Below, piece by piece: positions 1-64,000 of a stretch of DNA of 64,000 nucleotides. The notes beneath the pieces were generated by a model that worked only from the letters and a program-made list of their open reading frames with translations, had not been told where the DNA came from and ran no database searches. Positions within the stretch are counted from its first letter, which is position 1. Every line of letters begins with the position of its first letter. The position numbers were made by a program, and so were the translations under genes. Origin of the DNA: an uncultured Planctomycetales bacterium (GTDB lineage: Bacteria > Planctomycetota > UBA1135); NCBI GenBank assembly GCA_964482495.1, contig CAYZXS010000021.1, positions 658-64,657 on the forward strand, in the 5' to 3' direction.

Positions 1-1
1 T

Positions 2-29
2 ATCGTAGGGATCCCGATAGGCAAGTCAA
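2..29 (-). promoter_or_regulatory. Candidate sigma70 promoter firing leftward out of the window
   Basis: Minus strand reads TTGACT (29-24), 16 nt, TACGAT (7-2) in an AT-richer patch upstream of and divergent from nnrE. Confidence 0.5.
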
Positions 30-62
30 CCCTTTCCCCCGGATCTTCCAAACCTTTGGCCC

Positions 63-746
63 ATGACCACTTGGAGCTGCTCCGAGACCGCCGCTTTCGA
101 CCTCCATCTGCAGCAGGATTGCGGCATCCCAGCCTCCCTCCTGATGGAGAACGCTGGCTCTGCGCTCGCGCGGTCCTCCCGCTCCTTGGCCCAGGAGCGC
201 GGCTGCGCCGGGATCCTGGTCGTCGCTGGCCCCGGGAACAACGGCGGTGACGGCCTGGTCGCTGCCCGGCAGCTCGCCCAGGACTATCCCGTCGAGGTCG
301 TGGCCCCCCTCGGCCTGCCCCGCCCCGACCCCGCGCAGGCGGCAGGCCTCGCCCTGCAAGGCGCCCGGGGACTCTCCGTGCCCTGCCAGGAGGGCCCGCT
401 CCCCGCTCCCCTCCGCGACGACCTGCTCGTCGTCGACGCCCTCTTCGGCACCGGCCTCGCCCGGCCGCTCTCGGGCCGGGCCGCAGCAGCCGTGGCCGCC
501 ATCAACGCCAGTGGCTGCCCGGTCCTCGCCGTGGATCTCCCCAGCGGGCTGGACGGCGACTCTGGACGGATCCTCGGGAGCGCCGTCAAAGCGGGCTGGA
601 CCCTGAGCTTCGTCGCGCCCAAGCACGGCTTCCGGCGCGGGGACGGCCCCGCCCACTGCGGGCGGATCCAGACCGCGGGGATCGGCGTCAGCGCGGCTTA
701 CGCCGCCGATTGGCTGCGGCAGGCCCGTGAGGGCGCCCGGCGCTGA
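63..746 (+). CDS. nnrE: NAD(P)H-hydrate epimerase (stand-alone YjeF N-terminal domain)
   Basis: LMENAG, GPGNNGGDG, VDALFGTG and AVDLPSG motifs typical of YjeF_N. Confidence 0.92.
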   Translation: MTTWSCSETAAFDLHLQQDCGIPASLLMENAGSALARSSRSLAQERGCAGILVVAGPGNNGGDGLVAARQLAQDYPVEVVAPLGLPRPDPAQAAGLALQGARGLSVPCQEGPLPAPLRDDLLVVDALFGTGLARPLSGRAAAAVAAINASGCPVLAVDLPSGLDGDSGRILGSAVKAGWTLSFVAPKHGFRRGDGPAHCGRIQTAGIGVSAAYAADWLRQAREGARR

Positions 747-753
747 CTCGGCC

Positions 754-1980
754 TCAGGCGCGGATCTCGACGGTCGAGCCGCGGGGAATCAGCTCGAAGA
801 GCTGCTCGACCTCGCCGTTGATCATCCGGACGCAGCCCGCGGACTCGTGGGCTCCGACCTGGTCGTCGCAGTTGTTGCCGTGAATGCCGTAGGCCGGGTC
901 CTCTTCGAAACCGATCCAGCGGCTGCCGAGGCGGTGATCGGGGTGACCATAGGGCACCGGAGGGTTCAGGCCGTAGTCGACCGGCTCCTCGAGGAAGTCC
1001 TTGAGGGTGAAGACACCGATCGGGGTCTCCGAGCCGGGCTTGCCGAAGCTCACCTCGTAGAGGTGGATCGGCGTGTCGCCGGCGTAGAGCGCCAGCACGC
1101 ACTGGCTCCGCAGGGCGAGCAGGCGCAGCGGCTGCATCGGGATGTGCAGGGTCTCGTCCAGGCGGATCCGGTCCGAGCTCTTGCGGTTGAATTCCATCAT
1201 CCAGCCGAATCGGAGCGGCACCCCCCGCTTCCGATACTTGCCGCCGATCCGGTCGAGGCTGTCTCCCGAGACCACGGTGTAGTCCTCCTGCGCCATCCAG
1301 GTCCGGGCCCGGGCGCGGAGGGTGGCGGCGTAGGCCTGCAGGCCCAGGATCCGCTCCCGGTCGTAATCGTCCGCTTCCATGGTCTCGAGGAGGCGCCCCA
1401 GGGCCGGACCGGCGACGGCGTCCTGCTGCGTCCGCAGCCCCTCGTCCACGAGCGCCTCGGTCCAAGAGAGCCAGGCTGGCCCTCGAACGGAGGAGCGCTG
1501 GAGCGCTCGTTCCAGGCCGGCGAGGCCGTCAGCGGCGAAGGCCTGGGCGTAGCCTGCAAAGTCAGGACCGCAGGCCTGCGGAACCTCGATCCGGAGCTGC
1601 GCGGCGTAGGCGCCCGCCTGACCGTCCCAAATCGTGGAGAAGGCCTGGATGGCCTCGGCGAGGGCGGGAGAAGCGGAGAGGGAGGCTCCCCGATCGAGCC
1701 CGCGATGCCACTGGTCGAGGACTTTCAGTCCTTCGGTGGCGGGCTGCGGGGAGGGCGAGGGAGGCGGCGGCGATTCCACCGCAGGGGCGGTCTCCGGGGC
1801 GTTCGAGGCCGCGGCGCCCTGCTCGCTGGTGCCGGGACCGGGGTCACCCTCCAACGAGGTGTGGACCACCCCACCGGTCTCCCCCGCTCCGGCGGCTTCC
1901 ACCCCCTGCTCCTCGGGCCAGAACTTCCACGCGATGGCGGCGACGGCGAGGATGAGGAACAACGGCAGGAACTTCTTCAC
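754..1980 (-). CDS. L,D-transpeptidase (YkuD) with LysM-like domain and N-terminal membrane anchor
   Basis: Start moved to GTG at 1980 (VKKFLPLFLILAVAAIAWKF); YTVVSGDSLDRI LysM-like segment; catalytic YGIHG...SAGCVRM. Confidence 0.85.
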   Translation of the reverse strand: MKKFLPLFLILAVAAIAWKFWPEEQGVEAAGAGETGGVVHTSLEGDPGPGTSEQGAAASNAPETAPAVESPPPPSPSPQPATEGLKVLDQWHRGLDRGASLSASPALAEAIQAFSTIWDGQAGAYAAQLRIEVPQACGPDFAGYAQAFAADGLAGLERALQRSSVRGPAWLSWTEALVDEGLRTQQDAVAGPALGRLLETMEADDYDRERILGLQAYAATLRARARTWMAQEDYTVVSGDSLDRIGGKYRKRGVPLRFGWMMEFNRKSSDRIRLDETLHIPMQPLRLLALRSQCVLALYAGDTPIHLYEVSFGKPGSETPIGVFTLKDFLEEPVDYGLNPPVPYGHPDHRLGSRWIGFEEDPAYGIHGNNCDDQVGAHESAGCVRMINGEVEQLFELIPRGSTVEIRA

Positions 1981-2069
1981 CGCTGCATTCTGCCGCTGGT
2001 AGATGCTCGAAACAAGCGGCCCCGGATGGGATTTTCCGCCGCGGGCGGAGCGAGCAGGGAACGCCGGAC

Positions 2070-2105
2070 AAGAAGCAACCCCGCCGAACCCGGGGTTCGG
2101 CGGGG
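2070..2105 (-). terminator. Intrinsic terminator downstream of the 6S-like RNA
   Basis: Perfect 12-bp stem CCCCGCCGAACC/GGTTCGGCGGGG (2079-2105) followed on the minus strand by TTGCTTCTT. Confidence 0.8.
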
Positions 2106-2109
2106 CTCC

Positions 2110-2262
2110 GCTTCCGCGACGGCGGCAAGGGGGAAGAGGCAGGTAAGTCCCTGCAATCAAGGTGGGTGCTGCCTGGTTCGGTTTACCCGCTCCAGAGTCA
2201 GGCGCCCAGGTAAGAACTGTCGGACTCCCGGCCTGTGTCCCCTGGCTTTCGCCGCGAAACAC
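2110..2262 (-). ncRNA. ssrS: Probable 6S RNA
   Basis: About 155-nt rod folded by eye: closing stem UUUCGCGGCG/CGUCGCGGAA, further helices AGGC/GCCU and GAGUCC/GGACUU, central bubble with CCUUG-AUUG-CAGGG hairpin, apical UGGG/CCCA and GCCUG/CAGGC; own promoter and terminator; ends approximate. Confidence 0.75.
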
Positions 2263-2268
2263 ACTCCG

Positions 2269-2296
2269 ACTGTAGCACTCAGGAATGCCGTTGCAA
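2269..2296 (-). promoter_or_regulatory. sigma70 promoter of the 6S-like RNA
   Basis: TTGCAA (2296-2291), 16 nt, TGn-TACAGT extended -10 (2274-2269). Confidence 0.65.
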
Positions 2297-2309
2297 CTCG
2301 AATTCTGGC

Positions 2310-5300
2310 TCAGGCAGCCCCGCCTTCCGCGACCCCGATCCAGAGCTGGATCTCGCGCTCGCCGGGCAGGCTCCACTGCTTGCCAGGACCCTCTCCGGCG
2401 CCCGGCTCGGTCCAGGTCAGACCGCCCGGCGCCAAGACTTCATCGGCGATCCAAGCGGAGTGGCCCTCGAGCAAGGCGCGGGTCTCCCCGTCGGCGGCGA
2501 TGCGCAACCAGATGCGGTCGCTGACCTCGAGACCGTTCTCCCGGCGCGTGTTCTGGATCCGGTTGATGACCTCCCGGGCCAGCCCTTCGGCCTCCAACGA
2601 GGGACTGATCTCCGTGACCAGGCCGAGCGTGACGTCGCCGTCGGTGGCGGCCTCCAGGCCTTCGACGCTCAGCGTCTCCAGCACCACGTCTTCGCCGCTC
2701 AGCTCATAGGCGGTCTCCCCGACCTCGACGAGGGTGCTCCCTCCGCTCTGCAGGGCGAACAGCACCTCACGGCCGAGGCCTGCGATGGCGCCGGCGAGGG
2801 CCTTCATGTCCTTCCCGGCGCGCTTCCCCAGGCGCGGGAAGTTCGGCTTGGCGCGGACCTGCAGGAAGTCGGGAGTGCCCTCCACCCACTCGATCTCCTT
2901 GACGTTCAGCTCCTCGAGCAAGGCGGCCTGGTAGTGCCGCGGACTGATCTCGAGCTTGTCCTCGTTGGCGACGTGCAGGATCAGCTTCGAGAGGGGTTGG
3001 CGCACCCGGATCTGCACCCGCTCGCGGACCGCCCGGCCGAGGGTCGCGGCGCGCAGCACGGGGCTCATCGCCGCTTCCAGAGCCGGGTCGACGTCGGTCG
3101 CCGGATCGAAGCTGGCATCCTCGGCGTCGTCGGGGTCAGGGAAGCGCTGCAGGTGGACGCTGCCCTCGTCGGGGCAGAGCTCCTGCCAGACGGCGTCGGC
3201 CAGATAGGGCACCACCGGCGCCGCCATCCGCGCGAGGGCGTGGAGCACCTCGTAGAGCGTGGCGAAGGCGGCCTCCTGCAGCTCCGGTCCCTCCGCGCCC
3301 CAGAAGCGGCGGCGGTTGCGCCGGATGTACCAGTTGGACAGTTCGTCGACGATGAAGCGCTCCAGCGCCCGCAGCGCCTCGGCCGGCGACAGCTCGCTCC
3401 AGGCCTGCACGCACTCGGAGGCGGCGCGGGCCGCCCGGGAGAGGATCCAGCGGTCGATGGCGGGCCGCTGCGATCGGGCCGACCGCTCGCGGCCAGGCTC
3501 CCAGCCTTCGGTCCGGGCGTAGAGGGCGAAGAAGTCGTAGCTCGAGCCGAGGGTGCCGAGCACGCGACGACGCACCTCGGCGATGGCCTGGTCGTCGTAG
3601 CGGCGGGAGAGGTGCGCCGCCCCGCCGGCGAGCAGGCTCCAGCGGATCGCGTCCACGCCGTGAGTGTCGATGGCCTCCCAGGGATCGACGGTGTTGCCGA
3701 GCCGCTTGGACATCTTCTGGCCGTCCTTGTCCAGCAGCAGGCCGTTCACCAGGCAGGAGCGGTAGGCGCTGCCCGGCCTCAAGCGCGGCAGCGGCTCTCC
3801 CCACAGCTCGCCGGACTGCCACAGCTCCTGGTCCACGGTGGTCAGGAAGGTGGAGATGGCGTGCAGGGTGTAGAACCAGCCGCGGGTCTGGTCCAGCCCC
3901 TCGGCGATGAAGTCCGCCGGGAACTGCTCCGCCACCAGTTCGCGGTTCTCGAAGGGCCAGTGGTACTGCGCCAGCGGCATCGAGCCGCTGTCGAACCAGC
4001 AGTCGATGACCTGCGGCACGCGCCTCATCGTCCCCGGGCAATCCGGGCTGGCGCAGGGGAAGCCAATCTCGTCGACCACCGGCCGGTGGGGATCGAAGCC
4101 CTCGGGCAGGCCGCCAGTCAGCTCCCCGAGCTCGCGGAAGCTCTCGACGCAGTGCCAGTGGCCCTCGTCCCGGTCGCACATCCAGACCGGCAGGGGCGTG
4201 CCCCAGTAGCGGTCGCGGGAGAGCGCCCAGTCGATGTTGTTCTCCAGCCACTCGCCGAAGCGGCCCTCGCCGATCTCGGCGGGCGCCCACCGGATGCCGC
4301 GGTTCTCCTCGACCATGCGGTCCTTGTACTCCGTGGTGCGGAGGAACCAGGCCGGGGCCGGGAAGTAGATCAGCGGCGTCTCGCAGCGCCAGCAGTGCGG
4401 GTAGCTGTGGCGGTACTGCGCGCGCCTCAGCAGCCGGCCGCGGCGCTTGAGGTCGTCGCCCAGGGCCTTGTTGGCGTCGCGGAAGAAGGTGCCCGCCGGC
4501 ACGCCGGCGACCTCGCACAGCAGGCGGGAGTCCTCCCCCACCGCGAGGGTCGCTTGGATGCCCTCGCTGATCGCCAGGCGGTAGTCGTCGGCGCCGTAGG
4601 GCGCCAGGTGGACCACGCCGGTCCCATCCTCGGCGCTGACGTAGTCGTCGGCGAGCACGATGTGGACCCGGCTGCCCTCGTGGACGACGCGGCCGCCCTC
4701 GAAGTGGAACAGCGGCTCGTAGGACAGGCCGGCGAGGTCGGCGCCGTCCACCTCGCCGAGCGGCTCATAGCCATCCTCGCCGAAGACCTCGGCGGCCTTG
4801 TCGGCCAGGAGCACGAAGCGGCCGGCCTCCGTGCCCACCACCGTGTAGCGCAGGTCGGCGTTGACGCAGGCGCCCATGTTCGAGGGCAGGGTCCAGGGCG
4901 TGGTGGTCCAGGCCACGAGGGCGGCGCCCTCCAGCAGGGCGGCGTTGGGGTCGGCGCCGAAGCGCTCGGCGACGCCCTTGAGCGGGAAGCTGACCCAGAC
5001 CGAGGGGTCGTCGAGGTCCTGGTAGCCCTGCCCGACCTCGTGGCTGCTCAGGCCAGTGCCGCAGCGGCCGCACCACGGCAGCACCTTGTGGCCGCGGTAG
5101 AGCAGGCCGTTCTTGGCGAAGCGCGACAGCAGGAACCAGACCGACTCGACGTAGTCGGCGTGGAAGGTGACGTAGGGGTGGTCGTAATCGAGCAGGAAGC
5201 CGATCCGGTTCGACAGCCGCTCCCACTCCTCCTTGAAGGTGAAGACCGAGTCCCGGCAGGCCTCGTTGAAGCGGCGGATGCCGAGCTCCTCGATCTCCGG

Positions 5301-5621
5301 CTTGCCGCTGATGCCCAGCTCCTTCTCGACCTGGAGCTCGACCGGCAGGCCGTGGGTGTCCCAGCCGGCCTTGCGCATCACCCGCTCGCCGCGCATGGCG
5401 TGGAAGCGGCAGACCGCGTCCTTGAGGGTCCGGGCCAGGATGTGGTGGATGCCGGGCTTGCCGTTGGCGGTGGGCGGGCCTTCGTAGAAGACGAAAGCGG
5501 GCGCCTGCTCCCTTCCAGCGGTGCTGGCGTGGAGCAGGTCGTGGCGTTCCCAGCCCTCCAGGATCCGCCGCTCGAGGGCGTCGGTCTGGTCGAGGAACTC
5601 GCGGCTCAGCGGCTCGAACAT
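2310..5621 (-). CDS. ileS: Isoleucine--tRNA ligase, type 2 (eukaryote/archaea-like clade)
   Basis: FYEGPPTANGKPGIHH (HIGH), GWDTHGLPVE, WTTTPWTLPSN, KMSKRLGN; 1103 aa with type-2-style C-terminus. Confidence 0.97.
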   Translation of the reverse strand: MFEPLSREFLDQTDALERRILEGWERHDLLHASTAGREQAPAFVFYEGPPTANGKPGIHHILARTLKDAVCRFHAMRGERVMRKAGWDTHGLPVELQVEKELGISGKPEIEELGIRRFNEACRDSVFTFKEEWERLSNRIGFLLDYDHPYVTFHADYVESVWFLLSRFAKNGLLYRGHKVLPWCGRCGTGLSSHEVGQGYQDLDDPSVWVSFPLKGVAERFGADPNAALLEGAALVAWTTTPWTLPSNMGACVNADLRYTVVGTEAGRFVLLADKAAEVFGEDGYEPLGEVDGADLAGLSYEPLFHFEGGRVVHEGSRVHIVLADDYVSAEDGTGVVHLAPYGADDYRLAISEGIQATLAVGEDSRLLCEVAGVPAGTFFRDANKALGDDLKRRGRLLRRAQYRHSYPHCWRCETPLIYFPAPAWFLRTTEYKDRMVEENRGIRWAPAEIGEGRFGEWLENNIDWALSRDRYWGTPLPVWMCDRDEGHWHCVESFRELGELTGGLPEGFDPHRPVVDEIGFPCASPDCPGTMRRVPQVIDCWFDSGSMPLAQYHWPFENRELVAEQFPADFIAEGLDQTRGWFYTLHAISTFLTTVDQELWQSGELWGEPLPRLRPGSAYRSCLVNGLLLDKDGQKMSKRLGNTVDPWEAIDTHGVDAIRWSLLAGGAAHLSRRYDDQAIAEVRRRVLGTLGSSYDFFALYARTEGWEPGRERSARSQRPAIDRWILSRAARAASECVQAWSELSPAEALRALERFIVDELSNWYIRRNRRRFWGAEGPELQEAAFATLYEVLHALARMAAPVVPYLADAVWQELCPDEGSVHLQRFPDPDDAEDASFDPATDVDPALEAAMSPVLRAATLGRAVRERVQIRVRQPLSKLILHVANEDKLEISPRHYQAALLEELNVKEIEWVEGTPDFLQVRAKPNFPRLGKRAGKDMKALAGAIAGLGREVLFALQSGGSTLVEVGETAYELSGEDVVLETLSVEGLEAATDGDVTLGLVTEISPSLEAEGLAREVINRIQNTRRENGLEVSDRIWLRIAADGETRALLEGHSAWIADEVLAPGGLTWTEPGAGEGPGKQWSLPGEREIQLWIGVAEGGAA

Positions 5622-5629
5622 GGCGGGGG

Positions 5630-5635
5630 ATTGTA
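5630..5635 (-). promoter_or_regulatory. -10 element, leaderless-type, ileS
   Basis: TACAAT 8 nt before the ATG. Confidence 0.6.
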
Positions 5636-5672
5636 AGGCAAGCCCGGCGCCGTTCCGGGCCCGCCTCCGCCG

Positions 5673-8105
5673 CTATTCCACCGCGATCCGGTCGAGGAGC
5701 AGGGCCCGGAACAGCAGCAGGAAGCCGGCCTGGCTCCAGCCGCGATAGTGAGGCCGGAAGCCGAACAGGTGGACGGTGCCGTCGCCGTGACCGACCCGAA
5801 GCCACGCCGGCTTCCCGGCGACGGCCTCGGGGTGGACCATGGCGCCCGAGAGCAGGGTCCGCGTCGGCGCCCACCGGAGCAGGACCTCGACCTGCGGCGA
5901 TCCTCCTTCCTCCTGCTCCTCCTCGAGCACCCAGGCGTGGGACCGGGAGAAGAGCACCGGCACGGACGCCGGCAAGCCAGTGGTCAGGCGGTGCGGCTCG
6001 GGCACGGTCCGGACCACCGAGCCCGGGCACCGGAACTCGGGGTCCGCGGCGGCGGCGTCGACGAGTGGCATGCCAAAGAGCTCGACCGCCCAGCCGCTGC
6101 TGGAGCCCACCGCCACCAGCTGCCCGCCAGCGCGCACGAACTCCTCGACCGCGACCGCGCCCTCGGGGTCGAGGCCGTCCGCGAACTCCGCCGGGAGGCT
6201 GCCCCGGCGCCGGCCCTGGTCCAGGCTGCGCGGGCTCAGACTGGGCAGGATCAGCACATCGAGCAGCTCCCCGAGCCTGCCGGCCCGCAGCATCTCGTTG
6301 CGCACGCGGACGTAGGGCACACCGAACTCGTCGAGCACCCAGCGCATCCAGCCCTCGTCCATGCTGCCGCTCCACGGCGCGTAGAGGCCGATCCGCGGCG
6401 GCGCCCCGCCCGGGTCCGGGGCCAGGGAGAGGCCGCCCGCGCTCGCTGAGGCCTTCACCCCCTGGCCGTTGCTCATGGCGTGGAACAGCGCCCGCCAGGT
6501 GTCGGAGTCAAGCGCGTCCATGCCGGCGCCGCCGTCCTGACGGCCCGGGAATCCCGCCACCGCTCTTTCGGCGTCTCGGACCGCCGACCAGGCGCCCTCG
6601 AGCTCGCCGCGGACCTCCACCCGCCGCAGCCCGAAGAGCAGCGGCAAGGTCCAGCCAGCGACGTCATAGGGTGAATCCCCTACCGGGAAGCTCTGGAGGG
6701 CGAACAGATCCTGGACGTGGGTGGCGTAGGGCTGATCCATCGGGATCACGATCGTCCCTGCCGGGTATTCCCGACCGTCCGCGCGCAGCGGACCGTCCGC
6801 GACGTGGAGCTCCACGCCAGTGAGCAGCAGGATCTCCGCCAGGCGCCGGGCTGCCCCAAGGTCGCGGTTGTCCGAGGGGACCAGCCAGGCGCGGGCGGGC
6901 AAGCCCCGGGCCCGCTCGACGTTGCGCCGGGCGGCCTCGAGGGAGTTCCGGAGGTACAGCTCCGGCTCCCGGGCCAGGCTGCCCAGCAAGGACCGCGCGA
7001 AGGCCAGCTCGTAGTCGATGATGTCCCGCATCCGCCACCAGCCCCCGGCCCAAGGCCAGGGGAAGCGGTGCGAGGGCGCGTATCCGCCTTCGATCCCGCG
7101 CGGCGCGCGCAGGGAGTCCAGCGGCCGCCACACCGGGGAGGCGATGTTCACCGACGCCGCTTCGGTGAGCAGGCCGATCAGGTTGTGGCGGACCGGAACG
7201 TTCCGATTCCCCCCGTTCCACCACATGTCGTAGCTGACGCCGGTGGAGACGCCGGAGAAACCCGCCCTGGTCAGGTCCCAGAGCGCGCGGCTGCCGAGAG
7301 CGTCGATCGCGGTGATCACGCCTGGGTCGAGGTTCGGGTTCAGGGGGTCGCGGAACGGCGGCACGAAGAGCCGCTCGGAGCGGCTCCCTTGTTGGTGGAC
7401 GTCCCAATAGACCTGCGGGCGCCACTCGGTGTAGAGCAGCCGGGTGACGATCCGGGTCTCCTCCAGGTTGAGGGCGAACCAATCCCGGTTGTTGTCGTGG
7501 CCGGCGTAGTGCTGGTAAAGCTGGGTCAGCGAGCTGCCCTCGTACGGCCCGTGGACGTGCTCCCGGTACCAGCTCGACACGTGATCGAGGCCGTCCGGGT
7601 TGGTGGAGGGGATCAGCAGGACGACCAGCTGCTCCCGCGCAGCCTGCCAGAGCGGCTCCTCCGAGGACGCCAGGCGCCAAGCGAGCTCCATCGCCATCTG
7701 GGGCGCGGCGGTCTCGGTGGCGTGCATGGCGCAGGAGATCATCAGGAACAGCTTGCCCTCGGCCAGCGCCCGCTCGACGCTCGCCTCCGGGGAGCGCGGG
7801 TCGGCGAGGACCGCGGCGTGGCCACGCAATTCCTCGAGCCGGCCCAGGTTCCGCTCGGAGGAGATCGTCGCCAAGCAGAAGGGACGACCTTCGGTGGTGG
7901 TCCCGACCCGCTCGTAGCGCACCCGCGGCGAGGCCTCCGCGAGCGCTTCGAAGTACCCGGAGACCTGATCCCAGCCCGGGAGCTGGAAGTCCTCGCCGAC
8001 CGCGTGCCCGAGGTGCGCGGCGGGATCGGGGAGGGCGCGGCCGTCCTGGGCGGGCAGGGTGGCGCAAGCAGAGAGGAGGAGGATCGGGGAGAGCGAGCGG
8101 AGCAT
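5673..8105 (-). CDS. Secreted M14-family zinc carboxypeptidase
   Basis: Signal peptide; HATE zinc motif, STNPDG, GHDNNRDW, DVHQQG; C-terminal GATase-like domain. Confidence 0.88.
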   Translation of the reverse strand: MLRSLSPILLLSACATLPAQDGRALPDPAAHLGHAVGEDFQLPGWDQVSGYFEALAEASPRVRYERVGTTTEGRPFCLATISSERNLGRLEELRGHAAVLADPRSPEASVERALAEGKLFLMISCAMHATETAAPQMAMELAWRLASSEEPLWQAAREQLVVLLIPSTNPDGLDHVSSWYREHVHGPYEGSSLTQLYQHYAGHDNNRDWFALNLEETRIVTRLLYTEWRPQVYWDVHQQGSRSERLFVPPFRDPLNPNLDPGVITAIDALGSRALWDLTRAGFSGVSTGVSYDMWWNGGNRNVPVRHNLIGLLTEAASVNIASPVWRPLDSLRAPRGIEGGYAPSHRFPWPWAGGWWRMRDIIDYELAFARSLLGSLAREPELYLRNSLEAARRNVERARGLPARAWLVPSDNRDLGAARRLAEILLLTGVELHVADGPLRADGREYPAGTIVIPMDQPYATHVQDLFALQSFPVGDSPYDVAGWTLPLLFGLRRVEVRGELEGAWSAVRDAERAVAGFPGRQDGGAGMDALDSDTWRALFHAMSNGQGVKASASAGGLSLAPDPGGAPPRIGLYAPWSGSMDEGWMRWVLDEFGVPYVRVRNEMLRAGRLGELLDVLILPSLSPRSLDQGRRRGSLPAEFADGLDPEGAVAVEEFVRAGGQLVAVGSSSGWAVELFGMPLVDAAAADPEFRCPGSVVRTVPEPHRLTTGLPASVPVLFSRSHAWVLEEEQEEGGSPQVEVLLRWAPTRTLLSGAMVHPEAVAGKPAWLRVGHGDGTVHLFGFRPHYRGWSQAGFLLLFRALLLDRIAVE

Positions 8106-8241
8106 GTTCGGCGGCCGTCAACGCGGACAGCCGACGCAGCTTCACGGCCGCGCGCCTTTCTGTCCAATCGCGGCCGCGCCGACCTAGAATCCCGAATAGC
8201 TCGCGCCGCCGTGACGTATCCGCCGGCGAGCCATCCTTGCC

Positions 8242-8835
8242 ATGTTCGACACTCTCTTCCAGCAACCCGCCCTCTGGTTCAGCATCCCGGCGCTCGCCGG
8301 CACCGCGATCTTCCTGCTGCGCCTGGCGCTGATGCTGATCGGTGGAGACTCGAGCGACGGCGGCGTGGACCTCGACGCGGATGCCGACTTCGATCTCGGC
8401 GACGGCGGCGACCACCTCGACCCCGGCCACTCCTTCGAGATCCTCTCGGTGCAGGCGATCGCCGCCTTCGCGATGGGCTTCGGCTGGGCCGGCCTCGGCG
8501 GGCTGAACGGCGCCGGCTGGGGAGTGACCGCGTCGATCGGAGCAGGCGTCGCCGGCGGCGTGCTCATGACCTGGCTGCTCGCGGTCCTGCTCCAGGGGAT
8601 GTACTCGCTCGAAAGCACCGGCACGGTCTCGATCGAGGCTGCCCTCGGCACCGAGGGCGAGGTCTACGCCACCGTGCCCAAGCGCGGCGCCGGGCGCGGC
8701 CAGGTCCGCGTCGTCCTGCAAGGCCGCCAGCGCATCTACAACGCCGTCTCCGACGAGGAAGAGCTGCCGACCAAGTCGCGCGTCCGCGTCGCCCGGGTGA
8801 ATCCCGACCACACTCTCACCGTCGTCCCTCTGTAG
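8242..8835 (+). CDS. NfeD/YqiJ-like membrane protein with C-terminal OB fold
   Basis: Hydrophobic helices, acidic loop, GTEGEVYATVP..GRGQVRV..GRQ OB-fold signature; directly upstream of a flotillin. Confidence 0.85.
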   Translation: MFDTLFQQPALWFSIPALAGTAIFLLRLALMLIGGDSSDGGVDLDADADFDLGDGGDHLDPGHSFEILSVQAIAAFAMGFGWAGLGGLNGAGWGVTASIGAGVAGGVLMTWLLAVLLQGMYSLESTGTVSIEAALGTEGEVYATVPKRGAGRGQVRVVLQGRQRIYNAVSDEEELPTKSRVRVARVNPDHTLTVVPL

Positions 8836-8853
8836 CCCCCAGCTCCTTCGCCC

Positions 8854-10407
8854 ATGCTCCCGCTCACGCTCCTCGCGGCCCCGCCGCAGACTCCGACCAG
8901 CGAACTCTGGTGGCTCGGCCTGCTCGGCGGCGGCCTGCTGCTGTTCATCTTCATCGCGGCCTTCATCGTCAAGCAGTACAAGCGCTGCCCGTCAAACCAG
9001 ATCCTCGTGGTCTTCGGCAAGGTCCGCGGCCGCCAAGCAGCGAAGTGCCTACACGGCGGCGGCACCTTCGTCGTCCCGCTGGTCCAGGACTACAGCTACC
9101 TGAGCCTGGAGCCGCTGGTGATCGACATCCCGCTCGAGGGGGCGCTGTCGCTGAACAACATCCGCGTCAACGTCCCGGCGACCTTCACGGTCGGCATCAG
9201 CACCGACCCGGTGATGATGAACAACGCCGCCGAGCGCCTGCTGGGCATGGGCGAGGGCAAGATCAAGGAGCAGGCCCAGGACATCATCCTCGGCCAGCTG
9301 CGCCTGGTGATCGCGACCCTGTCGATCGAGGAGATCAACAAGGACCGCGAGAAGTTCATGTCCTTGATCAACACCAACGTCGCCGAAGAGGTCAACAAGA
9401 TCGGCCTCGAGCTGATCAACGTCAACATCCGCGACATCACCGACGAGAGCGGCTACATCGTCGCCATCGGCCAGCGGGCCGCGGCCGAGGCCATCAACAA
9501 GGCCAAGGTCGAGGTGGCGCAGCAGGAGCGCGACGGCGCCGTCGGCGAGGCCATCGCCGTGCGGGAGCAGACCGTCGACGTGGCCGGCGAGACGGCGACC
9601 GCCGCCGAGGGCGAGAAGAGCGCCGAGCGCACCCAGCGGATCGCGGTCTCGGCCCTCGAGGCGGAGGCGGTGGACGGCGAGAACACCGCCAAGGCCGAGG
9701 TCGCGGAGTCGAACGCCAAGTTGGCCGAGATCGCCGCCGAGGCCCAGCGCCGGGCCGAGGTCGCGGAGGCCAAGTCGCGTGAGGCGGTCCTCGTGGCCGA
9801 GCGCGAGCAAGAGCTGGCGCGGCTGGCCAAGGAGGAGCTGGCGCCGCAGGAGATCGAGAAGAAGCGCGTCGAGATCGACGCCGAGGCCACCGCCGAGCGC
9901 GCCCGGCGCGAGGCGGCCGGTGAGGCGGACGCGATCCTGGCCCGGTACATGGCCGAGGCCGAGGGGATCCGCAAGGTCCTGGACTCCAAGGCAGCGGGCT
10001 ACCGCGGGCTGATCGCAGCCTGCGAGGGCCAGCCGCACATCGCCCCCACCCTGCTCATGGTCGAGCAGCTGCCCGAGATCATCGCCGAGCAGGTGAAGGC
10101 GATCCAGAACCTGAAGATCGACAAGATCACGGTCTGGGACTCCGGCGCCGGCGGCGCGGGCGCCAAGGGCGGCTCGACCGCGAATTTCCTGTCCTCCCTG
10201 ATCGGCTCCCTGCCGGCGATGCACGAGCTCGCCGACCAGGCCGGGATCCAGCTGCCCGAGGTCCTGGGCCGGGTCGCCGCGGAGAACGGCGCGCCCGACC
10301 CCGCGGAGGCCGTCGCGGCGGCGGCTCCGTCCGGGGCGGCGGCCGCGGCCTCCCCGCCCCCGCCGCCGTTCCTCGACGATCCCGGCGAGGGATCCGCCAG
10401 CGCCTGA
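8854..10407 (+). CDS. Flotillin/SPFH (band 7) family protein
   Basis: N-terminal TM, YKRCPSNQILVVFG, SPFH domain, AE/EA-rich coiled coil, QVKAIQNLKIDKITVWD flotillin tail. Confidence 0.92.
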   Translation: MLPLTLLAAPPQTPTSELWWLGLLGGGLLLFIFIAAFIVKQYKRCPSNQILVVFGKVRGRQAAKCLHGGGTFVVPLVQDYSYLSLEPLVIDIPLEGALSLNNIRVNVPATFTVGISTDPVMMNNAAERLLGMGEGKIKEQAQDIILGQLRLVIATLSIEEINKDREKFMSLINTNVAEEVNKIGLELINVNIRDITDESGYIVAIGQRAAAEAINKAKVEVAQQERDGAVGEAIAVREQTVDVAGETATAAEGEKSAERTQRIAVSALEAEAVDGENTAKAEVAESNAKLAEIAAEAQRRAEVAEAKSREAVLVAEREQELARLAKEELAPQEIEKKRVEIDAEATAERARREAAGEADAILARYMAEAEGIRKVLDSKAAGYRGLIAACEGQPHIAPTLLMVEQLPEIIAEQVKAIQNLKIDKITVWDSGAGGAGAKGGSTANFLSSLIGSLPAMHELADQAGIQLPEVLGRVAAENGAPDPAEAVAAAAPSGAAAAASPPPPPFLDDPGEGSASA

Positions 10408-10430
10408 GCCAGCCCGGGCGATCGCCCCAC

Positions 10431-10460
10431 CGGCCCCGCGGAGATTCCGCGGGGCCGTTC
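10431..10460 (+). terminator. Hairpin, probable terminator after flotillin
   Basis: Perfect 12-bp stem CGGCCCCGCGGA-GAT-TCCGCGGGGCCG; short U tail. Confidence 0.5.
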
Positions 10461-10497
10461 GCGTAACCTGGAGACTGGCCGACCGACGGCCCCTTCG

Positions 10498-12540
10498 ATG
10501 GACGACCCCCTGCTCGACACCCTGCGCCGTCGCTTCGGCCATGAGGACTTCCGCCACGGCCAGCGCGAGATCATCCGCTCGGTCCTGGACGGGCGGCCGA
10601 CCATCGCGGTGCTCCCTACCGGCGCCGGCAAGTCGCTCTGTTTTCAGCTCCCGGCGCTGCTCTGCGAGGGCACGGCGGTGGTCCTGAGCCCGCTGATCGC
10701 GCTGATGAAGGACCAGGTCGACGCCCTCGCCGAGCGCGGCATCGCCGCCGCCAAGGTCACCAGCGCCGACCCCGCCGCCGAGCGCCGGGAGGCCGAGGCC
10801 CGGCTGGCTGCGGGCGAGCTGAAGCTGGTCTACGCCGCCCCGGAGCGGCTCCGCAGCGACGGCTTCCTGGACGCCGTGGCGCGGGCCTCGCTGTCCTTGG
10901 TCGCGGTCGACGAGGCCCACTGCGTCAGCGAGTGGGGCCACGACTTCCGGCCGGATTACCGGCGCATCAAGCCCTTGCTGCAGGAGCTGCGGCCGCCGCG
11001 GCTGGCCGCCTTCACCGCGACCGCTACTCCCGAAGTCCGCGAAGAGCTCGGCGACGCCCTCGGCATGGAGCGGCCGGAGCTGTTCGTGCGCGGCTTCAAC
11101 CGGCCGAACCTGCGGATGCGGGTCCAGCGCACGCGAGGAGGAGCGGAGCGCCTGAAGCGGCTGTGCCAGCTGGTCCGGGACCGCGACGGCGCCGGACCTG
11201 CCCTGGTCTACACCGCGACCCGGCGCCAGGCCGAAGACGGCGCCGCCGCGCTGCGCGCCGCCGGGCTGCAAGCTGCCCACTACCACGCTGGCCTCGACGG
11301 CGCCGAGCGCCACCGGCTGCAGGAGGGCTTCCTCGGCGACCAGGTCGACGCCCTGGTGGCGACCAACGCCTTCGGCATGGGCATCGACAAGCCGGACGTC
11401 CGACTCCTGGTCCACCTCGCGCTGCCGGCTTCGCTCGAGGCTTACTACCAGGAAGTCGGCCGGGCCGGGCGCGACGGGCTCCCCGCCGACGTCGTCCTGC
11501 TCTACAGCTTCCGCGACGCGCGCACCGCCGAGTTCCTGATCCAGCGCGGCAGCGGCGAGGAGGAGCTGCTCGACCCCCAGCAGGAGGCCGCCCGCCAGAG
11601 CTACCGCGACGGCGCGCTGCGCCGGCTCCAGCGCATGCTCCGCTTCGCCTCCGGCGGGACCTGCCGCCGGCGAACCGTGCTCGAGTACTTCGGCGACCCC
11701 GACGTCGAGCTCTTCCTCGACGGCTGCGGAGCCTGCGACCGCTGCGAGCAGGCGGCCGCCGAAGCCGCGCCGGAGCTCGACGACGACCAGCACACCATCG
11801 TCCGCAAGGCGCTCTCGGGGGTGGCGCGCACCGGCGGCAGGGTCGGCCGGACCCGGATCGCGGCGATGCTGGTCGGGAGCAACAGCCAGCCGGTACGCCA
11901 GCTCGGCTTCGACCGCCTCAGCACCTTCGGGCTCCTGAAGGAGCACGGGCGGGACTTCGTCCTGGACCTGCTCGACGCCCTCGAGGAGGCCGGATTGGTG
12001 AGGACCTTCGGCACCCAGTTCCCCGTCCTCGGCCTGAGCGAGCGCGGCGCCGCGGTCATGCGCGACGAAGACCGGGCCCGGGTGTCCTGGCCGGAGCGGC
12101 GCGCCCCGCGCCGCGCCGCGGCGACGGCCAGGAAGCCGCGCAAGGAGCGGAAGCGGCGCGAGCTGCCGCTGGCCTCCCTGCCCCCGACTCCCGCCGTCTC
12201 CACCGACCTCGGCCTGGCCATGGAGGCGGATCCGGAGCGCCCGCCGGCCGGCCTGGACCCGGTCGCTGCGGACCTCGGCCCGGAGCTGGAGGAGGAGGTC
12301 GAGCAGGCCCCCGACTACGACCTGGCGCTGTTCGAGCGCCTCGCGGCCTGGCGCAAGGGGGTCGCCGCCGAGTCCGGCAAGCCCGCTTACCTGGTCTTCA
12401 GCAACGCCACGCTGCGCAACCTCGCGCGGGAGCTGCCCCGCGACCTGGCCGAACTCGCAGAGGTGCCCGGGGTCGGCCCGGTGAAGCTGGAGCTCTACGG
12501 CGCGGCTCTGCTCGAGCAGCTGGGCGAAGCCGAGGCCTGA
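10498..12540 (+). CDS. recQ: ATP-dependent DNA helicase RecQ (with RQC and HRDC domains)
   Basis: PTGAGKSLCFQLP, AVDEAHCVSEWGHDFRPDY, ATNAFGMGIDKPDVR, YYQEVGRAGRDG, CRR...CGACDRC zinc site, C-terminal HRDC. Confidence 0.95.
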   Translation: MDDPLLDTLRRRFGHEDFRHGQREIIRSVLDGRPTIAVLPTGAGKSLCFQLPALLCEGTAVVLSPLIALMKDQVDALAERGIAAAKVTSADPAAERREAEARLAAGELKLVYAAPERLRSDGFLDAVARASLSLVAVDEAHCVSEWGHDFRPDYRRIKPLLQELRPPRLAAFTATATPEVREELGDALGMERPELFVRGFNRPNLRMRVQRTRGGAERLKRLCQLVRDRDGAGPALVYTATRRQAEDGAAALRAAGLQAAHYHAGLDGAERHRLQEGFLGDQVDALVATNAFGMGIDKPDVRLLVHLALPASLEAYYQEVGRAGRDGLPADVVLLYSFRDARTAEFLIQRGSGEEELLDPQQEAARQSYRDGALRRLQRMLRFASGGTCRRRTVLEYFGDPDVELFLDGCGACDRCEQAAAEAAPELDDDQHTIVRKALSGVARTGGRVGRTRIAAMLVGSNSQPVRQLGFDRLSTFGLLKEHGRDFVLDLLDALEEAGLVRTFGTQFPVLGLSERGAAVMRDEDRARVSWPERRAPRRAAATARKPRKERKRRELPLASLPPTPAVSTDLGLAMEADPERPPAGLDPVAADLGPELEEEVEQAPDYDLALFERLAAWRKGVAAESGKPAYLVFSNATLRNLARELPRDLAELAEVPGVGPVKLELYGAALLEQLGEAEA

Positions 12541-12544
12541 CCGC

Positions 12545-13432
12545 TCAACTGGCCGACGGGTGCCAGATGGTCTTCATCTCGAGGAAGGGCTCGATCCAGT
12601 ACGGCGAGTGACACTGCCCCTCGTCGTACCAGTCCTCGTCCTTCAGCCGTCGCACGGTCACCCGCTTCAGGTTCTCGGCGGCGCCCAGCTCCAACGCCCG
12701 CCGCTCCGCGGGGCGGCAGCCGGCCGCGTGGACACCGAGGATCTCCCGGTGGCCGGCGAGGACCTCGAGCAACTCCGGGCGCTTCCCGGTGAGCAGGTTG
12801 ACCGCTCCCCCAGGCAGGTCCGAGGTGGCGCAGACCTCCCCGAGGACCGCGGTCGCCAGCGGGTGGCGCTCCGACCCGAGAGCGACCACGGTGTTCCCGG
12901 CGCACAGCGGCGGCGCCAGCAGCGACACCAGGGCGAGCAGCGGCTCCTCCGGCGGCGCCAGGACGGCGACCACCCCACTCGGCTGCGGCACGGTGAAGTT
13001 GTAGTAGGGCCCGGCCACCGGATTCGAGTTCCCGAGCACCTGGCTGAACTTGTCGGCCCAGCCGGCGAAGTGCACCAGGCGGTCGACCGCGGCGGCGGTC
13101 TCGCGCCGCGCCCGGCTCAGGCCGCCAGGCACGGTCGCCGCGAGGACGGCGGCCATCTCCTCGGCCTTGCCCTCGAGCATCTCGGCCATCCGGTAGAGGA
13201 TCTGGCCCCGGTTGTAGGCGTCCCGCCGGCTCCACCCCGGGAGCGCCTTGGCGGCCGCGGAGACCGCGTCGCGAAGGTCCTTGCGGGAGGCGTGGCAGAG
13301 GTGGGCGAAGACCCGGCCGCGGCGGTCCTCGATCGGCAGGCTGCGACCGGACTCGCTGCGCGGGAAGGCGCCGGCGAGGTAGAGCTTGTAGGTCTTCGGC
13401 ACGGTCAGACGTTGGGGGGCGCGGGAGGCCAT
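12545..13432 (-). CDS. Truncated aldehyde-dehydrogenase-like protein (Rossmann part only)
   Basis: KTYKLYLAGAFPRSESGR, RGQILYRMAEMLE, FAGWADK; 295 aa, no ELGGK or catalytic Cys segment. Confidence 0.85.
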   Translation of the reverse strand: MASRAPQRLTVPKTYKLYLAGAFPRSESGRSLPIEDRRGRVFAHLCHASRKDLRDAVSAAAKALPGWSRRDAYNRGQILYRMAEMLEGKAEEMAAVLAATVPGGLSRARRETAAAVDRLVHFAGWADKFSQVLGNSNPVAGPYYNFTVPQPSGVVAVLAPPEEPLLALVSLLAPPLCAGNTVVALGSERHPLATAVLGEVCATSDLPGGAVNLLTGKRPELLEVLAGHREILGVHAAGCRPAERRALELGAAENLKRVTVRRLKDEDWYDEGQCHSPYWIEPFLEMKTIWHPSAS

Positions 13433-14913
13433 CAGCTCAACTCAAGGTAGGGACGTAGTCCTTGGCGCCCGCCCTCCCGACCGAAGCCGGACTCCTTGAA
13501 GCCGCCGAAGGGCGAGGAGGCGTCGAAGCGGTTGTAGGTGTTGCACCAGACCACCCCGGCCTCCAGCCGGGAGGCCATCTCGAAGATCTTGGAGCCCTTG
13601 TCGGTCCAGACCCCGGCGGCGAGCCCGTAGGGCGTGTTGTTGGCCCGGCTGAGCGCCTCTTCCGGGGTGCGGAAGCTCATCACCGCCAGCACCGGGCCGA
13701 AGACCTCCTCGCGCGCCAGGGTGTCGGCGGGCTGGACGCCGGTGAAGTAGCTCGGCCGGCACCAGTAGCCCTTGGCCGGCAGCGGCTCATCGTGGCACTC
13801 TCGCAGGACTCCACCCTCGTCGATGCCGATCTTCAGGTAGCCGCGGATCCGCTCCAGCTGCTCGCGCGAGTTGATGGCGCCGACGTCGGTGTTCTTGTCG
13901 AGCGGGTCTCCCACGCGCAGACTGCGCAGCCGCCAGTCGAGTTTCTCGAGCACTTCCTCGAGCACGCCCTCCTGCACGAAGAGCCGCGAGCCGGCGCAGC
14001 AGACCTGGCCCTGGTTGAAGTAGATGGCGTCCACCACGCCCTCCACCGCCTGATCGATGCTGGCGTCATCGAAGATGATGTTGGCGGACTTGCCGCCGAG
14101 CTCCAGGGTCAGGCGCCGGCCGCTGCCGGCGCTGCCCGCGGCCAGCTTCTTGCCGACCTCGGTGCTACCCGTGAAGGCCAGCTTCTTGACCTGCGGGTGC
14201 GCAGCCAGGGCGGCGCCGGTCTCGCCGCCGCCGGTGACGATGTTGACCACCCCGGGCGGCAGCTCGCACTCCTGGAGGATCTCCGCCAGGCGAAGGGCAG
14301 TGAGCGAGGTAGTCTCGGCCGGCTTGAGGACGACGCTGTTGCCGCAGGCGAGCGCCGGAGCGAGCTTCCAGGCAGCCATCAGCAGCGGGAAGTTCCACGG
14401 GATGATCTGGCCGCAGACCCCGACCGGGCGCGGCTGCCTCCCCGGGAAGGCGAAGTCGAGCTTGTCCGCCCAGCCGGCGTGATAGAAGAAGTGCTTGGCC
14501 GCCTCGGGGACGTCGACGTCCCGCGACTCCTTGATCGGCTTGCCGCCGTCCAGGGTCTCGAGCACGGCGAGCTCCCGGGCCCGCTCCTGGATCCTGCGGG
14601 CGATGCGGAACAGGTACTTGGCCCGCTCCCGCCCCGGGAGCCGGGCCCACTTCGGCTGGGCGCGGCGGGCGGCGGCGACCGCGGCTTCGACGTCCTCCGG
14701 CCCGCCGGCGGCGACCTCCGCGAGGGGCTCCTCGGTGGCGGGGTTGATGGTCGCGAAGCTGGCGCCGTCGGCGCTGGCGGCGAAGTCGCCGCCGATGAAG
14801 TGCCCGTAGCGCGGCGCGATCTCCACCGGGGTGGTCTCGGGCGCGGGTGCGTAGTCCCAGGCTCCGTCCTCGAGCAGGGCGGCGGCGGGTTCTTGGGGCT
14901 CGGGAGCGGTCAT
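13432..14913 (-). CDS. Aldehyde dehydrogenase (probably acetaldehyde, coupled to DeoC)
   Basis: IIPWNFPLLM, LKPAETT, FTGSTEVG, LELGGKS, GQVCCAGS, EEVFGPV, PFGGFKESGFGREGG. Confidence 0.95.
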   Translation of the reverse strand: MTAPEPQEPAAALLEDGAWDYAPAPETTPVEIAPRYGHFIGGDFAASADGASFATINPATEEPLAEVAAGGPEDVEAAVAAARRAQPKWARLPGRERAKYLFRIARRIQERARELAVLETLDGGKPIKESRDVDVPEAAKHFFYHAGWADKLDFAFPGRQPRPVGVCGQIIPWNFPLLMAAWKLAPALACGNSVVLKPAETTSLTALRLAEILQECELPPGVVNIVTGGGETGAALAAHPQVKKLAFTGSTEVGKKLAAGSAGSGRRLTLELGGKSANIIFDDASIDQAVEGVVDAIYFNQGQVCCAGSRLFVQEGVLEEVLEKLDWRLRSLRVGDPLDKNTDVGAINSREQLERIRGYLKIGIDEGGVLRECHDEPLPAKGYWCRPSYFTGVQPADTLAREEVFGPVLAVMSFRTPEEALSRANNTPYGLAAGVWTDKGSKIFEMASRLEAGVVWCNTYNRFDASSPFGGFKESGFGREGGRQGLRPYLELS

Positions 14914-14914
14914 C

Positions 14915-15796
14915 TCAGGCCTCGGAGAGGTCGTGGGAGGCGACGTAGTGGCCGTCGCGTTGTTTCAGGAGCTGGCGGACCAGGTCGTTCGCCAGCGATG
15001 AAGCGCCGAAGCGGAACAAGTCGGGCGTCAGCCAGGCCTCCCCCAGCGTCTCCTTGAGCATCACCAGGTAGTGCAGGGCCTGCTTGGCGGTTCGGATCCC
15101 ACCGGCCGGCTTAATGCCGATCCGCTTGCCGCTTTGCAGCCAGTGGTCCCGCACGGACTCCATCAGCACCAGGGTCACCCCCATGGTCGCGGCGGGCTGG
15201 ACCTTGCCGGTGCTGGTCTTGACGAAGTCCGCGCCGGCCTCGATCGCCAGGTCGCTGGCCTTGCGGACCAGGTCATAGGTCTCGAGCTCGCCAGTCTCGA
15301 GGATGACCTTCAGGTGGGCGGCGCCGCAGGCCTCCTTGACCGCGCCGATCTCGTGGAAGACCTGGTCCTCGGCGCCGGAGAGGAAACCGCCGCGGTTGAT
15401 CACCATGTCGATCTCGTGGGCGCCGTCCTCGACCGCGCTCCGGACCTCCGAGACTCGGAGAGGCAGCGGCAGCTGGCCGCTCGGGAAGGCTGTGGCGACG
15501 CTCGCGACCTTGACCGGGCTCCCCTCGAGCAGTTCCCTCGCCAGGCTCACGAAGCGGGGGTAGACGCACACCGCGGCGACGCTGGGGATCCCGGGATCGC
15601 CCTCGACCGGCTGGAGCGCCTTCCGGCACAGGGCCCGGATCTTCTCCGGGGAGTCCTTGCCCTCGAGGGTGGTCAGGTCGGTCATCGACAGGGCCAGCTT
15701 GAGCCCGACGACCTTGCTCTGCCGCTTCAGAGAGCGGCGGGTGAACTTCGCCGCGCGCGCGTCCGCAGCCACCCGGTCCACGGTCTTGGTCCGCAT
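14915..15796 (-). CDS. deoC: Deoxyribose-phosphate aldolase, long form
   Basis: DLTTLEG, AAVCVYP, GAHEIDMVI, HLKVILETGEL, DFVKTSTGK, GIKPAGGIR, FRFGASSL. Confidence 0.96.
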   Translation of the reverse strand: MRTKTVDRVAADARAAKFTRRSLKRQSKVVGLKLALSMTDLTTLEGKDSPEKIRALCRKALQPVEGDPGIPSVAAVCVYPRFVSLARELLEGSPVKVASVATAFPSGQLPLPLRVSEVRSAVEDGAHEIDMVINRGGFLSGAEDQVFHEIGAVKEACGAAHLKVILETGELETYDLVRKASDLAIEAGADFVKTSTGKVQPAATMGVTLVLMESVRDHWLQSGKRIGIKPAGGIRTAKQALHYLVMLKETLGEAWLTPDLFRFGASSLANDLVRQLLKQRDGHYVASHDLSEA

Positions 15797-15802
15797 GCCG
15801 CC

Positions 15803-15808
15803 ATCTTA
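15803..15808 (-). promoter_or_regulatory. -10 element, leaderless-type, deoC operon
   Basis: TAAGAT 6 nt before the ATG. Confidence 0.6.
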
Positions 15809-15848
15809 GGGCCTCCCGGCCCCGGGCGATCCCGCGGCGAGGCCGCGC

Positions 15849-16802
15849 TCAGTCCCCGAACTGCGAGCTCAGGCGGAAGTGTGCGCGGCTGCCGTCCGGG
15901 AGCTCGAAGCGGAGCTCGGCGTTCATCTGGTAGAGCAGCCCGCTGTCGAGCAGGATCTTCAGCACCTCGGCCTGCTCCTCCTTGGCCGAGCTCTCCACCA
16001 GCCGCCACTCGCCGCGCTCGTCGAGGACCTCGAAGGCCGGCGCGATCGCGATCTCGGCGAAGCGGAAGCGGCGCTCCCGGCCGAGGCCGGCGAAGTGGAA
16101 GGTGCGGCGGACCTGGCGATCGGCGGCGGCCAGACTATGGACGTCGGTGACTTGGGTCCAGGTGGAGCCGGGGCCGACCTGCTCCACTGGCCGCGGGACC
16201 GAGAGGGCGAGCCCGAGGGCGCCGTCCGCGCGCTTCAGCCCGTCCTGCCCGAAGAAGGCCAGCATCTCGGCCGGCAGCTCCCCCGCCGAATCGAGCGACT
16301 CGGCGACGGTCGCGTGCAGCTTCTCGAGGCCGGACAGTCCCGTCACGGTGCCGTCGCGGCGCAGCAGGAAGCGGATCTCGGCGTCCCGCAAGCCGCTCGA
16401 CCACGCCGCCAGGAGGCAGCGGCATGCGGAGTGGCTCTCCTCGGCCTGGTCCACGTGCTCGCTGAAGTAGGAGTAGCGGCCGTCCTGCCACTCGTAGCTG
16501 CACGCGCCCTTCTGGAGGCGCAGGCGCCAGTCGAGGAACTGGCCCGCCACGGAGAAGCCGCCCGGAACCGGTTCGAGGCACCGGAGCCTCAGGCTGTAGT
16601 CGAAGGTCCAGACGGCCTCGACGCCGTCGGCCCCGGTGATCACCGACTCGAAGCGCACGTTCTGGCGCCAGATCTGGCCGGTCTCCAGGGAGACGGCCAG
16701 CTCAGCTTCCTGCACCTCGTGCACGGCCTCGTCGACCTCCGCTTGAGCGAGGATCGGTGCTCCGCCGGCGGCGAAGAGGAGCAGGATGCTGGCAATTCTC
16801 AC
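15849..16802 (-). CDS. Secreted hypothetical protein (beta-rich, DUF6263-like)
   Basis: Signal peptide from GTG 16802 (VRIASILLLFAAGGAPILAQ); DGTVTGLSGLE and VGPGSTWT motifs recall DUF6263; family call is from memory. Confidence 0.6.
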   Translation of the reverse strand: MRIASILLLFAAGGAPILAQAEVDEAVHEVQEAELAVSLETGQIWRQNVRFESVITGADGVEAVWTFDYSLRLRCLEPVPGGFSVAGQFLDWRLRLQKGACSYEWQDGRYSYFSEHVDQAEESHSACRCLLAAWSSGLRDAEIRFLLRRDGTVTGLSGLEKLHATVAESLDSAGELPAEMLAFFGQDGLKRADGALGLALSVPRPVEQVGPGSTWTQVTDVHSLAAADRQVRRTFHFAGLGRERRFRFAEIAIAPAFEVLDERGEWRLVESSAKEEQAEVLKILLDSGLLYQMNAELRFELPDGSRAHFRLSSQFGD

Positions 16803-16846
16803 GGGTTCGGTCTCCACCGTGCTGAGCGGCCGGAAACCAGCAACCC

Positions 16847-17332
16847 TTAAGCCGAGATGGCAAAGGGTAACACCCTATCGGCCAATTCGAGCAGGCGCAG
16901 GCGACATGCCACGGACTCCTCGGCGGCACAGAAGAGCAGCTCGGCGCTCCCCGGGGCCAGCCACACCACGGCCCGCTGGCCCCACTCCCGCCCCCAGAGA
17001 CAGGCCTGGGAGCGGTCGAGGCCGTGGAGGGCGTATCCCTCCTCCCGCCAGGCCGGCGAGGACCCCGGCAGAGAGCTGCCGAAGGCGGGGGTCCAAGGCA
17101 CCCCAGCCGCGACCAGGGAGCGCAGCAGGCGGCCGTTCGCGGCCTCATTGGCGGCGAGCGGCAACTCGACGGAGCCCGGGTTCCAAGCCGTGATCAGCGT
17201 GACGCTGTCGACCATCCCGGAGACCTCCTCCCGCCGCTCTCCGTCGAGGGCGAACGACACCCACCGGCCGCCCGCGCCGTAGGCGTAGCCGGAGGCTCGG
17301 TAGACCTCCGTCCAGTCCGGCTCGGCGTTCAC
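16847..17332 (-). CDS. DUF3293 domain protein
   Basis: LITAWNPGS...ANEAAN..L and W.EEG...GREWGQRAV motifs; start at GTG 17332. Confidence 0.8.
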   Translation of the reverse strand: MNAEPDWTEVYRASGYAYGAGGRWVSFALDGERREEVSGMVDSVTLITAWNPGSVELPLAANEAANGRLLRSLVAAGVPWTPAFGSSLPGSSPAWREEGYALHGLDRSQACLWGREWGQRAVVWLAPGSAELLFCAAEESVACRLRLLELADRVLPFAISA

Positions 17333-17401
17333 GGCGCAATTCCCTGACGTGACGATCTGCGGCTCTCCATCGAGACACTTTAGCTCGCCTGGCGGCTTCC
17401 C

Positions 17402-17407
17402 TAGGCT
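17402..17407 (+). promoter_or_regulatory. -10 element, leaderless-type, upp
   Basis: TAGGCT 6 nt before the ATG. Confidence 0.55.
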
Positions 17408-17413
17408 GCCTTC

Positions 17414-18055
17414 ATGGGCAAGCTCGTGCTCTCCCAGCATCCCCTGGTCGCCGACAAGCTCGGCCGGCTCCGAGACCGTGAGACTCCCGCCCCGGAGTTC
17501 CGCGCCCTGGTCCGAGAGATCTCCCTGCTGCTCGGCGTCCAGGCCTGCGAGGGCCTCGCGCTGACGGACCGCGAGGTCCAGACTCCGCTCGCCCCTTGCG
17601 CGGCGCAGGGCCTGCTCGCCAGGATCGGCTTGGTCCCGGTGCTCCGGGCCGGACTCGGCATGGCCGACGGGCTGCTCAGCCTGCTCCCGCGCGCCGAGGT
17701 CTGGCACCTCGGGCTCTACCGTGACGAGGCCTCGTTGCAGCCGGTCCCGTACTACAACAAGCTGCCGGCGGGGAGGCCGGTCCGGGTGGCGATGGTGCTC
17801 GATCCCATGCTGGCGACCGGTGGCTCGGCGATCGCCGCGCTCGACATCGTCCGGGACTGGGGCGTCGAGCAGGCGCTGTTCCTCGGCATCCTCGGCGCCC
17901 CGGAGGGCGTCGAGGCCCTGCGCCAGGCCCATCCCGAGGTCGAGCTCCACCTCGGCGCCATGGACGAGAAGCTGGACGAGCGCGGCTTCATCGTTCCCGG
18001 CCTCGGCGACGCCGGCGACCGGCAGTTCTCGACCGAGCAGCGGGGACCTTCCTGA
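17414..18055 (+). CDS. upp: Uracil phosphoribosyltransferase
   Basis: HPLVADKL..LRD, VPVLRAGLGM, LDPMLATGGS, IVPGLGDAGDR. Confidence 0.97.
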   Translation: MGKLVLSQHPLVADKLGRLRDRETPAPEFRALVREISLLLGVQACEGLALTDREVQTPLAPCAAQGLLARIGLVPVLRAGLGMADGLLSLLPRAEVWHLGLYRDEASLQPVPYYNKLPAGRPVRVAMVLDPMLATGGSAIAALDIVRDWGVEQALFLGILGAPEGVEALRQAHPEVELHLGAMDEKLDERGFIVPGLGDAGDRQFSTEQRGPS

Positions 18056-18103
18056 AGCGGAGCCCTCGCCCCGCTTCCGACCGCTGTTAAACTCCGCGCG
18101 AGG

Positions 18104-19147
18104 ATGGTCCTCCCCACTCTGGAATTCGGCCCTGGCACCAGCTTCGACGAAGCGGAGCGGCACACGCTGCTGGCGCTCAGCCAGGCCCTCGCCGAGTCAG
18201 ACCACCCGGACGCCGGCCCGCTGCGCACCGTCCTGGTCGAGAACGTCGGCCGCGTGGACCAGGTCGGCGCCGCCCTCCTCGCTTATCCTCCGGTGTTCGG
18301 CGAGAAGACCCTCGGCGGCCGGCAGCGCGGCCGCGGCACCTTGGTCGACCTGCTGAGCAGCGCCGAGGACGCCAGCATCGAGCTCTACGTCCCGACCCGG
18401 GCGGTCGTCGGCCGCACGCTGGTCGTGGCCGAGTTGAACGCCTGGAGGCTCGCGAGTTACATCCATGAACAGATCCTCGGCTCCAGCGCCGAGGCCGCGG
18501 GCACTGGGGATGAGATCGACCACTGGCTCCACGGCTGCGTCTATTCGCTGCTGGCGGAGGACATCCTGCGCTCGATCGCCGTCGACCAGGGCATGGAGCG
18601 AGCCACCCGTGCGAAGGCCGTGGACTCGCTCAGCCAGATGTGGGAGTCCCGGCACAGCCTCGGGGCGCGCCACTTCTTCCCGGTCCTGGCCCAGACCTGG
18701 GCCGCCCGCCGGCGGATCCGCGTCAGCGTCGGCACCCTGCTCGGGGTGTCCGAGATCTTCCGCCTCCTCCAAGCCGGCGGCGACCCGGAGTTCGTCAGCT
18801 TCTTCGCCCGCAAGCGCCTCAACCTCGACGAAGAGCAAGCCTTCCAGGAATTCCTGATCGGCGTCTCCACCGAGGAGATCCACTCCCTGGAGCAGCTCAT
18901 GGAGGACACCGGCCGCTCCTCCCTCGACCCCGAGGACGCCAAGGTCCGGCGGCAATCGTTCAAGACCGGCGGCGAGGTCCACGAGTGCGTCCGCTTCTAT
19001 GAGTTCTTCCGGACCCGCCACCTCGCCGCGGTGGCCCGCCGGATCAAGGACCTCCCAGGCCCGAAGAAGACGGCCGAGGAGTACGTCATGATCTACTTCC
19101 TCGACCGCCTCGAGCGCGGCGCGGCGGTGACGCCGCCCCGGCCCTGA
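18104..19147 (+). CDS. Hypothetical all-helical cytoplasmic protein
   Basis: 347-aa ORF filling the upp-mutM gap with normal composition; no family recognised. Confidence 0.75.
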   Translation: MVLPTLEFGPGTSFDEAERHTLLALSQALAESDHPDAGPLRTVLVENVGRVDQVGAALLAYPPVFGEKTLGGRQRGRGTLVDLLSSAEDASIELYVPTRAVVGRTLVVAELNAWRLASYIHEQILGSSAEAAGTGDEIDHWLHGCVYSLLAEDILRSIAVDQGMERATRAKAVDSLSQMWESRHSLGARHFFPVLAQTWAARRRIRVSVGTLLGVSEIFRLLQAGGDPEFVSFFARKRLNLDEEQAFQEFLIGVSTEEIHSLEQLMEDTGRSSLDPEDAKVRRQSFKTGGEVHECVRFYEFFRTRHLAAVARRIKDLPGPKKTAEEYVMIYFLDRLERGAAVTPPRP

Positions 19148-19165
19148 ACCCGCCCGGACCGGCCG

Positions 19166-19981
19166 GTGCCCGAGCTCCCCGAGGTCGAGACCACGCGCCG
19201 GGGCATCGCCCCCTACCTAGAAGGCGCGCGACTGCGAGGCGCGGTGCTCCGGACCCCAAAGCTCCGCCTCCCCATCCCGGCCGACCTCCCCGTGCGCCTG
19301 GCCGGCACCAGGATCTCCGCCGTGGAGCGGCGAGCGAAGTACCTGCTCCTGCGGTGGCCAGAGGACAGCCTCCTCCTCCACCTCGGGATGTCGGGCAGCC
19401 TGCGGATCGCCGGCGACCAGGAAGCCCCTGGCAAGCACGACCACCTCGACCTGCTGCTCCCCAAGCGGCGGAGGCTGCGGCTGCGGGACCCGCGCAAGTT
19501 CGGTCTCGTGGCGTATGGCGGCCAGGATCCTGAGCAGCATCCGCTGCTCCGTTCGCTCGGCCCGGAGCCCCTGGGACCGGCCTTCGACGGCAGCAGCTTG
19601 AGGCGGGCCTTCCGAGGACGCCGCGCCGCCGTCAAACAGCTGCTGCTCCAAGGCCCGGTGGTGGCCGGGGTCGGCAACATCTACGCCTGCGAGGCTTTGT
19701 TCGAGGCCGGCATCCGGCCCACCACGCCGGCAGCGCGCCTGTCCGCTGGGCGGTGCGATCGCCTGGCCACGGCGGTCCGGGAGGTGCTCCGCCGAGCGGT
19801 CGCGGCGGGCGGCACGACCCTGCAAGACTTCGTGGGAGCCTCGGGGGAGGCGGGCTACTTCCAGGTCGAGCTCTCCGTCTACGGCCGCGCCGGTGAGCCC
19901 TGCCCCCGCTGCGGCGGCTGCGTCCGGGTCGAGCAGCTCGGGAATCGCTCGACCTTCTCCTGCCCCCGCTGCCAGCGCTGA
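19166..19981 (+). CDS. mutM: Formamidopyrimidine-DNA glycosylase
   Basis: PELPEVE N-terminus, RRAKYL, HLGMSG, GVGNIYACE, C-terminal CPRC..CPRCQ zinc finger. Confidence 0.97.
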   Translation: MPELPEVETTRRGIAPYLEGARLRGAVLRTPKLRLPIPADLPVRLAGTRISAVERRAKYLLLRWPEDSLLLHLGMSGSLRIAGDQEAPGKHDHLDLLLPKRRRLRLRDPRKFGLVAYGGQDPEQHPLLRSLGPEPLGPAFDGSSLRRAFRGRRAAVKQLLLQGPVVAGVGNIYACEALFEAGIRPTTPAARLSAGRCDRLATAVREVLRRAVAAGGTTLQDFVGASGEAGYFQVELSVYGRAGEPCPRCGGCVRVEQLGNRSTFSCPRCQR

Positions 19982-20005
19982 GTCGGGCGCCACGCGCCGG
20001 CCCCC

Positions 20006-20044
20006 TTGCATCGAGTCGAACGTCCGTTTAAAATGAACGTTCGA
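20006..20044 (+). promoter_or_regulatory. sigma70 promoter overlapped by a palindromic operator, TetR-RND operon
   Basis: TTGCAT (20006-11), 17 nt, TAAAAT (20029-34); inverted repeat TCGAACGT (20016-23)/ACGTTCGA (20037-44). Confidence 0.75.
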
Positions 20045-20670
20045 TGACGGACCCGAGCACGACCAAGGACCGGATCCTCGCTGCGGCGGAGCACCTCTTC
20101 GCGGAGAAGGGCCTCTCCGGCGCGAGTCTGCGGGAGATCACCGCCGCGGCGGAGGTGAACCTGGCCTCGGTCCACTACCACTTTGGGTCCAAGGACGGCC
20201 TGGTGAGGGAGCTGGTCATGAGACGCTTCGCGCCGATCAACCAGGCCCGCCTCGAGGGCCTCGACCGGCTCGAAGCCCGCCACGGCCCGGAGCCGGTCCC
20301 TCTGGAGGAGCTGCTCCGGGTCTTCCTGGAGCCGGCGTTGAGGATCTTCGGCGGACCAGGGGCCGACTTCCCGCGGCTGATCGGCCGCCTGCACCTCGAG
20401 CCCCACCCGGATCTCCCGATCTGGATGCAGGAGATCTTCCAGCCGGTGCTGGTGCGGTTCGGCGCCGCGATGACCCGGACCCTGCCCCACCTCGACCGAG
20501 GCGAGCTCCTGCTCCGGATCTCCTTCCTGGTGGGCTCGATGATCCATGTCCTGACCTGCGCCCGTCAGCATCACGCCTTGTTCCCTGGCTGCAGCACCGT
20601 GGAGCGGGACCCGGAGCTGCTGATGGAGCAGCTCATCCGCTACAGCGCCGCCGGCTTCGCCCATGCTTGA
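20044..20670 (+). CDS. TetR/AcrR family transcriptional regulator
   Basis: TKDRILAAAEHLFAEKG..GASLREIT..AEVNLASVHYHFGSK HTH. Confidence 0.95.
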   Translation: MTDPSTTKDRILAAAEHLFAEKGLSGASLREITAAAEVNLASVHYHFGSKDGLVRELVMRRFAPINQARLEGLDRLEARHGPEPVPLEELLRVFLEPALRIFGGPGADFPRLIGRLHLEPHPDLPIWMQEIFQPVLVRFGAAMTRTLPHLDRGELLLRISFLVGSMIHVLTCARQHHALFPGCSTVERDPELLMEQLIRYSAAGFAHA

Positions 20671-22090
20671 TCGCGCCGTCCTCCGCACCCTGCCCTTGGG
20701 TCTCCCGGTCCTGCTGGCCGCCTGCGTCAACCCCCGCGCTGCCGCCGACCCGGTCGCCGCGCTGGCGCCGCCGGCGACGTGGGCCGCCGCGCCGAGCGAA
20801 CCCGGCCCCGATGCCCCGGGGACCGGCGACTGGTGGACCTCCTTCGGAGACCCGGGCCTCGACGCCGCCGTCGAAGAGGCGCGGGGCGCCAATTGGGACC
20901 TCGCGGGCGCAGGCCACCGCGTCGCCGCCGCGGCGGCCGAGGCCCGGATCGCCGCCGGGAGTCGCTGGCCAGCCCTGGACGCCGGCCTGGACCTCAGCCG
21001 GAGCCGCCGCAATTTCATCGGTCTGCCGGTCCCCGGGGCCGAAGGCGGCGTCTTGGCGGTGGAGTCGGAGAGCCACGCCCTGTCGATCCAGCTCTCCTGG
21101 GAGGCCGACCTCTGGGGCAGGCTGGACGCTGCAGAGCGGGCGGCTATCGGCGCCTGGCAGGCGGCCGAAGCCGACTGGCACGGCGCCCGCCTCTCCCTGA
21201 CCGGCATGGTCGCCAAGGCTTGGTTCGCGTTGTCTGCCGCCGAAACCAGGGTCGGCCTCGCCCGCGAAGAAGCGCAGCGGCAAGGCGAGCTGCTCACCAT
21301 CCAGCGCGGTCACTTCCGCAGCGGCCAGGGCGGAGCCGCTGCCATCCACCAGCTCCAGGCCGACCTGGCCTCCGCGGAGGAACGGTTGCGGCGGTCCCAG
21401 CAGGAACTGGCCGCCAGCGCCCGCGCGCTGGAGCTCCTGCTGAGCCGATATCCCGCAGGGGAGACCCGCAACCCGGGCCTGCCGGCCCTGCCGCCGCCGG
21501 TGCCGGCCGGCCTGCCCGCCGCGCTCGTCGACCGGCGCCCGGACTTGGCAGCGGCTGGCGCCCGGCTGCGGCGGGAGCTCGCTCTCGCCGACCAGGCGGA
21601 GGCCTCGCTCTACCCGCGGCTGAGCCTGACCGCCTCGGGTGGCACCTCGACCGCCGCCCTCTCCGACCTGCTCGACGGCGACTTCAAGGTCTGGAGCCTC
21701 GCGGCCGGGCTCACCGCGCCGCTGTTCCACGGCGGCCAACTTCGCGCCGGCCTCGAAGCCCGTGAGGCGGGAGCCGAGGCGGCTCGAGCCGGCTTCCTCC
21801 AGGCCACCCTGGTGGCCTTCGAGGAAGTGGAGGGCGCCTTGGCCGCGGAGCAGGCCCTGCGGGCGCGGCTCGACCTGGCCGACCAGGCTCTTGCCGCGGC
21901 GGCGGCCGCCGCCGCGGCCACGGAGCGGCGCTTCCGCGCAGGCCTTGCCAGCGCGACCGAGCTGATCGCGGCGCGAGAAGGCCTGCGGCTCGCGCGGGCC
22001 GCTCGGCTCGAGGTCCAGCTCGCCCTCCTGCTGAACCGCGTCGATCTCCACCTCGCTCTCGGCGGCGGTTTCGCGCCGCAGTCACGATGA
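20663..22090 (+). CDS. RND efflux outer-membrane factor (NodT/OprM family lipoprotein)
   Basis: Lipobox LLAAC, WWTSFGDP.L, SWEADLWGR, PAGLPAALVDRRPDL, YPRLSLTASGG. Confidence 0.93.
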   Translation: MLDRAVLRTLPLGLPVLLAACVNPRAAADPVAALAPPATWAAAPSEPGPDAPGTGDWWTSFGDPGLDAAVEEARGANWDLAGAGHRVAAAAAEARIAAGSRWPALDAGLDLSRSRRNFIGLPVPGAEGGVLAVESESHALSIQLSWEADLWGRLDAAERAAIGAWQAAEADWHGARLSLTGMVAKAWFALSAAETRVGLAREEAQRQGELLTIQRGHFRSGQGGAAAIHQLQADLASAEERLRRSQQELAASARALELLLSRYPAGETRNPGLPALPPPVPAGLPAALVDRRPDLAAAGARLRRELALADQAEASLYPRLSLTASGGTSTAALSDLLDGDFKVWSLAAGLTAPLFHGGQLRAGLEAREAGAEAARAGFLQATLVAFEEVEGALAAEQALRARLDLADQALAAAAAAAAATERRFRAGLASATELIAAREGLRLARAARLEVQLALLLNRVDLHLALGGGFAPQSR

Positions 22091-23235
22091 ACAAGCTCCT
22101 CCGAGTCCTGCTCCCGCTCCTGGTCGTGGCCGCCGCGTTCGGCGTGCTTCGCTGGCAGCTCGACACCCGGCCGGTCCTCTCCGCCCAGGAGCCAGAGAGC
22201 GGCGTGCCGCTGGTCCGCGTCCAGCGGATGTCAACCGAGGACCGCCAACTCACGATCAGCACCCACGGCACGGTTCAGTCGCAGGATGTGCTCCCGCTGG
22301 CCTTCGAGGTCGGGGGGAGGGTGATGGAGATCTCCCCGCTGCTCGAGGTGGGTTCCTATCTTCGCCGTGGAGACCTCCTCGTCCAGTTGGACGCCGCCGA
22401 CTTCCAGCTCCAGCTCGCCACCGCGACGGCGGGCCTGGAACAGGCCGAGGCCGGCCTCGCCCTCGAGCGAGCAGCGGCGGAGGTCGCCGTTCAGGACTGG
22501 CAGGCGTTGAAGGAGGGTGAGCCTTCGGCGGTCGCCCGCCGCGAGCCCCAGCTCGCGGCGGCCCGCGCGGACGTCGCGGCGGCGACCGCGGCGCGGGACC
22601 AGGCCCAGCGGAACCTGGACCGCTGCAGGCTGACCGCCCCGTTCGACGCCAGGGTCCTCAGCGCCGACGTCGCCTTGGGACAAGTCCTCGCCGCCGGCGC
22701 CCCCTTCGCGCAGCTCCAGCCAAGCAGCGAGGCCGAGATCGTCCTGCCGCTCGCGCTCGACGACCTCCCCCACCTCGGCTTGGACCTCGCCGTCCGTGAG
22801 GCGGACCTGCCGGTGACCCTGGAGGCCGACCTCGGCGGCGTCCCGTTGCGCCGGGACGCCCGCCTGGTCCGCTCCTCCCCGGCGCTGGACCCCGCCAGCA
22901 GGATGCTGCGCGCGGTGGCCGTCATCGATGACCCCTTCGGCTTGGCGAGCGGCGCACCGCCGATCAGCCCGGGCCTGTTCGTCCGGGCGACCATCCGAGG
23001 GCGGCGCGCGGCCGGTCTCTACTCTGTCCCCCGCTCCGCGGTCCTGGACGGCGACCGGGTGCTGCTCGCAGACCCGCAAGACCGCCTCATGATTCGGCCG
23101 GTCCAGGTCCTGCAGTGGACCGAGAGCGAAGCACTGGTGGAGGGCGGCCTCGAGGACGGGGACCGCCTGATCCTGACCGCGCTTCCGGTGACGGCGGAGG
23201 GCATGAAGCTCGAGGTCCGGGAGGACGGGCGATGA
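22087..23235 (+). CDS. RND efflux periplasmic adaptor subunit
   Basis: N-terminal TM, EVGGRV..GDLLVQLD lipoyl half, LTAPFDARV, ISPGLFVRA. Confidence 0.92.
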   Translation: MNKLLRVLLPLLVVAAAFGVLRWQLDTRPVLSAQEPESGVPLVRVQRMSTEDRQLTISTHGTVQSQDVLPLAFEVGGRVMEISPLLEVGSYLRRGDLLVQLDAADFQLQLATATAGLEQAEAGLALERAAAEVAVQDWQALKEGEPSAVARREPQLAAARADVAAATAARDQAQRNLDRCRLTAPFDARVLSADVALGQVLAAGAPFAQLQPSSEAEIVLPLALDDLPHLGLDLAVREADLPVTLEADLGGVPLRRDARLVRSSPALDPASRMLRAVAVIDDPFGLASGAPPISPGLFVRATIRGRRAAGLYSVPRSAVLDGDRVLLADPQDRLMIRPVQVLQWTESEALVEGGLEDGDRLILTALPVTAEGMKLEVREDGR

Positions 23236-26200
23236 ACCGGGTGATCGAGTGGTTCGCGCGCAACCCGGTCGCGGCGAACCTGCTGATGGCGTCGATCATC
23301 GCCGCCGGTCTCTTCACCGTTCCCTCCCTCCGCCAGGAGATCGTCCCCACCATCCAGGTCGACGCCGCGACCGTCACCGTGGTCTACCCGGGGGCCGCCC
23401 CGGAGGAGGTCGAGGAGGCGATCTGCATGCGGATTGAGGAGGCGGTGCAGGGACTCTCCGGGGTCGACGAGGTGCGGTCGAAGGCCAACGAGGGCTTCGG
23501 CACCGTGACCGTCGACTTCCTGGAGGGCCAGGACCGCAACAAGCTGCTCGACGACGTCAAGGCGGAGGTGGACCGCATCGACAGCTTCCCGGCCGAGGCG
23601 GAGGAGCCGGTGGTCTCCTTGGTCGACGTCAACCTGAAGGTCCTGAGCGTGGCCGTCTGGGGCCGCGCGGAGGAGGGCGACCTGCGGCTGGTGGCGGACG
23701 AACTCCGGGAAGAGCTCGGGGCGCTGCCGGAGATCTCCCTGATCCGTCACGCCAACGCCCGCCCTTACGAGATCTCGGTGGAGGTCTCTGAGTCGGAGCT
23801 GCGGCGATACGGTCTGCGCTTCGACGAGGTCGTCGCCGCGATCCGGAGCTCCTCCCTCGACCTCCCGGGCGGCTCGGTCAAGACCCGCGGCGGCGAGGTC
23901 CTGCTCCGCGCCATCGGCCAGGCCTACCGGCGCGCCGACTTCGAGGCCCTGCCCTTGCGCAGCCACGGCGACGGCACCGAGCTGCTGTTGGGCCAGGTCG
24001 CCACGGTGGTCGACGGCTTCGAGGACACGGACCAGAGCACCCGCTTCAACGGCGAGCCTGCGGTCATCCTCGACGTCTTCCGGGTCGGCAGCCAGGACGC
24101 GTTGGCCATCGCCCGGGCGACCCGCGCCCACCTCGAGGCGAAGGCGCGCCAGCTGCCGGCCGAGGTCAGCCTGGACGTCACCGGGGACGAGACCCTGATC
24201 CTGCGCGACCGCCTCGACCTCATGATGCGCAACGGCCGCGCCGGCCTGCTGCTGGTGCTGGTCTCGCTGGCGCTGTTCCTGCGCTTGCGCCTGGCCTTGT
24301 GGGTGACGATCGGGATCCCGATCTGCTTCCTCGGCGCCATCGCCCTGATGCCAGGCTTCGACGTCTCGGTCAACCTGATCTCCCTCTTCGCCTTCATCAT
24401 CGTGCTCGGCATCGTCGTCGACGACGCCATCGTGGTCGCCGAGAACGTGCACGACCACCGGCAGCGAGGCCGCGAGGCCATGGACGCGGCGATCGGCGGG
24501 GCGCAGGAGGTCTCGATGCCGGTGATCTTCGCCGTCCTGACCACGATCGCCTCCTTCTCGCCGCTGCTCCTGATGCCGGGCAGCATGGGGCAGTACTCGC
24601 GGAACATCCCGCTGATCGTGATCGCGGTCCTGACCTTCTCCCTGGTCGAGTCCCTGCTCGTGCTGCCCACCCACCTGCGGCACCTGCCGCCGGAGGACGC
24701 GGAGGCCCGCCGCGGCCCGTGGGGCCGGGTCCAGGACAGGATCAACGCCGGCCTGGAGGCGGTCCGCGACCGCCTCTACGCGCCCTTCCTGCGCTTCGCG
24801 CTGAGCTGGCGCTACCTGACGCTGGCGGTCGGCGTCGCCACCCTCCTGGTCTCCCTCGGCCTCGTGGGCAGCGGCCGGGTGAAGTTCATCTTCTTCCCCG
24901 AGATCGAGGCCGACAACGTGGCGGTGGAGCTGACGATGCCGCTCGGGACACCGCTCGAGACCACGGAGGAGGTGATCGCCCGCTTCGAACGCAGCGCCCA
25001 GGAGCTGCAAGCGGAGCTCCTCGCGGCGGACGGCCAGGCGGAGATCAAGAGCATCACCACCAGCACCGGCGGCCAACCCTACCGCGAGAAGCAGTCGAAC
25101 ATGGGCTCGGCCTCGGGCGGCCAGTCCTACTCGGGGGCCCACCTCGGAGAGGTGAACCTAGAGCTGCTCTCGGCCGAGCTCCGGAGCCGCTCTAGCAAGG
25201 AGATCGCCCGGCTGTGGCAGGATCGCACCGGCGCCGTCGCCGGGGCGGAGGAGCTCAGCTTCACCGCCGACCTCGTCGCCAGCGACGCCGACGTCGACCT
25301 CGAGCTCTCCGGGCCGGGGCTCGACCAACTGGTCCTCACGGCCCAGCGAGTGAGGGAGGAGGTCGCCGGCTGGGCCGGGGTGGCCGAGGTCCGGGACGAC
25401 TTCCGGGCCGGGAAGCGCGAGTGGGAGCTGCGCCTGACCGAGGAGGGGCGCGCCCTCGGCCTGAGCCTCTCCGACCTGGCGCGCCAGGTCCGGCAGGCCT
25501 ACTACGGCGAAGAGGCGCAGACCGTCCAGCGCGGGCGGGACGAGGTCAAGGTCATGGTCCGCTACCCGCTGGAGGATCGGCGCAGCCTGGCCAGCCTGGA
25601 GGACATGCGGGTCCGGACCCCGGGCGGCGCCGAGCTGCCCTTCGCCCGGGTTGCCGCGGTCGAAGACGGGCGCGGCTACTCGGCGATCGAGCGCCGGAAC
25701 CGGCGACGAAGCGTCGGCGTCCTGATGGACCTGGACACGGACCAGGTCACCCCGGACGAGGTCGTCGCCAAGCTGGAGGCCGAGCTGCTCCCTCGGCTGG
25801 CGCGGGAGCAGCCCGGCCTGGCCTGGACCTTCGAAGGCCAGCAGCGCGAACAGAGCGAGTTCATGAGCACCCTGGTTCGCCTGTTCGGGCTCGCCATGTT
25901 CGTGATCTACGCGCTGCTCGCGATCCCGCTGCGCTCCTACCTGCAGCCCCTGGTCATCATGGCCGCGATCCCCTTCGGCTTCGTCGGCGCTGTCTGGGGC
26001 CACCTGATCATGGGCATGAACCTAGCCATCTTCTCGGTCATCGGCCTGACGGCCCTGGCCGGCGTCGTGGTCAACGACTCCCTGGTCTTGATGGACTTCG
26101 TCAACCGCAGGCGGCGTCAGGGGACGCCGGTCCAGCGGGCGGTGGAGGAGGCCGGACGCCGCCGCTTCCGGGCGATCCTGCTCACGACCTTGACCACCTT

Positions 26201-26399
26201 CCTGGGCCTGACCCCGCTCCTGCTCGAGAAGAGCATCCAGGCCCGGTTCCTGATCCCGATGGCGATCAGCCTCGGCTTCGGCGTGATCTTCGCGACCTTC
26301 ATCACCCTGGTCCTGGTCCCCTCCTTCTACCTCATGACCGAGGACCTGAAGGCGCTGGGCCAGCGGCTGCTCAGACGCCCTGAGGAGGACCTCGCGTGA
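23232..26399 (+). CDS. RND efflux permease (AcrB/AcrD/AcrF family)
   Basis: ATG overlaps upstream stop (ATGA); WFARNPVAANLLM, GIVVDDAIVVAEN, GVVVNDSLVL, RFRAILLTTLTT. Confidence 0.95.
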   Translation: MNRVIEWFARNPVAANLLMASIIAAGLFTVPSLRQEIVPTIQVDAATVTVVYPGAAPEEVEEAICMRIEEAVQGLSGVDEVRSKANEGFGTVTVDFLEGQDRNKLLDDVKAEVDRIDSFPAEAEEPVVSLVDVNLKVLSVAVWGRAEEGDLRLVADELREELGALPEISLIRHANARPYEISVEVSESELRRYGLRFDEVVAAIRSSSLDLPGGSVKTRGGEVLLRAIGQAYRRADFEALPLRSHGDGTELLLGQVATVVDGFEDTDQSTRFNGEPAVILDVFRVGSQDALAIARATRAHLEAKARQLPAEVSLDVTGDETLILRDRLDLMMRNGRAGLLLVLVSLALFLRLRLALWVTIGIPICFLGAIALMPGFDVSVNLISLFAFIIVLGIVVDDAIVVAENVHDHRQRGREAMDAAIGGAQEVSMPVIFAVLTTIASFSPLLLMPGSMGQYSRNIPLIVIAVLTFSLVESLLVLPTHLRHLPPEDAEARRGPWGRVQDRINAGLEAVRDRLYAPFLRFALSWRYLTLAVGVATLLVSLGLVGSGRVKFIFFPEIEADNVAVELTMPLGTPLETTEEVIARFERSAQELQAELLAADGQAEIKSITTSTGGQPYREKQSNMGSASGGQSYSGAHLGEVNLELLSAELRSRSSKEIARLWQDRTGAVAGAEELSFTADLVASDADVDLELSGPGLDQLVLTAQRVREEVAGWAGVAEVRDDFRAGKREWELRLTEEGRALGLSLSDLARQVRQAYYGEEAQTVQRGRDEVKVMVRYPLEDRRSLASLEDMRVRTPGGAELPFARVAAVEDGRGYSAIERRNRRRSVGVLMDLDTDQVTPDEVVAKLEAELLPRLAREQPGLAWTFEGQQREQSEFMSTLVRLFGLAMFVIYALLAIPLRSYLQPLVIMAAIPFGFVGAVWGHLIMGMNLAIFSVIGLTALAGVVVNDSLVLMDFVNRRRRQGTPVQRAVEEAGRRRFRAILLTTLTTFLGLTPLLLEKSIQARFLIPMAISLGFGVIFATFITLVLVPSFYLMTEDLKALGQRLLRRPEEDLA

Positions 26400-26725
26400 C
26401 GCCCATCGAACAGATCGACGCTCCGGACCTGCGGCGCCGCCTGGACGCCGGTGAGGAGATCCGGCTCCTCGACGTCCGGGAGCACCCCGAGTGGGAGATC
26501 TGCCGCATCGAAGGCGCCGAGCTGCTGCCGATGTCCGAGATCCATCGCTGGCAGCACGAGCTCGAGCCCGGCGAGGGGCCAGTAGTGATCTACTGCCACC
26601 ACGGCATCCGGAGCCTCAGGGTCTGCGCCTTCCTCGCCAGCCAGGGCCACCGCGGCCTCCTGAATCTGCGCGGCGGCATCGCCGCTTGGCGGGACCAGGT
26701 GGACCCCGGCATGGCCGGCTACTGA
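26396..26725 (+). CDS. Single-domain rhodanese
   Basis: LLDVREHPEW, YCHHGIRS active loop, LRGGIAAW. Confidence 0.9.
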   Translation: MTPIEQIDAPDLRRRLDAGEEIRLLDVREHPEWEICRIEGAELLPMSEIHRWQHELEPGEGPVVIYCHHGIRSLRVCAFLASQGHRGLLNLRGGIAAWRDQVDPGMAGY

Positions 26726-26735
26726 GCTGGAGCGG

Positions 26736-27854
26736 GTGAGGCCGCCGCTACAATCCGTCCTGGCGGTAGGGCCATTGGATTCTGATCTTCGCGGCAAGAA
26801 GCTCCTCGTCACCGGCGGCGCCGGCTTCATCGGCAGCGCCTTCGTCCGGATGGCGCTGGAGTCGGGGGCCGAGCGCCTGGTGGTGCTCGACTCGCTCAGC
26901 TACGCCGCTCATCCGGCCAACCTCGCCCCCCTCGAGCAGGACGCGCGCTTCCGGCTCCTGGTCGGCGACGTCGCCGAGCCGGCGAACTGCCGTGAGGCGC
27001 TCGAGCTGGCCGAGGCCGACTGGGTGGTCCACCTCGCGGCCGAATCCCACGTCGACCGCTCGATCGACGACCCCGCCCCCTTCCTCCGCACCAACGTCGT
27101 CGGCACGGGCTCCTTGCTGGAGGCCAGCCTCGACCACTGGCGGCGCCTGCCGGCGAAACACCGCGTCGGCTTCCGCTTCCTGCACTCCTCCACCGACGAG
27201 GTCTTCGGGGACCGGGGCGACGGCCCGGCCGCGGACGAGGACAGCCCCTACGCCCCGAGCTCCCCCTACTCCGCGAGCAAGGCCGCATCGGACCTCCTGG
27301 TCCAAGCGTACGGGCGGACCTTCGGCTTGCCCTGGATCATCACCCACAGCGGCAACAACTACGGTCCCCGGCAATTCCCGGAGAAGCTCTTGCCGCTCGC
27401 GATCCTGCGCGCTCTCGCCGGCGAGCCCATCCCGGTCTACGGCGACGGCCGGCAGGTCCGCGAGTGGCTCCACGTCGAGGACCACTGCCGGGCGCTGCTC
27501 CTCGCGGGGCTCCGCGGGCGGCCGGGCCGGAGCTACTGCGTCGGCGGAGGCTGCCGCCGCGGGAACCTCGAGATCCTCGAGACCGTCCTCCAGGCCCTCG
27601 GCCTTGCCCTGGACGCGACCACCCTCCAGCACGTCGCCGACCGGCCAGGCCACGACCGCCGCTATGCCCTCGACTGCTCGCGGTTCCTGCAGGAGACCGG
27701 CTGGGAGCCGCGGGTCTCCCTCGAGGACGGCATCGCCGCCACCGTGAGCTGGTACCAGGACCAAAAGGACTGGATCGCGGTGGCCAGGGAGCGGAGCGGC
27801 TACCAGGGGGAACGGCTCGGGCGCCGGGGCGCCTTGGACGGAGACCGGGTTTGA
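26736..27854 (+). CDS. rfbB: dTDP-glucose 4,6-dehydratase (start may be TTG 26775)
   Basis: VTGGAGFIGS, HLAAESHVDRSI, STDEVFG, PYSASKA, NNYGPRQFPEKL, DRPGHDRRY. Confidence 0.95.
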   Translation: MRPPLQSVLAVGPLDSDLRGKKLLVTGGAGFIGSAFVRMALESGAERLVVLDSLSYAAHPANLAPLEQDARFRLLVGDVAEPANCREALELAEADWVVHLAAESHVDRSIDDPAPFLRTNVVGTGSLLEASLDHWRRLPAKHRVGFRFLHSSTDEVFGDRGDGPAADEDSPYAPSSPYSASKAASDLLVQAYGRTFGLPWIITHSGNNYGPRQFPEKLLPLAILRALAGEPIPVYGDGRQVREWLHVEDHCRALLLAGLRGRPGRSYCVGGGCRRGNLEILETVLQALGLALDATTLQHVADRPGHDRRYALDCSRFLQETGWEPRVSLEDGIAATVSWYQDQKDWIAVARERSGYQGERLGRRGALDGDRV

Positions 27855-28585
27855 AGGGCGTCCTGCTCGCTGGCGGCCAAGGCACCCGGCTGCAGGGCAT
27901 GACGCGGGGCGGCAACAAGCACCTGCTCCCGGTGGGCGGGGCGCCGATGATCACTCACGGCCTGGAGAAGCTCGCCCGCGCCGGCATCGAGGAGGTCCTG
28001 CTGGTCACCGGCAGCCACCACCTCGCGGACTTCGAGACCTTCCTCAGTTCAACCCCGTTCCCCGATCTCCGGATCGAACTCGTGGCCCAGGAACGCCCGG
28101 GCGGCATCGGCGAGGGCCTCGCCCTGTGCCGGCGCCCCTTAGGGGATGGGGAGGAGCCGGTGGTCCTGCTCCTCGGCGACAACCTCTTCGAGCAACCCTT
28201 GGCTCCCTTGCTGCGCGACTGGCGTCGAGGCGGGGCGCCCGCCCGGATTCACCTCATCCCGGTGAAGGACCCAGAGCGCTTCGGGATCGCGACCCTCGAG
28301 GATGGTGCCCTCGTTCGGCTGACGGAGAAGCCTCCCCGTCCGGAGAGCTGCCTCGCAGTGGTCGGCCTGTACTTCCTCCCCGCCTCTGCCGCCGAGATCG
28401 CCCGCCAGGCGCCCCCCTCGGCCCGCGGGGAGGTGGAGATCATCACGATCCTGCAGCACTACCTCCGCCGCGGGGAGCTCGACCACGCCCGACTCGAAGG
28501 CTGGTGGGTCGACGCAGGCACCCCGGCCAGCCTCGCGGAGGCCGAGGCTCGAATCCGCGGGAATTCCCCGGACGCCCCGTCTTGA
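27851..28585 (+). CDS. rfbA: Glucose-1-phosphate thymidylyltransferase, short form
   Basis: TTG start overlapping upstream stop; KGVLLAGGQGTRL, NKHLLPV, PERFGIA, EKP, SARGEVEI, WWVDAGT. Confidence 0.88.
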   Translation: MKGVLLAGGQGTRLQGMTRGGNKHLLPVGGAPMITHGLEKLARAGIEEVLLVTGSHHLADFETFLSSTPFPDLRIELVAQERPGGIGEGLALCRRPLGDGEEPVVLLLGDNLFEQPLAPLLRDWRRGGAPARIHLIPVKDPERFGIATLEDGALVRLTEKPPRPESCLAVVGLYFLPASAAEIARQAPPSARGEVEIITILQHYLRRGELDHARLEGWWVDAGTPASLAEAEARIRGNSPDAPS

Positions 28586-28924
28586 GCCCTCCGAGGGGTC
28601 AAACAGGGCTGGCGCGGGCACGACAAGCCCTTATTCAGCGGCAAACCATTTACCTTAAATAGCTTACGCCAATCACGGCGAGCCAGACGCAATTCGGCCA
28701 AACCGAGTTCCGAGAAATACCATTTTTCTATAAAGTCCGTGGGAATCGCCGAAGTTGGCCAAATTTTTCTCCGTCTTCGCTGGCACTCTGCCCGATTATG
28801 GAATACAAATCAATCAACGGAGTCTCAGCCACTCGGCTGTGTTCGCCGCCCCCTCAGGGCATCGATATGACTCCTTCTCCCCCATCCTCATCCCTACCTA
28901 GGCAACAGGAGTAACGGAAAGCTC

Positions 28925-30061
28925 ATGTGGCGTAACATTCTCACTGGCGTCGCCGCCGTCGCAATCTGCGCTGGCGTGTCCGCGCAACAAACTCACAAGG
29001 TCCAGTCCAAGGAAGGTGTCAACGTCCAGTACCTGGGCACCTACAGCTTCGCTGACAACGCGTGGAGCGGCTCCGCTCGCGCCGGTTCGCGCACCCTGTA
29101 CAACTGCACCACCCCGGGCAACTACTACAGCACCGTCGGCAACAGCTCGGCCACCAACGCCGACCACCTGTGGATCGACGAAGGCAAGATCGCCGATAGC
29201 AACGCCTCCGCCATTGACCAGGTCAACGGCTTCGACTTTGCTTACTGCTCCAGAGACCTGGACCTGTCCGGCAACAGCAGCAGCATTCGGATCGTCTTCT
29301 ACGACGATTACGTCCCCTGCACCGCTCCGCCGGCCGCGACCTGCGACTACATCATCTCCGGTCTGCCGCTGTCCTCCACGGGCAACACGCAGTGCTGGGG
29401 TGTCGGCATTGACCTCGAAGGCGGCTTCGAGTGCTCGACCGACCTGGCCGACATGTTCAACACCACCGAAGCTGGCGTCGCTGATCGCTACTTCGGCTGG
29501 GCCTTCGGTGCCAACCCGGGCCTCACGAACATGAACAACACTGGTCCGATCCTCGACCTGCCCTGCGCCACCCCGGTCGTCCTGAACGGCTGCGGCTCGG
29601 GCAACGAGAACTTCTTCTACTGGGAAGACCCCGCTGCTGCCTGGTCCGGTTGCTACTGGTTCGGTGGTGTGCCGTGGGGCTCCTTCAGCATGAAGATGGT
29701 CGGTGGCGCCACGAACGCCTTCGCCTACGGCCATGCCAACAACACCCTCGGCCTCGCCAGCACCGACTTCGCTGGTGGCTCGAACGTGACCTTCACCGCC
29801 ACTGGCCAAGGCGCCGGTAGCGCCCTGTACCTGCTGGCGGCCCCGGCCTCCGGTAGCGTCATCCTGCCCGCCGGTGAGCTGGTCATCTCGACCTCCTTCT
29901 ACCCGGGCATCCCGTTCGCCATGGACTTCGCCACGGGCGCTCTGACCGCCTCCGTGCCGGCCGCCGTCGCGGTTGCCTACGTCCAAGCCGCCGAGACCAC
30001 CGGCCCGGCCACCCCCGGCGCCCTGGTCGCTCTGTCGAACGGTCTCTACTGCCTCGGTTGA
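28925..30061 (+). CDS. Secreted Ala/Gly/Ser/Thr/Asn-rich, Cys-containing protein; candidate major surface protein
   Basis: Signal peptide ending VSA-Q; AGGAG upstream; codon style unlike neighbours (many GCT/GGT/ACT, AAC); own strong terminator. Confidence 0.8.
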   Translation: MWRNILTGVAAVAICAGVSAQQTHKVQSKEGVNVQYLGTYSFADNAWSGSARAGSRTLYNCTTPGNYYSTVGNSSATNADHLWIDEGKIADSNASAIDQVNGFDFAYCSRDLDLSGNSSSIRIVFYDDYVPCTAPPAATCDYIISGLPLSSTGNTQCWGVGIDLEGGFECSTDLADMFNTTEAGVADRYFGWAFGANPGLTNMNNTGPILDLPCATPVVLNGCGSGNENFFYWEDPAAAWSGCYWFGGVPWGSFSMKMVGGATNAFAYGHANNTLGLASTDFAGGSNVTFTATGQGAGSALYLLAAPASGSVILPAGELVISTSFYPGIPFAMDFATGALTASVPAAVAVAYVQAAETTGPATPGALVALSNGLYCLG

Positions 30062-30085
30062 TCCTTCTGGATCTCTGAAGCTTTG

Positions 30086-30121
30086 CACCCCGTCGCTTCG
30101 GCGACGGGGTGTTCTCTTTTT
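30086..30121 (+). terminator. Intrinsic terminator
   Basis: CACCCCGTCGC-TTCG-GCGACGGGGTG then TTCTCTTTTT. Confidence 0.9.
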
Positions 30122-30189
30122 ATCGGCGCCGCGGCGGCCCGCTGCGGGCGACGGCGCCGGCGCATTGCGCCGACCAGACCGGCCTGGCT

Positions 30190-30195
30190 TAGGAT
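30190..30195 (+). promoter_or_regulatory. -10 element, leaderless-type
   Basis: TAGGAT 6 nt before GTG 30202. Confidence 0.55.
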
Positions 30196-30201
30196 AGGAC
30201 G

Positions 30202-32211
30202 GTGATGCGGCGCGCCTCCTTGCTCCTCTTCTTCCCCGCCTCGGCGGCGCTCGCTCTGGGCGCCCTCCAAGATCCGGCGAGGACGATCGCGATCGAGCCT
30301 GGATTCCACCACCTCGGCGACGACCGGACTCCGGAGTGGCCGGAAGCCCCGGAGGCGCCCTCCACGGCCCCGCTAGAGCTCACCTTCCAGGCCGAGGCCA
30401 ATCCCCGGCCCTGGACCCTGCGGTGGCGTCAGCGGCACGTAGACAGCGCCTGGCAGGTGCTCCTCAACGGCCTTCCGCTGGGGAGCCTCCCCACCGGCGC
30501 CGATCTGGGGCGGCACCACCTCGCCGTGCCCGCTCAGTCGGTCCGGGACGGCGCCAACGTGCTCCGAGTCGAGGGCGGGAACCCGAGCGATGACTTCACC
30601 ATCGGGGAGCTGGAACTGCTTCCCCGGCCCTTCCATGAGGTGCTCGGCCTCGGGAGACTCCAGGTGGAGGTCCGCAGCGCCGATGGCGGACTGACGCCCT
30701 GCCGCCTCACCCTGACCCAGGCGCCGGCCCCTGCTCCGACCCTCCACGCCGAGCCCAGCGCCCCCTTCGTCCCGCTGCGGCCGGGGATCGCCTACACCGA
30801 CCAGGGTCGAGCGGACTTCTGGCTGCCCGCCGGGCCGACCTCGGTCTACGCCTCGCGCGGCGTCGAGTGGAGCCGCGCGCTCGAACAGGTCGAGGTGGTG
30901 GAAGGTGAGACAGCCCGGGTCTCACTGGTCCTGGAGCGCCAGTTCCAAACCGACGGCTTCGTCGCGGCGGACACCCACATCCACACCCTGACCTTCAGCG
31001 GCCACGGGGACTCGAGCCTGGATGAGCGGCTCCACACCCTCGCGGGAGAGGGCGTCGAGCTGGCGATCGCCACCGATCATAATCACCAAACCGATTACGG
31101 CCCGCGGCAGCGCCAGCTCGGCCTCTCCGATTGGTTCACGCCGGTCATCGGCAACGAGGTCACGACCGAGAACGGGCACTTCAACGCCTTCCCCTTCCAG
31201 GCAGAGGCAGCGCTGCCGAATCACCGTCTCCCGAAATGGGCTGACCTCGTGACGGAGATGCGCTCCAAGGGTGCGCGGGTCGTGATCCTCAATCACCCGC
31301 GCTGGCCGGTCGGCGACAGCCCCTTCGACCTGGCGGGCCTCCACGCCGGCAGCGGCGGCGCCCGGCGCGCGCTGGAGCTGGAGATGGACGCCTTCGAGCT
31401 CTTCAATAGCACCACCCCTGAAGTCCACCCCGAGGTCCTGCTCCAGGATTGGTTCGGCCTCCTCAACGCCGGCTACCGCTTGACGGCCGTGGGCTCCTCC
31501 GACTCCCACACGGTCGGCGACTCGGTCGGGCAAGGGAGGAGCTACGTCCGCTCCGAGGCGGCCGCCTCATCCGCGATCGACGTGGACGCCGCCTGCGACT
31601 CCTTCCTCGAGGGAGCCGTCTCCTGCAGCCTCGGGCTGTTCGCCGATCTCCTGGTCAACGGCAGGTCGGCGATGGGCAGCGAACGGGTCCAGCCGGTGGA
31701 CGGCTTCGCTTTCCAGCTCCGGGTCGCTGCGCCGCATTGGGCCAGGGCGGAGACCGCCTCCGTCTACCGCAACGGCCGGCTGGTGGAGGAGCGCCGGCTC
31801 CCGCCCCCCGGCGAGGGGCCTACCGACCTGCTGCTGGACTTCCGGTTGCCGCCGATCGCTGGAGACTCCTGGGTGGTCTGCGTGGTCCGCGGCCCGAAGG
31901 TCGAGGAGCCGTTCTGGAGCACCAAGATGCCGTATTCGGCGGCCGTGACGAACCCGGTGTGGCTGGACGACGGCGACGGGGCCTGGCGCAGCGTGCGAGC
32001 GGAAGTGGAGGCCTGGCTCGAGGCGGACTCCATCGACGCCAGCCACCTGAGGAGCCTGCTCGGCGCAGCCCGCGCCGAACACCTGGAACAGGCTGGGTTG
32101 CTCCTCCTGCGGCGCCACCCTGCTATCTTCGATTCGCTCCGGGACGCAGCGGGGCCGCACCGCCCGGTCTTCCAGCGCCTCCACGAGCACTTCCGGCCCG
32201 TCACCCAATGA
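30202..32211 (+). CDS. Secreted CehA/McbA-family (PHP-like) metallohydrolase
   Basis: ADTHIHT, IATDHN, GNEVTT..GHFNAF, LNHPR, GSSDSH metal-binding motifs. Confidence 0.87.
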   Translation: MMRRASLLLFFPASAALALGALQDPARTIAIEPGFHHLGDDRTPEWPEAPEAPSTAPLELTFQAEANPRPWTLRWRQRHVDSAWQVLLNGLPLGSLPTGADLGRHHLAVPAQSVRDGANVLRVEGGNPSDDFTIGELELLPRPFHEVLGLGRLQVEVRSADGGLTPCRLTLTQAPAPAPTLHAEPSAPFVPLRPGIAYTDQGRADFWLPAGPTSVYASRGVEWSRALEQVEVVEGETARVSLVLERQFQTDGFVAADTHIHTLTFSGHGDSSLDERLHTLAGEGVELAIATDHNHQTDYGPRQRQLGLSDWFTPVIGNEVTTENGHFNAFPFQAEAALPNHRLPKWADLVTEMRSKGARVVILNHPRWPVGDSPFDLAGLHAGSGGARRALELEMDAFELFNSTTPEVHPEVLLQDWFGLLNAGYRLTAVGSSDSHTVGDSVGQGRSYVRSEAAASSAIDVDAACDSFLEGAVSCSLGLFADLLVNGRSAMGSERVQPVDGFAFQLRVAAPHWARAETASVYRNGRLVEERRLPPPGEGPTDLLLDFRLPPIAGDSWVVCVVRGPKVEEPFWSTKMPYSAAVTNPVWLDDGDGAWRSVRAEVEAWLEADSIDASHLRSLLGAARAEHLEQAGLLLLRRHPAIFDSLRDAAGPHRPVFQRLHEHFRPVTQ

Positions 32212-33713
32212 TCCTCGCCCTGCTGCTCAGCGCGCTGACGACTCCAGTCACCGACGCCCAGGATCCTCCGGTCCGCCACTCTGCCTGGACCGCAGCGCAG
32301 GTCCACCGCGCGGCCGGCTCCCCGGTAGTGGGAGCAACGCTCGCGCAGGGCCAGCTCACCATTGGCCCCGGCCAGCGCATCCGCTTCGCCCTCCCGCTCG
32401 ACGGCGGTTGCCGGTCCGTCGGCCTCTGGTGGCGCGGAACAGGCGGCCGCTGGCGAGCGTCCTTCGAGGAAACGGAAAGCAGCCTCCTGCAGCTGCCCGA
32501 ATCCGCTGACCTCTCTCCTGGAGTGTCCGGACCTCGCGGCCGCGCCGGCGCCTCCCGGGTCACCGGCCTGCTCCACCGCTACGCCGGGGAGGGCACAGAG
32601 CTCTACCTCGAATTGACCGGCCCCGCCACGCTGGAAGACCTGAGCTGGGTCCAGATCGCGCCCGCGTCAGGAGCTGCCTCCCCGACCTCGGCCTCGCCGC
32701 CGGCCCTGCCGCCGACGACCCTCTCCGCCGCCGCCAATTACCCCAAGCCCGGCGTCGAGGCGCGCGCCCAATGGGGCGCAGACCCGCCCGCCTGCAGCCC
32801 GGGCTACTGCACCGTCACCCACCTCGCCATCCACCACACTGCGGGCGCCAACGAGTACCTCAGCCCCGGCTACGCTCAGTGCGCCGCGAACGTCAAGGCG
32901 ATCCAGAGCTACCACATGTACTCCCGGGGCTGGTGCGACATCGGCTACCAGTACCTAGTCTGCGTCCACGGCAGGATCTGGGAGGGCAGGGCCGGCGGCG
33001 ACGACGTCATCGGCGCCCATGACGCCCACAACTGCGGCTCGATGGCGACCGCCTTCATGGGTTACTTCCACAGCCCGTACTCTCAGCAGCCGACCCAGGG
33101 AATGCTCGACGCCATGGCGGAGCTCGGCGCCTGGAAGTGCGACCAGCGGGGCATCGACCCGCTCGGCAGCTCCTGGTATGCCGGCCTAGGCGGCATCATG
33201 GACAACCTCTACGGCCACCGAGACGTCGGCAGCACCTCCTGTCCGGGAGACCTGCTCTACGCCCAGCTCCCGGGGCTGCGCGCGGCGATCGACGGCCGCC
33301 TCAGCGGCGGCAGCTGGTCCTTGGTCCTCGACAACCCGCTCGCCCACTACAGCGGCAGCTGGTCCACCGGCACCTCCTCGAGCGACAAGTACGGCCCCGA
33401 CTACCGCTGGGCCAGCACCGGCGCCGCGCCAGCCAGGGCCTGGTGGACGCCGGCCCTCCCTCAAGCAGGCCGCTACGAGATCTCGATGTGGTGGCCGGCC
33501 GGGAGCAACCGCAACCCTGCCACCCGGGTGGGCCTGGTCATTCAAGGAAAGCTCCACACCACGACCGTCGACCAGCGGCTCCAGGGCGGGCGCTGGAACG
33601 TCCTCGGCACCGCCTGGCTGCCCGCCGGCGCGACCACCCCGATCGGCTTGTCCAACGAAGGCCCGCCCGGCTCCGTGGTGATGGCCGACGCGATCCGCCT
33701 GATCCGGCGCTAA
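32208..33713 (+). CDS. N-acetylmuramoyl-L-alanine amidase (Amidase_2/PGRP type) with C-terminal golvesin/Xly CBD-like domain
   Basis: ATG 32208 overlaps upstream stop; signal peptide; IHHTAG, WCDIGYQYLV, GAH, GHRDVGSTSCPG; GRYEISMWWP..SNR C-domain. Confidence 0.88.
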   Translation: MILALLLSALTTPVTDAQDPPVRHSAWTAAQVHRAAGSPVVGATLAQGQLTIGPGQRIRFALPLDGGCRSVGLWWRGTGGRWRASFEETESSLLQLPESADLSPGVSGPRGRAGASRVTGLLHRYAGEGTELYLELTGPATLEDLSWVQIAPASGAASPTSASPPALPPTTLSAAANYPKPGVEARAQWGADPPACSPGYCTVTHLAIHHTAGANEYLSPGYAQCAANVKAIQSYHMYSRGWCDIGYQYLVCVHGRIWEGRAGGDDVIGAHDAHNCGSMATAFMGYFHSPYSQQPTQGMLDAMAELGAWKCDQRGIDPLGSSWYAGLGGIMDNLYGHRDVGSTSCPGDLLYAQLPGLRAAIDGRLSGGSWSLVLDNPLAHYSGSWSTGTSSSDKYGPDYRWASTGAAPARAWWTPALPQAGRYEISMWWPAGSNRNPATRVGLVIQGKLHTTTVDQRLQGGRWNVLGTAWLPAGATTPIGLSNEGPPGSVVMADAIRLIRR

Positions 33714-33731
33714 GCTCTTGGCCTGTTCGCG

Positions 33732-34322
33732 ATGACCCGCATCCTCCTCCAAGCCACCCTCTTCCTCGCGATCTCGGCCGCGGCCGGCCTGATCGGGAAT
33801 TGGCTGCACCCCGGCGGCCTCGACCTCGGCCGAGACTACTTCCTGGCCGACCGCGTGGAGACTGCCCCGGATGAGCCAGGGCCGGATGAACCGCGCACGA
33901 ACGGGAGCGGAGCCGGCACGGACGACCCCGCCTTCGGCTTCCAGCAGGTCGGAATCGAGGACGCCAAGACCTGGTGGGAGCACAGCTGGTCCGAAGACAC
34001 CGGCCAGTGGAACGAAGCCAACGGCATCTTCTTCCTCGACGCCAGGAGGAAGAAGTCCTTTGATACTCGCCACATCCCCGGGGCCTTCCTCGCCGATCCC
34101 TGGGACCGGGAGAAAGAGGACATCATCGACGCCGACCTCGCCGAACGGCTGAGGCAGGCGATGGCCGTGATCGTCTACTGCAACGGCGGCGACTGCGATG
34201 ACAGCAAGACCGTGGCAGTCAAGCTCAAGTTCACGCACCAGGTTCCGGAGGAGCTGATCTCCATCTACACCGGTGGCTTCGAGGAGTGGCGCGCGGCGGG
34301 GCTGCCGACGACCGAGGGATGA
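33732..34322 (+). CDS. Membrane-anchored rhodanese-domain protein
   Basis: N-terminal TM, FLDARR....HIPGA, YCNGGDCDDS, YTGGFEEW. Confidence 0.85.
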   Translation: MTRILLQATLFLAISAAAGLIGNWLHPGGLDLGRDYFLADRVETAPDEPGPDEPRTNGSGAGTDDPAFGFQQVGIEDAKTWWEHSWSEDTGQWNEANGIFFLDARRKKSFDTRHIPGAFLADPWDREKEDIIDADLAERLRQAMAVIVYCNGGDCDDSKTVAVKLKFTHQVPEELISIYTGGFEEWRAAGLPTTEG

Positions 34323-34795
34323 GCCGCCGCGCCTCCCCCGCCGGCCTGCTGCTGCTCGCCGCCTGCCTCATCGGCGGCGGCGGCATGGCTTGGTTCGGCC
34401 TGCAGAAGCTCGGAGACCCGGTGGCCTTCCTGAAGGCGATCCGGGAGTACCACATCGTTCCCTCCGACTGGCCCGTGGCCATGAATCTGCTCGCGGTCTG
34501 GCTCCCCGCGATCGAGGTGATCGGTGGCGCCCTCTTGATCCTGAACCTATGGCGCAGGGGCACCGCCTTGGTCCTGAGCTCGATGCTCGCGGCCTTCACC
34601 GTCGCCGTCACCCTCCGCGCCGTGGACATCCACGGCGACATCGGCGGCGCCTTCTGTGACGTGAAGTTCGACTGCGGCTGCGGCACTGGCGAGGTATTCA
34701 TCTGCACCAAGCTGGTCGAGAACCTGCTGCTGCTGCTCTGCTGCGTGTATGCCGCCATCTCGAAGGCGGAGCGTCCGCTCTCCCTGGGCCGTTGA
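34319..34795 (+). CDS. MauE/DoxX family membrane protein
   Basis: GLQKLGDP..F, LP.IEVIGG.LL, DCGCG motif; paired with a rhodanese as is typical. Confidence 0.85.
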   Translation: MSRRASPAGLLLLAACLIGGGGMAWFGLQKLGDPVAFLKAIREYHIVPSDWPVAMNLLAVWLPAIEVIGGALLILNLWRRGTALVLSSMLAAFTVAVTLRAVDIHGDIGGAFCDVKFDCGCGTGEVFICTKLVENLLLLLCCVYAAISKAERPLSLGR

Positions 34796-35637
34796 TGGAG
34801 CCGCCGCTTGGGCAGACCAGGGTCAGAGCCGCGGACGGGACCGAGCTCCTGCTCCGCCGCTGGCAGCCCGATGGCCCCGCCCGCGCCGACATCCTGCTCG
34901 TCCACGGCCTGGGCGAGCACCTCGGCCGCTATGAACGGACGGCCTCCTCGCTCGCCCAGCGCGGCTTCTCCGTCCAGGGCGTGGACCTGCGAGGCCACGG
35001 CGAGTCCGACGGGAGGCGGGGCCACGTCGATCGTTGGAGCGATTTCCACGCCGACCTGGATGCGGCCTCCTCCGGTCTCCGCTCACCCTTCCTCCTGCTC
35101 GCGCACTCGATGGGCGGCCTGGTCGCCCTGGACTGGCTGCGGGAGCGCAGGGACCGGGTGAGCGCGGTCGTCCTTTCCTCGCCGCTGCTCGGGGTGGCGG
35201 TCGCTGCGCCCCGGTGGAAGGTGGCCCTGGGACGCCTGCTCTCCAAGGTCGCGCCGCGCCTGCCGCTCTCGAATGAGCTCGAGGCCGACGGCGTCTGCTC
35301 GGATCCTGAGGTCGTCGAGCGGTACCTCGCCGACCCGCTGGTCTTCCGCTCGATCACCCCAAGGTGGTTCGTGGAGATGGAGGCGGCGCTCGAGCGGGTC
35401 CACGGCTCCTGCCCATCCTTCGCGCAGCCGCTCTACCTGAACCTCGCCGGAGACGAGCGCCTGGTCAGCAACCCGCACGCGCTCGCTGCGGCGGACGCCT
35501 GGGGCGGCCCCGTCCACCGCGTGGTCTGGGACGGCCTCCGCCACGAGACCCTCAATGAGAAGCGCGGCCCCGAGGTCCTCGGCAAGATCGCCGACTGGCT
35601 GATGGAGCGGACCGGACCGATCCCCGCCTGCCCCTAG
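34795..35637 (+). CDS. Alpha/beta hydrolase, lysophospholipase/monoglyceride lipase-like
   Basis: VHGLGEH..RY, DLRGHG.S, AHSMGG nucleophile elbow, HETLNE. Confidence 0.9.
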   Translation: MEPPLGQTRVRAADGTELLLRRWQPDGPARADILLVHGLGEHLGRYERTASSLAQRGFSVQGVDLRGHGESDGRRGHVDRWSDFHADLDAASSGLRSPFLLLAHSMGGLVALDWLRERRDRVSAVVLSSPLLGVAVAAPRWKVALGRLLSKVAPRLPLSNELEADGVCSDPEVVERYLADPLVFRSITPRWFVEMEAALERVHGSCPSFAQPLYLNLAGDERLVSNPHALAAADAWGGPVHRVVWDGLRHETLNEKRGPEVLGKIADWLMERTGPIPACP

Positions 35638-37847
35638 TCCACGCGCTCGAGGCCCACCACCAGCTTGGCGAAGCCGTCGATCTCGAAGTGCTCGACCTCG
35701 AGCAGGACCTCGCGGTCCCTTTCGAGCTCGAACTCACCGAGGGACTCCTTGGGCGCGTGCCAGGTCCAGTCCTCCACGACCGCCTCTCCATCGACGCGGA
35801 CCCGGATGCCGTCGTCGCTCAGGGTGCGGATCCGGTACTTCCCAGCAGGAAGCGGGATCCGGGTCTCGGCGAGGGTCCCGAAGCGATCTCCGCCGCCGCC
35901 CCACGAAGCGCCGGGGAGCCCGGTCAGGGCAGCCTCCGGTCCGCCGTGGTCGAAGTGGAATTCGATGCCGGGGAGCGACACGACCGCGGCGCCCTCCGCC
36001 TCTCGCCGCCAAGCCGCCTCGTCCTCGCGAGGGTCCACGGTCCAAGGGAAGAAGCGCACCTTCCACTCGGCGAGCAGGAGGAAACCGTCGACCAGAGAGG
36101 CCTGGTCGCCGCCGACGATCTGCGCTCGATAGGCGTGGAGCCCCGGCTCCTCCGTTTCGATCCTCACCACTCGGCTCCCGCTCGCCGCGTCGACCTCGAT
36201 CAAGCGGACTGCCGAGGAAGTCGGCGGCAGCAGGCGCGCTTCGCCGGGCCCTCCGGCTGGATAGGCCTGGTAGCTGACCGCTCCAGGGCTGGCGCTGTGG
36301 AGCAACACCAGGGGCTCCGCGTGGTCCCACGGCCCCCAGGGGCCGACGACGATGTTCTGCCTGCCCGCCAGGCCCGGCCGGGCTCCCACAGGCCGGCTCG
36401 CACCCGGGAGCTCATCCAACTCCGGCAGGACCGGGAGGTCTGCTCCGGAGACCTCGATCAAGCTCGCCGCGTCCTCTAGATCCAGCTCGACCCCAACTCC
36501 GGCCAGCCCGTTCCCTCCCCACTGGACCGAGCACTCGCCTCGGAGATGGAGCGCGACCTCGTCGCCCTCGAAGAGGTTCCCGGCGACCTCCGACCCCGTG
36601 GCCTCGAGCTCGTTCGCGCGCCCCCATGGCTTCTCGGAGAAGCTCGTGGGCAGGCTCCACATGTGGACGCCACAGCGGTTGTCGCGGAATCGATTGGCCA
36701 GGATCCGGTTGCCGCGGCTGCGGTCGATGTTGACCCCGCCGCGCTCCAGGCCGTAACCCATGTCGCCGTTCTCAGCGATGTCGTTGTCCATCACCAGCGT
36801 GTCCTGGGAGTAGCCGCCCCAGATCCCGCAGATGGCGTTCCCGATCAGTCGATTGCTCAAGAAGCGGTTGCCGAAGCTGAAGGTCATCTCGATGCCGTGC
36901 GCGGGAGCGTAGGAGAAGTCGTTCCCGATCAGGGTGTTGCCGTTGTTCCCCCGCCGCCGGTGCCAGTCCAGCGGGAATTCTCCGTCCTCGCCGAGAGCCT
37001 CGCGGCCGGCGAAGCCGAAGAAGCCGTCCCCCCCGTGCGTGGCGCTGTTCTCCGCGATCAGGTTGTCGCAGCACTGCTCGAACATGAGGATGCCAGCCGA
37101 GTCCTGGCCGCGGTTGTAGACGCCGTGGCTGTAGCCGCGGACGCAGAAGTCGAAGGCGTTGCGACAGATCGTATTCCTCGAGGATCGCCACATGGCGAGT
37201 CCCCATCCGGAGAGGAAGGAGCAGTCGTTGTCATAGACCTCGCACTCCGTCATCCGGTCGAGGATGATCCCGTTCTGCCCGCGCCGGACTCGAAGGCGCC
37301 GCACGGTCGCGCCGGTTCCGTCCTCGAGGTAGAGCGCCGCGCCATAGTTGTGGAGCCACTCGTTGGCGTCGTTCTCATGCGGCCAGAGCCAGTCGGCGCC
37401 ATCCTCGGCCAGTGGGGTCGAGCGCAACCGCTGGCGGAAATTGGCGGAGAGATCCGCGTCCTCGACCAGGAGATCGTCGCAGCCGGAGGCCCAGATCCCT
37501 GACCGGAAGCCATGGACCCGCGCGCCTTGGACCGTGACGCGGGCGGCCCCCTCGAGCCGGATGCCGGTGCCGCTGAGGGTGTCTCCGGGCGTGCCGGTGG
37601 GCGCTCCGCGCAGGACCGAGCCCTCGGCGAAGCGGATCAGGACATCGGACGTGCGGACGAGGATCACTCCCTCGAGGCCCTGGTCCGCGACGACCGTCCC
37701 CGGAGGAATCACGATCTCGCAAGACTCGGTCACGACGAGGTCGTCCGCCTCGAGGACGACGACGGGCAAGTCCTGGCCGGCGGCGTCGCCGGAGGCCAGG
37801 GAGGTCAGAGAGAACAGGAGAAGGACGAAGGCGGGATGGCGCCGCAT
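35634..37847 (-). CDS. Secreted right-handed beta-helix (NosD-like) protein with C-terminal PA14-like domain
   Basis: Signal peptide; Asn-rich parallel beta-helix repeats; SDDGIRVRVDG...DWTWH..EHFE PA14 motif. Confidence 0.8.
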   Translation of the reverse strand: MRRHPAFVLLLFSLTSLASGDAAGQDLPVVVLEADDLVVTESCEIVIPPGTVVADQGLEGVILVRTSDVLIRFAEGSVLRGAPTGTPGDTLSGTGIRLEGAARVTVQGARVHGFRSGIWASGCDDLLVEDADLSANFRQRLRSTPLAEDGADWLWPHENDANEWLHNYGAALYLEDGTGATVRRLRVRRGQNGIILDRMTECEVYDNDCSFLSGWGLAMWRSSRNTICRNAFDFCVRGYSHGVYNRGQDSAGILMFEQCCDNLIAENSATHGGDGFFGFAGREALGEDGEFPLDWHRRRGNNGNTLIGNDFSYAPAHGIEMTFSFGNRFLSNRLIGNAICGIWGGYSQDTLVMDNDIAENGDMGYGLERGGVNIDRSRGNRILANRFRDNRCGVHMWSLPTSFSEKPWGRANELEATGSEVAGNLFEGDEVALHLRGECSVQWGGNGLAGVGVELDLEDAASLIEVSGADLPVLPELDELPGASRPVGARPGLAGRQNIVVGPWGPWDHAEPLVLLHSASPGAVSYQAYPAGGPGEARLLPPTSSAVRLIEVDAASGSRVVRIETEEPGLHAYRAQIVGGDQASLVDGFLLLAEWKVRFFPWTVDPREDEAAWRREAEGAAVVSLPGIEFHFDHGGPEAALTGLPGASWGGGGDRFGTLAETRIPLPAGKYRIRTLSDDGIRVRVDGEAVVEDWTWHAPKESLGEFELERDREVLLEVEHFEIDGFAKLVVGLERVD

Positions 37848-37853
37848 GCGGCC

Positions 37854-37859
37854 ATCCTA
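37854..37859 (-). promoter_or_regulatory. -10 element, leaderless-type
   Basis: TAGGAT 6 nt before ATG 37847. Confidence 0.55.
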
Positions 37860-37865
37860 GCCCGC

Positions 37866-40028
37866 TCAGCGACGCGACGGATAGGTGTAGCGGACCGGGC
37901 CAGTGGACTGCTGGCCGGAGAGCCGACCGATCACCCCAGGGCCACTGACGGCGTCTCTCAGCTCCGTGGCCATGCCGTCGCCACCCAGGACCAGGATGGA
38001 GCACGCGGGCTGCCCTTCCTCGTCGGCCTCGTGGATCCACACCACGCCGTCCAGCGAGCCCTCGGCGCGCAAGAAGGCAGTGAGTGATTGGAGCGCCTGT
38101 TCCCTGGACTGGAGCCCAATGGCGGCGCGGGCGCCGGCGAGGAGATTCAACTGCTCCTCGTCCACCGATCCGGCGTGGTCGCTGACGGTCTCATAGCCGG
38201 CAGCGACGAGTTGGTCCAACAGCCCCGCGCCGCGCGCCATCGATTCGGGCTTGGAGACGGAGGAGAAGTCGTCGAGGTAGAGGACTCGGGCGGCTGCGGA
38301 GCCACCTTGCCGGGGCCCCGTCCCCTCCAGGATCTCGGTGATGACGACGCTGAAATCGAACCGCGCCGGATCGCTGCCAGCGACGGCGGACTTCAGCCCG
38401 GCGAGGTCAAAATCGTGGTCCCCGAAGAACTCGTGCTGCATCGCCTGGATCCGGTCCTGGAAGGCGACCTGGCGTTCGCGGCCTCGCTGCTCCGCGATGA
38501 GGCCGAAGAAGGCGCCGGCGATCAGCAGGACCGCTGCGGCGAAGCCCACAACGCGCAAGAAGCGCCCCCCGCCGCGCCGGGTGCTGGGCGGCGGCAAGGG
38601 TTGGACCGACGGGGGCTCCGGCGTCGCAGGCTCCAGGGGAGGCTGAGCCTCGTAGTGGCTGGCCGCGATCGCGGCTGCGGCGGGGTCAGGCCGGAACTCG
38701 CGCAGAGGGCCAGGTTCCGGCGGCAGGTGGGCGGGCTTCTGGCCGCCGAGCGACGGGAGGTCGGCAGGCTTGAGTACGAAGGGGTCGTCAGCGGCGAGCA
38801 CGGCGTGGACGTCGAGCAGCATCTCCCGGGCGGAGGAGTAGCGGCCGTTCATCTCGGCCATCGACCGCCGGACGATCCAGTGCAAGGCTTCCGGGCAGCG
38901 CTTGGTGATCCTGGAGAGACCACCGTGCGCCGGGAAGGAGCCCTCGATGACGCTGAACAACACCGCGCCGGCGCCGTAGATGTCGAAGCGGACGCCGTCC
39001 ACCTCGTTCACCTTCGCCCCCTTCATCGCCAAGCGGACGAGCTCCGGGTCCCGGAAGTACTCGGTGCCGTGCGTCGTCAAGGTCATCGCCGAGGCCAAGG
39101 GCGTGACCAGGCCGAGATCGACCAGGTAGGCGCGGTCGCCGCAGACCACCAGGTTGTCCGGCTTCACGTCCTTGTGCCAGAGGCCGCCCTGGTGGTATCG
39201 CTCGAGCGTCAGGAGCAGGTCAGAGACCAAGGTCACGCCCCGGCGCAGCTGCGGCGTCGGCAGGCCCTCGCCGCCGGCAGCCGTATGCATGCGCTCGACG
39301 ACGACGCTGAGGTTGTCGCCAGGGACATAGGGCATCACGTAGAAGAAATAGTGCTCACCGAGCCCATGCTCGAGCACCAACCCGAGGCGCTTGGCCGACT
39401 CCAGCGCCCGGCTCTCGCGCACGATCTGCGGCAGCGAGGGTCCGTTATGCATGGAGAAGCTCTTGATGACCACCCGCCGGACGGAGGGGAAGCCCTGGGC
39501 CGCCAGGACCTGCGCCTTCTCCTGCCCAGGCTCGGCGATGTAGAGCTTCGCGCCGGAGCCGCCACCGGGAAGGCTGCCGACGACCCGGTAGCCCTCGAAG
39601 ATGCCCCGCGATCCCGACTTGAGGTCGCTGCCCGGCGCCTGCCGAACGATCTCGGGGACCCGCTTCTCGACCCCGGAGACCACGTCCAGCAACCCGATGA
39701 GGGTCAGGGGATTGCGGATGTAGACCCGGTAGAGGCAGATGCCGGCGTCCTTGAGTTCGTGGAAGACGGCGCGCCGGTAGTGGCTCACCCGGGAGAAATT
39801 GCCCGAGAGCAGGTTCAGGAGCACCAACGGGATCAACACCAGGGAGGAGACCAGGTGCCCGATGAAGCGCACGATGTCCCGGATCTCGTCTCTGATGAAC
39901 CGGAATACGCGGCCCAGGAGCCAGAAGACCAGCTTCAGCACCTTCGCCCCCACCAGGACCACCAGGACAGCCGCCCCGAGGACGGCCAGGAAGGAGAAGA
40001 TCGGGATGCCGAGGCCGGTGACGCTCAT
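37866..40028 (-). CDS. Membrane-bound Hanks-type Ser/Thr protein kinase
   Basis: VVIKSF, RE (alphaC), HKDVKPDN, VDLG, GTEYFRDPE, DIYGAG; hydrophobic segments on both sides of the kinase. Confidence 0.9.
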   Translation of the reverse strand: MSVTGLGIPIFSFLAVLGAAVLVVLVGAKVLKLVFWLLGRVFRFIRDEIRDIVRFIGHLVSSLVLIPLVLLNLLSGNFSRVSHYRRAVFHELKDAGICLYRVYIRNPLTLIGLLDVVSGVEKRVPEIVRQAPGSDLKSGSRGIFEGYRVVGSLPGGGSGAKLYIAEPGQEKAQVLAAQGFPSVRRVVIKSFSMHNGPSLPQIVRESRALESAKRLGLVLEHGLGEHYFFYVMPYVPGDNLSVVVERMHTAAGGEGLPTPQLRRGVTLVSDLLLTLERYHQGGLWHKDVKPDNLVVCGDRAYLVDLGLVTPLASAMTLTTHGTEYFRDPELVRLAMKGAKVNEVDGVRFDIYGAGAVLFSVIEGSFPAHGGLSRITKRCPEALHWIVRRSMAEMNGRYSSAREMLLDVHAVLAADDPFVLKPADLPSLGGQKPAHLPPEPGPLREFRPDPAAAAIAASHYEAQPPLEPATPEPPSVQPLPPPSTRRGGGRFLRVVGFAAAVLLIAGAFFGLIAEQRGRERQVAFQDRIQAMQHEFFGDHDFDLAGLKSAVAGSDPARFDFSVVITEILEGTGPRQGGSAAARVLYLDDFSSVSKPESMARGAGLLDQLVAAGYETVSDHAGSVDEEQLNLLAGARAAIGLQSREQALQSLTAFLRAEGSLDGVVWIHEADEEGQPACSILVLGGDGMATELRDAVSGPGVIGRLSGQQSTGPVRYTYPSRR

Positions 40029-40789
40029 CTGGGTTCCATCCCCGAGGCTTCGTCGAGAGATTGCCGCCGGAACTTCTCCTGTCGATGCAGGATCTCGGCG
40101 AGGGCGTCGTCGAAGCTCGAGTCGTCGGCCTTATTGGGATTCAGCTCGAGCCCGTTTCGGCGCGCCTCTTCGACCTCCTCGGGGGTGAAGCTGAAGGTCG
40201 CGAGGACCTCCTGGACCTGCACCCGCAGGGCGTCCCGGACCTTCTTGAGGCGCCGGCTGACGGTCGGCTCGCTCATGCCGATGGACTCCGCCACTTCCTT
40301 GCCGCTCCGACCGTCCATCACCCGCATCCGGTAAATGGAGAAGTCGAGGAAATCGGTCGCCCGTTCGACCTTCCGCACCGCGGACTCGACCTTGGCGCGG
40401 AACATGGCCGCCTCGTAGTCCGAATCCGGGGAAGGGACGGAGGATTTGCCGCTCCAGGACTCGTCCAAGGAGACGGGCCGTTTGCCGCTGCCCCTCTTCT
40501 TGGCCATCCGCCGGTCCAGCTCGTCCCCCAGGACGTGCTTCGCGATAGCGAGCACCCAGGTCGAGAAGCGGGCGCCCTTGGAGGGGTCGTGCCGGTGGAT
40601 GCTGTTCGAGAGCGCGGCCAGGGTCTCCTGGGAGAGGTCCTGCACGGTCTCGGGGCCGACCCAGCCGTAGCCCCAGCGGCCGATCTGGGCCCTCAAGACG
40701 GGACCGAAGGTGTCCCAGAGCTCGAACCAGGCTTCCGGATCCTGCGCGCGGAGTCGCCCAACGAAGCGGGTGGTCAGATTGCTGAGCAT
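40025..40789 (-). CDS. ECF sigma factor (kinase-associated type)
   Basis: DPEAW.ELW..F.PVL, QDLSQET, ARFSTWVLAIA, KKRGSG, sigma4 SGKEVA..IGMSEPTVSRRLKK. Confidence 0.9.
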   Translation of the reverse strand: MLSNLTTRFVGRLRAQDPEAWFELWDTFGPVLRAQIGRWGYGWVGPETVQDLSQETLAALSNSIHRHDPSKGARFSTWVLAIAKHVLGDELDRRMAKKRGSGKRPVSLDESWSGKSSVPSPDSDYEAAMFRAKVESAVRKVERATDFLDFSIYRMRVMDGRSGKEVAESIGMSEPTVSRRLKKVRDALRVQVQEVLATFSFTPEEVEEARRNGLELNPNKADDSSFDDALAEILHRQEKFRRQSLDEASGMEPR

Positions 40790-40796
40790 GGGGGCG

Positions 40797-40802
40797 ATTC
40801 TA
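40797..40802 (-). promoter_or_regulatory. -10 element, leaderless-type, ECF-kinase operon
   Basis: TAGAAT 7 nt before the ATG. Confidence 0.6.
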
Positions 40803-40952
40803 GGGGGCCGAGCCGGATGCCCGCACTACGGCCCAAACCCCGCTTGATTCAGGGGAAAGGCCGAAATGTCCCCCCGTGGAATCCCAACAAGGTCGCGTGG
40901 CCGGGAGGAACCGGCAGAACCACGAACCCGCAAGACCAGATAGGCACTCAAG

Positions 40953-41849
40953 ATGATGAAGACCCTCTTCAAGCTGCTCATCGCCGTCGTCGTCCTCGGC
41001 GGCGCCGTGGCCCTGATCGCCGGCCCCGACCGCGTCGGGGCGGTGGTCCATCAGGCCCACGCCTCCATCAACCAGGTCATCGACCAGAACATCTCGGACC
41101 CGGTGGCGCTCCGGAGCCAGCTGCACAAGCTCGAGAAGGAGTACCCGGGCCGCATCTCGGCCATCCGCGGCGACCTCGCCGAGCTCCAGGAGCAGAAGCG
41201 CCAACTCCAACGCGAGCAGGCCATCGCGGCCCGCGTCGTCCAGCTGGCGGAAGAAGACCGGACCGAGCTCGAGACCCAACTCGCCACGGCCGAGACCCGC
41301 GTGAACGAAGAGTATGCCCACCCGGTGGCCTACCGCAACACGACCATCCCGGCCGCGCACGCCCAACGGATCCGCTCCCGCGTCGAGCAGGTCCAGCACA
41401 CCATCCTCGCCTACTCCAGCCGTGCCCAGGACGCCGTCCGCGACCTCGGCTACCTGCAGCAGCAGGAAGACCGGCTCCAGGGCCTGCTGGCCCAGGTCGA
41501 GGCCGAACACGCCCAGTTCCGGGCTCAGCTCCTGCAGCTCGACCGCCAGGTGGACGCCGTCGCCCGCAACGAGCGACTCATCGGCCTGATGGAGAAGCGC
41601 CAGAAGACCATCGACCGTCTCAGCCGCTACGAAGTCGGCAGCCTCGACCACCTGCAGGGCCGCCTCGCCGAGATCCGCTCGCGCCAAGAGGCCCAGCTCG
41701 AGATCCTGGCCTCGACCGAATCGACCACGAGCTACGAAGACCGCGCCCGCTTCGAGATCAACATGAGCGCCGAGGTCGCGCCCTCCGAGTTCGACTCGAG
41801 TTGGATCGAGGAGTTCGAGAGCGCTGCCACCGCGGACTCGACCTTCTGA
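40953..41849 (+). CDS. Coiled-coil protein, PspA/IM30-like, with N-terminal hydrophobic segment
   Basis: IDQNISDPVALRSQL resembles PspA helix 1 entry (EDP..L); long Q/E/L heptad helices. Confidence 0.65.
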   Translation: MMKTLFKLLIAVVVLGGAVALIAGPDRVGAVVHQAHASINQVIDQNISDPVALRSQLHKLEKEYPGRISAIRGDLAELQEQKRQLQREQAIAARVVQLAEEDRTELETQLATAETRVNEEYAHPVAYRNTTIPAAHAQRIRSRVEQVQHTILAYSSRAQDAVRDLGYLQQQEDRLQGLLAQVEAEHAQFRAQLLQLDRQVDAVARNERLIGLMEKRQKTIDRLSRYEVGSLDHLQGRLAEIRSRQEAQLEILASTESTTSYEDRARFEINMSAEVAPSEFDSSWIEEFESAATADSTF

Positions 41850-41870
41850 CCCTCCTCCCACCCGGTCACC

Positions 41871-41902
41871 GCGCCAGGCTCTTCGGAGCCTGGCGCCTTT
41901 CT
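41871..41902 (+). terminator. Intrinsic terminator
   Basis: GCGCCAGGCTC-TTCG-GAGCCTGGCGC then CTTTCT. Confidence 0.85.
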
Positions 41903-41907
41903 ATACT
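41902..41907 (+). promoter_or_regulatory. -10 element, leaderless-type, SLC13 gene
   Basis: TATACT 6 nt before the ATG. Confidence 0.6.
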
Positions 41908-41913
41908 GAGGGC

Positions 41914-43686
41914 ATGGGCCTGGATGCCATCCTGGTCGCGGCCATCGCCCTCCTATCCTTGGCGCTCCTGGTCAGCGGCAGACTGAGCCTCGACTTGATC
42001 GGGATCGGACTCATCCTGCTGCTGGTGTTCAGCCAGCAGGTGGGCGCGGGCGACGCCATCGCCGGCTTCGGAAACCCCACGGTGGTCACCCTCGGTGGCC
42101 TCTATGTCATCGGCGAGGGCCTGACCCGGACCGGAGCGATGGCCTTCCTCGGGCGCTACGTCATCCGCATGAGCGGCGGCAATCCCCGGCGTCTCCTCCT
42201 CGTCCTCTGCGGCACCGCCGCGCTGGTCTCGGCCTTCGCCAGCAACACGGCGGTCATCCTGGTCTTCACCCCGCTGGCGATCGGGCTCTCCCGAGACCTG
42301 GACATCCCGGTCTCCCGGCTGCTGATGCCGATGGCCTTCGCCTCCATCTTCGGCGGCACCCTGACCCTGGTCGGCTCCTCAATCAACCTCCTGACCAGCG
42401 GCGCGGCCGAGGCCTACGGAGCCGCCCCGCTCGGCATGTTCGAGCTGACTCCGATCGCCCTGCCCCTGTGCCTGGTCGGGGTGCCCTTGACCGTCTTCTT
42501 GGCGTCGCGGCTGCTTCCCGACCGACGCTCCTTGAGCGCGGCCTTGGCCTCGACCCCCGCGCGTGAGTTCGTCACCGAGCTGACCGTCGGGCCGACCTCG
42601 CCGTTAGTCGGACGCCCGGTCCGGCAAGCGCTCGGCGAAGAGCAAGTCGAGCCGCTGTTCCTGGTCCGCGACGAGCGCATGATCTGGCCCCCCTTCGATG
42701 ACGCGAGCATCGAGGCCCAGGATGTCCTCATGCTCCGCGGACCGGTCGAGCGCCTGGTCGACCTCGGGGAACGCCTTGAGCTCCAGATGCACGGCGACAC
42801 GCGATTCGACCCCCACACCATGGTGCTCTTCGAGCTGGCGGTCGCCCCGCGCTCCACCCTGGCCGGCCGCAGGGTCAGGGACCTCCACCTCTGGCGGGAC
42901 TTCGGCGTCATCGTCGTCGCGGTGCTCCGCGGCGGACACCACTACCGGGAACGCGCCTCGCAGATGATCCTCCAGCCCGGTGACGTCCTGCTGGTGAGCG
43001 GGCCCGAGGAGAGCCAGCTCCGGCTCCAGGGATCGATGGACTTCTACCTGCTGCAGCGCATCGGGGAGAAGCCCGTGCTGCAGCGACACGGCAGGCGGGC
43101 GCTCTGGATCTTGGCGGCCGTGGTCCTCCTCTTCAGCCTCGGCGGCGTCGGCCTCGCCAAGGCGCTTCCGATCCCCATGATCTCGCTCGCCGGGGCCGTG
43201 GCCATGGTGACCGCCGGCTGCATCCGGTCCCGGAGGGCCTACCGCGCCATTGACTGGCCGATCCTGATCTTCGTCGTCGGCGCCTTGGCGCTCGGCGAGG
43301 CCATGAAGGAGTCGAAGCTGGCGGACGCCATGGCGTCGGGCATCGTCGGCTTGACCAGCGGCATGGGCGCCGCCGCGGTGGCCAGCGCGCTGTTGCTCGC
43401 CGGCACCTTGCTCAACCAGCTGACCTCTCCCTACGCCGTCACGGTACTCCTGACGCCGATCGCCCTCGCGACCGCCAGCTCGATGGGCGTGGAGGACCCG
43501 CGACCCTTCCTCCTGGCCATCGCCTTCGCCGGCTCCAACGCCTTCGCGACCCCGATGGGCCACCAGGTGAACCTGATGGTGCTCGGTCCGGGCGGCTACC
43601 GCTACACCGACTTCATGCGGCTCGGCCTGCCGCTGTGCCTGTTCTTCTGGCTGTTCGTGAGCGGCGCCCTGTTCCTCATGACCTAG
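41914..43686 (+). CDS. SLC13/DASS family permease with two TrkA-C (RCK-C) domains
   Basis: SAFASNTA, GGTLTLVGSSINL, FATPMGHQVNLMV.GPGGYRYTDF. Confidence 0.92.
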   Translation: MGLDAILVAAIALLSLALLVSGRLSLDLIGIGLILLLVFSQQVGAGDAIAGFGNPTVVTLGGLYVIGEGLTRTGAMAFLGRYVIRMSGGNPRRLLLVLCGTAALVSAFASNTAVILVFTPLAIGLSRDLDIPVSRLLMPMAFASIFGGTLTLVGSSINLLTSGAAEAYGAAPLGMFELTPIALPLCLVGVPLTVFLASRLLPDRRSLSAALASTPAREFVTELTVGPTSPLVGRPVRQALGEEQVEPLFLVRDERMIWPPFDDASIEAQDVLMLRGPVERLVDLGERLELQMHGDTRFDPHTMVLFELAVAPRSTLAGRRVRDLHLWRDFGVIVVAVLRGGHHYRERASQMILQPGDVLLVSGPEESQLRLQGSMDFYLLQRIGEKPVLQRHGRRALWILAAVVLLFSLGGVGLAKALPIPMISLAGAVAMVTAGCIRSRRAYRAIDWPILIFVVGALALGEAMKESKLADAMASGIVGLTSGMGAAAVASALLLAGTLLNQLTSPYAVTVLLTPIALATASSMGVEDPRPFLLAIAFAGSNAFATPMGHQVNLMVLGPGGYRYTDFMRLGLPLCLFFWLFVSGALFLMT

Positions 43687-45920
43687 AGCCCCTTCGCGGC
43701 CGCGTACTGGTCGATGATCCGCAGCGCGCGGTCCGCCGTCCGGAAGGTCGGCAAGCCGGCGTCTAGCAGCCGGCTCGCGAGCGGATCGAAGAGCTCCCCG
43801 GAGTCCACCACCGCGGCCCATGGTTTGGGACTCTCGGCCCAGAGCTGGCACAGCCCCCGCGCAACCGAGCCGTCGCGGTCGAGGTCCTCGTGGTGTTCGC
43901 CGGGCGCCAGGCTATTCATGGCAGCGGTCAACGGGACGCAGCCGATCAATCCGAGGGCGACTGCGGGGTCGGCCAGGACCGCCCCCGCGGCGTCCACGAA
44001 GGGTTGGTCGGCCATCATCGGCGTCGTGTCCAGGGGATTGTGGACCTCGACGATGCCGTCGAGGCGGCTGGCGGCGAACAGCTGCTCCAAGGCGCCGCGC
44101 GTGCCAGGAGCGAAGTCGGCCAACTCGAAGCCGCGCAGGTTGTCTGCCATGGCGACACACTCGAAGCCGGCGTTCGACAGCGCCCCGAGGCCGCGGCCGC
44201 GCAGAGGACGCCGGTCGAATGCGATCGCCACTTGGACAAGGTCCTCGAAGTCGGCCAGAGTGTCGGCGACGATCACCCCGGCCTGCGCGGCGAGCTGGCG
44301 AGTGACGACGAAGTCGCCAGCGACCGAGGCGGTGTGAGAGGCGCTGGCGCTCGCGCCCTCGGGGGTGCGCCCCGCCCGATAGAGCACGACGGTCCGCCCG
44401 CTGGCGGCGATCCGCTGCGCGGCCTGGAGGAAGCGGAGGCCGTCCAAGGGGCGATAGCCTTCGACGTAACAGGCGAAGACGCGGACCTCCGCGTCGGTCT
44501 CCAGGTGCTGGAGGTAGTCCCCTACCGTCAGGTCGAGTTGGTTCCCCGCGGTGACGATGTAGCGCGGATTCAGCCGCGAGAGCTTGCTCGCCCGGGCGAC
44601 GGCGAAGGCGCCGCTCTGGGAGATCAGCGCGACCGGCGCCTCTGGCCCTCGCGGCACGGGCAGCTTGTACCCAGGGATGAACAGGGTGTCGTAGGCCCCC
44701 GGCCGGGACCGGATCCCGAGGCAATTCGCGCCGTTGAGGACCGGCCCGCCCCACGGGGTCTCCCGCGAGGCCAGCAGCGGCGCACGCAGGCCGTCGACCA
44801 GCCTGGCGCTGTCGCTGTGCTCCCCGAGCCCCCCGGGGATGACGATCATGCTCTCTGCCCGATGTTCGCCGGCGACCTCGGCGACGAGCTCGGGCACCTG
44901 GGCGGCCGCCACCGCCAGGATCAAGAGGTCGGGCGGCTCGGGCAGAGAGGCCAGGTCCGGGTAGCAGCGGCATCCGAGCAGCTCCTCGCCGCGGGGCTTG
45001 ACGATCCACAACCGGTCCGGATCGAAGCCGGCGGCCAGGGTGTTGCGGACGATGATGTGGCCGGGGTTCGGCCGCTCCGACACGCCGAGGACGACGATGC
45101 TGGAGGGCCGGAGCAGGCGCCCGAGCGCCGCCGCCGGCCGCGCCGGCAGGGCGTCGGCGCGGGGCGGCGCCGTCTTCACGAGCACGTCGAGCGCCACGGG
45201 GCCGCCCGGGCCACGAACGAGCGGGTTGATCTCCAGCTCGGCCAATCCGGCGGCGGCGGGGCTCCCGGCGAAGGCCAACAGGCGTTGGACGAGGGCGACG
45301 AGCTCCTCCCGAGGCCACTGCGGTTCCTGGCCGCGCCAACGACAGGAGGCCAGCCGCGTCACTGCAGCGGCCTCGAGGGCGCGGGTGACCGCCTCCTCCG
45401 ATGCAAGGCTCGGGCTGAGGATCGCCAGGTCTTGGCCCTCCTCGACGACGTCGACGAGGAACTCGGCCGCGACGCCGCCGGGGCCGAGGCTGAGCACTGG
45501 ACCGAAGTCCTCGGTCCAGCGAAGCCCGACGAGGAGCTGGTCCCCGAAACCCGCCTGGTGCGGCACGTGCTCGCACAGCAGGAAACCGCTCACCCTGACC
45601 CCCTGGAATGCCTCCTCCATCTCGGCGATCGCCACGGCGACGGCCTCCGGCCGGGCTTCGACCACGGCGACGCCGCCGTGATCGCTCTTGTGCAGCACCT
45701 GCTCGGCCACCACCTTCAGGACCAGCCGGTCGCCGCCGAGGGCGCTCAGATCCGCTTCGGTGATCACCTCGCCGCGGCCCAAGAACCGGTGCCGAGGCGC
45801 GGCAACGCCGATGACTTCGAGGAGCTGGTAGCCCTCGTGCTCGAGCAGGGAGGCCCTGCCCTCTGCCCGAGCGCGCTCGATCAACTCCGCCGCGGAGTCC
45901 AGGCTCAAGAGGCCGCGCAC
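43683..45920 (-). CDS. ADP-forming acyl-CoA synthetase (acetate--CoA ligase family), beta-alpha fusion
   Basis: N-terminal ATP-grasp (LLEHEG, HKSDHGGV, EINPL), CoA-binding domain, GANCLG, SQSG, ASHTASVAG phospho-His. Confidence 0.9.
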   Translation of the reverse strand: MRGLLSLDSAAELIERARAEGRASLLEHEGYQLLEVIGVAAPRHRFLGRGEVITEADLSALGGDRLVLKVVAEQVLHKSDHGGVAVVEARPEAVAVAIAEMEEAFQGVRVSGFLLCEHVPHQAGFGDQLLVGLRWTEDFGPVLSLGPGGVAAEFLVDVVEEGQDLAILSPSLASEEAVTRALEAAAVTRLASCRWRGQEPQWPREELVALVQRLLAFAGSPAAAGLAELEINPLVRGPGGPVALDVLVKTAPPRADALPARPAAALGRLLRPSSIVVLGVSERPNPGHIIVRNTLAAGFDPDRLWIVKPRGEELLGCRCYPDLASLPEPPDLLILAVAAAQVPELVAEVAGEHRAESMIVIPGGLGEHSDSARLVDGLRAPLLASRETPWGGPVLNGANCLGIRSRPGAYDTLFIPGYKLPVPRGPEAPVALISQSGAFAVARASKLSRLNPRYIVTAGNQLDLTVGDYLQHLETDAEVRVFACYVEGYRPLDGLRFLQAAQRIAASGRTVVLYRAGRTPEGASASASHTASVAGDFVVTRQLAAQAGVIVADTLADFEDLVQVAIAFDRRPLRGRGLGALSNAGFECVAMADNLRGFELADFAPGTRGALEQLFAASRLDGIVEVHNPLDTTPMMADQPFVDAAGAVLADPAVALGLIGCVPLTAAMNSLAPGEHHEDLDRDGSVARGLCQLWAESPKPWAAVVDSGELFDPLASRLLDAGLPTFRTADRALRIIDQYAAAKGL

Positions 45921-46489
45921 GACAAGGAGGTCCTGCCGAGCCGGAAGGCCCGGAGGTTGACCTCGATGACCTTCTCGCCCTTGGCGTGGAAGAGCCGCTC
46001 GATCTGACGCTCGAGCTCCGCCGGCTCCAGGGGGAGGAAGTGCGAAGCGGCCCCGACCATGGCCATGTTGCTGGCGAGGATCGTGCCCGCCTCCTTGGCG
46101 AGGGCGTCGGCCTCCACCAGGCAGGTATGAGGCAGCTGCTCGATGCGGCTGACGATCTCCTCCTGCTCCGGGTAGTCGCTGATGTTCTCCACCCGCCCGG
46201 TGCTGGTGAGCATGGTGCCGGAGGAGGAAAGGAAGCCGAGATAGCGCAGGCCCTCCATGACCTCGAGGCTGAGGATCATGTCGGCGTCGCCGGCGGCGAT
46301 GATGTCGCTGTGGATCGGGCGGTCCGCCAGCCTCAGGTTGGCGAGCACGGCGCCGCCGCGCTGGGCCATGCCGTGGACCTCGGACTGCTTGACCGCGTAG
46401 CCGCTCTTCATGGCGGCCGAGGCGATGATCACGGCCATGGACAGCAAGCCCTGGCCGCCGACCCCCGCGAGCAGGATGTCGTACTTCAT
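45905..46489 (-). CDS. iorB: Indolepyruvate:ferredoxin oxidoreductase subunit beta
   Basis: ILLAGVGGQG, QSEVHGMAQRGGAV, NMAMVGA. Confidence 0.93.
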   Translation of the reverse strand: MKYDILLAGVGGQGLLSMAVIIASAAMKSGYAVKQSEVHGMAQRGGAVLANLRLADRPIHSDIIAAGDADMILSLEVMEGLRYLGFLSSSGTMLTSTGRVENISDYPEQEEIVSRIEQLPHTCLVEADALAKEAGTILASNMAMVGAASHFLPLEPAELERQIERLFHAKGEKVIEVNLRAFRLGRTSLSCAAS

Positions 46490-48144
46490 GCGTCGGTTCC
46501 TCCGGTGGCTCCCTTCTTCTCGTCGCGGCGGCGGCGCTTGGCGGTCTCGATGCACTCCCGGACGGCGATGACGACCGAGAGCCCGCGGTGATCGATCTCG
46601 CGGCGGAAGACCGCCGCCATGTCGTCGACCCGCTTCGGGTGGGCCTCCATCACGTGGAGGTGGTCGGGGTGGACCCCGAGCCCCAAGACCAGGGGCTCCA
46701 GCGCCGACGAGGGCAGGATGGTCGGCTGGCCCCCGGTCATGCCGACGGTGGAGTTGTCGAGGATCACGAGGACGATGTCGGCGTCGCTGGCTACTGCGTC
46801 CATCAGCGCCGTGACCCCGGAGTGGAGGAAGGTGCTGTCCCCGATCACCGCGAAGGCGGGGTGCATGCCGGCCTCCGCGGCGCCCTTGGCCATGCCGATC
46901 GAGGCGCCCATGCAGACGCAGGACTCGATGGCCGAGTAGGGCGGCAGCGCGCCGAGCGTGTAGCAGCCGATGTCCGAGGCCACCAAGGACTGCTCGAGGC
47001 CGTCGATCGCCTGGCGGATGGCGGCGTAGCTATCGGCGTGCGGGCATCCCTGGCACAGCTGCGGCGGCCGGTTTCGGACCGGCAGGTCGATGGATGAGAC
47101 CGTCTGCCGCCCAGGCAGGTCCAAGGCGCGACGGACGAAGTCCGGGTTGAGCTCGCCGTCTTGGGGCAAGTGGCCGGACAGCTTGCCCTCGATGCGGATG
47201 GTCTGCGGCAGCAGGCCGCGGAGGTAGCGCTCGAGGTAAGGGTTGCCCTCCTCCAGGACGAGCAGCTTGTCGACGTGGGCGGCGAGCTCCCGGATCCGCT
47301 CCACCGGCAGCGGGTAGGCCCCGATGTGCAGGTGCGAGGGCCGGTGGCGCAGGTCTTCCAGGTTCTCGTAGTAGTAGTTCCTGGCCAGGCCGGTGGTGAT
47401 GACGCCGAGCTCGTGCCGTTCGGGGTTGAGGACCAGCTGGTTGTTGGGAGATCCTTCGCTGTAGGAGAGCATCTCCGGCTGGCGGTCCAGCAGGTCCCGC
47501 CACTGCATCCGGGCGTAGGCGGGCAGCAGAGTCCAGCCACGGGTGTCGCGCGGCTTGCGCATCGGCTTCTCGGCCAGCGGCGGCTGGGGTCGCACCACGG
47601 CCCGGCTGTGCGCCAGCCGGGTCACCAGCCGGACCAGGACCGGGACGTGGAAGTGCTCCGACAGCTCGAAGGCCTCGCGGATCATCTCGTAGGCCTCCTG
47701 CTGGTTGGCGGGCTCCAGGCAGGGGATCCGGGCGAAGTCTGCGAAGTAGCGCGAGTCCTGCTCGTTCTGCGAGCTGTGCATGCCGGGGTCGTCGGCGACG
47801 CAGACCACGAGGCCGCCGTTGATCTGGACCACGGCGCCGTTCATGAAGGGGTCGGCGGCGACGTTCAGGCCGACGTGCTTCATGACCACCAGCGCGCGCC
47901 GGCCGACCATGGAGACGCCGAGCGCCTCCTCGAAGGCGGTCTTCTCGTTGGCGCACCAGGACGCCACCGGCTTGCCCGCCTGGTCAGAGAGCTTGATCAG
48001 ATACTCCAGGACCTCGGTCGAGGGCGTGCCCGGGTAGGCGTAGGCGGCGGTAATGCCGGCGTGCACCGCGCCCAGCGCGACGGCCTCGTCCCCGAGCAGC
48101 ACCTGCCGCAACGGTCCCCTCTTGACGGTTGTGCTTCCACTCAC
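46486..48144 (-). CDS. iorA: Indolepyruvate:ferredoxin oxidoreductase subunit alpha (short form)
   Basis: LLGDEAVA, AYPGTPSTE, NEKTAFE, MKHVGLNVAADP, RPPQLCQGCPH, SDIGCY, GDSTFLHSG. Confidence 0.95.
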   Translation of the reverse strand: MSGSTTVKRGPLRQVLLGDEAVALGAVHAGITAAYAYPGTPSTEVLEYLIKLSDQAGKPVASWCANEKTAFEEALGVSMVGRRALVVMKHVGLNVAADPFMNGAVVQINGGLVVCVADDPGMHSSQNEQDSRYFADFARIPCLEPANQQEAYEMIREAFELSEHFHVPVLVRLVTRLAHSRAVVRPQPPLAEKPMRKPRDTRGWTLLPAYARMQWRDLLDRQPEMLSYSEGSPNNQLVLNPERHELGVITTGLARNYYYENLEDLRHRPSHLHIGAYPLPVERIRELAAHVDKLLVLEEGNPYLERYLRGLLPQTIRIEGKLSGHLPQDGELNPDFVRRALDLPGRQTVSSIDLPVRNRPPQLCQGCPHADSYAAIRQAIDGLEQSLVASDIGCYTLGALPPYSAIESCVCMGASIGMAKGAAEAGMHPAFAVIGDSTFLHSGVTALMDAVASDADIVLVILDNSTVGMTGGQPTILPSSALEPLVLGLGVHPDHLHVMEAHPKRVDDMAAVFRREIDHRGLSVVIAVRECIETAKRRRRDEKKGATGGTDA

Positions 48145-48266
48145 ACCCGGGGGTTAAACCACCCCTCCAGGACTTGCCAGATCCGGCCCCAGCGGTCGAC
48201 GCGGATCCGGCGATTTCGCCGGGAGAATGCCCTCCGCAGGCCAACGGTGGGCAGCTTATTGCCCGG

Positions 48267-49514
48267 TCAGGCGGCCGCTGGAGGGCGGCTGGAGAGCATG
48301 ACGGCGATCGCCCAGGTCCGCTCCTGGCTCGCCAGGATGATCTGGGCCGAAGCGGTCAGCGGGACGGCGAGGAAGGCACCCACTACGCCCCAGAGGCTGC
48401 CCCAGAAGACCACCGAGATCACGATCACCAATGGAGACAGGTTCAGCTCCCGGCCGAGCACCTTGGGTTCGAGGAAGTTGCCGAGGATGAAGTTGATCGC
48501 CAGGTAGGCCACGACGATCACCGCGACCGTGCCCCACCCCTGGGTGGTGAGGGCGTAGACCGCGGGGAAGATCCCGGCCAGGATGCTGCCGAAGGTCGGG
48601 ATGAAATTCAGCAGGAAGGTCAGCAGGCCGAACAGGAGCGCGTACTGCACCCCGAGCACGACCAAGAGGATATAGGCAATGGCCCCGGTGAGGAGCGAGA
48701 CCAGGGTCTTGACGCTCAGGTAGCGCTGGATCCCGATGGCGATGGTGTCGAGGATCTCCGCGGCGTCGCCGCGCCGGCGGCCGGCGATCGCGAGGATCTT
48801 GCGCTTGAAGACCGCCTGCTCGGCGAAGATGAAGATCATGTAGACCATGACCAGGACGAGGCCGCGCGTGAAGCCGAGGCCACTGCCGAGCAGCGAGGTG
48901 GCCAGCTCCTGCGGGTCGATCTGATCCAGGCCGCTGGCGACCATGGTGGCGACGGTGTTGAGTTCCCCGGTCTCCTTGTCCCGGAGCACGACCTTGATGC
49001 CCTCGACCACGCCTGGCCAGCCAGGCGGCGGCTCTTCCGGACCGGTCGCGAGCTCCGCGCTCCCGCCCGGCGAAGCCGGCTGAGCTTGCGCGCCCGCCTC
49101 GCCCGGCTCCTGGCCGGAGCCCTCGCCTCCGGCGCCTTCAGAGCCTCCGACGGCTGCCTCGTCCTCTCCGGGGCCCCCTTCCGCCTGGTCACCGTCCTGG
49201 CCGGGGAGGTGAGGGAGGATTGGGTCCTTGGGGCCTTCGGCGCTGCTGGTGAGGATCCGCTCGAGGTTGGTCTGGAGCAGCATCCCGGCCTGCGCCAGGC
49301 CGATGAAGACGAGCACCGTGAGCAGCAGCACGGTCACCGGCGGCGGAATATGCCAGCGGGAAAGCCGCCTCACCACCGGCTGCAGGATGTTCGTCAGCAG
49401 CAGGGCGATCACGAGCGGCTGCAGGATCCCGGCACCGACGTGGAGCACCCACCCCATCAGAATCGTGGCCACGATCCCGAGGAGGACGGTCAAGCTGCGG
49501 CTGGCGGCCGGCAT
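48267..49514 (-). CDS. AI-2E family transporter with a long low-complexity loop
   Basis: ILQPLVIALL, RYLSVKTLVS, LNFIPTFGS, NFLEPKVLGRELNLSPL, GAFLAVPLT. Confidence 0.9.
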   Translation of the reverse strand: MPAASRSLTVLLGIVATILMGWVLHVGAGILQPLVIALLLTNILQPVVRRLSRWHIPPPVTVLLLTVLVFIGLAQAGMLLQTNLERILTSSAEGPKDPILPHLPGQDGDQAEGGPGEDEAAVGGSEGAGGEGSGQEPGEAGAQAQPASPGGSAELATGPEEPPPGWPGVVEGIKVVLRDKETGELNTVATMVASGLDQIDPQELATSLLGSGLGFTRGLVLVMVYMIFIFAEQAVFKRKILAIAGRRRGDAAEILDTIAIGIQRYLSVKTLVSLLTGAIAYILLVVLGVQYALLFGLLTFLLNFIPTFGSILAGIFPAVYALTTQGWGTVAVIVVAYLAINFILGNFLEPKVLGRELNLSPLVIVISVVFWGSLWGVVGAFLAVPLTASAQIILASQERTWAIAVMLSSRPPAAA

Positions 49515-49521
49515 CCGCTCC

Positions 49522-49581
49522 AGCCTACGCTCCCCCTGGCCTCGCGGGAATGGTCCGCGCGGCGACGATCGCCGCTAGCCT
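49522..49581. promoter_or_regulatory. Divergent pair of leaderless-type -10 elements
   Basis: TAGGCT (49527-49522, minus) 7 nt before the AI-2E ATG; TAGCCT (49576-81, plus) 6 nt before the sulfatase ATG. Confidence 0.55.
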
Positions 49582-49587
49582 GGGACC

Positions 49588-51063
49588 ATGGTCCTCCTGC
49601 TCTCGGCGCTGCTGTTCGCCAACTCGACCCTGTGCTCGCCGCAGGCGCCGCCCGCTCCCATGGCCGGTGCCCCGGACCACGACTCGGCGCCGCCGAACAT
49701 CGTCCTCATCCTCGCCGATGACCTCGGCTGGACCGACCTCGGCTGCCAGGGCAGCGGCTATTACCTCACGCCGGCGCTCGACGCCCTCGCCGAGGGCGGG
49801 ATGCGCTTCACTGACGCCTACGCCGCGGCGCCGAACTGCGCCCCGACCCGGGCGGCCTTGCTCAGCGGCCTGGCGGCGCCGCGGACGGGGGTCTATACCG
49901 TCGGCAACCCGGCCCGCGGCAAGGAGGAATTCCGGCGGCTGGTGCCGGCACCGAACCTGACGGAACTCGGCGGCGATTTCCTCACCTTCGCCGAGCGGCT
50001 GCAGCAGGCCGGCTATCAGACCGCCCACCTCGGCAAGTGGCACCTCGGCGCCGGACCGGGCACCGGCCCCGAAGCGCAGGGCTTCTCCTTCAACCTCGGC
50101 GGCGACCACCGCGGCCATCCGCCGAGCCACCACGCGCCCTATCGCCGCGGCCAGGCGCCACCGCCGCCCGGCCTCGAGGACGCGCCCGAGGGCGAATACC
50201 TCACCGACCGGTTGACCGAGGAGGCCGTGCGCTGGATCGAGGCCAACGCGGATCGCCCCTTCTTGCTCTATCTCCCCCACTTCGCGGTGCACACGCCGAT
50301 CCAGGCCCCGGCGGCGACCACGGAGCGCTACCGGGAGCGGCCGGCGGCCGGCGGTCATGACCACCCCGAGTACGCGGCGATGGTCGAACACCTCGACCGG
50401 TCCGTTGGCCGCATCCTCGACGCCCTCGACCGCTGCGGCCTCCGCCAGCGCACCCTGGTGATCTTCAGCTCCGACAACGGCGGCCTCGGCGGCTACCGAG
50501 CCGCCGGGATCGACGGCGGCGCCGAGATCACCGACAACGCGCCGCTGCGGGGCGGCAAAGGCATGCTGGAAGAGGGCGGCATCCGCGTGCCGCTGCTCAT
50601 CTCCTGGCCCGGAGTGATCGCGCCGGGCGCCGTCAGCGCTGAGCCGATCACGACCGTCGACCTCTACCCCACCCTCCTGGCGGCGGCGGGTCTGGAGCCG
50701 GCCATCGGGCAAGAGCTGGACGGCGTCGATCTGACGCCGCTCCTGCGCGGCGAGCGGCAGCGGCTCGCGGCGCGCGACCTGGTCTGGCACATGCCCGTCT
50801 ATCTCGAGGCGTCCGCCAAGCGGGGCAGTTGGCGCTGCACCCCGTCCGCGGCGATCCGGCGCGGACGCTGGAAGCTGATCGAGCGCTTCGAGACCGGCGA
50901 GGCCGAGCTCTACGATCTGCAGGAAGACATCGGCGAACAGCGGAACCTGGCCGGGAAGCACCAGCAGCTGACCGGCGAACTCCGCGCCGCCCTGGCGGAG
51001 TGGCGCCAGCGAACGGGCGCCGCCATGCCGACCCCGAAGCCGGCCGAGGAAGCGCTACGCTGA
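49588..51063 (+). CDS. Secreted Cys-type (formylglycine) sulfatase
   Basis: PNIVLILADDLG, CAPTRAALLSG, GKWHLG, SSDNGG, GKG.L.EGGIRVP. Confidence 0.95.
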   Translation: MVLLLSALLFANSTLCSPQAPPAPMAGAPDHDSAPPNIVLILADDLGWTDLGCQGSGYYLTPALDALAEGGMRFTDAYAAAPNCAPTRAALLSGLAAPRTGVYTVGNPARGKEEFRRLVPAPNLTELGGDFLTFAERLQQAGYQTAHLGKWHLGAGPGTGPEAQGFSFNLGGDHRGHPPSHHAPYRRGQAPPPPGLEDAPEGEYLTDRLTEEAVRWIEANADRPFLLYLPHFAVHTPIQAPAATTERYRERPAAGGHDHPEYAAMVEHLDRSVGRILDALDRCGLRQRTLVIFSSDNGGLGGYRAAGIDGGAEITDNAPLRGGKGMLEEGGIRVPLLISWPGVIAPGAVSAEPITTVDLYPTLLAAAGLEPAIGQELDGVDLTPLLRGERQRLAARDLVWHMPVYLEASAKRGSWRCTPSAAIRRGRWKLIERFETGEAELYDLQEDIGEQRNLAGKHQQLTGELRAALAEWRQRTGAAMPTPKPAEEALR

Positions 51064-51088
51064 GCCGCGGCCCTGCCGCCCACTGGAC

Positions 51089-52381
51089 ATGCTCCTCGCC
51101 AGCCTCACCCTGCTCCTCGCCCCCGCCGCGCCGCAAGACGCGCCCCTCGGCTTCACGCCGCTGTTCGACGGCGCCACCCTCGACGGCTGGCGCGGCCGCC
51201 CGCACCTCGCCCCCGGCGCCGAGGCCACCTGGACACCCGAAGAACGCGCCGCCAAGCAGGCCGAGTGGGACGCCGACGTCGCCCAGCACTGGCGGGCGGC
51301 GGAGGGCGAGATCATCAACGACGGCCACGGCGTCTTCCTGACCACCGCGAGAGACTACGGCGACTTCGAGCTGCTGCTCGAGTACCGCACCGTCGCCCAA
51401 GCCGACAGCGGCATCTACCTCAAGGCCACCCCGCAGGTCCAGATCTGGGACACCACCGAGGCTGGCGGCAAGTGGGACATCGGCGCCGACAAGGGCTCCG
51501 GCGGACTGTGGAACAACCAGCGCTACGCGCGCCACCCGCTGGTCCTGGCCGACCGCCCCTTCGGTGAATGGAACGCGGTCAGGATCCTGATGACCGGGGC
51601 GCGGGTCTCGGTGTGGCTGAACGGCCAGCTCACGGTGGACCACACGCCGCTCGAGAACTTCTGGGACCGGAGCCGCCCCCTGCCGGCGCGCGGCCCGATC
51701 CAGCTCCAGACCCACGGCGGCGAGATCCGCTTCCGCAAGCTCGCCATCCGCGAGCTGACCGCGGACGAGGCCAACGCCGTCCTGGCGGAGAACGGCGCCG
51801 ACGGCTTCCAGCCCGCCTTCAACGGCCGCGACTTCAGCGGCTGGGCGGGCCCGACCGACGACTACATGGTCGATGACGGCGCCCTGCAGTGCCGCCCCGG
51901 CCGCGGCGGCACCATCTACACCGTCGAGGAGTACGACGACTTCGCCGCCCGGATCCAGTTCCAGCTCCCCCCCGGCGGCAACAACGGCCTGGCGATCCGC
52001 TACCCGGGCGCGGGCGACACCGCCTACGTCGGCATGTGCGAGCTGCAGGTGCTGGACAACACCGCCGAGAAGTACGCCGGGCTGAAGCCCTACCAGTTCC
52101 ACGGCTCCGCCTACGGCATGGCGCCGGCGGCGCGCGGCTACCTGCGGCCGGTCGGCGAGTGGAACTTCCAAGAGGTCGTCGTCGAGGGCTCGACCGTGCG
52201 GGTGGAGCTCAACGGCAGCGTCATCACCGAGGCCGACCTCGGCGCCATCGAGGAGCCGATGAGCGGGCGGGAGCACCCCGGCCGGCGGCGGACGCGCGGC
52301 CACTTCGGCTTCGCCGGCCACAACGACCCGGTGCGCTTCCGCGACGTCGATCTCAAGCGCCTCGGCGCCGCGGCCGACTAG
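51089..52381 (+). CDS. Secreted protein with two DUF1080 (3-keto-disaccharide hydrolase) domains
   Basis: Two repeats LFDG/FNG..GW...DSG/NNG..GEWN...GPIQLQTH / GHFGFAGH..VRFR. Confidence 0.9.
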   Translation: MLLASLTLLLAPAAPQDAPLGFTPLFDGATLDGWRGRPHLAPGAEATWTPEERAAKQAEWDADVAQHWRAAEGEIINDGHGVFLTTARDYGDFELLLEYRTVAQADSGIYLKATPQVQIWDTTEAGGKWDIGADKGSGGLWNNQRYARHPLVLADRPFGEWNAVRILMTGARVSVWLNGQLTVDHTPLENFWDRSRPLPARGPIQLQTHGGEIRFRKLAIRELTADEANAVLAENGADGFQPAFNGRDFSGWAGPTDDYMVDDGALQCRPGRGGTIYTVEEYDDFAARIQFQLPPGGNNGLAIRYPGAGDTAYVGMCELQVLDNTAEKYAGLKPYQFHGSAYGMAPAARGYLRPVGEWNFQEVVVEGSTVRVELNGSVITEADLGAIEEPMSGREHPGRRRTRGHFGFAGHNDPVRFRDVDLKRLGAAAD

Positions 52382-53703
52382 GGCCGCTGCCGCGCCGGTT
52401 CGGTCAGGACCCGCAGCGGCGGGATCGCGCGCATCGTCCGCTCCGAGGGGACCAGGCGCGCGAAGCCGGTGGCCGCCACGCCGCCCGTCACGGCGGCCGT
52501 CCCTTCGACGGCGCCCGCGCCGGCGGGGAGCTGCAAGAACGCTGGGGCTCCCGGTTCGACCTCGAGGCGGTGCTCGCCGATCTGCCAGAGCACGGGGCCG
52601 CCCTCGGCCGCCAGCTCCAGCCGGCAGCTCGCGCGGAGCTCGTCCTCCACGGGCAGCTTGAGCTTGCGCTCGGCGCCGCTGGCCTTCAGCGCCAGGCGCT
52701 TCTCCTCGTGGACCGGCAGGAAGCGGTACTCGTAGGCGGTATCGGGCTCCAGGTGGCTATCCGTGTGCCGAGTGGCGTTGCCGGCGACCTCGGCCACGAC
52801 GGTGTAGGGCGCCTCCTCCTCCGTCGCGAGCCGTCGCTGCACGCGCAGCCCGTCGGGACGGCTCTCGAAGCGCCGCCACTTGAGGGTGACCCGGGTCGGC
52901 CCGACCGAGGCGGCCTCGAGCTCCGCCGGGATCGGCAGCACCGCCGCCGGCGGGATGTAGCGGGCGGCGACGGCGTGGAGGAAGACCATCTCCTCCGCCA
53001 CCAGCTCGCGCAGGCCGACGTCGCCGAGGCTGCGCGGATCGACGTCCGCGATCCAGCCCAGCAGCACGCAAGCCGCGAGGTAGGTGCCGCGCTGATTCGG
53101 GTGCGAGCCGTCGGGACGGTGCAACTCCCAGTGCGGCTTCTCCTCGAGGGCCTCCCGCCACGCCAACCCGACCGGGGCCACCTCGGCGCCGGCCTGCTTG
53201 GCCAAGCCGCGGTAGGCGGCCTCCAGACCTTCGGTCATCTCCAGCTCGCCGCGCCGGGCCCAGGTCATGAACAGGAGCGGCCTGGCGCCAGCCTTGCGCG
53301 CTTCGGCGATCAGCTTCTTGCCGTTGCGGTGCATCAGCAGCGGGTCGGTCAGCGGGAGCCGGCTCTGCTCCTGGAGCACGACCACGTCCCACCCGCCCTC
53401 CCGGATGAGATCGACCGAGCGGCCCGCGATCCAGTGACGCTCGAAGGTGCAGCCGCCGGGGGTGCGCGACTCGACCTCGATCTCCAGCGGCAACCGGGCG
53501 GAGGCCGCAAGCGCCTGGACGGCCCGCGGGAGCTTGTTCTGCTCCGTGTAGCTGTTGCCGAGGAACAGCACGCGCAGGGCGGGCGGCGGCGGGGCGGCGT
53601 GGACCTCGGCCTGGACTTCGTCGGGCTGGATCTCCGGCTCCTGGGCCGGACCGGGGCTCAAGAGCAGCGCCAGGGAAGCCGCCAAGGGCGAGAGGAGACG
53701 CAT
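52378..53703 (-). CDS. Secreted SGNH/GDSL-type hydrolase with fibronectin type III domain
   Basis: RVLFLGNSYT, WDVVVLQEQS, DGSHP; FN3 VTLKW...TDSHLEPDTAYEYR; alternative start 53718. Confidence 0.8.
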   Translation of the reverse strand: MRLLSPLAASLALLLSPGPAQEPEIQPDEVQAEVHAAPPPPALRVLFLGNSYTEQNKLPRAVQALAASARLPLEIEVESRTPGGCTFERHWIAGRSVDLIREGGWDVVVLQEQSRLPLTDPLLMHRNGKKLIAEARKAGARPLLFMTWARRGELEMTEGLEAAYRGLAKQAGAEVAPVGLAWREALEEKPHWELHRPDGSHPNQRGTYLAACVLLGWIADVDPRSLGDVGLRELVAEEMVFLHAVAARYIPPAAVLPIPAELEAASVGPTRVTLKWRRFESRPDGLRVQRRLATEEEAPYTVVAEVAGNATRHTDSHLEPDTAYEYRFLPVHEEKRLALKASGAERKLKLPVEDELRASCRLELAAEGGPVLWQIGEHRLEVEPGAPAFLQLPAGAGAVEGTAAVTGGVAATGFARLVPSERTMRAIPPLRVLTEPARQRP

Positions 53704-53918
53704 CAGGGATTGCTGCATGGTGGGGAATCCGGCTCCATCCTAGGGTCCGGAGGGAGCGGAGCGCGAACCGGTAGGATTCCGGATATACTCGGGCCGAACC
53801 TGCGCTACCGCCACCACTTGGGGCCGCAGGGTGTCGAGCCAGAACCAGCCTCTGGCAGTGTTCGTCCCGCATCGTCGCGTGGAGAATGGCTCCGCGGAGC
53901 CCCCCTCCCCTGCACGCC

Positions 53919-56156
53919 ATGAACCTGTTCCCGCTGGTCGTCGTCGCCCTTGGCCTGGCTGTGGCCCTCGCCGCCACCGCTGCGCGGCGCCTGGAGATGC
54001 GCCGGCTCGAGCGCGGCCTGGAGGAGCGGAAGCAGGCCAAGCGCAAGGGCAGCCACCGCGCCCGGCTGCAGTTCCCCCACGTCGACCTGAGCCGCTGCAT
54101 CGGCTGCGGCACCTGCGTCGCCGCCTGCCCAGAGGAGGGCGTGCTCGAGATCCTGCACGGCCAAGCCCTGGTGGTGCACGGCGCCCGCTGCGTCGGCCAC
54201 GGCCTCTGCGCCGCCGAGTGCCCGGTGGGCGGCATCGCCTTGACCCTGGGCGACCTGGAGGAGCGTCGCGACATCCCTGCGCTGACGGAGAGCCTCGAAG
54301 CGGCCGGGACGCCAGGCTTGTTCTTGGCCGGGGAAGTCACCGGCTACGCCTTGGTCCGGACCGCGATCGGCCACGGCAGCGCGGTGGCCCACGAAGCCGC
54401 GCGCCGCTGCCGGGAGTCCCCCGCCCCTGCCGGCGACGACGGCTGGCTCGACCTGTGCATCGTCGGCGCCGGGCCCGCCGGCCTGGCCTGCGCCCTGGAG
54501 GCCAAGCGCCAAGGGCTGCGCTTCCGCCTGCTCGAGCAGGAGGACACGATCGGCGGCACGGTCGCCAAGTACCCGCGCAACAAGCTGGTCATGACCCAGC
54601 CGGTCGAGCTGCCGCTGCACGGCAAGCTGACCCGCACCAGCTACCGCAAGGAGGAGCTGGTCGAGCTCTGGGAGCGCGTCGCGGCGGAGCAGGAGCTGCC
54701 GCTGCGCACCGGAGAGGAGCTGCTGGGGGTCGAACCAGTCGACGGGGTCGGCTACCGGGTCCGGACCACCGCGGGCGAGCACCGGGCGCGCTGCGTCTGC
54801 CTGGCCCTCGGCCGCCGCGGAACGCCGCGCAGGCTCGGGGTGCCGGGCGAGACCCTGCCGAAGGTCGCCTACGCGCTGCAGGACGCCAATTCCTACCGCG
54901 GCCGCAAGCTGCTGGTGGTGGGCGGCGGCGACAGCGCCATCGAGGCGGCCGTCGGCCTCGCCGAGCAGCCCGGCAACGAGGTCACGCTGTCCTACCGCAA
55001 GTCGGCCTTCTTCCGCCTCAAGGCGCGCAACGAGGCGCGCATCGAGCAGGCGGCGGCCAAGGGCAGCGTCCGCGTCGAGTTCGACTCCCAGGTCCGCGGC
55101 ATCCTGCCGGACCAAGTCGTGCTCGTGGCCGGCCGCGGCGAGCAGGCTCGCGAGATCGAGCTCGCCAACGACGCCGTCTTCGTCATGGTCGGCGGCGTGC
55201 CGCCCTACCCGCTGCTCGAGGCCAGCGGCGTCTCCTTCGCGCCCGAGGACCGGAAGGTGCCGGCGCCGGTGGTCGACCAGGGCCCCGGGCTGCTGGGCGC
55301 GCTCGCGACAGGCCTGGTGCTGACCCTGGCTGCGCTGGCCTGGGTCGGCTACTTCCTCGGCTACTACCAGCTCGACCCCGCCGGCCGCGCCCCGCACGGG
55401 CTGCACGGCTTGCTGCGGCCCTCGAGGGGCGCCGGTCTGGCCTTCGGGGTCGGCTCGACGGCCCTGATCCTGCTCAACCTGAGCTACCTGCTGCGGCGCA
55501 ACCCGAGGCTGCCGCTGCGCTTCGGATCGCTCCAGGCGTGGATGACCAGCCACGTCGCCACCGGCATCCTGGCCTTCGTGCTGGCGCTGCTGCACGCGGC
55601 GCTGGACCCGCGCCAGACGGTCGGCGGCCACGCCCTGGCCTGCCTGGCGGTCCTGGTCGGCACTGGCGCCATGGGCCGGTACCTCTATTCTTTCGTGCCG
55701 CGTGCGGCGAACGGACGCGAATTGGCGCTTGATGAGGTGGAGTCCCAGCTCGCCGCCCTCTCCGCCGCCTGGGACCAGACCCACCGCGGATTCGGCGAGC
55801 AGGTGCGGTCGGAGATCGAAGAGCTGGTGCGCCATCAACGCTGGGAGCGGTCCTTCTTCGGCAGGCTCTACGCCCTGATCGCGGGGCAGCGGAGCCTGCG
55901 GCGGGCGCTCGCCCGGCTGCGGGTGGAGGGCAAGCAGCGGGACATCCCCGAGAGCCAGATCCGCAAGCTCAAGACCCTGGCGCGCCGAGCCCACCGGACC
56001 TCGCTGATGGCCTCGCACTTCGAGGACCTGCGCGGGCTGCTGGCGAGCTGGCGCTACCTGCACCGCTGGATCGCCTTGCTGATGGTGCTGCTGATCGCCA
56101 CCCACGTCTTCACGGCGCTGAAGTACGCCGACTTGCCGGGAGCGCTGGGGCGGTGA
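53919..56156 (+). CDS. Membrane-anchored 2x[4Fe-4S] ferredoxin / FAD-NADPH oxidoreductase fused to a diheme-b-like transmembrane domain
   Basis: TM anchor; CIGCGTCVAACP and CVGHGLCAAECP; VGAGPAG; VGGGDSA plus YRK; two H-x13-H TM pairs; alternative start 53886. Confidence 0.88.
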   Translation: MNLFPLVVVALGLAVALAATAARRLEMRRLERGLEERKQAKRKGSHRARLQFPHVDLSRCIGCGTCVAACPEEGVLEILHGQALVVHGARCVGHGLCAAECPVGGIALTLGDLEERRDIPALTESLEAAGTPGLFLAGEVTGYALVRTAIGHGSAVAHEAARRCRESPAPAGDDGWLDLCIVGAGPAGLACALEAKRQGLRFRLLEQEDTIGGTVAKYPRNKLVMTQPVELPLHGKLTRTSYRKEELVELWERVAAEQELPLRTGEELLGVEPVDGVGYRVRTTAGEHRARCVCLALGRRGTPRRLGVPGETLPKVAYALQDANSYRGRKLLVVGGGDSAIEAAVGLAEQPGNEVTLSYRKSAFFRLKARNEARIEQAAAKGSVRVEFDSQVRGILPDQVVLVAGRGEQAREIELANDAVFVMVGGVPPYPLLEASGVSFAPEDRKVPAPVVDQGPGLLGALATGLVLTLAALAWVGYFLGYYQLDPAGRAPHGLHGLLRPSRGAGLAFGVGSTALILLNLSYLLRRNPRLPLRFGSLQAWMTSHVATGILAFVLALLHAALDPRQTVGGHALACLAVLVGTGAMGRYLYSFVPRAANGRELALDEVESQLAALSAAWDQTHRGFGEQVRSEIEELVRHQRWERSFFGRLYALIAGQRSLRRALARLRVEGKQRDIPESQIRKLKTLARRAHRTSLMASHFEDLRGLLASWRYLHRWIALLMVLLIATHVFTALKYADLPGALGR

Positions 56157-58495
56157 GGCTGCGCGATCCGCGCCTGTGGCTGAGCCTGGCGAGCCTCGCG
56201 GCGGTGGCGCTGCTGGCCTTCATCGACCTGCGCCGGAACACCTCTCCGGGCCCGGTCCACCCGACCCACGCCCAGCTCAAGGAGCTGCGCAGCCGCCGGG
56301 GTTGCGCGGAGTGCCACGGCGACGAGGCGGGCGGCATGGCCGGCGCCTGCCTGCGCTGCCACGAGGCGATCGCCCGCCAGTTGGAGCAGGGCAGCGGCCT
56401 GCACGGGAGCCTGGTGCAGCCGCCGGTGGAGGACTGCGGCCGCTGCCACCTCGAGCACCTCGGCGACGCCTTCCCGCTGATCTCGGACGACAGCTTCGAG
56501 CGGGCCGGCGCCGACCGGCTCGGCTTCGACCACGCCGTGGCCGAGTTCCGGCTCGTCGGCGCCCACGTCGAGCTCGCCTGCGACCGCTGCCACCCGGACG
56601 CCCAGCTCGGGCTGATGCCGGAGGGGAGGTCGCGCTTCCTCGACCAGGAGCAGGCCTGCGAGAGCTGCCACGAGGACCCGCACCGCGGCGCGATGCGGCG
56701 CGCTTGCGAGGACTGCCACGGACAGGAGCGGCCCTTCGAGCAGGTAGCGGTGTTCGAGCACGATGAGCGCTTCCCCTTGGTCGGCGGCCACGCCGGCCAG
56801 GCCTGCAAGGCCTGCCACCCGCAGGACAGCCTGCAGTCGGTCGAGGCCTTGGACCGGGGCGTGCCGGAGGAGTCCTGGCGCCGGTGTCTGGACTGCCACG
56901 CGTCGCCGCACGCTCCCCGCTTCCTGCGCGCCGCGGCGCGAGAGCAGGGCCAATCGGAGGCCGAGAGCTGCGCCGGCTGCCACCCGGTCGAGGGTCCCGC
57001 CTTCGCCGGCGCCGAGCTTCCCCGCGAGCGGCACGGCCTGAGCGGCTTCCCCTTGTCGCCGCCGCACGCCGAGCAGGACTGCCGGGCCTGCCACCAGCCA
57101 GCGGCCGAGGGCGTGGGCTGGGGCGCCCGCTTCCCGGGGCGCGCAGCGCAGGACTGCGGCGCCTGCCATCAGGACCCGCACCGCGGCCAGTTCGCCGGCG
57201 GCCCCTTCGGCGGCGGATGCCTGGACTGCCACCTGGAGACGACCTGGGCCCCGCCCGACTTCGATGCCGAACGCCACGAGCGGACCGGCTTCGCGCTGAC
57301 CGGCGCCCACCTCGAGGCGGAGTGCCGCGGCTGCCACCCCGACCCGCCGCCAGACGCGCCGCGGCGCTTCCGCGACACCGAGGGCCGCTGCGAGGACTGC
57401 CATGACGACGCACACCGCGGCGCCTTCCAGGCACCGACCGCCGCCCTGCCTCCTGCTGAGCAGGGCGAGTGCGGCCGCTGCCACGGCACCGAGCGCTTCG
57501 CGCCGGCGCTGGAGGGCCGCTTCGAGCACGGTCGCTGGACCGACTTCGGCCTGGAGGGGGCCCACCTGCGGGCGGACTGCCGCAGCTGCCACCCGGCGCT
57601 CCCGGAGCCGGATGCCGCCGGCCGCAGCTTCGCCTTCGTCGCCGACACCGTCGACGGCGACCCGCGCGCCTGCTCCAGCTGCCACGAGGACGTGCACGCC
57701 GGGGCCTTCGACGCCGAAGGCCTGCCGGCCCTCTTGGACGGCCGCGCCGGCTGCGATCGCTGCCACGACAGCGAGGTCTTCCGCGAGCTCCGCCCGGGCG
57801 CCTTCGATCACGGCGCCTGGACCGACTTCGCGCTGGCCGGGGCCCACGCCCAGAGCGGCTGCGAAGCCTGCCATGGCCGCGACCCGGCGCCCGCGGCCGG
57901 TACCCGGAGCCTTGGCCGCGTCGCCGACCGTTTCTCCGGCCCGGCGGACCGCTGCGTCAGCTGCCACCCGGACCCCCACCTCGGCCTCTTCGACCGCGCC
58001 GGCCAGCCCGCCGAGGTCGACGGCCGCCGAGGATGCGCCCGCTGCCACCAGCCGGTGTCCTTCCGGTCGCTGACCCTGGCCGGCTTCGACCACGGCCGGT
58101 GGACCGGCTACGCGCTCGCCGGCAAGCACGCGCAGGCCTCCTGCAACGGCTGCCACGCTCCCTTGGCGCAGGCCGACGCCCTCGGCCGCCGTCACGGCTT
58201 CGCCCGCGGCCAGGCCTGCGACGACTGCCACGCCGACCCGCACGTCGGCCAGTTCGCCGCCGCCGGCCGCACCGACTGCGCCCGCTGCCACGACGAGCAG
58301 GACTTCCGCCAGCCGCGCTTCGACCACCAGACCGACTCCCGCTTCCCGCTCGACGCCAATCACGCCGCGCTCGACTGCGCCCGCTGCCACAAGCCCTGGC
58401 CCCTGGCCGGCGGCGGCGAAGCGGTGCGCTACAAGCCGCTCGGCACCCGCTGCCAGGACTGCCACGGCTTCGGCTTCGAGGACCGCTCCCGATGA
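56153..58495 (+). CDS. Multiheme cytochrome c, 26 CxxCH motifs, N-terminal membrane anchor/signal
   Basis: 26 CxxCH counted by hand; GTGA overlap with upstream gene; SPGP..H after the hydrophobic N-terminus. Confidence 0.95.
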   Translation: MRLRDPRLWLSLASLAAVALLAFIDLRRNTSPGPVHPTHAQLKELRSRRGCAECHGDEAGGMAGACLRCHEAIARQLEQGSGLHGSLVQPPVEDCGRCHLEHLGDAFPLISDDSFERAGADRLGFDHAVAEFRLVGAHVELACDRCHPDAQLGLMPEGRSRFLDQEQACESCHEDPHRGAMRRACEDCHGQERPFEQVAVFEHDERFPLVGGHAGQACKACHPQDSLQSVEALDRGVPEESWRRCLDCHASPHAPRFLRAAAREQGQSEAESCAGCHPVEGPAFAGAELPRERHGLSGFPLSPPHAEQDCRACHQPAAEGVGWGARFPGRAAQDCGACHQDPHRGQFAGGPFGGGCLDCHLETTWAPPDFDAERHERTGFALTGAHLEAECRGCHPDPPPDAPRRFRDTEGRCEDCHDDAHRGAFQAPTAALPPAEQGECGRCHGTERFAPALEGRFEHGRWTDFGLEGAHLRADCRSCHPALPEPDAAGRSFAFVADTVDGDPRACSSCHEDVHAGAFDAEGLPALLDGRAGCDRCHDSEVFRELRPGAFDHGAWTDFALAGAHAQSGCEACHGRDPAPAAGTRSLGRVADRFSGPADRCVSCHPDPHLGLFDRAGQPAEVDGRRGCARCHQPVSFRSLTLAGFDHGRWTGYALAGKHAQASCNGCHAPLAQADALGRRHGFARGQACDDCHADPHVGQFAAAGRTDCARCHDEQDFRQPRFDHQTDSRFPLDANHAALDCARCHKPWPLAGGGEAVRYKPLGTRCQDCHGFGFEDRSR

Positions 58496-60165
58496 GGCTC
58501 CTTCCCCTCCCCCTCCCCGCTCTGCTCGCGGCGCTGCTCGGCGTCGCGGCCCTCTCGCCCGTCGCGGCCCAGGACCCCGGCATGCGCCGGGTCGAGGCCC
58601 GCGTGACCGCCTCCAGCCCCGGCCTCGCCACCCTCGACCGCGGCAACGACGCCGGCCTGCAGCCCGGCGACCGGGTCCGGCTGCACCCGCTCGGCGCCGC
58701 GGTCCTCGAGGGCCGGGTCGAGCAGGTCGGCGCCCGCGACGCCACGGTGCGCCTGAACGACCCGGCAGCGGCGGTCGACATCGGCGCCCGGGCCGAGGCC
58801 TTCGTGCCCGCCGACCGCATCCAGGAACCCGGCGGCGAGGCTCCCGGCCAGCCCCCGGCGCACGCGCCCTGGTCGCGGCCGCCGGACGAGTGGACCCAGG
58901 ACATGCCGCTGCTGGCGAAGTCCCAGGGCCGCAAGCCCGAGCAGCGCCCGGTCGAGTGGAGCGGCCGCTTCTTCAGCAGCGTCGACCACACCACCGACCG
59001 CGGCAGCGACGACGACCGGAGCTACCTCTACGCCCGCAGCGGCGCCGACCTGGACGCCCGCAACCCCTTCGGCCGCGGCGGCGAGCTGCGCATCGACTTC
59101 GAGGTCAACCACCGCGCCGACTCCAACCCCGGCTACCCCGACGAGAGCGAGACCGGGCTGCGCCTGGACCGGCTCTCCTGGTCGGTGGGCGGCGACCGCC
59201 ACGCCCCGCGGCGCTGGGAGTTCGGCCGCTTCCTGCACCGCGAGTTCCCGGAGTTCGGGGTCGCCGACGGCGCCGATTTCAGCGCCCGGCTGTCGCCGGC
59301 CAACACCTTCGGCGCCAGCTTCGGCTACCTGCCCGAGCTGGACTCCGACTACGCCACCGGCAAGGACCTGCAGACCTCCCTCTACTGGTCCCACACCAGC
59401 GGCGAGCGCCGCGAGCTGCGCGCCGGCGCCGGCTTCCAGAAGACCTGGCACCGCGGCAGCGCCGACCGCGACCTGTTCCTGGCCAAGCTGAGCTGGTCGC
59501 CGCCGGCCGGCCTGAACTTCTACTCGACCGCCTGGGTCGACCTCTACGGCAGCGAGGACACCGCCAAGTCCTCCGGCGCCGAGCTGACCCAGCTCTTCAG
59601 CAGCCTCGGCTGGCGGGCGGAGGGCGGCGACGGGGTGCGGCTGGGCTACTCGCGGATCCGCTTCCCGCAGCTGCTGCGGCTGCAGATCAGCCAGATCACG
59701 CTGGCGCAGCTGTCGGACAACCAGACCGACCGGATCGACCTCTCGGCCTGGAAACGGCTCAACGCCGATCTCCGCCTGTCGGGGCGGGTCGACTCCTGGA
59801 GCGACGAGGACGACAGCGGCGGCGGCGGACAGCTGCGGATGGACTGGCGCGGGCCGCTGTTCGCGAACGGCAACCTCGGCGCCGCTTTGTTCACCAACCA
59901 GGGCCAGTTCAGCTCGGTCACGGGGCTGCGCCTCGACGCCGACTGGGCCACCGGCCTGGGCTCCTGGCGGATCTCCTGGGAGAGCGCTCAATTCAGCCAG
60001 GAGGACTTCGTCGGCGATCAGGAGGAGCTGCTCCAGCACGCCCTCGAGCTCTCCTGGGATCTCTACGGCGGCACCGGCTGGTCCTGCTCGAGCTACCTCG
60101 AACAGCGCCTCGGCGACGAGATCGACTCCACGACCCTCGGCTTCTACCTCCAGCACCGGTTCTAG
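58492..60165 (+). CDS. Outer-membrane beta-barrel with N-terminal periplasmic beta-domain
   Basis: ATG 58492 overlaps upstream stop; signal peptide; amphipathic Trp/Tyr/Gly strands; C-terminal LGFYLQHRF BAM-type signal. Confidence 0.82.
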   Translation: MRLLPLPLPALLAALLGVAALSPVAAQDPGMRRVEARVTASSPGLATLDRGNDAGLQPGDRVRLHPLGAAVLEGRVEQVGARDATVRLNDPAAAVDIGARAEAFVPADRIQEPGGEAPGQPPAHAPWSRPPDEWTQDMPLLAKSQGRKPEQRPVEWSGRFFSSVDHTTDRGSDDDRSYLYARSGADLDARNPFGRGGELRIDFEVNHRADSNPGYPDESETGLRLDRLSWSVGGDRHAPRRWEFGRFLHREFPEFGVADGADFSARLSPANTFGASFGYLPELDSDYATGKDLQTSLYWSHTSGERRELRAGAGFQKTWHRGSADRDLFLAKLSWSPPAGLNFYSTAWVDLYGSEDTAKSSGAELTQLFSSLGWRAEGGDGVRLGYSRIRFPQLLRLQISQITLAQLSDNQTDRIDLSAWKRLNADLRLSGRVDSWSDEDDSGGGGQLRMDWRGPLFANGNLGAALFTNQGQFSSVTGLRLDADWATGLGSWRISWESAQFSQEDFVGDQEELLQHALELSWDLYGGTGWSCSSYLEQRLGDEIDSTTLGFYLQHRF

Positions 60166-60167
60166 AC

Positions 60168-61541
60168 ATGGCAACCCCGCTCCGCATCCGCCGCCTGGCG
60201 CCGCTGGCCCGCCCGCTCCTGACCCTGGGCCTGGCGCTGCTCACGACCCTCGCCTGCGTCCGCGGCCGTGAAGACGTCCCGCCGCAAGGCTGGTGGGACG
60301 GCCTCGGCCCGGTGATCCCGCACGACAAGTTCCCGGCCGACTGCTCGCTTTGCCACACCGGCCAGGGCTGGCAGGAGATCCGCGACGACTTCGCCTTCGA
60401 CCACGCCGCCGAGACCGGCTACCCGCTCGAAGGCGCCCACGCCGCGGCCCAGTGCCTGCGCTGTCACAACGACCGCGGCCCGGCGGCCGACTTCGCCGCC
60501 CGCGGCTGCGGCGGCTGCCACGAGGACGTGCACCTCGGCCAGCTCGGCACCAATTGCGAGGACTGCCACGAGCAGCCTGACTGGCGGCCGCGGGGACGGA
60601 TCTCCGAGCACGCCAAGACCCGCTTCCCGCTGATGGGAGCCCACGCCGCGACCGCCTGCCGCGCCTGCCACCCTGCGGCCGAGCTCGGGGTCTTCGTGCC
60701 CACCGACACCGAGTGCCTGAGCTGCCACCGCGACGACCTGGCGCGCGCCAAGGACCCGGACCACCTGGCGCAGGGCTGGACTGACGGCTGCGACCGCTGC
60801 CACATCTCGACGAGCTGGGGCGGCGCCGCCTTCAACCACGGCTGGTGGCCGCTGACCGGCGCCCACGGCTCCGCCAGCTGCAAGTCCTGCCACAGCGGCG
60901 GGGTCTACGCCGGCACCGACCCGGCCTGCTTCTCCTGCCACTCGGCCGAGTACACCGGCGCCGCGGATCCGGACCACGTCGCCCTCAACCTGCCGACCGC
61001 CTGCCGCCAGTGCCACACCACCCGCGGCTGGAAGCCGGCCGACATGGACCACTCGGTGCTCAGCGGCAGCTGCGTGAGCTGCCACCTGGCTGACTATCAG
61101 GCCACCACCGACCCGGACCACCAGGCGCTGGGCATCCCGACCACCTGCGAGGACTGCCACAGCACCCGCAACTGGCGCGACGCCAACTTCGACCACGCTG
61201 GGATCGCCAGCGGCTGCGTCAATTGCCACCTCGACGACTACCAGGCGACCACCAACCCGAACCACATCGCGGCCGGCTTCCCCACGACCTGCGAGGACTG
61301 CCACGACACGGTGCGCTGGAGGAACGGCACCTTCGACCACGACTTCCCGATCACCAGCGGCAAGCACAAGGGCTTCAACTGCAACCGCTGCCACCTGAAC
61401 AGCAGCAACTACGCCGACTTCTCCTGCACCCACTGCCACGCCCACCGCAAGTCGGAGATGGACGACGAGCACGACGGCGTCAGCGGCTACGTCTGGTCGA
61501 GCCCGGCCTGTTACACCTGCCACCCGGACGGACGCGAGTGA
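60168..61541 (+). CDS. Multiheme cytochrome c, 17 CxxCH motifs, possible lipoprotein
   Basis: Start ATG 60168; Arg-rich n-region, hydrophobic h-region, TLAC; 17 CxxCH counted by hand. Confidence 0.93.
   Translation: MATPLRIRRLAPLARPLLTLGLALLTTLACVRGREDVPPQGWWDGLGPVIPHDKFPADCSLCHTGQGWQEIRDDFAFDHAAETGYPLEGAHAAAQCLRCHNDRGPAADFAARGCGGCHEDVHLGQLGTNCEDCHEQPDWRPRGRISEHAKTRFPLMGAHAATACRACHPAAELGVFVPTDTECLSCHRDDLARAKDPDHLAQGWTDGCDRCHISTSWGGAAFNHGWWPLTGAHGSASCKSCHSGGVYAGTDPACFSCHSAEYTGAADPDHVALNLPTACRQCHTTRGWKPADMDHSVLSGSCVSCHLADYQATTDPDHQALGIPTTCEDCHSTRNWRDANFDHAGIASGCVNCHLDDYQATTNPNHIAAGFPTTCEDCHDTVRWRNGTFDHDFPITSGKHKGFNCNRCHLNSSNYADFSCTHCHAHRKSEMDDEHDGVSGYVWSSPACYTCHPDGRE
60927..61340 (+). repeat. 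Three tandem 144-nt (48-aa) diheme repeats in the 17-heme cytochrome
   Basis: Units start at 60927, 61071 and 61215: CxxCH..Y....P.H.....PT.CxxCH....W.....DH. Confidence 0.85.
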
Positions 61542-62218
61542 GCGGCTGGCGCCGGGCCTACCGCGAAGCCCCCGAGCTCTTCGACGCCTTCGCCCGCGCC
61601 GAGGACCCGGACGGCGTGGTGGCGGCGGCGCTGCGGCGCCGGGCCGGCTTCGTGGACCGGCGGGTGCTGGAGCTGGGCTGCGGCACCGGCCGCTTCGGGC
61701 CGGCCTTGGCGGACGGCGCCGGGTCGTGGATCGGCCTGGATCCCGAGCCGGCGATGGTCGGCCTGGCGCGGGGCGCTTGGCGGGGACGGCCGGGCATGGA
61801 GCTGGTGCGCGGCCGAGGCGAGCGGCTGCCCTTCCCGGACCAGAGCTTCGACGCCGCGGTGGCCACCTGGGTGCTCGGCGACTTGCCGGTCGGACGGCGG
61901 GCGGCGGTGATCCTGAGTTGCGACCGGGTGCTGCGGCCTGACGGGGCCCTCTGGCTGCTCGAGAACGCCGGCGGCTGCGCCTTCGACGCCCTGGAAGGAG
62001 GCCGCGGACCGGGCTGGGCGGCGGCCGCGGGCTTCGAGCCGGTCGAGGAGGTCGAGACCGAGCTCCGCTTCCCAGACGAGGCCAGCGCGGCGCGCTGCCT
62101 CGGCTACCTGCTCGGCGACGGCGCCCGCGAGGCCTTGTCGCTGGCCCCTCGGCGCCGCTTCAGCCACCGGGTGCTCATCCTGCGGCGGCCGCGGGGCCGC
62201 TGGTCGAGCCCGTCTTGA
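61538..62218 (+). CDS. Class I SAM-dependent methyltransferase
   Basis: GTG 61538 overlaps cytochrome stop; VLELGCGTG, GLDP, LPFPDQSFD, RVLRPDG. Confidence 0.88.
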   Translation: MSGWRRAYREAPELFDAFARAEDPDGVVAAALRRRAGFVDRRVLELGCGTGRFGPALADGAGSWIGLDPEPAMVGLARGAWRGRPGMELVRGRGERLPFPDQSFDAAVATWVLGDLPVGRRAAVILSCDRVLRPDGALWLLENAGGCAFDALEGGRGPGWAAAAGFEPVEEVETELRFPDEASAARCLGYLLGDGAREALSLAPRRRFSHRVLILRRPRGRWSSPS

Positions 62219-62954
62219 GCTCCCCGCCCTCGAACCAGAAGAACTCCACGGTGCTCGAGCGCAGCATGTCGTCCCGGCGGTAGACCGGAAACCCGAGGCC
62301 CGGCGCCCGCACCTGCTCGACCGCCCGGCGGTATTCCGTCGAGTCCACCGCGAGGTCGTGACCGCGGACCGCGCCGCCGCGGCCGACCGGCAGGAAGCGG
62401 TACAGGTGCCAAGCGTGCAGCTCCAGGCCCTCCGCCCGCAGCCGCTGGAGCAGCCGGGCGACGGCGCCGAGGGCGTCGAGGTTGCGCCGGGTCACCACGG
62501 TGCCGATGGTCAGCTCCTTGCCGCTGGCGGCCAGCTCGCCGATTCCCGCCATCAGGCGATGGAAGTGGCCGCCGGGGGCGGACCGGAGCTGGTCGTGCAG
62601 GACGGCGTCGGCGGCCTCGAGCGGCAGCAGGTAGCGGTCGACCCAGTCGAAGGCGGCGAAGCCCGGCGGCGGCGCCAGGCCGTTGCTGCCGACCTGCACC
62701 AGGAAGCCCAGCTCGCGGGCGCGGCGGCCGAGCCGCTCGAGGTCGTGCGGCCACAGGAAGGGCTCGCCGCCGCCGAGCACGACGTTGCGGTAACCGGCCC
62801 GACGCAGGCGCTCCAGCAGCTCGGCGGCGCCCTCGAAGCTGGCGGTGTCGAAGCCCGTCTCGCTGGCGCAGAAGGCGCAGCCCATGTCGCAATCGGGCAG
62901 CAGGAAGACCGAGGCGATGCGCTTCGCGGAGCCGGGCGGGCGGAGGGCGGGCAT
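62175..62954 (-). CDS. Radical SAM protein, single domain
   Basis: CDMGCAFC (CxxxCxxC), GGGEPFL, SNG, TVVTRRN, FLPVGRG; no SPASM cysteines. Confidence 0.9.
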   Translation of the reverse strand: MPALRPPGSAKRIASVFLLPDCDMGCAFCASETGFDTASFEGAAELLERLRRAGYRNVVLGGGEPFLWPHDLERLGRRARELGFLVQVGSNGLAPPPGFAAFDWVDRYLLPLEAADAVLHDQLRSAPGGHFHRLMAGIGELAASGKELTIGTVVTRRNLDALGAVARLLQRLRAEGLELHAWHLYRFLPVGRGGAVRGHDLAVDSTEYRRAVEQVRAPGLGFPVYRRDDMLRSSTVEFFWFEGGELKTGSTSGPAAAAG

Positions 62955-62969
62955 GGATCCGGGTACAGG

Positions 62970-63009
62970 AATAAGCAAAGGGCGGGGAGGATGCCAGCCC
63001 TCCCCGCCC
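62970..63009 (-). terminator. Intrinsic terminator of the 63028-63945 gene
   Basis: 11-bp stem GGGCGGGGAGG/CCTCCCCGCCC, 8-nt loop, then TTTGCTTATT on the minus strand. Confidence 0.8.
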
Positions 63010-63027
63010 CGCCGGCCGCCGCGCGGT

Positions 63028-63945
63028 CTAGAAGATGTCGTCCTCGGACTCGACCGGCGCCGTCAGCGCCGCCGCCGCCTCCTCGGGGACCTCGACCTCG
63101 GTCTTGTTGACGGCCGAGATCGAGACCGCGGACTTGCGGCCCATCTTGATCTCCCGGTCGCGGAAGCTGCCGCTGCTGCTGGTCTCGATCTCGAAGGACT
63201 GGATCATGCCGTCCGCGCCGACCACGACCGAGAAGCTGCCGCTGTGCTCGAGCTCGGGCCCGCCGCCGCCGAAGCCGCCGCCGCCGCCGCCGCGGCCACC
63301 TCGTCCTCCGAAGCTGGAGCCGGAGAGCTTGGCGGCGGTTTCGGGGCTGAGCTTGCCGCGGAAGGTCTTGCTGCCCTCGGCCTCCTCCACCGTCACCTCG
63401 GCGACGCCGCCTTGCAGGTCAGCGAGCATGGCGTGCGGCAGGCGCGCGCGCAGCAGGGCGAGCCGGCTGAACATGGCCGCCCGTTCGGGATCCATCTGGC
63501 GGTTGCCGCCTTGGCCTCCGCCTTGGCCGCCTTCGCCGCGGGGCGGGCGCTCGCCTTCGCCTTCCTCGCGGGGCGGACGCTCGCCCGCCTCACCGCCCGG
63601 CCGGCCTGCGCCGCCGCCGCCCCGGCCGCCGCGCATCATGGCGCGCGGGTCGAGGGGCTTCCAGGCGCCCGCGGAGTCCTGGTAGACCGCCCGCTGGTCA
63701 TCGCGGAAGGCGACCGAACCGCCGCTCTCGAGGCGGGTCGGCTTGCCCTTCTGCCAGCTGCCCAGCAGCGGCGCGGCGGGAGCCGTGGATCCGCCGCGAC
63801 GGCCGAAGCCGCCCTGGCTGGTGGTCTGGACCTCGAAGCCGTAGCTCTGGACCTTCTGGGCCTGAGTCACGATGTCGGTCAGTTCCTGCAGGGGGTCTCC
63901 TTGGACATTCAGTCCGAGGAGGAGGATTGCCAGGATGTTGCTCAT
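63028..63945 (-). CDS. Secreted hypothetical protein, LolA/LppX-like beta fold interrupted by Gly/Arg-rich inserts
   Basis: Signal peptide; beta-strand pattern ending NKTEVEVPEEA; GGRGG and GERPPR repeats. Confidence 0.7.
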   Translation of the reverse strand: MSNILAILLLGLNVQGDPLQELTDIVTQAQKVQSYGFEVQTTSQGGFGRRGGSTAPAAPLLGSWQKGKPTRLESGGSVAFRDDQRAVYQDSAGAWKPLDPRAMMRGGRGGGGAGRPGGEAGERPPREEGEGERPPRGEGGQGGGQGGNRQMDPERAAMFSRLALLRARLPHAMLADLQGGVAEVTVEEAEGSKTFRGKLSPETAAKLSGSSFGGRGGRGGGGGGFGGGGPELEHSGSFSVVVGADGMIQSFEIETSSSGSFRDREIKMGRKSAVSISAVNKTEVEVPEEAAAALTAPVESEDDIF

Positions 63946-64000
63946 GCTCGCTCCGTTCAGAGGAAGGGGAAGAGGGACCCCCGGCCGGATGGCGGAGGCT

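Follow-up and report, generated by a model that had tools for sequence, protein, structure and literature searches.

The four co-oriented genes g1–g4, which span positions 53919–61541 of the window (the whole 64,000-nucleotide stretch of uncultured Planctomycetales DNA analysed here), appear on balance to encode a PCC3-type machine for exporting electrons across the cell envelope, in which the inner-membrane entry module would work like NADPH oxidase. He et al. (2017; PMC5566968) defined PCC3 from sequence as a putative type of porin-cytochrome c gene cluster, which has also been surveyed in Gallionellaceae (PMC9900912); no member has been characterised experimentally (10.1101/2025.02.27.639646). 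The original prediction that no characterised system is alike is correct to that extent, although the architecture was already known as PCC3. The Fe-S/flavoprotein partner, which is fused to the membrane protein in Planctomycetota and is a separate neighbour elsewhere, appears to be a new element of PCC3, and the fusion suggests that clusters of this type may receive their electrons from NAD(P)H and not from quinones. The features are as follows.

53919..56156, + strand: g1, a 745-aa fusion of a membrane anchor, an Fe-S dicluster, an FAD/NAD(P)H domain and a five-helix membrane domain
53925..53981, + strand: N-terminal transmembrane helix of g1 (aa 3-21, from hydropathy)
54081..54236, + strand: Fe-S dicluster domain of g1 (aa 55-106; Fer4_10, Fer4_21 and Fer4_7 matches)
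54450..55259, + strand: FAD/NAD(P)H domain of g1 (aa 178-447), two-dinucleotide-binding-domain fold
55281..56153, + strand: C-terminal membrane domain of g1 (aa 455-745), five transmembrane helices, PCC3-type inner-membrane protein
55539..55595, + strand: first W-x3-H-x13-H (W541, H545, H559) on helix 3, invariant
56049..56105, + strand: second W-x3-H-x13-H (W711, H715, H729) on helix 5, invariant
56153..58495, + strand: g2, a 780-aa cytochrome c with 26 CxxCH
58492..60165, + strand: g3, a 557-aa predicted outer-membrane beta-barrel
60168..61541, + strand: g4, a 457-aa cytochrome c with 17 CxxCH and a lipoprotein-like N-terminus

The arrangement and coordinates agree in full with the original prediction: g1 and g2 overlap by GTGA, g2 and g3 overlap by ATGA, and a 2-nt gap (TAG-AC-ATG) separates g3 from g4. 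These junctions are indicative of translational coupling and are counted in favour of a joint system. For g1, an alternative in-frame ATG is present at 53886, but the start at 53919 is favoured by the homologues and the database gene call. Recounting also gave the claimed total of 43 CxxCH sites (26 in g2 and 17 in g4), against a chance expectation of about 0.001 per protein calculated from the Cys and His frequencies of the window's other genes, and every other gene of the window contains none. An RND outer-membrane factor encoded in the window indicates that the host possesses an outer membrane.

The cluster can be placed in PCC3 on the basis of its gene content, which matches that of the sequence-defined type. 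Both here and in PCC3, a barrel is accompanied by an extracellular multi-heme cytochrome of very variable heme count and by a periplasmic cytochrome that has over 20 hemes, the number of which steps by three. The membrane protein (domain) measures ~300 aa in both and carries WX3HX13H on the third and fifth of its five helices and (S)GxxG on the fourth; the published signature of the PCC3/PCC4 inner-membrane protein combines the five-helix layout with a pair of WX3HX13H motifs (PMC5566968). Three parts of the PCC3 locus of Methylotenera versatilis 301, which He et al. listed as a carrier (PMC5566968), are homologous by sequence to the cluster studied here; one of the three is an adjacent flavoprotein, with 41% identity to g1. 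The present cluster differs in the fusion of its membrane protein to an Fe-S/FAD/NAD(P)H protein, and the published PCC3 descriptions consulted (e.g., PMC5566968, PMC9900912) name four genes, with the flavoprotein absent. The gene order here is fusion, periplasmic cytochrome, barrel and surface cytochrome, whereas that of PCC3 is membrane protein, periplasmic cytochrome, surface cytochrome and porin. The g2 orthologues in 63 loci contain 17, 20, 23 or 26 hemes, compared with 21, 24 or 27 in PCC3, and the g3 barrel family was not detected in the betaproteobacterial (M. versatilis) locus, where the presumed porin is longer and different.

Full-length homologues of g1 (~740 aa, 55-85% identity) are numerous among Planctomycetota MAGs. 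An Arg/Lys-rich stretch follows the N-terminal helix, so that, by the positive-inside rule, the flavoprotein part of g1 is probably cytoplasmic; this helix is also present in stand-alone flavoproteins, such as that of M. versatilis. Two [4Fe-4S] motifs had been predicted, and the first is indeed canonical (C60xxC63xxC66xxxC70P), but in the second (C91xxH94xxC97xxxC101P) the second Cys is replaced by His. In 32 homologues none of the Fe-S Cys residues varies, conservation of H94 reaches at least 90%, and 56 of the 58 flavoproteins that have the canonical first motif carry His at this position. The predicted FAD/NADPH domains were recovered as a Pyr_redox_3 match to aa 181-440 (E 1e-41), with the FAD motif GAGPAG at 183 and the NAD(P)H motif GGGDSA (335)...VTLSYRK...R366, the 'YRK...R' of which aligns with the 'HRR' NADPH motif of thioredoxin reductase. 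The best sequence and fold matches to aa 178-447 are YpdA/Bdr (7a7b, E 6e-22) and thioredoxin-reductase (TrxR)-type ferredoxin-NADP+ reductases (FNRs; 3ab1), all of which are NADPH-dependent FAD enzymes; the Foldseek match was 7apr (E 1e-17). In the alignment, however, the flavodomain has neither the CxxC of TrxR nor a counterpart of YpdA Cys14, which is Ala in g1, and the lack of a redox-active Cys suggests an electron-transfer enzyme rather than a disulfide reductase. Unlike YpdA and the TrxR-type FNRs, it is membrane-anchored and joined to Fe-S and heme-b domains. TIGR04018 scored 153 bits against a cut-off of 340. The cofactor-free AlphaFold2 model of g1 is of moderate quality (pLDDT 73, with the Fe-S domain below 50).

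In the membrane domain, the two predicted H-x13-H pairs were located on helices 3 and 5, and their four His residues and both Trp residues are invariant in the 32 homologues. Helix 4 carries (S/T)GxxGR, and a helical, Arg/Lys-rich insertion of ~110 aa separates helices 4 and 5. The domain is homologous to stand-alone membrane proteins of 275-350 aa from other phyla, including that of M. versatilis 301 (E 1e-15), and its family comprises 1378 representative clusters in 1.84 billion proteins. Matches to Ferric_reduct (E 2e-5), DUF4405 and Ni_hydr_CYTB are weak and recurrent, but every Pfam family is sub-threshold (Ferric_reduct 25 bits, 28 needed), and sequence searches found no relative of solved structure. 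Heme b binding by DUF4405 proteins has been established experimentally (PMC11334425), H-x13-H pairs on helices 3 and 5 define the NOX ferric-reductase domain (PMC3591440, PMC5566968), and the PCC3 inner-membrane protein has already been likened to ferric-reductase/NOX domains (PMC5566968). The membrane domain of g1 is therefore predicted from its motifs to be of the di-heme-b type. NOX/FRE enzymes (including bacterial SpNOX and CsNOX5) and the two-component MsrQ-Fre likewise combine NAD(P)H, flavin, two stacked b hemes and an acceptor across the membrane, with 13-residue spacing of the heme-binding His pairs, and, as MsrQ demonstrates, the flavin reductase can reside on its own polypeptide (PMC3591440, PMC5676040, PMC12525009). 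The g1 dehydrogenase, however, has the thioredoxin-reductase fold rather than the FNR fold of NOX/FRE, and it lies N-terminal to the membrane domain, where it would act via an extra Fe-S dicluster domain. Instead of six helices, the membrane domain has five plus the insertion, which would be cytoplasmic, and the presumed acceptor is a multi-heme cytochrome c in place of O2, Fe(III) chelates or MsrP.

The cytochromes g2 and g4 are composed of Cytochrome_C7-like units (E 3e-32 and 1e-20, respectively) and weakly match the nanowire_3heme domain. A single N-terminal hydrophobic segment (aa 8-26), either an anchor or a cleaved signal, precedes the repeated three-heme modules of g2. The dense packing (30 aa per heme in g2 and 27 in g4), the many His residues (54 and 36) and the few Met residues (4 in each) are consistent with tightly packed bis-His heme wires. 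No PDB relative of g2 was found at E <0.01; a 27-heme cytochrome from the PCC3 locus of M. versatilis shares 26% identity with it (E 3e-54). Presumably, g2 is the periplasm-spanning wire and g4, by its likeness to the lipoprotein MtrC, is a cell-surface cytochrome. The N-terminus of g4, described as lipoprotein-like, is signal-like, and its LLTTLAC conforms to a loose PROSITE-type lipobox but fails the strict pattern [LVI][ASTVI][GAS]C. The lipobox-like Cys is retained in most Planctomycetota orthologues of g4, and g4 orthologues carry 6-49 hemes. Behind its signal peptide, g3 has a small beta domain towards the N-terminus (aa 31-106) and then a region with 22 predicted strands (aa 155-556); it ends in ...HRF, i.e., in the predicted terminal Phe, preceded by Arg. 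Although no Pfam or NCBIfam family matched, g3 was modelled confidently by AlphaFold2 as a large outer-membrane barrel with 22 long strands (pLDDT 84.5), Foldseek matched it to PapC/FimD usher pores and OprD-type porins (E 1e-9 to 1e-6), and an iterated HMM search found its family in 68 of 84 related loci.

Systems with a barrel-sheathed multi-heme cytochrome and a surface lipoprotein cytochrome, such as MtrCAB of Shewanella and MtoAB/PioAB, are alike in plan, but the cluster had been described as not Mtr-like, and none of its proteins matched the MtrB_PioB, MtrA/DmsE or OmcA/MtrC family models. MtrB has 26 strands and is absent from the top 50 structural matches of g3, and the Mtr cytochromes carry 10 and 10 hemes rather than 26 and 17. 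Electrons reach Mtr from quinol via CymA. Geobacter OmaB/OmbB/OmcB and Ext likewise combine a porin with cytochromes in the periplasm and, as a lipoprotein, at the surface, and the c7-type polymer 'nanowire' cytochromes of Geobacter (GSU1996 family) resemble g2 and g4 in their units; the Geobacter complexes, however, have far fewer hemes, and no close sequence kinship was detected. These systems are fed by the quinone-linked ImcH, CbcL and CbcBA.

The expectation that the four genes are conserved together was upheld. Related loci that offered at least 18 kb of sequence number 49. Of these, 44 contain the full set of five functions, namely the flavoprotein, the di-heme membrane protein, the barrel and cytochromes of both types, and at least 12 phyla are represented; individually, the membrane protein, the g2-type cytochrome and the barrel occur in 47 each and the g4-type cytochrome in 48. 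The gene order is the same in Planctomycetota loci despite unrelated flanks. The flavoprotein and the di-heme membrane protein are fused in 22 Planctomycetota loci and two other MAGs, whereas they are adjoining separate genes in the other phyla scanned, and this Rosetta-stone relation makes a link from NAD(P)H to heme b much more plausible.

From these domains, conserved motifs, barrel fold, fusion and neighbourhood, we infer the following route, including its donor, cofactors and direction and where g2 and g4 reside. NAD(P)H from the cytoplasm, most probably in the form of NADPH, would reduce the FAD of the thioredoxin-reductase-like domain of g1, from which electrons would pass to the fused ferredoxin-like domain with its two Fe-S clusters, one of which may be His-ligated or 3Fe. 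The electrons would then cross the cytoplasmic membrane via the inner heme b (H545/H715) and the outer heme b (H559/H729). With its 26 hemes, g2 would be tethered to the inner membrane or docked there and would span the periplasm into the 22-strand barrel of g3, and the 17-heme lipoprotein g4 would pass electrons to an extracellular acceptor, possibly a partner cell, humic quinones or a mineral containing Fe(III) or Mn(IV). Such a pathway would involve neither quinone nor proton pumping, and outward flow would be favoured by the membrane potential; the benefit would therefore lie in re-oxidising NAD(P)H, as an electron sink or for redox balancing, rather than in direct energy conservation. It counts against this mechanism that some physiological reason would be needed for spending NADPH without conserving energy. 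In addition, many of the organisms with the split form (Flavobacteriaceae, Gemmatimonadota, Methylotenera) belong to groups generally regarded as aerobic, and thus classic dissimilatory metal reduction has no obvious role there.

The same two points lend some weight to an unlikely alternative, in which a NOX-like export wire has a non-respiratory role in reductive iron acquisition, in production of extracellular superoxide/ROS, or in powering a periplasmic or surface enzyme (cf. MsrQ-MsrP). Such jobs are done by all characterised proteins of like membrane-domain logic, i.e., NOX, FRE and MsrQ (PMC3591440, PMC5676040, PMC12525009). However, 43 c hemes and a dedicated barrel would be costly if the purpose were to take up iron or to make reactive oxygen species, the compared loci share no partner enzyme or iron transporter within the cluster, and the wide heme range of the surface cytochromes suggests adaptation to solid or distant acceptors.

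We consider it doubtful that the published functional model of PCC3, quinone-linked Fe(II) oxidation, applies here. He et al. proposed for PCC3 and PCC4 (PMC5566968) that a quinone-reactive cytochrome b passes electrons taken up from extracellular Fe(II)/minerals to the quinone pool; the flavoprotein would then be an accessory, e.g., a second entry point or a means of redox poising. PCC3 is common among iron oxidisers, and the membrane domain weakly matches the quinone-reactive families Ni_hydr_CYTB and Cytochrome_B, but no quinone-site motif was identified in it, and this model gives no role to a cytoplasmic NAD(P)H/FAD/Fe-S module that is fused or near-universally adjacent. Most carriers found belong to heterotroph-type lineages (Planctomycetota, Bacteroidota, Acidobacteriota). 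Furthermore, both PCC3 clusters of Sideroxydans ES-1 are down-regulated on Fe(II) (PMC8788666), a response that suits electron export more than Fe(II) oxidation, at least for PCC3 clusters as defined by their four published genes.

Operation of the proposed export pathway in reverse, in which electrons taken from a syntrophic partner, a cathode, Fe(0) or a reduced mineral would reduce NAD(P)+, was raised in the original prediction. In principle, multi-heme wires can conduct either way, and TrxR-type FNRs operate in both directions, but on thermodynamic grounds reverse operation seems very improbable, since inward electrons would oppose the negative-inside membrane potential, Fe(II)-type donors lie several hundred mV uphill to NAD(P)+ at -320 mV, and no energy-coupling subunit is conserved in the cluster among the compared loci. 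The possibility that the genes lie together by chance, or are a decaying set that does not act jointly, is effectively refuted by the conservation data, because the heme motifs, Fe-S Cys residues and heme-b His residues are all kept at 55-85% protein identity and the five functions stay together across phyla, and because stop and start codons overlap.

The cytochrome c maturation genes sought as a check on the original prediction are absent from the window; in a related MAG, a ResB gene lies 8 kb away from the cluster.

In the gene cluster described here, the inner-membrane component of PCC3, a porin-cytochrome cluster type defined from genome sequence (He et al., 2017, PMC5566968), is fused to a predicted FAD/NAD(P)H flavoprotein, which suggests that the whole PCC3 class may draw its electrons from NAD(P)H. 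The cluster consists of four co-oriented genes, as expected from the original prediction, with GTGA and ATGA overlaps at the first two junctions and a 2-nt gap at the third:

g1, 53919-56156, 745 aa: membrane flavoprotein
g2, 56153-58495, 780 aa: cytochrome with 26 CxxCH motifs, GTGA overlap with g1
g3, 58492-60165, 557 aa: predicted outer-membrane barrel, ATGA overlap with g2
g4, 60168-61541, 457 aa: cytochrome with 17 CxxCH motifs, start 2 nt past the g3 stop

The predicted motif counts of both cytochromes were recovered; judged by the composition of the other genes in the window, none of which contains the motif, only about 0.001 CxxCH per protein would be expected by chance. The nearest relatives of all four proteins are found in Planctomycetota MAGs. 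A scan of positions 53400-62400 found no promoters or terminators.

As originally defined, a PCC3 cluster encodes a porin, two cytochromes, one extracellular with a median of 34 hemes and one periplasmic with a median of 21, and a five-helix inner-membrane protein about 300 aa long, whose helices 3 and 5 each carry WX3HX13H and whose helix 4 carries SGXXG (PMC5566968). The C-terminal domain of g1 has all of these features, with Thr in place of Ser in the helix 4 motif (TGAMG), and the gene content is the same, namely g2, whose 26 hemes agree with the more than 20 of a PCC3 periplasmic cytochrome, the 17-heme g4 and the 22-strand barrel g3, at presumed cellular locations. In the original prediction, no characterised system with this architecture was known; its gene content was already defined as PCC3, and PCC3 is functionally uncharacterised. 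Searches of open-access papers and bioRxiv found no description of a flavoprotein linked to PCC3-type clusters, although one may exist elsewhere, and none of the PCC3 papers examined, He et al. (2017) among them, mentions such a protein (PMC5566968).

Methylotenera versatilis 301 was named as a PCC3 carrier by He et al. (PMC5566968), and its locus (L085) contains the following genes:

membrane protein, 274 aa, E 1e-15 to g1
cytochrome, 27 hemes, E 3e-54 to g2
cytochrome, 34 hemes
long heme-free protein at the locus end, presumed porin
Fer4 plus Pyr_redox_3 protein, 435 aa, adjacent and divergently transcribed, 41% identity (E 8e-107) to the flavoprotein part of g1

The HMM of the g3 barrel found no match in this locus, and the betaproteobacterial barrel is not detectably of the same family. 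Three minus-strand genes, one of which encodes a DUF5666 protein, split the Methylotenera cluster between the 27-heme and 34-heme cytochromes, and an AhpC/TSA-Redoxin thioredoxin-fold gene (L085 7923-8435) adjoins the flavoprotein gene.

Conservation of the cluster was examined in 80 loci, which were obtained by a scan with the g1 alignment using one genome per species and then analysed with HMMs. The four genes recur in the same order in Planctomycetota contigs with unrelated flanks, as the original prediction required. Planctomycetota and two MAGs labelled as other phyla have the fused form, about 740 aa long; elsewhere two separate, adjacent genes encode the flavoprotein (440-460 aa) and the membrane protein (275-350 aa). 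Phyla with the split form include Kiritimatiellota, Calditrichota, Ignavibacteriota, Marinimicrobia, Gemmatimonadota, Acidobacteriota, Bacteroidota (among them cultured Flavobacteriaceae), Zixibacteria, Nitrospinota and Proteobacteria. Thermobacterium salinum TK19130 (L065) and M. versatilis 301 are examples of cultured carriers of the split form. Among 49 non-redundant loci of at least 18 kb, the membrane protein, the g2-type cytochrome and the barrel are each present in 47 and the g4-type cytochrome in 48, and all parts occur together in 44. In a set of 1.84 billion proteins, 1378 representative clusters match the membrane domain, whether it is fused or stand-alone.

The flavoprotein part of g1 begins with a transmembrane helix (aa 3-21) and an Arg/Lys-rich stretch, which are followed by a ferredoxin-like dicluster domain (aa 55-106) and an FAD/NAD(P)H domain (aa 178-447; Pyr_redox_3, E 1e-41). 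By both sequence and fold, the flavodomain is closest to NADPH-dependent YpdA/Bdr and to ferredoxin-NADP+ reductases of the thioredoxin-reductase type, and its VTLSYRK segment lines up with 'HRR', the NADPH motif of thioredoxin reductases. A structure search with the model of whole g1, which is of moderate quality and lacks cofactors, returned matches to the flavodomain only. Scores against the YpdA/Bdr family (TIGR04018; 152.6 bits) and thioredoxin reductase (TIGR01292; 72 bits) are below the respective cut-offs of 339.9 (curated) and 343. The active-site Cys of YpdA (GGGPCG) is replaced by Ala in g1 (GAGPAG), and no CxxC, including the redox-active one of thioredoxin reductase, occurs in g1 outside the Fe-S domain; such a motif is present in only one of 82 related flavoproteins. 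A thiol-disulfide reductase of the YpdA or thioredoxin reductase type is thus ruled out by the missing Cys residues, and because of these same replacements the flavodomain looks like an electron-transfer flavoenzyme rather than a disulfide reductase.

Of the two [4Fe-4S] motifs predicted in g1, the first is canonical (CxxCxxCxxxCP), but the second reads C91xxH94xxC97xxxC101P (aa 91-102, window 54189-54224), so that g1 does not carry the pair of CxxCxxCxxxCP motifs of a 2x[4Fe-4S] bacterial ferredoxin domain. His takes the place of the second Cys in 56 of 58 related proteins across phyla and also in that of M. versatilis, which suggests that the second cluster is either a [4Fe-4S] cluster with three Cys and one His ligand or a [3Fe-4S] cluster. 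Since His-ligated clusters are often located at the exit of electron-transfer chains, the His-motif cluster may be the one adjacent to the inner heme b.

The membrane domain (aa 455-745) contains five hydrophobic helices and corresponds to the stand-alone homologues of 275-350 aa. Its third and fifth helices carry W541x3H545x13H559 and W711x3H715x13H729, and these six residues are invariant both among g1 homologues (alignment A1) and in a cross-phylum alignment with stand-alone membrane proteins (A3). Helix 4 carries T582-G-A-M-G586-R, for which the cross-phylum consensus is SGxxGRY, and G583 and G586 are invariant. From the positive-inside rule, we infer that the flavoprotein part of g1 is cytoplasmic, that H545 and H715 are near the cytoplasmic face and H559 and H729 near the periplasmic face, and that the roughly 110-aa helical insertion separating helix 4 from helix 5 also lies in the cytoplasm. 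This Arg/Lys-rich insertion (aa 593-705, window 55695-56033), which is also present in stand-alone membrane proteins of other phyla (A3), could be a docking platform for the flavoprotein/Fe-S module.

The domain scores 25.1 bits against Ferric_reduct (PF01794), just under the gathering cut-off of 28, and this family is matched at E ≤1 by 15 of 32 family members; weak matches to DUF4405 and Ni_hydr_CYTB show the same pattern across the 32 members. Binding of heme b has been demonstrated for DUF4405 proteins (PMC11334425). A search of PDB sequences with the membrane-domain profile returned noise only. With NOX, FRE and MsrQ proteins, the domain shares two His pairs of 13-residue spacing on helices 3 and 5, which would bind two b hemes. 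It differs from them in having five helices instead of a six-helix core, and whereas the FAD/NADPH domain of NOX and FRE is of the FNR type and C-terminal, the dehydrogenase of g1 has a thioredoxin-reductase-type fold and is N-terminal to the membrane domain.

Both cytochromes are composed of Cytochrome_C7-like units, and g2 is built of a three-heme repeat (FxH..T.F.L.G.H....CxxCH, then CxxCH, then (D)PHxG...CxxCH). Heme counts of g2-type proteins in the related loci L001-L084 are almost only 17, 20, 23 and 26 (3n+2), and those of proteobacterial PCC3 periplasmic cytochromes in the literature and in L085 itself are 21, 24 and 27 (3n); the protein seems to gain or lose whole three-heme modules. 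g2 has one heme per 30 aa and contains 54 His but only 4 Met, a composition that fits bis-His ligation of its hemes throughout. Hemes in solved wires are spaced about 9-10 Å apart (MtrCAB, GSU1996), and at this spacing the 26 hemes of g2 would extend over about 24 nm, which would be sufficient for crossing the periplasm. In the public metagenome record of one related locus (L004), the 26-heme gene is uncalled and a 437-aa ORF on the opposite strand (12301-13614) is annotated instead; automatic annotation can therefore miss such high-G+C cytochrome genes.

The original prediction of a beta-barrel ending in Phe agrees with the AlphaFold2 model of g3 (pLDDT 84.5), in which a small N-terminal beta domain is followed by 22 long strands and which matches usher pores and OprD-type porins; the C-terminus is Arg-Phe, and no family in Pfam or NCBIfam is matched. 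The N-terminal beta domain (aa 31-106, window 58582-58809) is confidently modelled, has invariant G51 and G59, and is likewise without a family match; in the periplasm, it might act as an adaptor to the 26-heme cytochrome. The N-terminus of g4 is lipoprotein-like, and its Cys is kept in most Planctomycetota orthologues and is not kept in other phyla. The g4-type cytochromes carry 6-49 hemes. In three Planctomycetota loci (L014, L021 and L022), the surface-type cytochrome is short (7 hemes), and after it comes an additional protein with 11 hemes and about 930-1040 aa, which is unrelated to g2 or g4.

MtrCAB, MtoAB and PioAB are distinguished by a 26-strand MtrB/PioB porin and a decaheme MtrA/DmsE cytochrome, neither of which was found here. 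Neither g2 nor g4 matches a decaheme family, and their match to the MtrC/MtrF domain II/IV model is a sum of weak similarities with no single passing stretch. Assignment to the Mtr or Pcc families is ruled out, as had been predicted for Mtr, by HMM searches that returned no family-model match and by the structural matches of g3, among whose top 50 MtrB does not appear. Three other systems are also distinct: PCC4, which includes Planctomycetes, lacks an extracellular cytochrome, and its periplasmic cytochromes are three small ones with 4, 5 and 10 hemes (He et al., 2017); the porin-cytochrome cluster of Verrucomicrobia has an 8-heme cytochrome (PMC5615132); and the Methylobacter cluster is of the MtrAB type and unrelated (PMC13322032).

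Because the flavoprotein and the di-heme membrane protein are fused in g1, are almost universally adjacent elsewhere, and the free-standing flavoprotein has a membrane anchor, we argue that the two probably form one unit. Most simply, this unit can be read as an entry module resembling NOX, in which electrons would pass from NAD(P)H through FAD, Fe-S and the inner heme b to the outer heme b, and would then be fed into the g2 wire, the g3 barrel and the surface cytochrome g4. Such a system would be an outward electron sink without direct energy conservation. Export is favoured over uptake on thermodynamic grounds, because the inside-negative membrane potential would aid outward flow, and electrons moving inward to NAD(P)+ would have to go uphill on two counts. 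By extension, PCC3-type clusters in at least 12 phyla may be quinone-independent NOX-like machines that connect NAD(P)H, through FAD/Fe-S and two b hemes, to a wire of 40 or more hemes spanning the periplasm and the outer membrane; this is a tentative proposal with a substantial chance of being right. With respect to the originally predicted conduit from NADPH to the cell surface, the cluster, its conservation and its non-Mtr character stand, the second Fe-S motif is not of the [4Fe-4S] consensus, and the cluster type was already known from sequence; the interpretation is thus supported in part.

A non-respiratory purpose, for example iron acquisition or the production of reactive oxygen species, is possible, all the more so as many carriers are aerobes. 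The published PCC3 model, quinone-linked electron uptake, appears unlikely; it was put forward by He et al., who compared the membrane protein with the ferric-reductase domain and proposed electron exchange with quinones (PMC5566968). PCC3-type clusters have so far been assumed to be quinone-linked Fe(II) oxidases, and the Planctomycetota fusion could serve as a Rosetta stone for the NAD(P)H reading. Both PCC3 clusters of Sideroxydans ES-1 are down-regulated on Fe(II) (PMC8788666), and NAD(P)H as electron source would explain why their expression does not track Fe(II) oxidation.

If the NAD(P)H reading is correct, electrons would enter extracellular electron transfer by a new route, and a widespread gene cluster would have to be assigned a different function. 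To our knowledge, all characterised Gram-negative extracellular electron-transfer pathways are entered via quinol dehydrogenases (CymA, ImcH, CbcL). Direct entry from NAD(P)H would solve the task in another way. Its driving forces would be the redox drop and the membrane potential, it would conserve no energy itself, and it would be suitable for balancing redox in heterotrophs that ferment or are limited by oxygen. Since the module is widespread, it could matter for the cycling of iron, manganese and humic substances in sediments, soils and water. The NAD(P)H reading also offers a specific hypothesis, accessible to experiment, on what the so far unexplained inner-membrane protein of PCC3-type clusters does. 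The fused g1 is a handy single-polypeptide target, both in biochemistry and in the synthetic-biology wiring of cells to electrodes.

The window has a G+C content of about 71% and contains housekeeping genes, among them those for IleRS, RecQ, Fpg, Upp and an RND efflux system whose outer-membrane factor is of the NodT/TolC type; tRNA and Rfam scans across its whole length gave no match. Genes for cytochrome c maturation were not found among about 30 of its genes, and a ResB gene lies 8 kb from the cluster in a related MAG. Just downstream of the cluster is a radical SAM gene (62175-62978, minus strand) with weak matches, far under threshold, to the heme-related radical SAM proteins AhbD and NirJ; it also adjoins the cluster in the closest related locus (L001), which has flanks in common with the window, and does not in L002 or L003. 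A homologue of the indolepyruvate:ferredoxin oxidoreductase alpha subunit (46486-48144, minus strand; E 7e-153) is encoded 6 kb upstream; the host therefore has low-potential ferredoxin metabolism, which is no evidence of a tie to the cluster. The match of a 295-aa ORF (12545-13432, minus strand) to aldehyde dehydrogenase profiles is confined to their N-terminal half; this ORF lies directly downstream of a full-length aldehyde dehydrogenase gene (13432-14913, minus strand; 493 aa) and could be either a truncated paralogue or the remnant of a gene. At 28001-30000, the G+C fraction dips to 0.647, compared with about 0.71 elsewhere, and the GC skew is strongly negative (-0.133).

What the first reader, a model, noticed from the sequence alone, without database searches (positions are those of the whole stretch)
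55290..56156. NOX/ferric-reductase-like diheme-b membrane domain fused to a thioredoxin-reductase-fold flavoprotein
Seen: about five hydrophobic helices at the C-terminus. His codons at 55551 and 55593 (SHVATGILAFVLALLHAA) and at 56061 and 56103 (LHRWIALLMVLLIATHV) form two pairs, each 14 residues apart. The N-terminal anchor is followed by RRLEMRR...RKQAKRK, which places the catalytic part in the cytoplasm by the positive-inside rule. Known: NOX, ferric reductases and MsrQ bind two hemes b with His pairs 13-14 residues apart, but NOX uses an FNR-type flavodomain. Inference: this is a convergent NOX-like design built from a TrxR/YpdA-fold module plus a ferredoxin.
Basis: partly seen in the sequence, partly recalled or inferred. 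Interest (0 to 1): 0.75.

Follow-up and report, generated by a model that had tools for sequence, protein, structure and literature searches.

The report
Flavoprotein fused to dihaem membrane wire
This marine Planctomycetota gene fuses an NAD(P)H-type flavoprotein and an iron-sulfur ferredoxin to a membrane domain that probably holds two b-haems, and it always sits in front of multihaem cytochrome and putative porin genes. It therefore looks like the undescribed inner-membrane entry point of a wire that carries electrons from the cytoplasm to the cell surface.

Summary
Gene 53886..56156 (+, 756 aa) has an N-terminal membrane anchor, a two-cluster ferredoxin, a TrxR/YpdA-fold flavoprotein without redox cysteines, and five C-terminal membrane helices. 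His556/His570 and His726/His740 (each H-x13-H) lie at the stated codons. They are invariant in 121 full-length homologues and in stand-alone relatives only 25-30% identical.

The C-terminal domain is a dihaem-b-type module by motif. It is not a demonstrable NOX/ferric-reductase member: Pfam matches to Ferric_reduct, DUF4405 and Ni_hydr_CYTB all fall below threshold, and Foldseek finds no NOX, STEAP or MsrQ. By features it matches the ~300-aa "conserved inner membrane protein" of PCC3/PCC4 porin-cytochrome clusters (He et al. 2017).

The next three genes are a 26-haem cytochrome, a putative porin and a 17-haem cytochrome. A multihaem cytochrome follows the fusion in 66 of 66 related loci with enough flank. 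In other lineages the flavoprotein and the membrane protein are adjacent separate genes.

Best reading: a NOX-like but independently assembled NAD(P)H-to-multihaem-cytochrome transmembrane module for extracellular electron transfer. Nothing is shown experimentally. I found no paper describing the flavoprotein link.

The parts
53886..56156 (+). Whole fusion gene, 756 aa (possible true start at Met12, 53919)
   Evidence: ORF list. GC3 is 0.95. 120 full-length homologues of 57-100% identity.
53925..53984 (+). N-terminal membrane anchor, residues 14-33, followed by RRLEMRRLERGLEERKQAKRK
   Evidence: Hydropathy maximum 2.46; 6 K/R after the helix and 1 before it. Helix 15-52 in the model, pLDDT 86-94 over residues 11-30. 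The anchor is also present in the split-gene homologues.
54072..54251 (+). Ferredoxin domain, about residues 63-122. Motif 1 is C71-x2-C74-x2-C77-x3-C81-P. Motif 2 is C102-x2-H105-x2-C108-x3-C112-P, with His in place of the second Cys.
   Evidence: Pfam Fer4_10 4.9e-10 and others. All seven Cys are 100% conserved and His105 99%. The His-containing motif is also found in the split homologues.
54444..55259 (+). TrxR/YpdA-fold two-Rossmann flavoprotein, about residues 187-458. Motifs GAGPAG and GGGDSA. No CxxC.
   Evidence: Pyr_redox_3 1.3e-41. TIGR04018 YpdA scores 152 bits against a cut-off of 340. Foldseek hits 7apr at 7e-18, plus TrxR-type FNRs 3ab1, 6gar and 3lzw. YpdA Cys14 aligns to Ala198 and the TrxR CxxC is absent.
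55281..56156 (+). C-terminal five-helix putative dihaem-b domain, residues 466-756. This is the stretch named in the finding.
   Evidence: Five hydrophobic helices. Sub-threshold Pfam matches to Ferric_reduct, DUF4405 and Ni_hydr_CYTB. A profile of the domain finds 4030 representative clusters at E<=1e-3, mostly stand-alone proteins of about 290-300 aa.
55551..55595 (+). His556 and His570 on the third helix of the domain, preceded by W552 (W-x3-H-x13-H)
   Evidence: CAC codons. 100% conserved.
55689..56048 (+). Cytoplasmic helical insert between the fourth and fifth helices, residues 602-721. It begins with the invariant motif P605..N609-G610..E612.
   Evidence: Long helices 579-632, 636-652, 657-684 and 689-747 in the model. 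22 K/R in this loop. Its only Foldseek resemblances are four-helix-bundle sensor domains, E about 0.04.
56061..56105 (+). His726 and His740 on the last helix, preceded by W722 (W-x3-H-x13-H)
   Evidence: CAC codons. 100% conserved. The segment aligns to cytochrome b6 helix B (its two His, residues 86 and 100) at E 0.004.
56153..58495 (+). Multihaem cytochrome c, 780 aa, 26 CxxCH, with a hydrophobic N-terminal anchor or signal. Its GTG start overlaps the fusion gene's TGA stop.
   Evidence: Cytochrome_C7 3.2e-32 with 11 matched stretches. Motif count and start/stop overlap. An equivalent gene follows the fusion in 66 of 66 loci with at least 3 kb downstream.
58492..60165 (+). Putative outer-membrane porin, 557 aa. 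Signal peptide, no haem motifs, no Pfam match, ends ...YLQHRF. Its ATG overlaps the preceding stop.
   Evidence: A gene of about 550 aa without Pfam match holds the same position in L001-L004. A haem-free gap of about 1.8 kb is seen in the 80 loci. The barrel fold is inferred, not modelled.
60168..61541 (+). Second multihaem cytochrome c, 457 aa, 17 CxxCH. The N-terminus has a lipoprotein-like signal (..LLTTLAC).
   Evidence: A second multihaem cytochrome (7-46 CxxCH) follows in most of the related loci that extend far enough.
61538..62218 (+). SAM-dependent methyltransferase, 226 aa, with a weak UbiE/COQ5-type match. Its start overlaps the preceding stop. Whether it belongs to the system is uncertain.
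   Evidence: Present in the close relatives L001-L003 but not in L004.

Best explanation
The protein is the inner-membrane entry module of a porin-cytochrome conduit for extracellular electron transfer.

Proposed path: cytoplasmic NAD(P)H reduces FAD in the TrxR-fold domain. Electrons then pass one at a time through the two iron-sulfur clusters of the fused ferredoxin. They cross the membrane through two bis-His b-haems, one on the cytoplasmic side (His556 + His726) and one on the periplasmic side (His570 + His740). They reach the membrane-anchored 26-haem cytochrome encoded next, then go through the putative porin to the 17-haem outer cytochrome and an external acceptor.

The design works like NOX or STEAP (pyridine nucleotide, flavin, transmembrane b-haem) but is built from unrelated parts. 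It could bypass the quinone pool.

Outward electron flow is favoured by both the redox span and the membrane potential. The likely role is therefore an electron sink for redox balance rather than proton pumping.

Shown here: the domain composition, ligand conservation, topology signals, conserved gene order, and fused versus split gene forms. Inferred: haem, FAD and Fe-S occupancy, the donor, the direction of flow, the partner and independence from quinone.
For: 1. All cofactor-binding motifs are present and conserved. These are seven ferredoxin Cys plus His105, the two Rossmann motifs and four invariant His.
2. The two His pairs lie at matching depths on two helices of the same orientation. 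Both start on the cytoplasmic side and each is preceded by Trp.
3. The two intervening helices carry invariant or nearly invariant small residues about 14 positions apart: G517/N531 and G580-581/G594. As I recall, the haem-packing glycines of cytochrome b are spaced the same way.
4. Weak but convergent sequence similarity to four b-haem families, namely Ferric_reduct, DUF4405, Ni_hydr_CYTB and cytochrome b6 helix B. DUF4405 has been purified and shown to bind haem b (PMC11334425).
5. No TrxR CxxC and no YpdA Cys14. The closest structures include TrxR-type ferredoxin-NADP reductases. The flavoprotein is therefore an electron-transfer enzyme, not a disulfide reductase.
6. Context in 80 genomes, mostly Planctomycetota and including the isolate Rohdeia mirabilis Pla163. 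76 of 80 loci carry the fusion. In 66 of 66 loci with enough flank, a cytochrome with 15-29 CxxCH starts directly after it. A haem-free gene and a second multihaem cytochrome follow in nearly all loci that extend far enough.
7. Fused versus split gene forms. All six stand-alone relatives examined, one of them from an Elusimicrobiota MAG, have an adjacent separate gene of about 445-468 aa. It encodes the same anchor + His-motif ferredoxin + flavoprotein. An anchored multihaem cytochrome lies downstream.
8. The four window genes overlap or nearly abut, which suggests one operon.
Against: - Nothing is shown experimentally. No haem, FAD or Fe-S content and no activity has been measured for any member.
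- The fold search did not link the membrane domain to any solved b-haem protein.
- I could not obtain model coordinates, so the facing of the His pairs and the cluster-to-haem distances are untested.
- Dihaem b proteins of this general kind are usually quinone-reactive, and He et al. proposed that role for the stand-alone relatives.
- Outward electrogenic flow from NAD(P)H would consume rather than build membrane potential, so the physiological benefit is an inference.
- A distant relative in Acidobacteriota-type clusters lacks the flavoprotein, so the membrane protein can work with other donors.
- No transcript evidence was found.
Confidence: 0.6

Rival explanations
1. Quinone-coupled version. 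The b-haem domain is a quinone/quinol-reactive cytochrome b, as proposed for PCC3/PCC4 inner-membrane proteins. The flavoprotein-ferredoxin makes the whole protein an NAD(P)H:quinone oxidoreductase, or a quinol:cytochrome c link. Electrons would then reach the multihaem cytochrome through the quinone pool, not straight through the protein.
For: He et al. 2017 proposed quinone activity for the stand-alone relatives by analogy with cytochrome b and the hydrogenase cytochrome b. There are weak matches to Ni_hydr_CYTB and cytochrome b6. Conserved periplasm-side His507 and His582 and the (S/T)GxxG helix could form a quinone site. A UbiE-like methyltransferase gene abuts the cluster in the window and its close relatives.
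Against: A cytoplasmic flavoprotein plus ferredoxin, fused to or next to the membrane protein, already gives a complete donor side, so no quinone is needed. The periplasmic cytochrome is membrane-anchored and appears translationally coupled. No quinone-site motif could be tested. The methyltransferase is not conserved in L004.
Confidence: 0.2
2. Reverse operation. The conduit takes electrons up from an external donor such as Fe(II), a reduced mineral or a partner cell, and the fusion protein delivers them to NAD(P)+ or ferredoxin for biosynthesis.
For: PCC3/PCC4 clusters were first noticed in Fe(II)-oxidising bacteria. Multihaem conduits are reversible in principle. TrxR-type ferredoxin-NADP reductases work in both directions (general knowledge).
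Against: Inward electron movement runs against the membrane potential, and from Fe(II)-type donors it is also uphill to NAD(P)+. Nothing in the protein suggests coupling to an energy input (established bioenergetics plus inference). The window and its close relatives carry heterotroph-type neighbours: sulfatase, 3-keto-disaccharide hydrolase, 2-oxoacid:ferredoxin oxidoreductase and an ADP-forming acyl-CoA synthetase-like gene.
Confidence: 0.1
3. A true NOX/MsrQ-like enzyme. The membrane domain would reduce O2, free Fe(III) or a periplasmic repair enzyme, and the neighbouring cytochromes would be functionally unrelated.
For: A weak Ferric_reduct match. The overall logic of pyridine nucleotide, flavin and two b-haems is the same.
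Against: Below the Pfam threshold. No structural match to NOX, STEAP or MsrQ. No FNR-type domain. A multihaem cytochrome directly follows in 66 of 66 loci and also in the split forms.
Confidence: 0.05
4. The C-terminal helices are only a membrane anchor or scaffold with no haem. The flavoprotein-ferredoxin would act on a soluble cytoplasmic substrate.
For: No direct evidence of haem. Foldseek finds only generic helical bundles.
Against: Four His, two Trp and several Gly inside membrane helices are invariant down to 25% identity. That is not expected of a passive anchor. The flavoprotein already has its own N-terminal anchor, also in the split forms.
Confidence: 0.04

Closest known systems
Conserved inner-membrane protein (IMP) of PCC3/PCC4 porin-cytochrome gene clusters (He et al. 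2017, Front Microbiol, PMC5566968). A bioinformatic proposal only.
   Same: About 300 aa and five membrane helices. W-x3-H-x13-H on helices 3 and 5. A small-residue (S/T)GxxG motif on helix 4. Encoded beside a many-haem periplasmic cytochrome, a porin and an extracellular cytochrome. Proposed to hold two b-haems and carry electrons across the inner membrane.
   Different: Here the IMP is fused to, or in other phyla adjacent to, a membrane-anchored ferredoxin + TrxR-fold flavoprotein. That paper does not mention such a protein in its main text or in the supplements held. The paper assumed a quinone partner and Fe(II) oxidation. I did not compare sequences directly with a reference PCC3 IMP.
NADPH oxidases / ferric reductases (NOX, FRE) and STEAP metalloreductases (ferric reductase domain, Pfam PF01794)
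   Same: A cytoplasmic NAD(P)H-oxidising flavodomain on the same polypeptide as a transmembrane b-haem wire whose His ligands sit on the third and fifth helices. As in STEAP, the dehydrogenase is N-terminal (STEAP detail from memory).
   Different: The flavodomain has a TrxR/YpdA fold, not an FNR fold. A 2x[4Fe-4S]-type ferredoxin lies between flavin and haem. Both His pairs are x13, whereas NOX has x13 and x12 as I recall. There are five helices plus a separate N-terminal anchor and a 120-residue cytoplasmic insert. The Pfam match is below threshold and there is no Foldseek match. The acceptor is most likely a multihaem cytochrome c.
DUF4405 (PF14358) and MsrQ/PepSY-like flavinylation-associated cytochromes b (Huang et al. 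2024, mSystems, PMC11334425)
   Same: Bacterial membrane proteins with four conserved central His, proposed to carry electrons across the cytoplasmic membrane. DUF4405 was purified and shown to bind haem b. DUF4405 is the Pfam family that most relatives of this domain touch: 13 of 15, and one of them scores above the cut-off for the whole protein.
   Different: The matches cover only the last helix (profile positions 36-64 of 66). The window domain scores 24.5 bits against a cut-off of 26.7. Those proteins are linked to ApbE-flavinylated extracytosolic partners, not to a cytoplasmic NAD(P)H flavoprotein and multihaem cytochromes.
TrxR-type ferredoxin-NADP+ reductases (e.g. PDB 3ab1, 3lzw, 6gar) and YpdA/Bdr (PDB 7a7b, 7apr)
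   Same: A two-Rossmann TrxR fold that lacks the CxxC disulfide. These are the best sequence and structure matches.
   Different: Membrane-anchored and fused to its own ferredoxin and to a membrane cytochrome. YpdA's Cys14 is Ala here. Far below the NCBIfam YpdA cut-off.
Tmc/Hmc-type transmembrane complexes of sulfate reducers and the Geobacter CbcL/ImcH/Cbc inner-membrane cytochromes (from general knowledge, not tested here)
   Same: They link periplasmic multihaem cytochromes c to the cytoplasmic side or to the quinone pool through a membrane cytochrome b and Fe-S proteins.
   Different: Different protein families. None uses an NAD(P)H flavoprotein directly. The Geobacter proteins are quinol oxidases.

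Membership tests
NOX / ferric reductase domain (Pfam PF01794 Ferric_reduct) | Significant match to the family profile above its curated threshold | tested here: not met
   24.4 bits (whole protein) and 25.5 bits (domain alone) against a cut-off of 28. Only profile positions 2-54 of 121 are matched. 7 of 15 relatives match at E<0.01.
NOX / ferric reductase domain (Pfam PF01794 Ferric_reduct) | Two His pairs on the third and fifth membrane helices that ligate two b-haems | tested here: met
   H556/H570 and H726/H740 lie on the third and fifth helices of the domain and are invariant. Both spacings are x13. NOX has x13/x12, recalled from memory. Haem binding itself is untested.
NOX / ferric reductase domain (Pfam PF01794 Ferric_reduct) | Fold similarity to solved NOX, STEAP or MsrQ-type structures | tested here: not met
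   Foldseek of the pLDDT 90.8 model against the PDB gave no hit with E<0.01. None of these proteins is in the top 50. The best b-haem protein is cytochrome b561 4o7g at E 0.87. Foldseek is weak on all-helical membrane bundles, so this is not strong negative evidence.
NOX / ferric reductase domain (Pfam PF01794 Ferric_reduct) | FNR-type FAD/NAD-binding dehydrogenase domain C-terminal to the membrane domain (NOX/FRE) | tested here: not met
   The only flavodomain is Pyr_redox_3 / TrxR-fold, and it is N-terminal.
PCC3/PCC4 inner-membrane protein (He et al. 2017) | About 300 aa with five membrane helices | tested here: met
   The domain spans residues 466-756 with five helices. Most relatives found by the profile are stand-alone proteins of 260-320 aa.
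PCC3/PCC4 inner-membrane protein (He et al. 2017) | Two W-x3-H-x13-H motifs on helices 3 and 5, and SGxxG on helix 4 | tested here: met
   W552-x3-H556-x13-H570 and W722-x3-H726-x13-H740. Helix 4 reads T593-G594-A-M-G597, with Thr in place of Ser and both Gly invariant. 131 of 147 representatives have at least two W-x3-H-x13-H motifs.
PCC3/PCC4 inner-membrane protein (He et al. 2017) | Encoded with a periplasmic multihaem cytochrome, a porin and (in PCC3) an extracellular multihaem cytochrome | tested here: met
   The window has a 26-haem cytochrome, a 557-aa putative porin and a 17-haem cytochrome. A multihaem cytochrome follows in 66 of 66 related loci. The porin fold is inferred only.
PCC3/PCC4 inner-membrane protein (He et al. 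2017) | Direct sequence homology to a reference PCC3 or PCC4 IMP (e.g. from Sideroxydans lithotrophicus ES-1) | not tested
The attempt through the distant relative P0197 led to Acidobacteriota proteins instead.
DUF4405 (Pfam PF14358) | Match above the curated threshold | tested here: inconclusive
   The window domain scores 24.5 bits against a cut-off of 26.7, over the last helix only. 13 of 15 relatives match at E<0.01. The stand-alone relative P0222 scores 27.9 bits, above the whole-protein cut-off.
Thioredoxin reductase (TIGR01292) | Redox-active CxxC in the NADPH domain | tested here: not met
   There is no conserved CxxC. C303 is 2% conserved. The region that aligns to the TrxR CATCDG reads ALQDANSY. 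72 bits against a cut-off of 343.
YpdA/Bdr bacillithiol disulfide reductase (TIGR04018) | Conserved active-site Cys14 in GGGPCG, and a score above the family threshold | tested here: not met
   It aligns as GAGPAG, so Ala198 stands in place of the Cys. 152.5 bits against a cut-off of 339.9. The fold match itself is strong: 7apr E 7e-18.
TrxR-type ferredoxin-NADP+ reductase | TrxR fold without CxxC, intact FAD and NAD(P)H Rossmann motifs, and a ferredoxin partner | tested here: met
   GAGPAG and the invariant GGGDSA. Matches to 3ab1, 5ygq, 3lzw and 6gar. The ferredoxin is fused in cis. The C-terminal flavin-stacking extension of these enzymes was not examined.
2x[4Fe-4S] bacterial ferredoxin | Two CxxCxxCxxxCP motifs | tested here: inconclusive
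   The first motif is canonical. The second is CxxHxxCxxxCP with His105 99% conserved. This fits either a His-ligated [4Fe-4S] or a [3Fe-4S] cluster. Sequence cannot decide between them.

The most novel reading that the evidence does not exclude
This is a new class of quinone-independent transmembrane NAD(P)H:multihaem-cytochrome-c oxidoreductase. One polypeptide (two in some phyla) would wire cytoplasmic pyridine nucleotide through FAD, two Fe-S clusters and two b-haems directly into a porin-cytochrome conduit. Planctomycetota and other little-studied phyla would thus have a complete, self-contained cytoplasm-to-surface electron path that evolved independently of NOX/STEAP and of the quinol-oxidising entry points known from Shewanella and Geobacter.
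Probability: 0.4. Interest if true: 0.8.

Novelty: new variant of a known kind. Interest (0 to 1): 0.68.

Why it matters
How electrons leave the cytoplasmic membrane is the least understood step of extracellular electron transfer outside Shewanella and Geobacter. In those two models the known entry proteins all take electrons from quinol.

This locus suggests another solution: a pyridine-nucleotide flavoprotein and ferredoxin joined to a two-haem membrane wire. It is conserved in hundreds of species-level genomes, mostly Planctomycetota, and also occurs as split genes elsewhere (one example from an Elusimicrobiota MAG).

If confirmed, three things follow:
- A large family now labelled only "NAD(P)-binding domain-containing protein" or "hypothetical protein" would get a function.
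- The PCC3-type inner-membrane protein would get a donor.
- There would be a second, independently assembled example of the NOX design principle.

A cultured strain, Rohdeia mirabilis Pla163, carries the whole cluster, so the idea can be tested directly.

Tried and rejected
- **Foldseek on the full-length model.** Only TrxR/YpdA/FNR hits appeared, so it said nothing about the membrane domain. I therefore modelled the domain separately.
- **Foldseek on the domain model against the PDB.** No significant hit, only generic helical bundles (chemoreceptor sensor domains, BAR domains, ABC exporters).
- **Profile of the domain against PDB sequences.** Only a 26-residue match to cytochrome b6 helix B, E 0.004. 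Suggestive, but not proof of family.
- **Protein search of annotated plasmids for a named relative.** No match.
- **Last large protein search, on the distant stand-alone relative P0197.** I hoped to reach named PCC3 proteins of iron oxidisers. It returned only hypothetical proteins, the few with a source organism name being Acidobacteriota (Candidatus Sulfotelmatobacter / Acidoferrum), some mislabelled as TRAP transporter small subunits.
- **RNA evidence.** Metatranscriptomes from the same study hold none of the gene's words, so there is no expression evidence.
- **Literature (papers read).** No paper found describes a ferredoxin/TrxR-fold flavoprotein fused to or adjacent to this membrane protein. 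The Effluviviacota, deep-peat and Deferribacter papers turned out to be irrelevant.
- **Disulfide reductase idea (TrxR or YpdA/Bdr).** Rejected because the catalytic cysteines are absent.
- **Facing of the His pairs.** I could not measure whether they face each other in the model, because model coordinates are not exposed by the tools.


Full report
**1. What is at the coordinates**

The finding's stretch (55290-56156) is the C-terminal 290 residues of one gene, 53886..56156 on the + strand, 756 aa. It has the codon bias of a real gene in this 72% G+C window: GC3 is 0.95.

Hydropathy and two AlphaFold2 models give an N-terminal anchor (14-33) and five C-terminal membrane helices at about 469-489, 515-538, 549-571, 580-601 and 722-746. 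The full-length model has pLDDT 87.8 and pTM 0.76; the domain-only model has pLDDT 90.8. The last two helices are separated by a ~120-residue helical insert rich in Lys/Arg.

**2. Is it more than chance**

In the single sequence, two H-x13-H pairs in the domain are only mildly unusual (P about 0.04 by shuffling). Conservation is decisive.
- In 121 full-length homologues (57-100% identity) all four His are invariant. So are the seven ferredoxin Cys and both Rossmann motifs.
- The four His remain invariant when stand-alone relatives of 25-30% identity are added. So do W552 and W722, each four residues before the first His of its pair, and G594/G597.
- The two His-free helices between and beside the ligand helices carry invariant or nearly invariant small residues about 14 positions apart: G517/N531 and G580-581/G594. 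These sit at the same depths as the His ligands.

This is the pattern expected for two haems stacked across the membrane inside a four-helix core. His556 + His726 would hold the haem on the cytoplasmic side and His570 + His740 the one on the periplasmic side. That assignment is inference; no haem has been measured.

**3. The soluble part**

Pfam and NCBIfam find a dicluster ferredoxin (residues ~63-122) and a Pyr_redox_3 / TrxR-YpdA-fold flavoprotein (~187-458). The best solved relatives by sequence and by fold are YpdA/Bdr, thioredoxin reductases and the TrxR-type ferredoxin-NADP reductases.
- The TrxR CxxC is absent.
- YpdA's Cys14 aligns to Ala198.
- Scores are far below the curated cut-offs of both families.

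So the fold call is right, but the enzyme is not a disulfide reductase. It most resembles a ferredoxin-NAD(P) reductase with its ferredoxin attached in cis.

The strand after the second Rossmann motif ends in S-Y-R with no acidic residue, as in NADPH-using YpdA. This hints weakly at NADPH.

The second ferredoxin motif reads C-x2-H-x2-C-x3-C-P, with the His 99% conserved. It is also present in the split homologues.

**4. What family is the membrane domain**

It has no Pfam family above threshold. Relatives touch several b-haem families:
- DUF4405: 13 of 15 relatives match.
- Ferric_reduct: 7 of 15.
- Ni_hydr_CYTB: 5 of 15.

All are near or below the cut-offs and cover only one helix or helix pair. 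A profile of the domain searched against all PDB sequences finds only helix B of cytochrome b6, the helix with its two haem-ligand His, at E 0.004. Foldseek of the confident domain model finds nothing significant and no NOX, STEAP or MsrQ.

The domain is therefore a dihaem-b-type module by motif. Membership of the NOX/ferric-reductase family specifically was tested and not met.

An exhaustive profile search shows it belongs to a large unannotated family: 4030 representative clusters at E<=1e-3 and 418 at E<=1e-30. Most members are stand-alone proteins of about 290-300 aa.

That description matches the "conserved inner membrane protein" that He et al. (2017, PMC5566968) noted in their PCC3 and PCC4 porin-cytochrome clusters. 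Those proteins have about 300 aa, five helices, SGxxG on helix 4 and W-x3-H-x13-H on helices 3 and 5. The authors likened them to the ferric reductase domain and to cytochrome b and proposed that they bind two b-haems. I matched features and context, not sequences, because no reference sequence was available.

A related Pfam family, DUF4405, has since been purified and shown to bind haem b (PMC11334425).

**5.

Genes immediately downstream:

| Coordinates | Product | Key features |
|---|---|---|
| 56153-58495 | multihaem cytochrome c, 780 aa | 26 CxxCH; hydrophobic N-terminal anchor; start overlaps the fusion's stop |
| 58492-60165 | putative outer-membrane porin, 557 aa | signal peptide; no haem motif; no Pfam match; C-terminal Phe |
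| 60168-61541 | multihaem cytochrome c, 457 aa | 17 CxxCH; lipoprotein-like signal |

The starts and stops overlap or nearly abut. The order is the same in homologues of 73% and 57% identity.

A scan of one genome per species found 365 genomes with a relative. The best 80 are mostly Planctomycetota MAGs (a few carry other or no phylum labels), plus the isolate Rohdeia mirabilis Pla163.
- In 76 of 80 loci the ferredoxin motif, a Rossmann motif and both His motifs lie in one reading frame. The other four are cut by a contig end or sit in a much shorter open frame.
- In 66 of 66 loci with at least 3 kb downstream, a cytochrome with 15-29 CxxCH starts directly after the fusion gene. Its first haem motif is usually about 146 nt past the stop.
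- A haem-free gap of roughly 1.8 kb and a second multihaem cytochrome (7-46 CxxCH) follow in nearly all loci that extend far enough.

**6. Fused and split forms**

I looked up six stand-alone close relatives of the membrane domain: P0222, P0223, P0224 (from an Elusimicrobiota MAG), P0229, P0245 and P0300. Each has an adjacent separate gene of about 445-468 aa (cut by the contig end in one case). In one locus it is divergently transcribed. That gene encodes the same N-terminal anchor, the same His-containing ferredoxin motif and the same flavoprotein. An anchored multihaem cytochrome lies downstream.

Fusion in one lineage and adjacency in others is strong comparative evidence that the flavoprotein-ferredoxin and the membrane protein work together.

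A more distant relative (P0197, whose few named homologues are Acidobacteriota) sits in a cluster of two cytochromes, a ~584-aa gene without Pfam match, a 285-aa gene and the membrane protein. That cluster has no flavoprotein. The membrane module can therefore serve other donors.

**7. Mechanism**

The best-supported chain is: NAD(P)H, then FAD, then two Fe-S clusters, then the cytoplasmic-side b-haem, then the periplasmic-side b-haem, then the anchored 26-haem cytochrome, then the porin-cytochrome complex, then an external acceptor.

On direction: an electron moving outward moves with the membrane potential and down the redox span from NAD(P)H. The reverse would be uphill on both counts, and nothing in the protein suggests coupling to an energy input. 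This rests on established bioenergetics, not on a test.

The consequence is a dissipative electron sink, useful for regenerating NAD(P)+. The window and its close relatives carry a 2-oxoacid:ferredoxin oxidoreductase and an ADP-forming acyl-CoA synthetase-like gene a few kb upstream. That fits such a metabolism, but it may be mere synteny between close relatives.

The main open point is whether the b-haems also react with quinone, as He et al. assumed. That is the chief rival, and I cannot exclude it.

**8. Novelty and verdict**

The kind of thing is known: a porin-cytochrome conduit with a putative dihaem-b inner-membrane protein. The NOX analogy is apt at the level of design.

What appears new is the physical and genomic coupling of that membrane protein to a ferredoxin plus TrxR-fold NAD(P)H flavoprotein. 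This implies a possibly quinone-independent entry to the conduit. Database names for these proteins are generic: "NAD(P)-binding domain-containing protein", "thioredoxin reductase/ferredoxin", "hypothetical protein". Six literature searches and nine papers read found no description of it.

I classify it as a new variant of a known kind, of fairly high interest and entirely untested experimentally. The window comes from a marine metagenome. No transcript evidence was found.

Noticed in passing
window 54189-54224 (residues 102-113): The second ferredoxin motif is C-x2-H-x2-C-x3-C-P. His105 replaces the usual second Cys and is 99% conserved in 121 homologues. It is also present in the split-gene flavoproteins of other lineages. 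This suggests a His-ligated [4Fe-4S] or a [3Fe-4S] cluster at one end of the Fe-S relay.
   Followed up: partly
window 55689-56048 (residues 602-721): A ~120-residue cytoplasmic helical insert lies between the fourth and fifth helices of the membrane domain. It starts with an invariant P..NG.E motif and is conserved in stand-alone relatives. Its only structural resemblances are four-helix-bundle sensor domains (McpS, TorS; E about 0.04-1). It may be the docking surface for the ferredoxin or flavoprotein.
   Followed up: partly
window 55404, 55629 (His507, His582): Two further His on the predicted periplasmic side are 98% and 93% conserved: His507 in the first periplasmic loop and His582 at the start of the fourth helix, within GGHA. 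Their role is unknown. They could form a quinone site or contact the cytochrome.
   Followed up: no
window 56153-56260 and the homologous cytochromes in L085, L088, L090, L092, L093: The cytochrome that follows the membrane protein keeps a conserved N-terminus in several lineages: a hydrophobic helix followed by an S-P-G motif. This suggests an uncleaved membrane anchor that holds it next to the b-haem protein.
   Followed up: partly
L005-L084: Two cluster subtypes exist downstream of the fusion. One has a 26- or 29-haem cytochrome, a gap, then a 15-28-haem cytochrome. The other has a 23-haem cytochrome, a gap, a 7-haem protein and then a ~950-aa 11-haem protein. Several MAGs carry two or three paralogous loci, for example Bpl_4 (L015, L032, L079) and CBDFNI01 (L040, L050).
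   Followed up: partly
P0200 (838 aa); L023: P0200 joins a partial flavoprotein, the membrane domain and cytochrome c domains in one frame. In L023 the membrane domain lies in an open frame of only 365 aa with no ferredoxin or Rossmann motif. Either may be a real variant or an assembly/frameshift artefact.
   Followed up: no
window 61538-62218 (+) and 62175-62978 (-): A SAM methyltransferase with a weak UbiE/COQ5-type match starts inside the stop of the second cytochrome gene. It converges on, and overlaps, a radical SAM gene. Both are also present in the 73%-identical relatives but not in L004.
   Followed up: partly
window 43683-48144 (-): A 2-oxoacid:ferredoxin oxidoreductase (POR_N/TPP subunit and POR gamma-like subunit) sits next to an ADP-forming acyl-CoA synthetase-like gene (ATP-grasp_5 / CoA_binding_2 / Succ_CoA_lig). 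Together they form a fermentative, ferredoxin-reducing and ATP-yielding module a few kb upstream of the electron-export cluster.
   Followed up: partly
window 28001-32211: A dip in G+C (0.647 against about 0.71) with strongly negative GC skew. Two ORFs here (28925-30061, 378 aa; 30202-32211, 669 aa) have no Pfam match at E<=1e-4. The window has no tRNA genes.
   Followed up: partly
L087 and P0348-P0466: A large family of 314-aa stand-alone relatives of the membrane protein lacks the flavoprotein; P0197 is the 312-aa member looked up. The few members with a source organism name are Acidobacteriota (Candidatus Sulfotelmatobacter / Acidoferrum). The one locus looked up (L087) sits in a cluster of two cytochromes plus a ~584-aa gene without Pfam match. 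Several members are mislabelled as TRAP transporter small permease subunits.
   Followed up: partly

Follow-up and report, generated by a model that had tools for sequence, protein, structure and literature searches.

A 26-heme cytochrome as candidate periplasmic cable of a PCC3-type porin-cytochrome conduit in Planctomycetota

Introduction

Porin-cytochrome conduits of the PCC3 type are a widespread candidate route for extracellular electron transfer. The layout of their gene clusters includes a periplasmic cytochrome, a membrane protein, a beta-barrel and a second cytochrome (He et al. 2017, PMC5566968). The periplasmic cytochromes carry a median of 21 hemes (He et al. 2017, PMC5566968), and the membrane protein is marked by five transmembrane (TM) helices, with SGxxG in TM4 and WX3HX13H in TM3 and TM5 (PMC5566968); two HX13H pairs bind two b hemes (PMC5566968, citing Zhang et al. 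2013). Gallionellaceae proteins of 'Cluster 20' have 21, 24 or 27 hemes (PMC9900912), and the idea of a periplasm-spanning wire has already been published for PCC3 cytochromes (PMC5566968, PMC9900912). In iron oxidisers, PCC3 is a predicted conduit and candidate iron oxidase, which is expressed in Sideroxydans and has been described as functionally unverified. Another long multiheme protein is the periplasmic cytochrome GSU1996, whose hemes are arranged linearly and include one His-Met heme per triheme domain (PMC10138318); for nanowires of this type, a role as capacitor was proposed (PMC10138318).

Here we analyse a cluster of four genes, termed A to D, in a window of 64,000 nucleotides from an uncultured Planctomycetales bacterium (assembly GCA_964482495.1, contig CAYZXS010000021.1). 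The wire idea as such being published, the novelty of this locus lies in what we read as a PCC3-type conduit with a membrane subunit that forms one protein with a cytoplasmic flavoprotein.

Results

The cytochrome encoded by gene B (Table 1) contains 26 CxxCH motifs, which hold all 52 of its cysteines, besides 28 non-motif histidines and four methionines (positions 1, 62, 155 and 181, three of them beyond the start codon). The variants CxxxCH, CxxxxCH and CxxCK do not occur in its 780 residues, and shuffling these residues yielded a mean of 0.22 and a maximum of three CxxCH motifs. After a unit with three motifs (residues 1-99) come seven triheme repeats and, at the end, a partial repeat with two hemes; this is exactly the layout that had been described from the sequence. 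The repeats are 81-94 residues long, share the pattern f.H..f.L.G.H....CxxCH / CxxCH.dpH / CxxCH with three non-motif histidines each, and are 28-49% identical in pairs, with R5, R6 and R7 as the closest. The gene has a GC3 of 0.87, as is usual for genes of this window (72% GC).

Table 1. Positions of the four genes of the cluster and of their parts within the window
Feature	Position	Strand	Basis or detail
Gene A, 756 aa, flavoprotein fused to diheme-b membrane domain	53886..56156	+	
A, ferredoxin-like domain, CxxCxxCxxxC	54096-54128	+	
A, ferredoxin-like domain, CxxHxxCxxxCP	54189-54224	+	
A, WX3HX13H motifs	55539-55595 and 56049-56105	+	
A, TGAMG	55662-55676	+	
Gene B, 26-heme c-type cytochrome	56153..58495	+	GTG start, 780 aa
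B, aa 6-28, N-terminal hydrophobic helix	56168..56236	+	hydropathy, AF2
B, aa 29-99, N-terminal three-heme cap	56237..56449	+	CAECH, CLRCH, CGRCH
B, aa 100-713, seven triheme repeats	56450..58291	+	
B, repeats R1, R2, R3, R4	56450-56719, 56720-56983, 56984-57232, 57233-57484	+	
B, repeats R5, R6, R7	57485-57766, 57767-58048, 58049-58291	+	
B, aa 714-780, C-terminal two-heme partial repeat	58292..58492	+	
Gene C, 557 aa, predicted outer-membrane beta-barrel	58492..60165	+	AF2, Foldseek
Gene D, 457 aa, 17-heme putative lipoprotein cytochrome	60168..61541	+	

In an alignment of 73 homologues of B (mean column identity 42%), all 26 motifs and exactly 26 of the non-motif histidines are invariant, and only H36 and H681 are not conserved. 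One invariant distal histidine is thus available for each heme, which bears out a claim of the original prediction and suggests that all 26 hemes are probably bis-His ligated and act as non-catalytic electron-transfer sites. Bis-His hemes are typically of low potential. The distal histidines of the cap are H39 and H84, with H102 just downstream, while in the tail H725, H737 and R759 are invariant and Y760, P762, L763 and G764 nearly so. With no variant motifs and only 30 residues per heme, there appears to be no room for a catalytic pocket, and B is probably a non-catalytic heme wire.

The AF2 model of B (mean pLDDT 83.5, pTM 0.44) gave no Foldseek match in the PDB at E <= 10. Pfam places the protein in Cytochrome_C7 (PF14522; E 3.2e-32, 110.6 bits against a gathering threshold of 24.8, six stretches), a broad domain family in which membership says little on function. 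B is exported, and its most plausible shape is an elongated wire, as had been predicted; the comparison with c7 polymers did not hold, as set out below. By analogy with MtrA and GSU1996, such a wire would measure roughly 0.8-1 nm per heme.

Hydropathy of B peaks at residues 8-26, and the AF2 model has a helix at residues 6-28. Across 40 homologues, the residues at the end of this helix are bulky or charged and lead into a conserved TSPGPL..H, and none of them has an Ala-x-Ala cleavage site after it. Judged by these sequence features, the helix probably stays uncleaved and serves as a signal-anchor in the inner membrane, whereas the betaproteobacterial PCC3 homologue carries a cleavable signal of the AAAAQ type.

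Homologues of B have 23, 26 or 29 hemes, as the comparison of repeat numbers suggested in the original prediction revealed; they differ in steps of one triheme module, and this copy-number variation maps to modules of the R5/R6 type. A close homologue was present in 22 of 301 sampled Planctomycetota genomes (~7%); in the isolate Pla163, one contig carries homologues of A as well as of B. The original prediction had also linked the length of the wire to the enlarged periplasm of planctomycetes. We found no support for an adaptation of this kind, given this sparse distribution and the 21-27 hemes of the collinear betaproteobacterial homologues.

Like GSU1996, the dodecaheme cytochrome of Geobacter sulfurreducens, B is a single chain of tandem triheme c7-like domains, and the structure of GSU1996 (3OV0) was its best, but weak, profile match in the PDB (E 7.5e-10). 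We nevertheless rejected membership of B in the GSU1996-type c7 polymers, with which the original prediction had compared it. The score with the corresponding model TIGR04257 (nanowire_3heme) was 24.2 bits (E 2.8e-5), short of its 40-bit cutoff, with no single stretch passing, and the ligand patterns differ: GSU1996 has FxHxxH before the first motif, where B has H-x9-11-H, and B has CxxCH-x3-H at the second. All hemes of B appear to be bis-His, without the His-Met heme of GSU1996, which is moreover soluble and encoded outside a porin cluster, whereas B lies within one. The MtrA/DmsE decaheme family was likewise considered and rejected, as the family similarity is only weak (6R2Q_A, a partial profile match with E 9.7e-9) and heme number and repeat unit differ. 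MtrA and its Geobacter counterparts have 10 or 8 hemes, and MtrA is made of two pentaheme NrfB-like modules, as opposed to the 26 hemes and triheme unit of B. Both share a very low number of residues per heme (~30-33), and by analogy the arrangement around B, a periplasmic multiheme cytochrome together with a barrel and a lipoprotein cytochrome, would resemble those of MtrA in the MtrCAB complex (6R2Q chain A) and of OmaB/OmbB/OmcB of Geobacter.

A much closer relationship was found with PCC3-type cytochromes. Using hhalign, the alignment of the B family (A1) matched that of a 24-heme betaproteobacterial family (A3) with a probability of 100% (E 2.5e-70, 559 columns), and the two are collinear over positions 11-727 and 15-608, respectively. 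A3 was built from 24-heme matches to a Rhodocyclaceae protein (locus L007), including P0353 of Sulfurirhabdus, and the search with the L007 protein also matched P0387 of the Gallionellaceae; the PCC3 assignment of B refers to these L007-type relatives. B resembles the PCC3 cytochrome in its three-heme cap, its seven triheme repeats, its invariant distal histidine for each heme and in heme numbers that change in steps of three, from 21-27 in the collinear betaproteobacterial homologues to as many as 45 in related proteins. With 26 hemes, 30 residues per heme and seven repeats, B has the many hemes, the dense packing and the repetitive structure of this group. The two families differ in their heme count, which is 3n+2 in the B family (23/26/29) and 3n in the betaproteobacterial PCC3 proteins, owing to an additional C-terminal diheme unit in B; this tail is absent from the 3n-heme homologues, and the hhalign match ends at about position 727 of A1. 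Furthermore, the distal histidine after the second motif is found at +4 in B and at +9 in the PCC3 homologue.

The neighbouring genes extend this likeness. In both kinds of loci, a five-helix membrane protein with two WX3HX13H motifs, a barrel and a second cytochrome are encoded beside the long cytochrome. The betaproteobacterial family adjoins a membrane protein of 309-324 residues, of which the L007 copy has two WX3HX13H motifs, followed by another cytochrome and by a large protein without annotation, which we take as the porin. A stand-alone flavoprotein was found beside all three betaproteobacterial PCC3 loci examined. In Planctomycetota, by contrast, the membrane partner is fused to an Fe-S flavoprotein, and the order differs as well: the barrel precedes the outer cytochrome in Planctomycetota and follows it in Betaproteobacteria. 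We found no mention of the fusion, or of the stand-alone flavoprotein beside betaproteobacterial loci, in three papers on PCC3.

The fusion protein A starts with a TM helix (residues 14-32) and combines a ferredoxin-like domain (Fer4_10, 4.9e-10) with a Pyr_redox_3 flavoprotein (1.3e-41) that has an FAD-binding GAGPAG and an NAD(P)-binding GGGDSA motif. Its C-terminal domain (residues 461-756) carries the PCC3 membrane-protein signature, namely WMTSH-x13-H (552-570), TGAMG (593-597) as the (S/T)GxxG motif and WRYLH-x13-H (722-740), within five helices, of which four were scored as hydrophobic peaks and the fifth, near TGAMG, was assigned by eye. Pfam Ferric_reduct matched A with an E-value of 3.3e-5 and 24.4 bits, below the 28-bit cutoff. 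A is a single fused reading frame in 13 of 15 Planctomycetota loci, and the family of such fusions (~740 residues) has at least 526 members. As in NOX, FRE, STEAP and MsrQ, two HX13H pairs on two helices are combined with a cytoplasmic flavin/NAD(P)H module that would feed the b hemes; in A, however, this module is N-terminal and consists of a TrxR/YpdA-like Pyr_redox_3 and a ferredoxin domain, whereas theirs is FNR-like and C-terminal, and the acceptor in the case of A would be a 26-heme cytochrome.

Downstream of B, gene C encodes a signal peptide, a small beta domain (residues 31-106), a linker and a 22-strand barrel (residues 155-556) with the C-terminal end LQHRF. Its AF2 model (pLDDT 91.4, pTM 0.78) is most similar to FimD/PapC usher pores and porins in Foldseek (E 6e-9 to 1e-5) and has 22 strands, compared with 26 in MtrB. 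Pfam and NCBIfam gave no match for C, whose family comprises 437 cluster representatives, and tblastn revealed no similarity to the betaproteobacterial PCC3 porins, to which the planctomycete barrel is thus not detectably related in sequence. Gene D encodes 17 CxxCH motifs (Cytochrome_C7, 9.4e-21) and 35 cysteines, the extra one lying in a lipobox-like LLTTLAC; from its sequence, D is a putative outer-membrane or surface lipoprotein cytochrome. The predicted C and D thus represent the barrel and the second multiheme cytochrome of a PCC3 cluster.

The GTG start of B overlaps the stop codon of A (GTGA) and the ATG of C that of B (ATGA), which indicates translational coupling of A to B and of B to C. 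In our set of 15 full-length and four truncated Planctomycetota loci, the order A-B-C-D is kept in 13 of the 15 full-length loci, from several families of the phylum, with D conserved downstream of C; C was not detectable in two loci (L018 and L019). The genome also encodes CcsA-type heme-attachment proteins. A methyltransferase gene (61538-62218) and a radical-SAM gene further downstream were considered as conduit accessories and rejected: we regard them as passengers, since the former is absent beside A-D in all relatives and the latter is present in one locus only.

Discussion

The conserved cluster and the close match to betaproteobacterial relatives suggest that B, on balance, is likely to carry electrons across the periplasm as the cable of a PCC3-type porin-cytochrome conduit, in which they would flow outward from A through B and C to D. 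At the FAD in its cytoplasmic part, A would oxidise NAD(P)H or some comparable donor and pass the electrons via two Fe-S clusters to two b hemes on its HX13H pairs, and so across the inner membrane. B, held by its N-terminal helix and with its first heme about ten residues past it, could take up these electrons and conduct them across the periplasm, from one to the next of its 26 low-potential bis-His hemes. With its far end, to which the planctomycete-specific diheme tail belongs, B may enter the barrel C, by analogy with MtrAB, and hand the electrons to D. Outside the cell, D would reduce an acceptor, for example humic quinones or Fe(III)/Mn(IV) minerals. Mtr and Pcc systems obtain their electrons from the quinol pool by way of CymA, ImcH or CbcL and of soluble carriers; in the present case, a single anchored chain could reach from one membrane to the other, with a flavoprotein/diheme-b fusion as inner-membrane partner. 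Such a conduit would bypass the quinone pool, and its purpose would be redox balancing as an electron sink and not proton-pumping respiration.

In the ferric-reductase-domain superfamily (NOX, FRE, STEAP, MsrQ), electrons run from the cytoplasmic side outward, and we favour outward flow because the diheme-b domain of A, fused to a flavoprotein, resembles this superfamily. An inward flow, by which extracellular Fe(II), minerals or cathodes would supply electrons through D, C and B to the inner membrane, is usually proposed for iron-oxidising Betaproteobacteria, in which PCC3 is a candidate iron oxidase and is expressed in Sideroxydans. Multiheme chains are reversible in principle, and B is homologous to PCC3-type cytochromes of Gallionellaceae and relatives. 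This direction nevertheless seems unlikely for the planctomycete locus, where, within A, an NAD(P)-type flavoprotein is coupled directly to the diheme-b domain: reduction of NAD(P)+ (about -320 mV) from Fe(II) against an inside-negative membrane potential would be uphill in two respects, and we see no module for energy input. The 26 bis-His hemes, typically of low potential, also argue against it.

B could alternatively be mainly a periplasmic electron store or reductase hub that does not thread the barrel, as 26 electrons would fit on its low-potential hemes, which are closely spaced, and a capacitor role, proposed for GSU1996-type nanowires (PMC10138318), has been mentioned for PCC3 too. The strict synteny and coupling with the barrel and lipoprotein cytochrome genes, and an N-terminal anchor that better suits a fixed cable than a diffusing store, make this an improbable main function; storage and conduction by B are not mutually exclusive. 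The heme-dense, repetitive architecture might also bring to mind secreted filaments of the OmcS/OmcE/OmcZ type. We consider these very improbable, given that the invariant distal histidines equal the hemes in number, so that an inter-subunit ligand is not needed, that the conserved hydrophobic anchor has no cleavage motif and that one chain by itself extends over about 26 hemes; OmcS, OmcE and OmcZ were not matched in PDB sequence or structure searches. We give even less credence to a catalytic multiheme enzyme, for instance a reductase of a soluble periplasmic substrate, to which weak profile matches with octaheme and pentaheme reductases (E 1e-3 to 4e-3) might point. These matches cover short CxxCH stretches only, every heme has an invariant sixth-ligand histidine, there is neither CxxCK nor a Lys/Tyr-type active-site motif, and 30 residues per heme leave no space for a catalytic domain. 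In multiheme reductases such as NrfA, octaheme nitrite or tetrathionate reductase and HAO, by comparison, the distal position of one or more hemes is open or not occupied by His (CxxCK, or a Lys, Tyr or Cys ligand).

The fused gene A might serve as a Rosetta stone for PCC3 in general. We tentatively propose, as a possibility that we would not yet call probable, that PCC3 conduits, including those of iron oxidisers, are wired to a cytoplasmic Fe-S flavoprotein and not to the quinone pool, and would then act as a NOX-like NAD(P)H:extracellular-acceptor oxidoreductase that spans the envelope. In the planctomycete version, the anchored 26-heme B would represent a single covalent cable between the two membranes, without soluble carrier.

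The planctomycete locus provides three clues to the direction of electron flow and the inner-membrane partner in PCC3: the fusion of A points to a cytoplasmic donor and outward flow, and the long cytochrome is apparently tethered to the inner membrane and shifts its length in whole triheme modules. Since homologues of A and B are present in the cultured isolate Pla163, genetic and biochemical studies should be feasible. If our interpretation is true, some Planctomycetota can dispose of reducing equivalents by passing them to minerals or humics outside the cell, and what PCC3 does in iron oxidisers would have to be reconsidered.

A 26-heme cytochrome built from triheme modules

Gene B, the second of the four-gene set A-B-C-D, encodes a protein with 26 CxxCH motifs that hold all 52 of its cysteines. 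No heme-binding motif variants other than CxxCH were found in its 780 residues, and shuffling these residues yields 0.22 CxxCH motifs on average and three at most. Cutting the sequence after each third motif reproduces exactly the layout of the original prediction: a three-motif N-terminus, seven triheme repeats and a two-heme end. The repeats share 28-49% pairwise identity, R5, R6 and R7 being closest to each other. At least 1782 relatives were retrieved from 5.8 billion proteins, and those with names are Planctomycetota, including isolate Pla163. The comparison of repeat number proposed earlier reveals steps of one triheme module: the best 120 relatives of B have mostly 23 (n=34), 26 (n=75) or 29 (n=8) hemes, and in 15 of the 16 relatives examined the change is one R5/R6-type module lost or gained.

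Genes and features discussed in this section
Feature	Position	Strand	Description
A	53886-56156	+	TM helix, ferredoxin-like domain, Pyr_redox_3, C-terminal membrane domain
A, second Fe-S motif	54189-54224		CVGHGLCAAECP
B, 26-heme c-type cytochrome	56153-58495	+	GTG start, 780 aa
B, cap	aa 1-99		three motifs
B, seven triheme repeats			81-94 aa each; f.H..f.L.G.H....CxxCH / CxxCH.dpH / CxxCH
B, two-heme partial repeat	aa 714-780
C	58492-60165	+	small N-terminal beta domain and 22-strand barrel ending ...QHRF (model)
C, beta domain	aa 31-106 (58582-58809)
D	60168-61541	+	17 CxxCH, one extra Cys in lipobox-like LLTTLAC
SAM-methyltransferase-like ORF	61538-62218	+
Radical-SAM gene	62175-62978	-
Stand-alone flavoprotein	L007:5499-6674	-	Rhodocyclaceae
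Stand-alone flavoprotein	L028:6696-7991	-	Sulfurirhabdus autotrophica
Stand-alone flavoprotein	L029:2-1246	-	Gallionellaceae MAG

Across 73 aligned 26-heme homologues (mean column identity 42%), every one of the 26 motifs is retained without change, as are exactly 26 of the 28 non-motif histidines (exceptions H36 and H681), which bears out the predicted single distal His per heme. B contains four methionines, none of them a candidate ligand. With one invariant sixth ligand per heme, no Met candidate and 30 residues per heme, the hemes are probably low-spin, bis-His and used for electron transfer, and a catalytic site is unlikely. In the AlphaFold2 model built on these 73 homologues (mean pLDDT 83.5, pTM 0.44), a helix spans aa 6-28 at the N-terminus; the rest consists of short helices and coil, which a heme-packed chain would be expected to show. 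Foldseek returned no match to this model in the PDB, and we infer an elongated shape.

A planctomycete counterpart of the PCC3 cytochrome

The porin-cytochrome conduit type PCC3 comprises four genes, which include a porin and an extracellular multiheme cytochrome, and its periplasmic multiheme cytochrome has a median of 21 hemes (He et al. 2017, PMC5566968). Gallionellaceae periplasmic subunits carry 21, 24 or 27 hemes; long linear AlphaFold models of them have been described, and a possible span across the periplasm has already been suggested (Hoover et al., PMC9900912). The search with B recovered a Rhodocyclaceae locus (L007) of PCC3 layout, whose 24-heme protein follows the same plan as B, a cap with seven triheme repeats. 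The family of this protein includes Gallionellaceae and Sulfurirhabdus members, and its 24-heme members have exactly 24 invariant non-motif histidines. Heme counts are a multiple of three in 118 of 120 of these betaproteobacterial and Nitrospira proteins (21, 24, 27, 30, 33, 36, 39, 42 and 45); expansion of the triheme module can thus bring a single chain to at least 45 hemes. Since the B and L007 family profiles match collinearly over 559 columns (probability 100%, E 2.5e-70), we equate B, by sequence, with the periplasmic cytochrome of PCC3 in its planctomycete form, and very probably it is the heme cable of a PCC3-type conduit. B is thus a protein of known kind, present here as a distinct variant: an extra C-terminal diheme unit gives 3n+2 hemes instead of multiples of three, and a putative signal-anchor replaces the ordinary signal peptide of the L007 protein. 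The N-terminal hydrophobic helix is conserved among homologues. No cleavage motif of small residues stands at its end, where a conserved TSPGPL..H follows directly and contributes the first distal His; this suggests a signal-anchor holding heme 1 at the inner membrane.

While its observations on B are confirmed, the original prediction is partly supported in its interpretation. Support extends to the triheme-repeat chain of probably bis-His hemes with its 26 invariant histidines. GSU1996 (3OV0), the Geobacter triheme-repeat 'nanowire', is the best solved relative by sequence profile, though a weak match (E 7.5e-10), ahead of MtrA (about 1e-8). Membership of the GSU1996 type was rejected: TIGR04257 scores below cutoff, the distal-His spacing differs, and B cannot form His-Met hemes, whereas GSU1996 has one per domain (PMC10138318). 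The proposed fit to an enlarged planctomycete periplasm found no support. Homologues of comparable length or longer occur in Betaproteobacteria and Nitrospira, Acidobacteriota versions have 38-40 hemes, and a close B homologue is present in only 22 of 301 sampled Planctomycetota genomes (20 of 237 genera). B is thus an accessory trait of patchy distribution, even if each of the five genomes from the source organism's genus encodes a homologue. Nothing ties the length of B, that of an ordinary Gram-negative PCC3 cytochrome plus two hemes, to an enlarged periplasm.

Conserved neighbours and locus variants

The stop codon of A overlaps the start of B (GTGA), and that of B the start of C (ATGA). 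A begins with a TM helix and a positively charged stretch, and has an FAD/NAD(P) module (Pyr_redox_3, Pfam 1.3e-41); in its membrane domain, WX3HX13H occurs twice and TGAMG once. The PCC3 membrane protein has roughly 300 aa and five helices, with SGxxG in TM4 and WX3HX13H in TM3 and TM5, and was likened to the ferric-reductase domain (PMC5566968). The second Fe-S motif of A reads CxxHxxCxxxCP, with His at the expected place of a Cys ligand. C matches no Pfam or NCBIfam family; its confident model (pLDDT 91.4, pTM 0.78) has usher pores and porins as nearest structures (Foldseek). A low-confidence Pro-rich linker joins the barrel to the confidently predicted N-terminal beta domain, which may serve as a docking site for the cytochrome or as a plug of the barrel.

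Most Planctomycetota loci, drawn from several families, share the gene order A-B-C-D. In 13 of 15 loci, one continuous ORF encodes the fused A, whose family has at least 526 members of about 740 aa; Pla163 encodes its A and B homologues on one 4.95-Mb contig. Two ORFs share the parts of A in L018 and L019, where no C homologue was detected. Eight planctomycete loci (L002, L003, L020-L025) represent a second subtype with a fused A, a 23-heme B, a barrel and a 7-heme protein, followed in seven of them by an 11-heme protein of about 950 aa; these stand in place of a single 13-22-heme D. In Acidobacteriota (L005:6755-12952, L008:6613-11273), a stand-alone 307-aa membrane protein with two WX3HX13H motifs precedes the 38-40-heme cytochrome, which aligns to both B and D and looks like a B/D fusion; the next protein in L005 has 482 aa, ends ...GLTYRF and is likely a barrel. 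The methyltransferase-like ORF overlaps D (GTGA) and the convergent radical-SAM gene; it adjoins A-D in none of the related loci examined, and the radical-SAM gene does so in L004 only.

The source organism is a cytochrome-rich planctomycete. Its genome (3.9 Mb, 87.6% complete) encodes CcsA-type heme-attachment proteins and, besides B, over 20 ORFs that contain at least four CxxCH each (e.g. C8:5436-7889, C27:53720-55120, C63:5190-6311), three of these ORFs having 13.

Proposed electron flow and the flavoprotein link

PCC3 as a system has been described as 'functionally unverified'. We propose that the FAD of A would take up electrons from NAD(P)H, or from a comparable donor, in the cytoplasm, and that these could pass over two Fe-S clusters and two b hemes across the inner membrane to the membrane-proximal heme of B. 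They would then travel along its 26 bis-His hemes, exit at an end that would be lodged in barrel C and reach the putative lipoprotein D, which would reduce an extracellular acceptor. Such a conduit would bypass quinones and act as an electron sink, not as a coupling site. This full outward model seems to us somewhat favoured overall. The same conduit might also run inward; we prefer the outward direction because outward transfer is, to our knowledge, common to all ferric-reductase-domain proteins characterised so far, and because the reverse path would be uphill twice, once in redox terms and once against the membrane potential.

The planctomycete membrane subunit is fused to its flavoprotein, whereas the three betaproteobacterial loci inspected each have a separate flavoprotein gene. 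It lies next to the gene for the PCC3 membrane protein, in divergent orientation, and encodes a stand-alone Fer4 and Pyr_redox_3 homologue with 38-44% identity to residues 1-460 of A (E 1e-77 to 7e-96). The published PCC3 descriptions examined mention neither a flavoprotein nor FAD or pyridine nucleotides. This flavoprotein link is the most interesting by-product of our analysis, as it touches on the general workings of PCC3.
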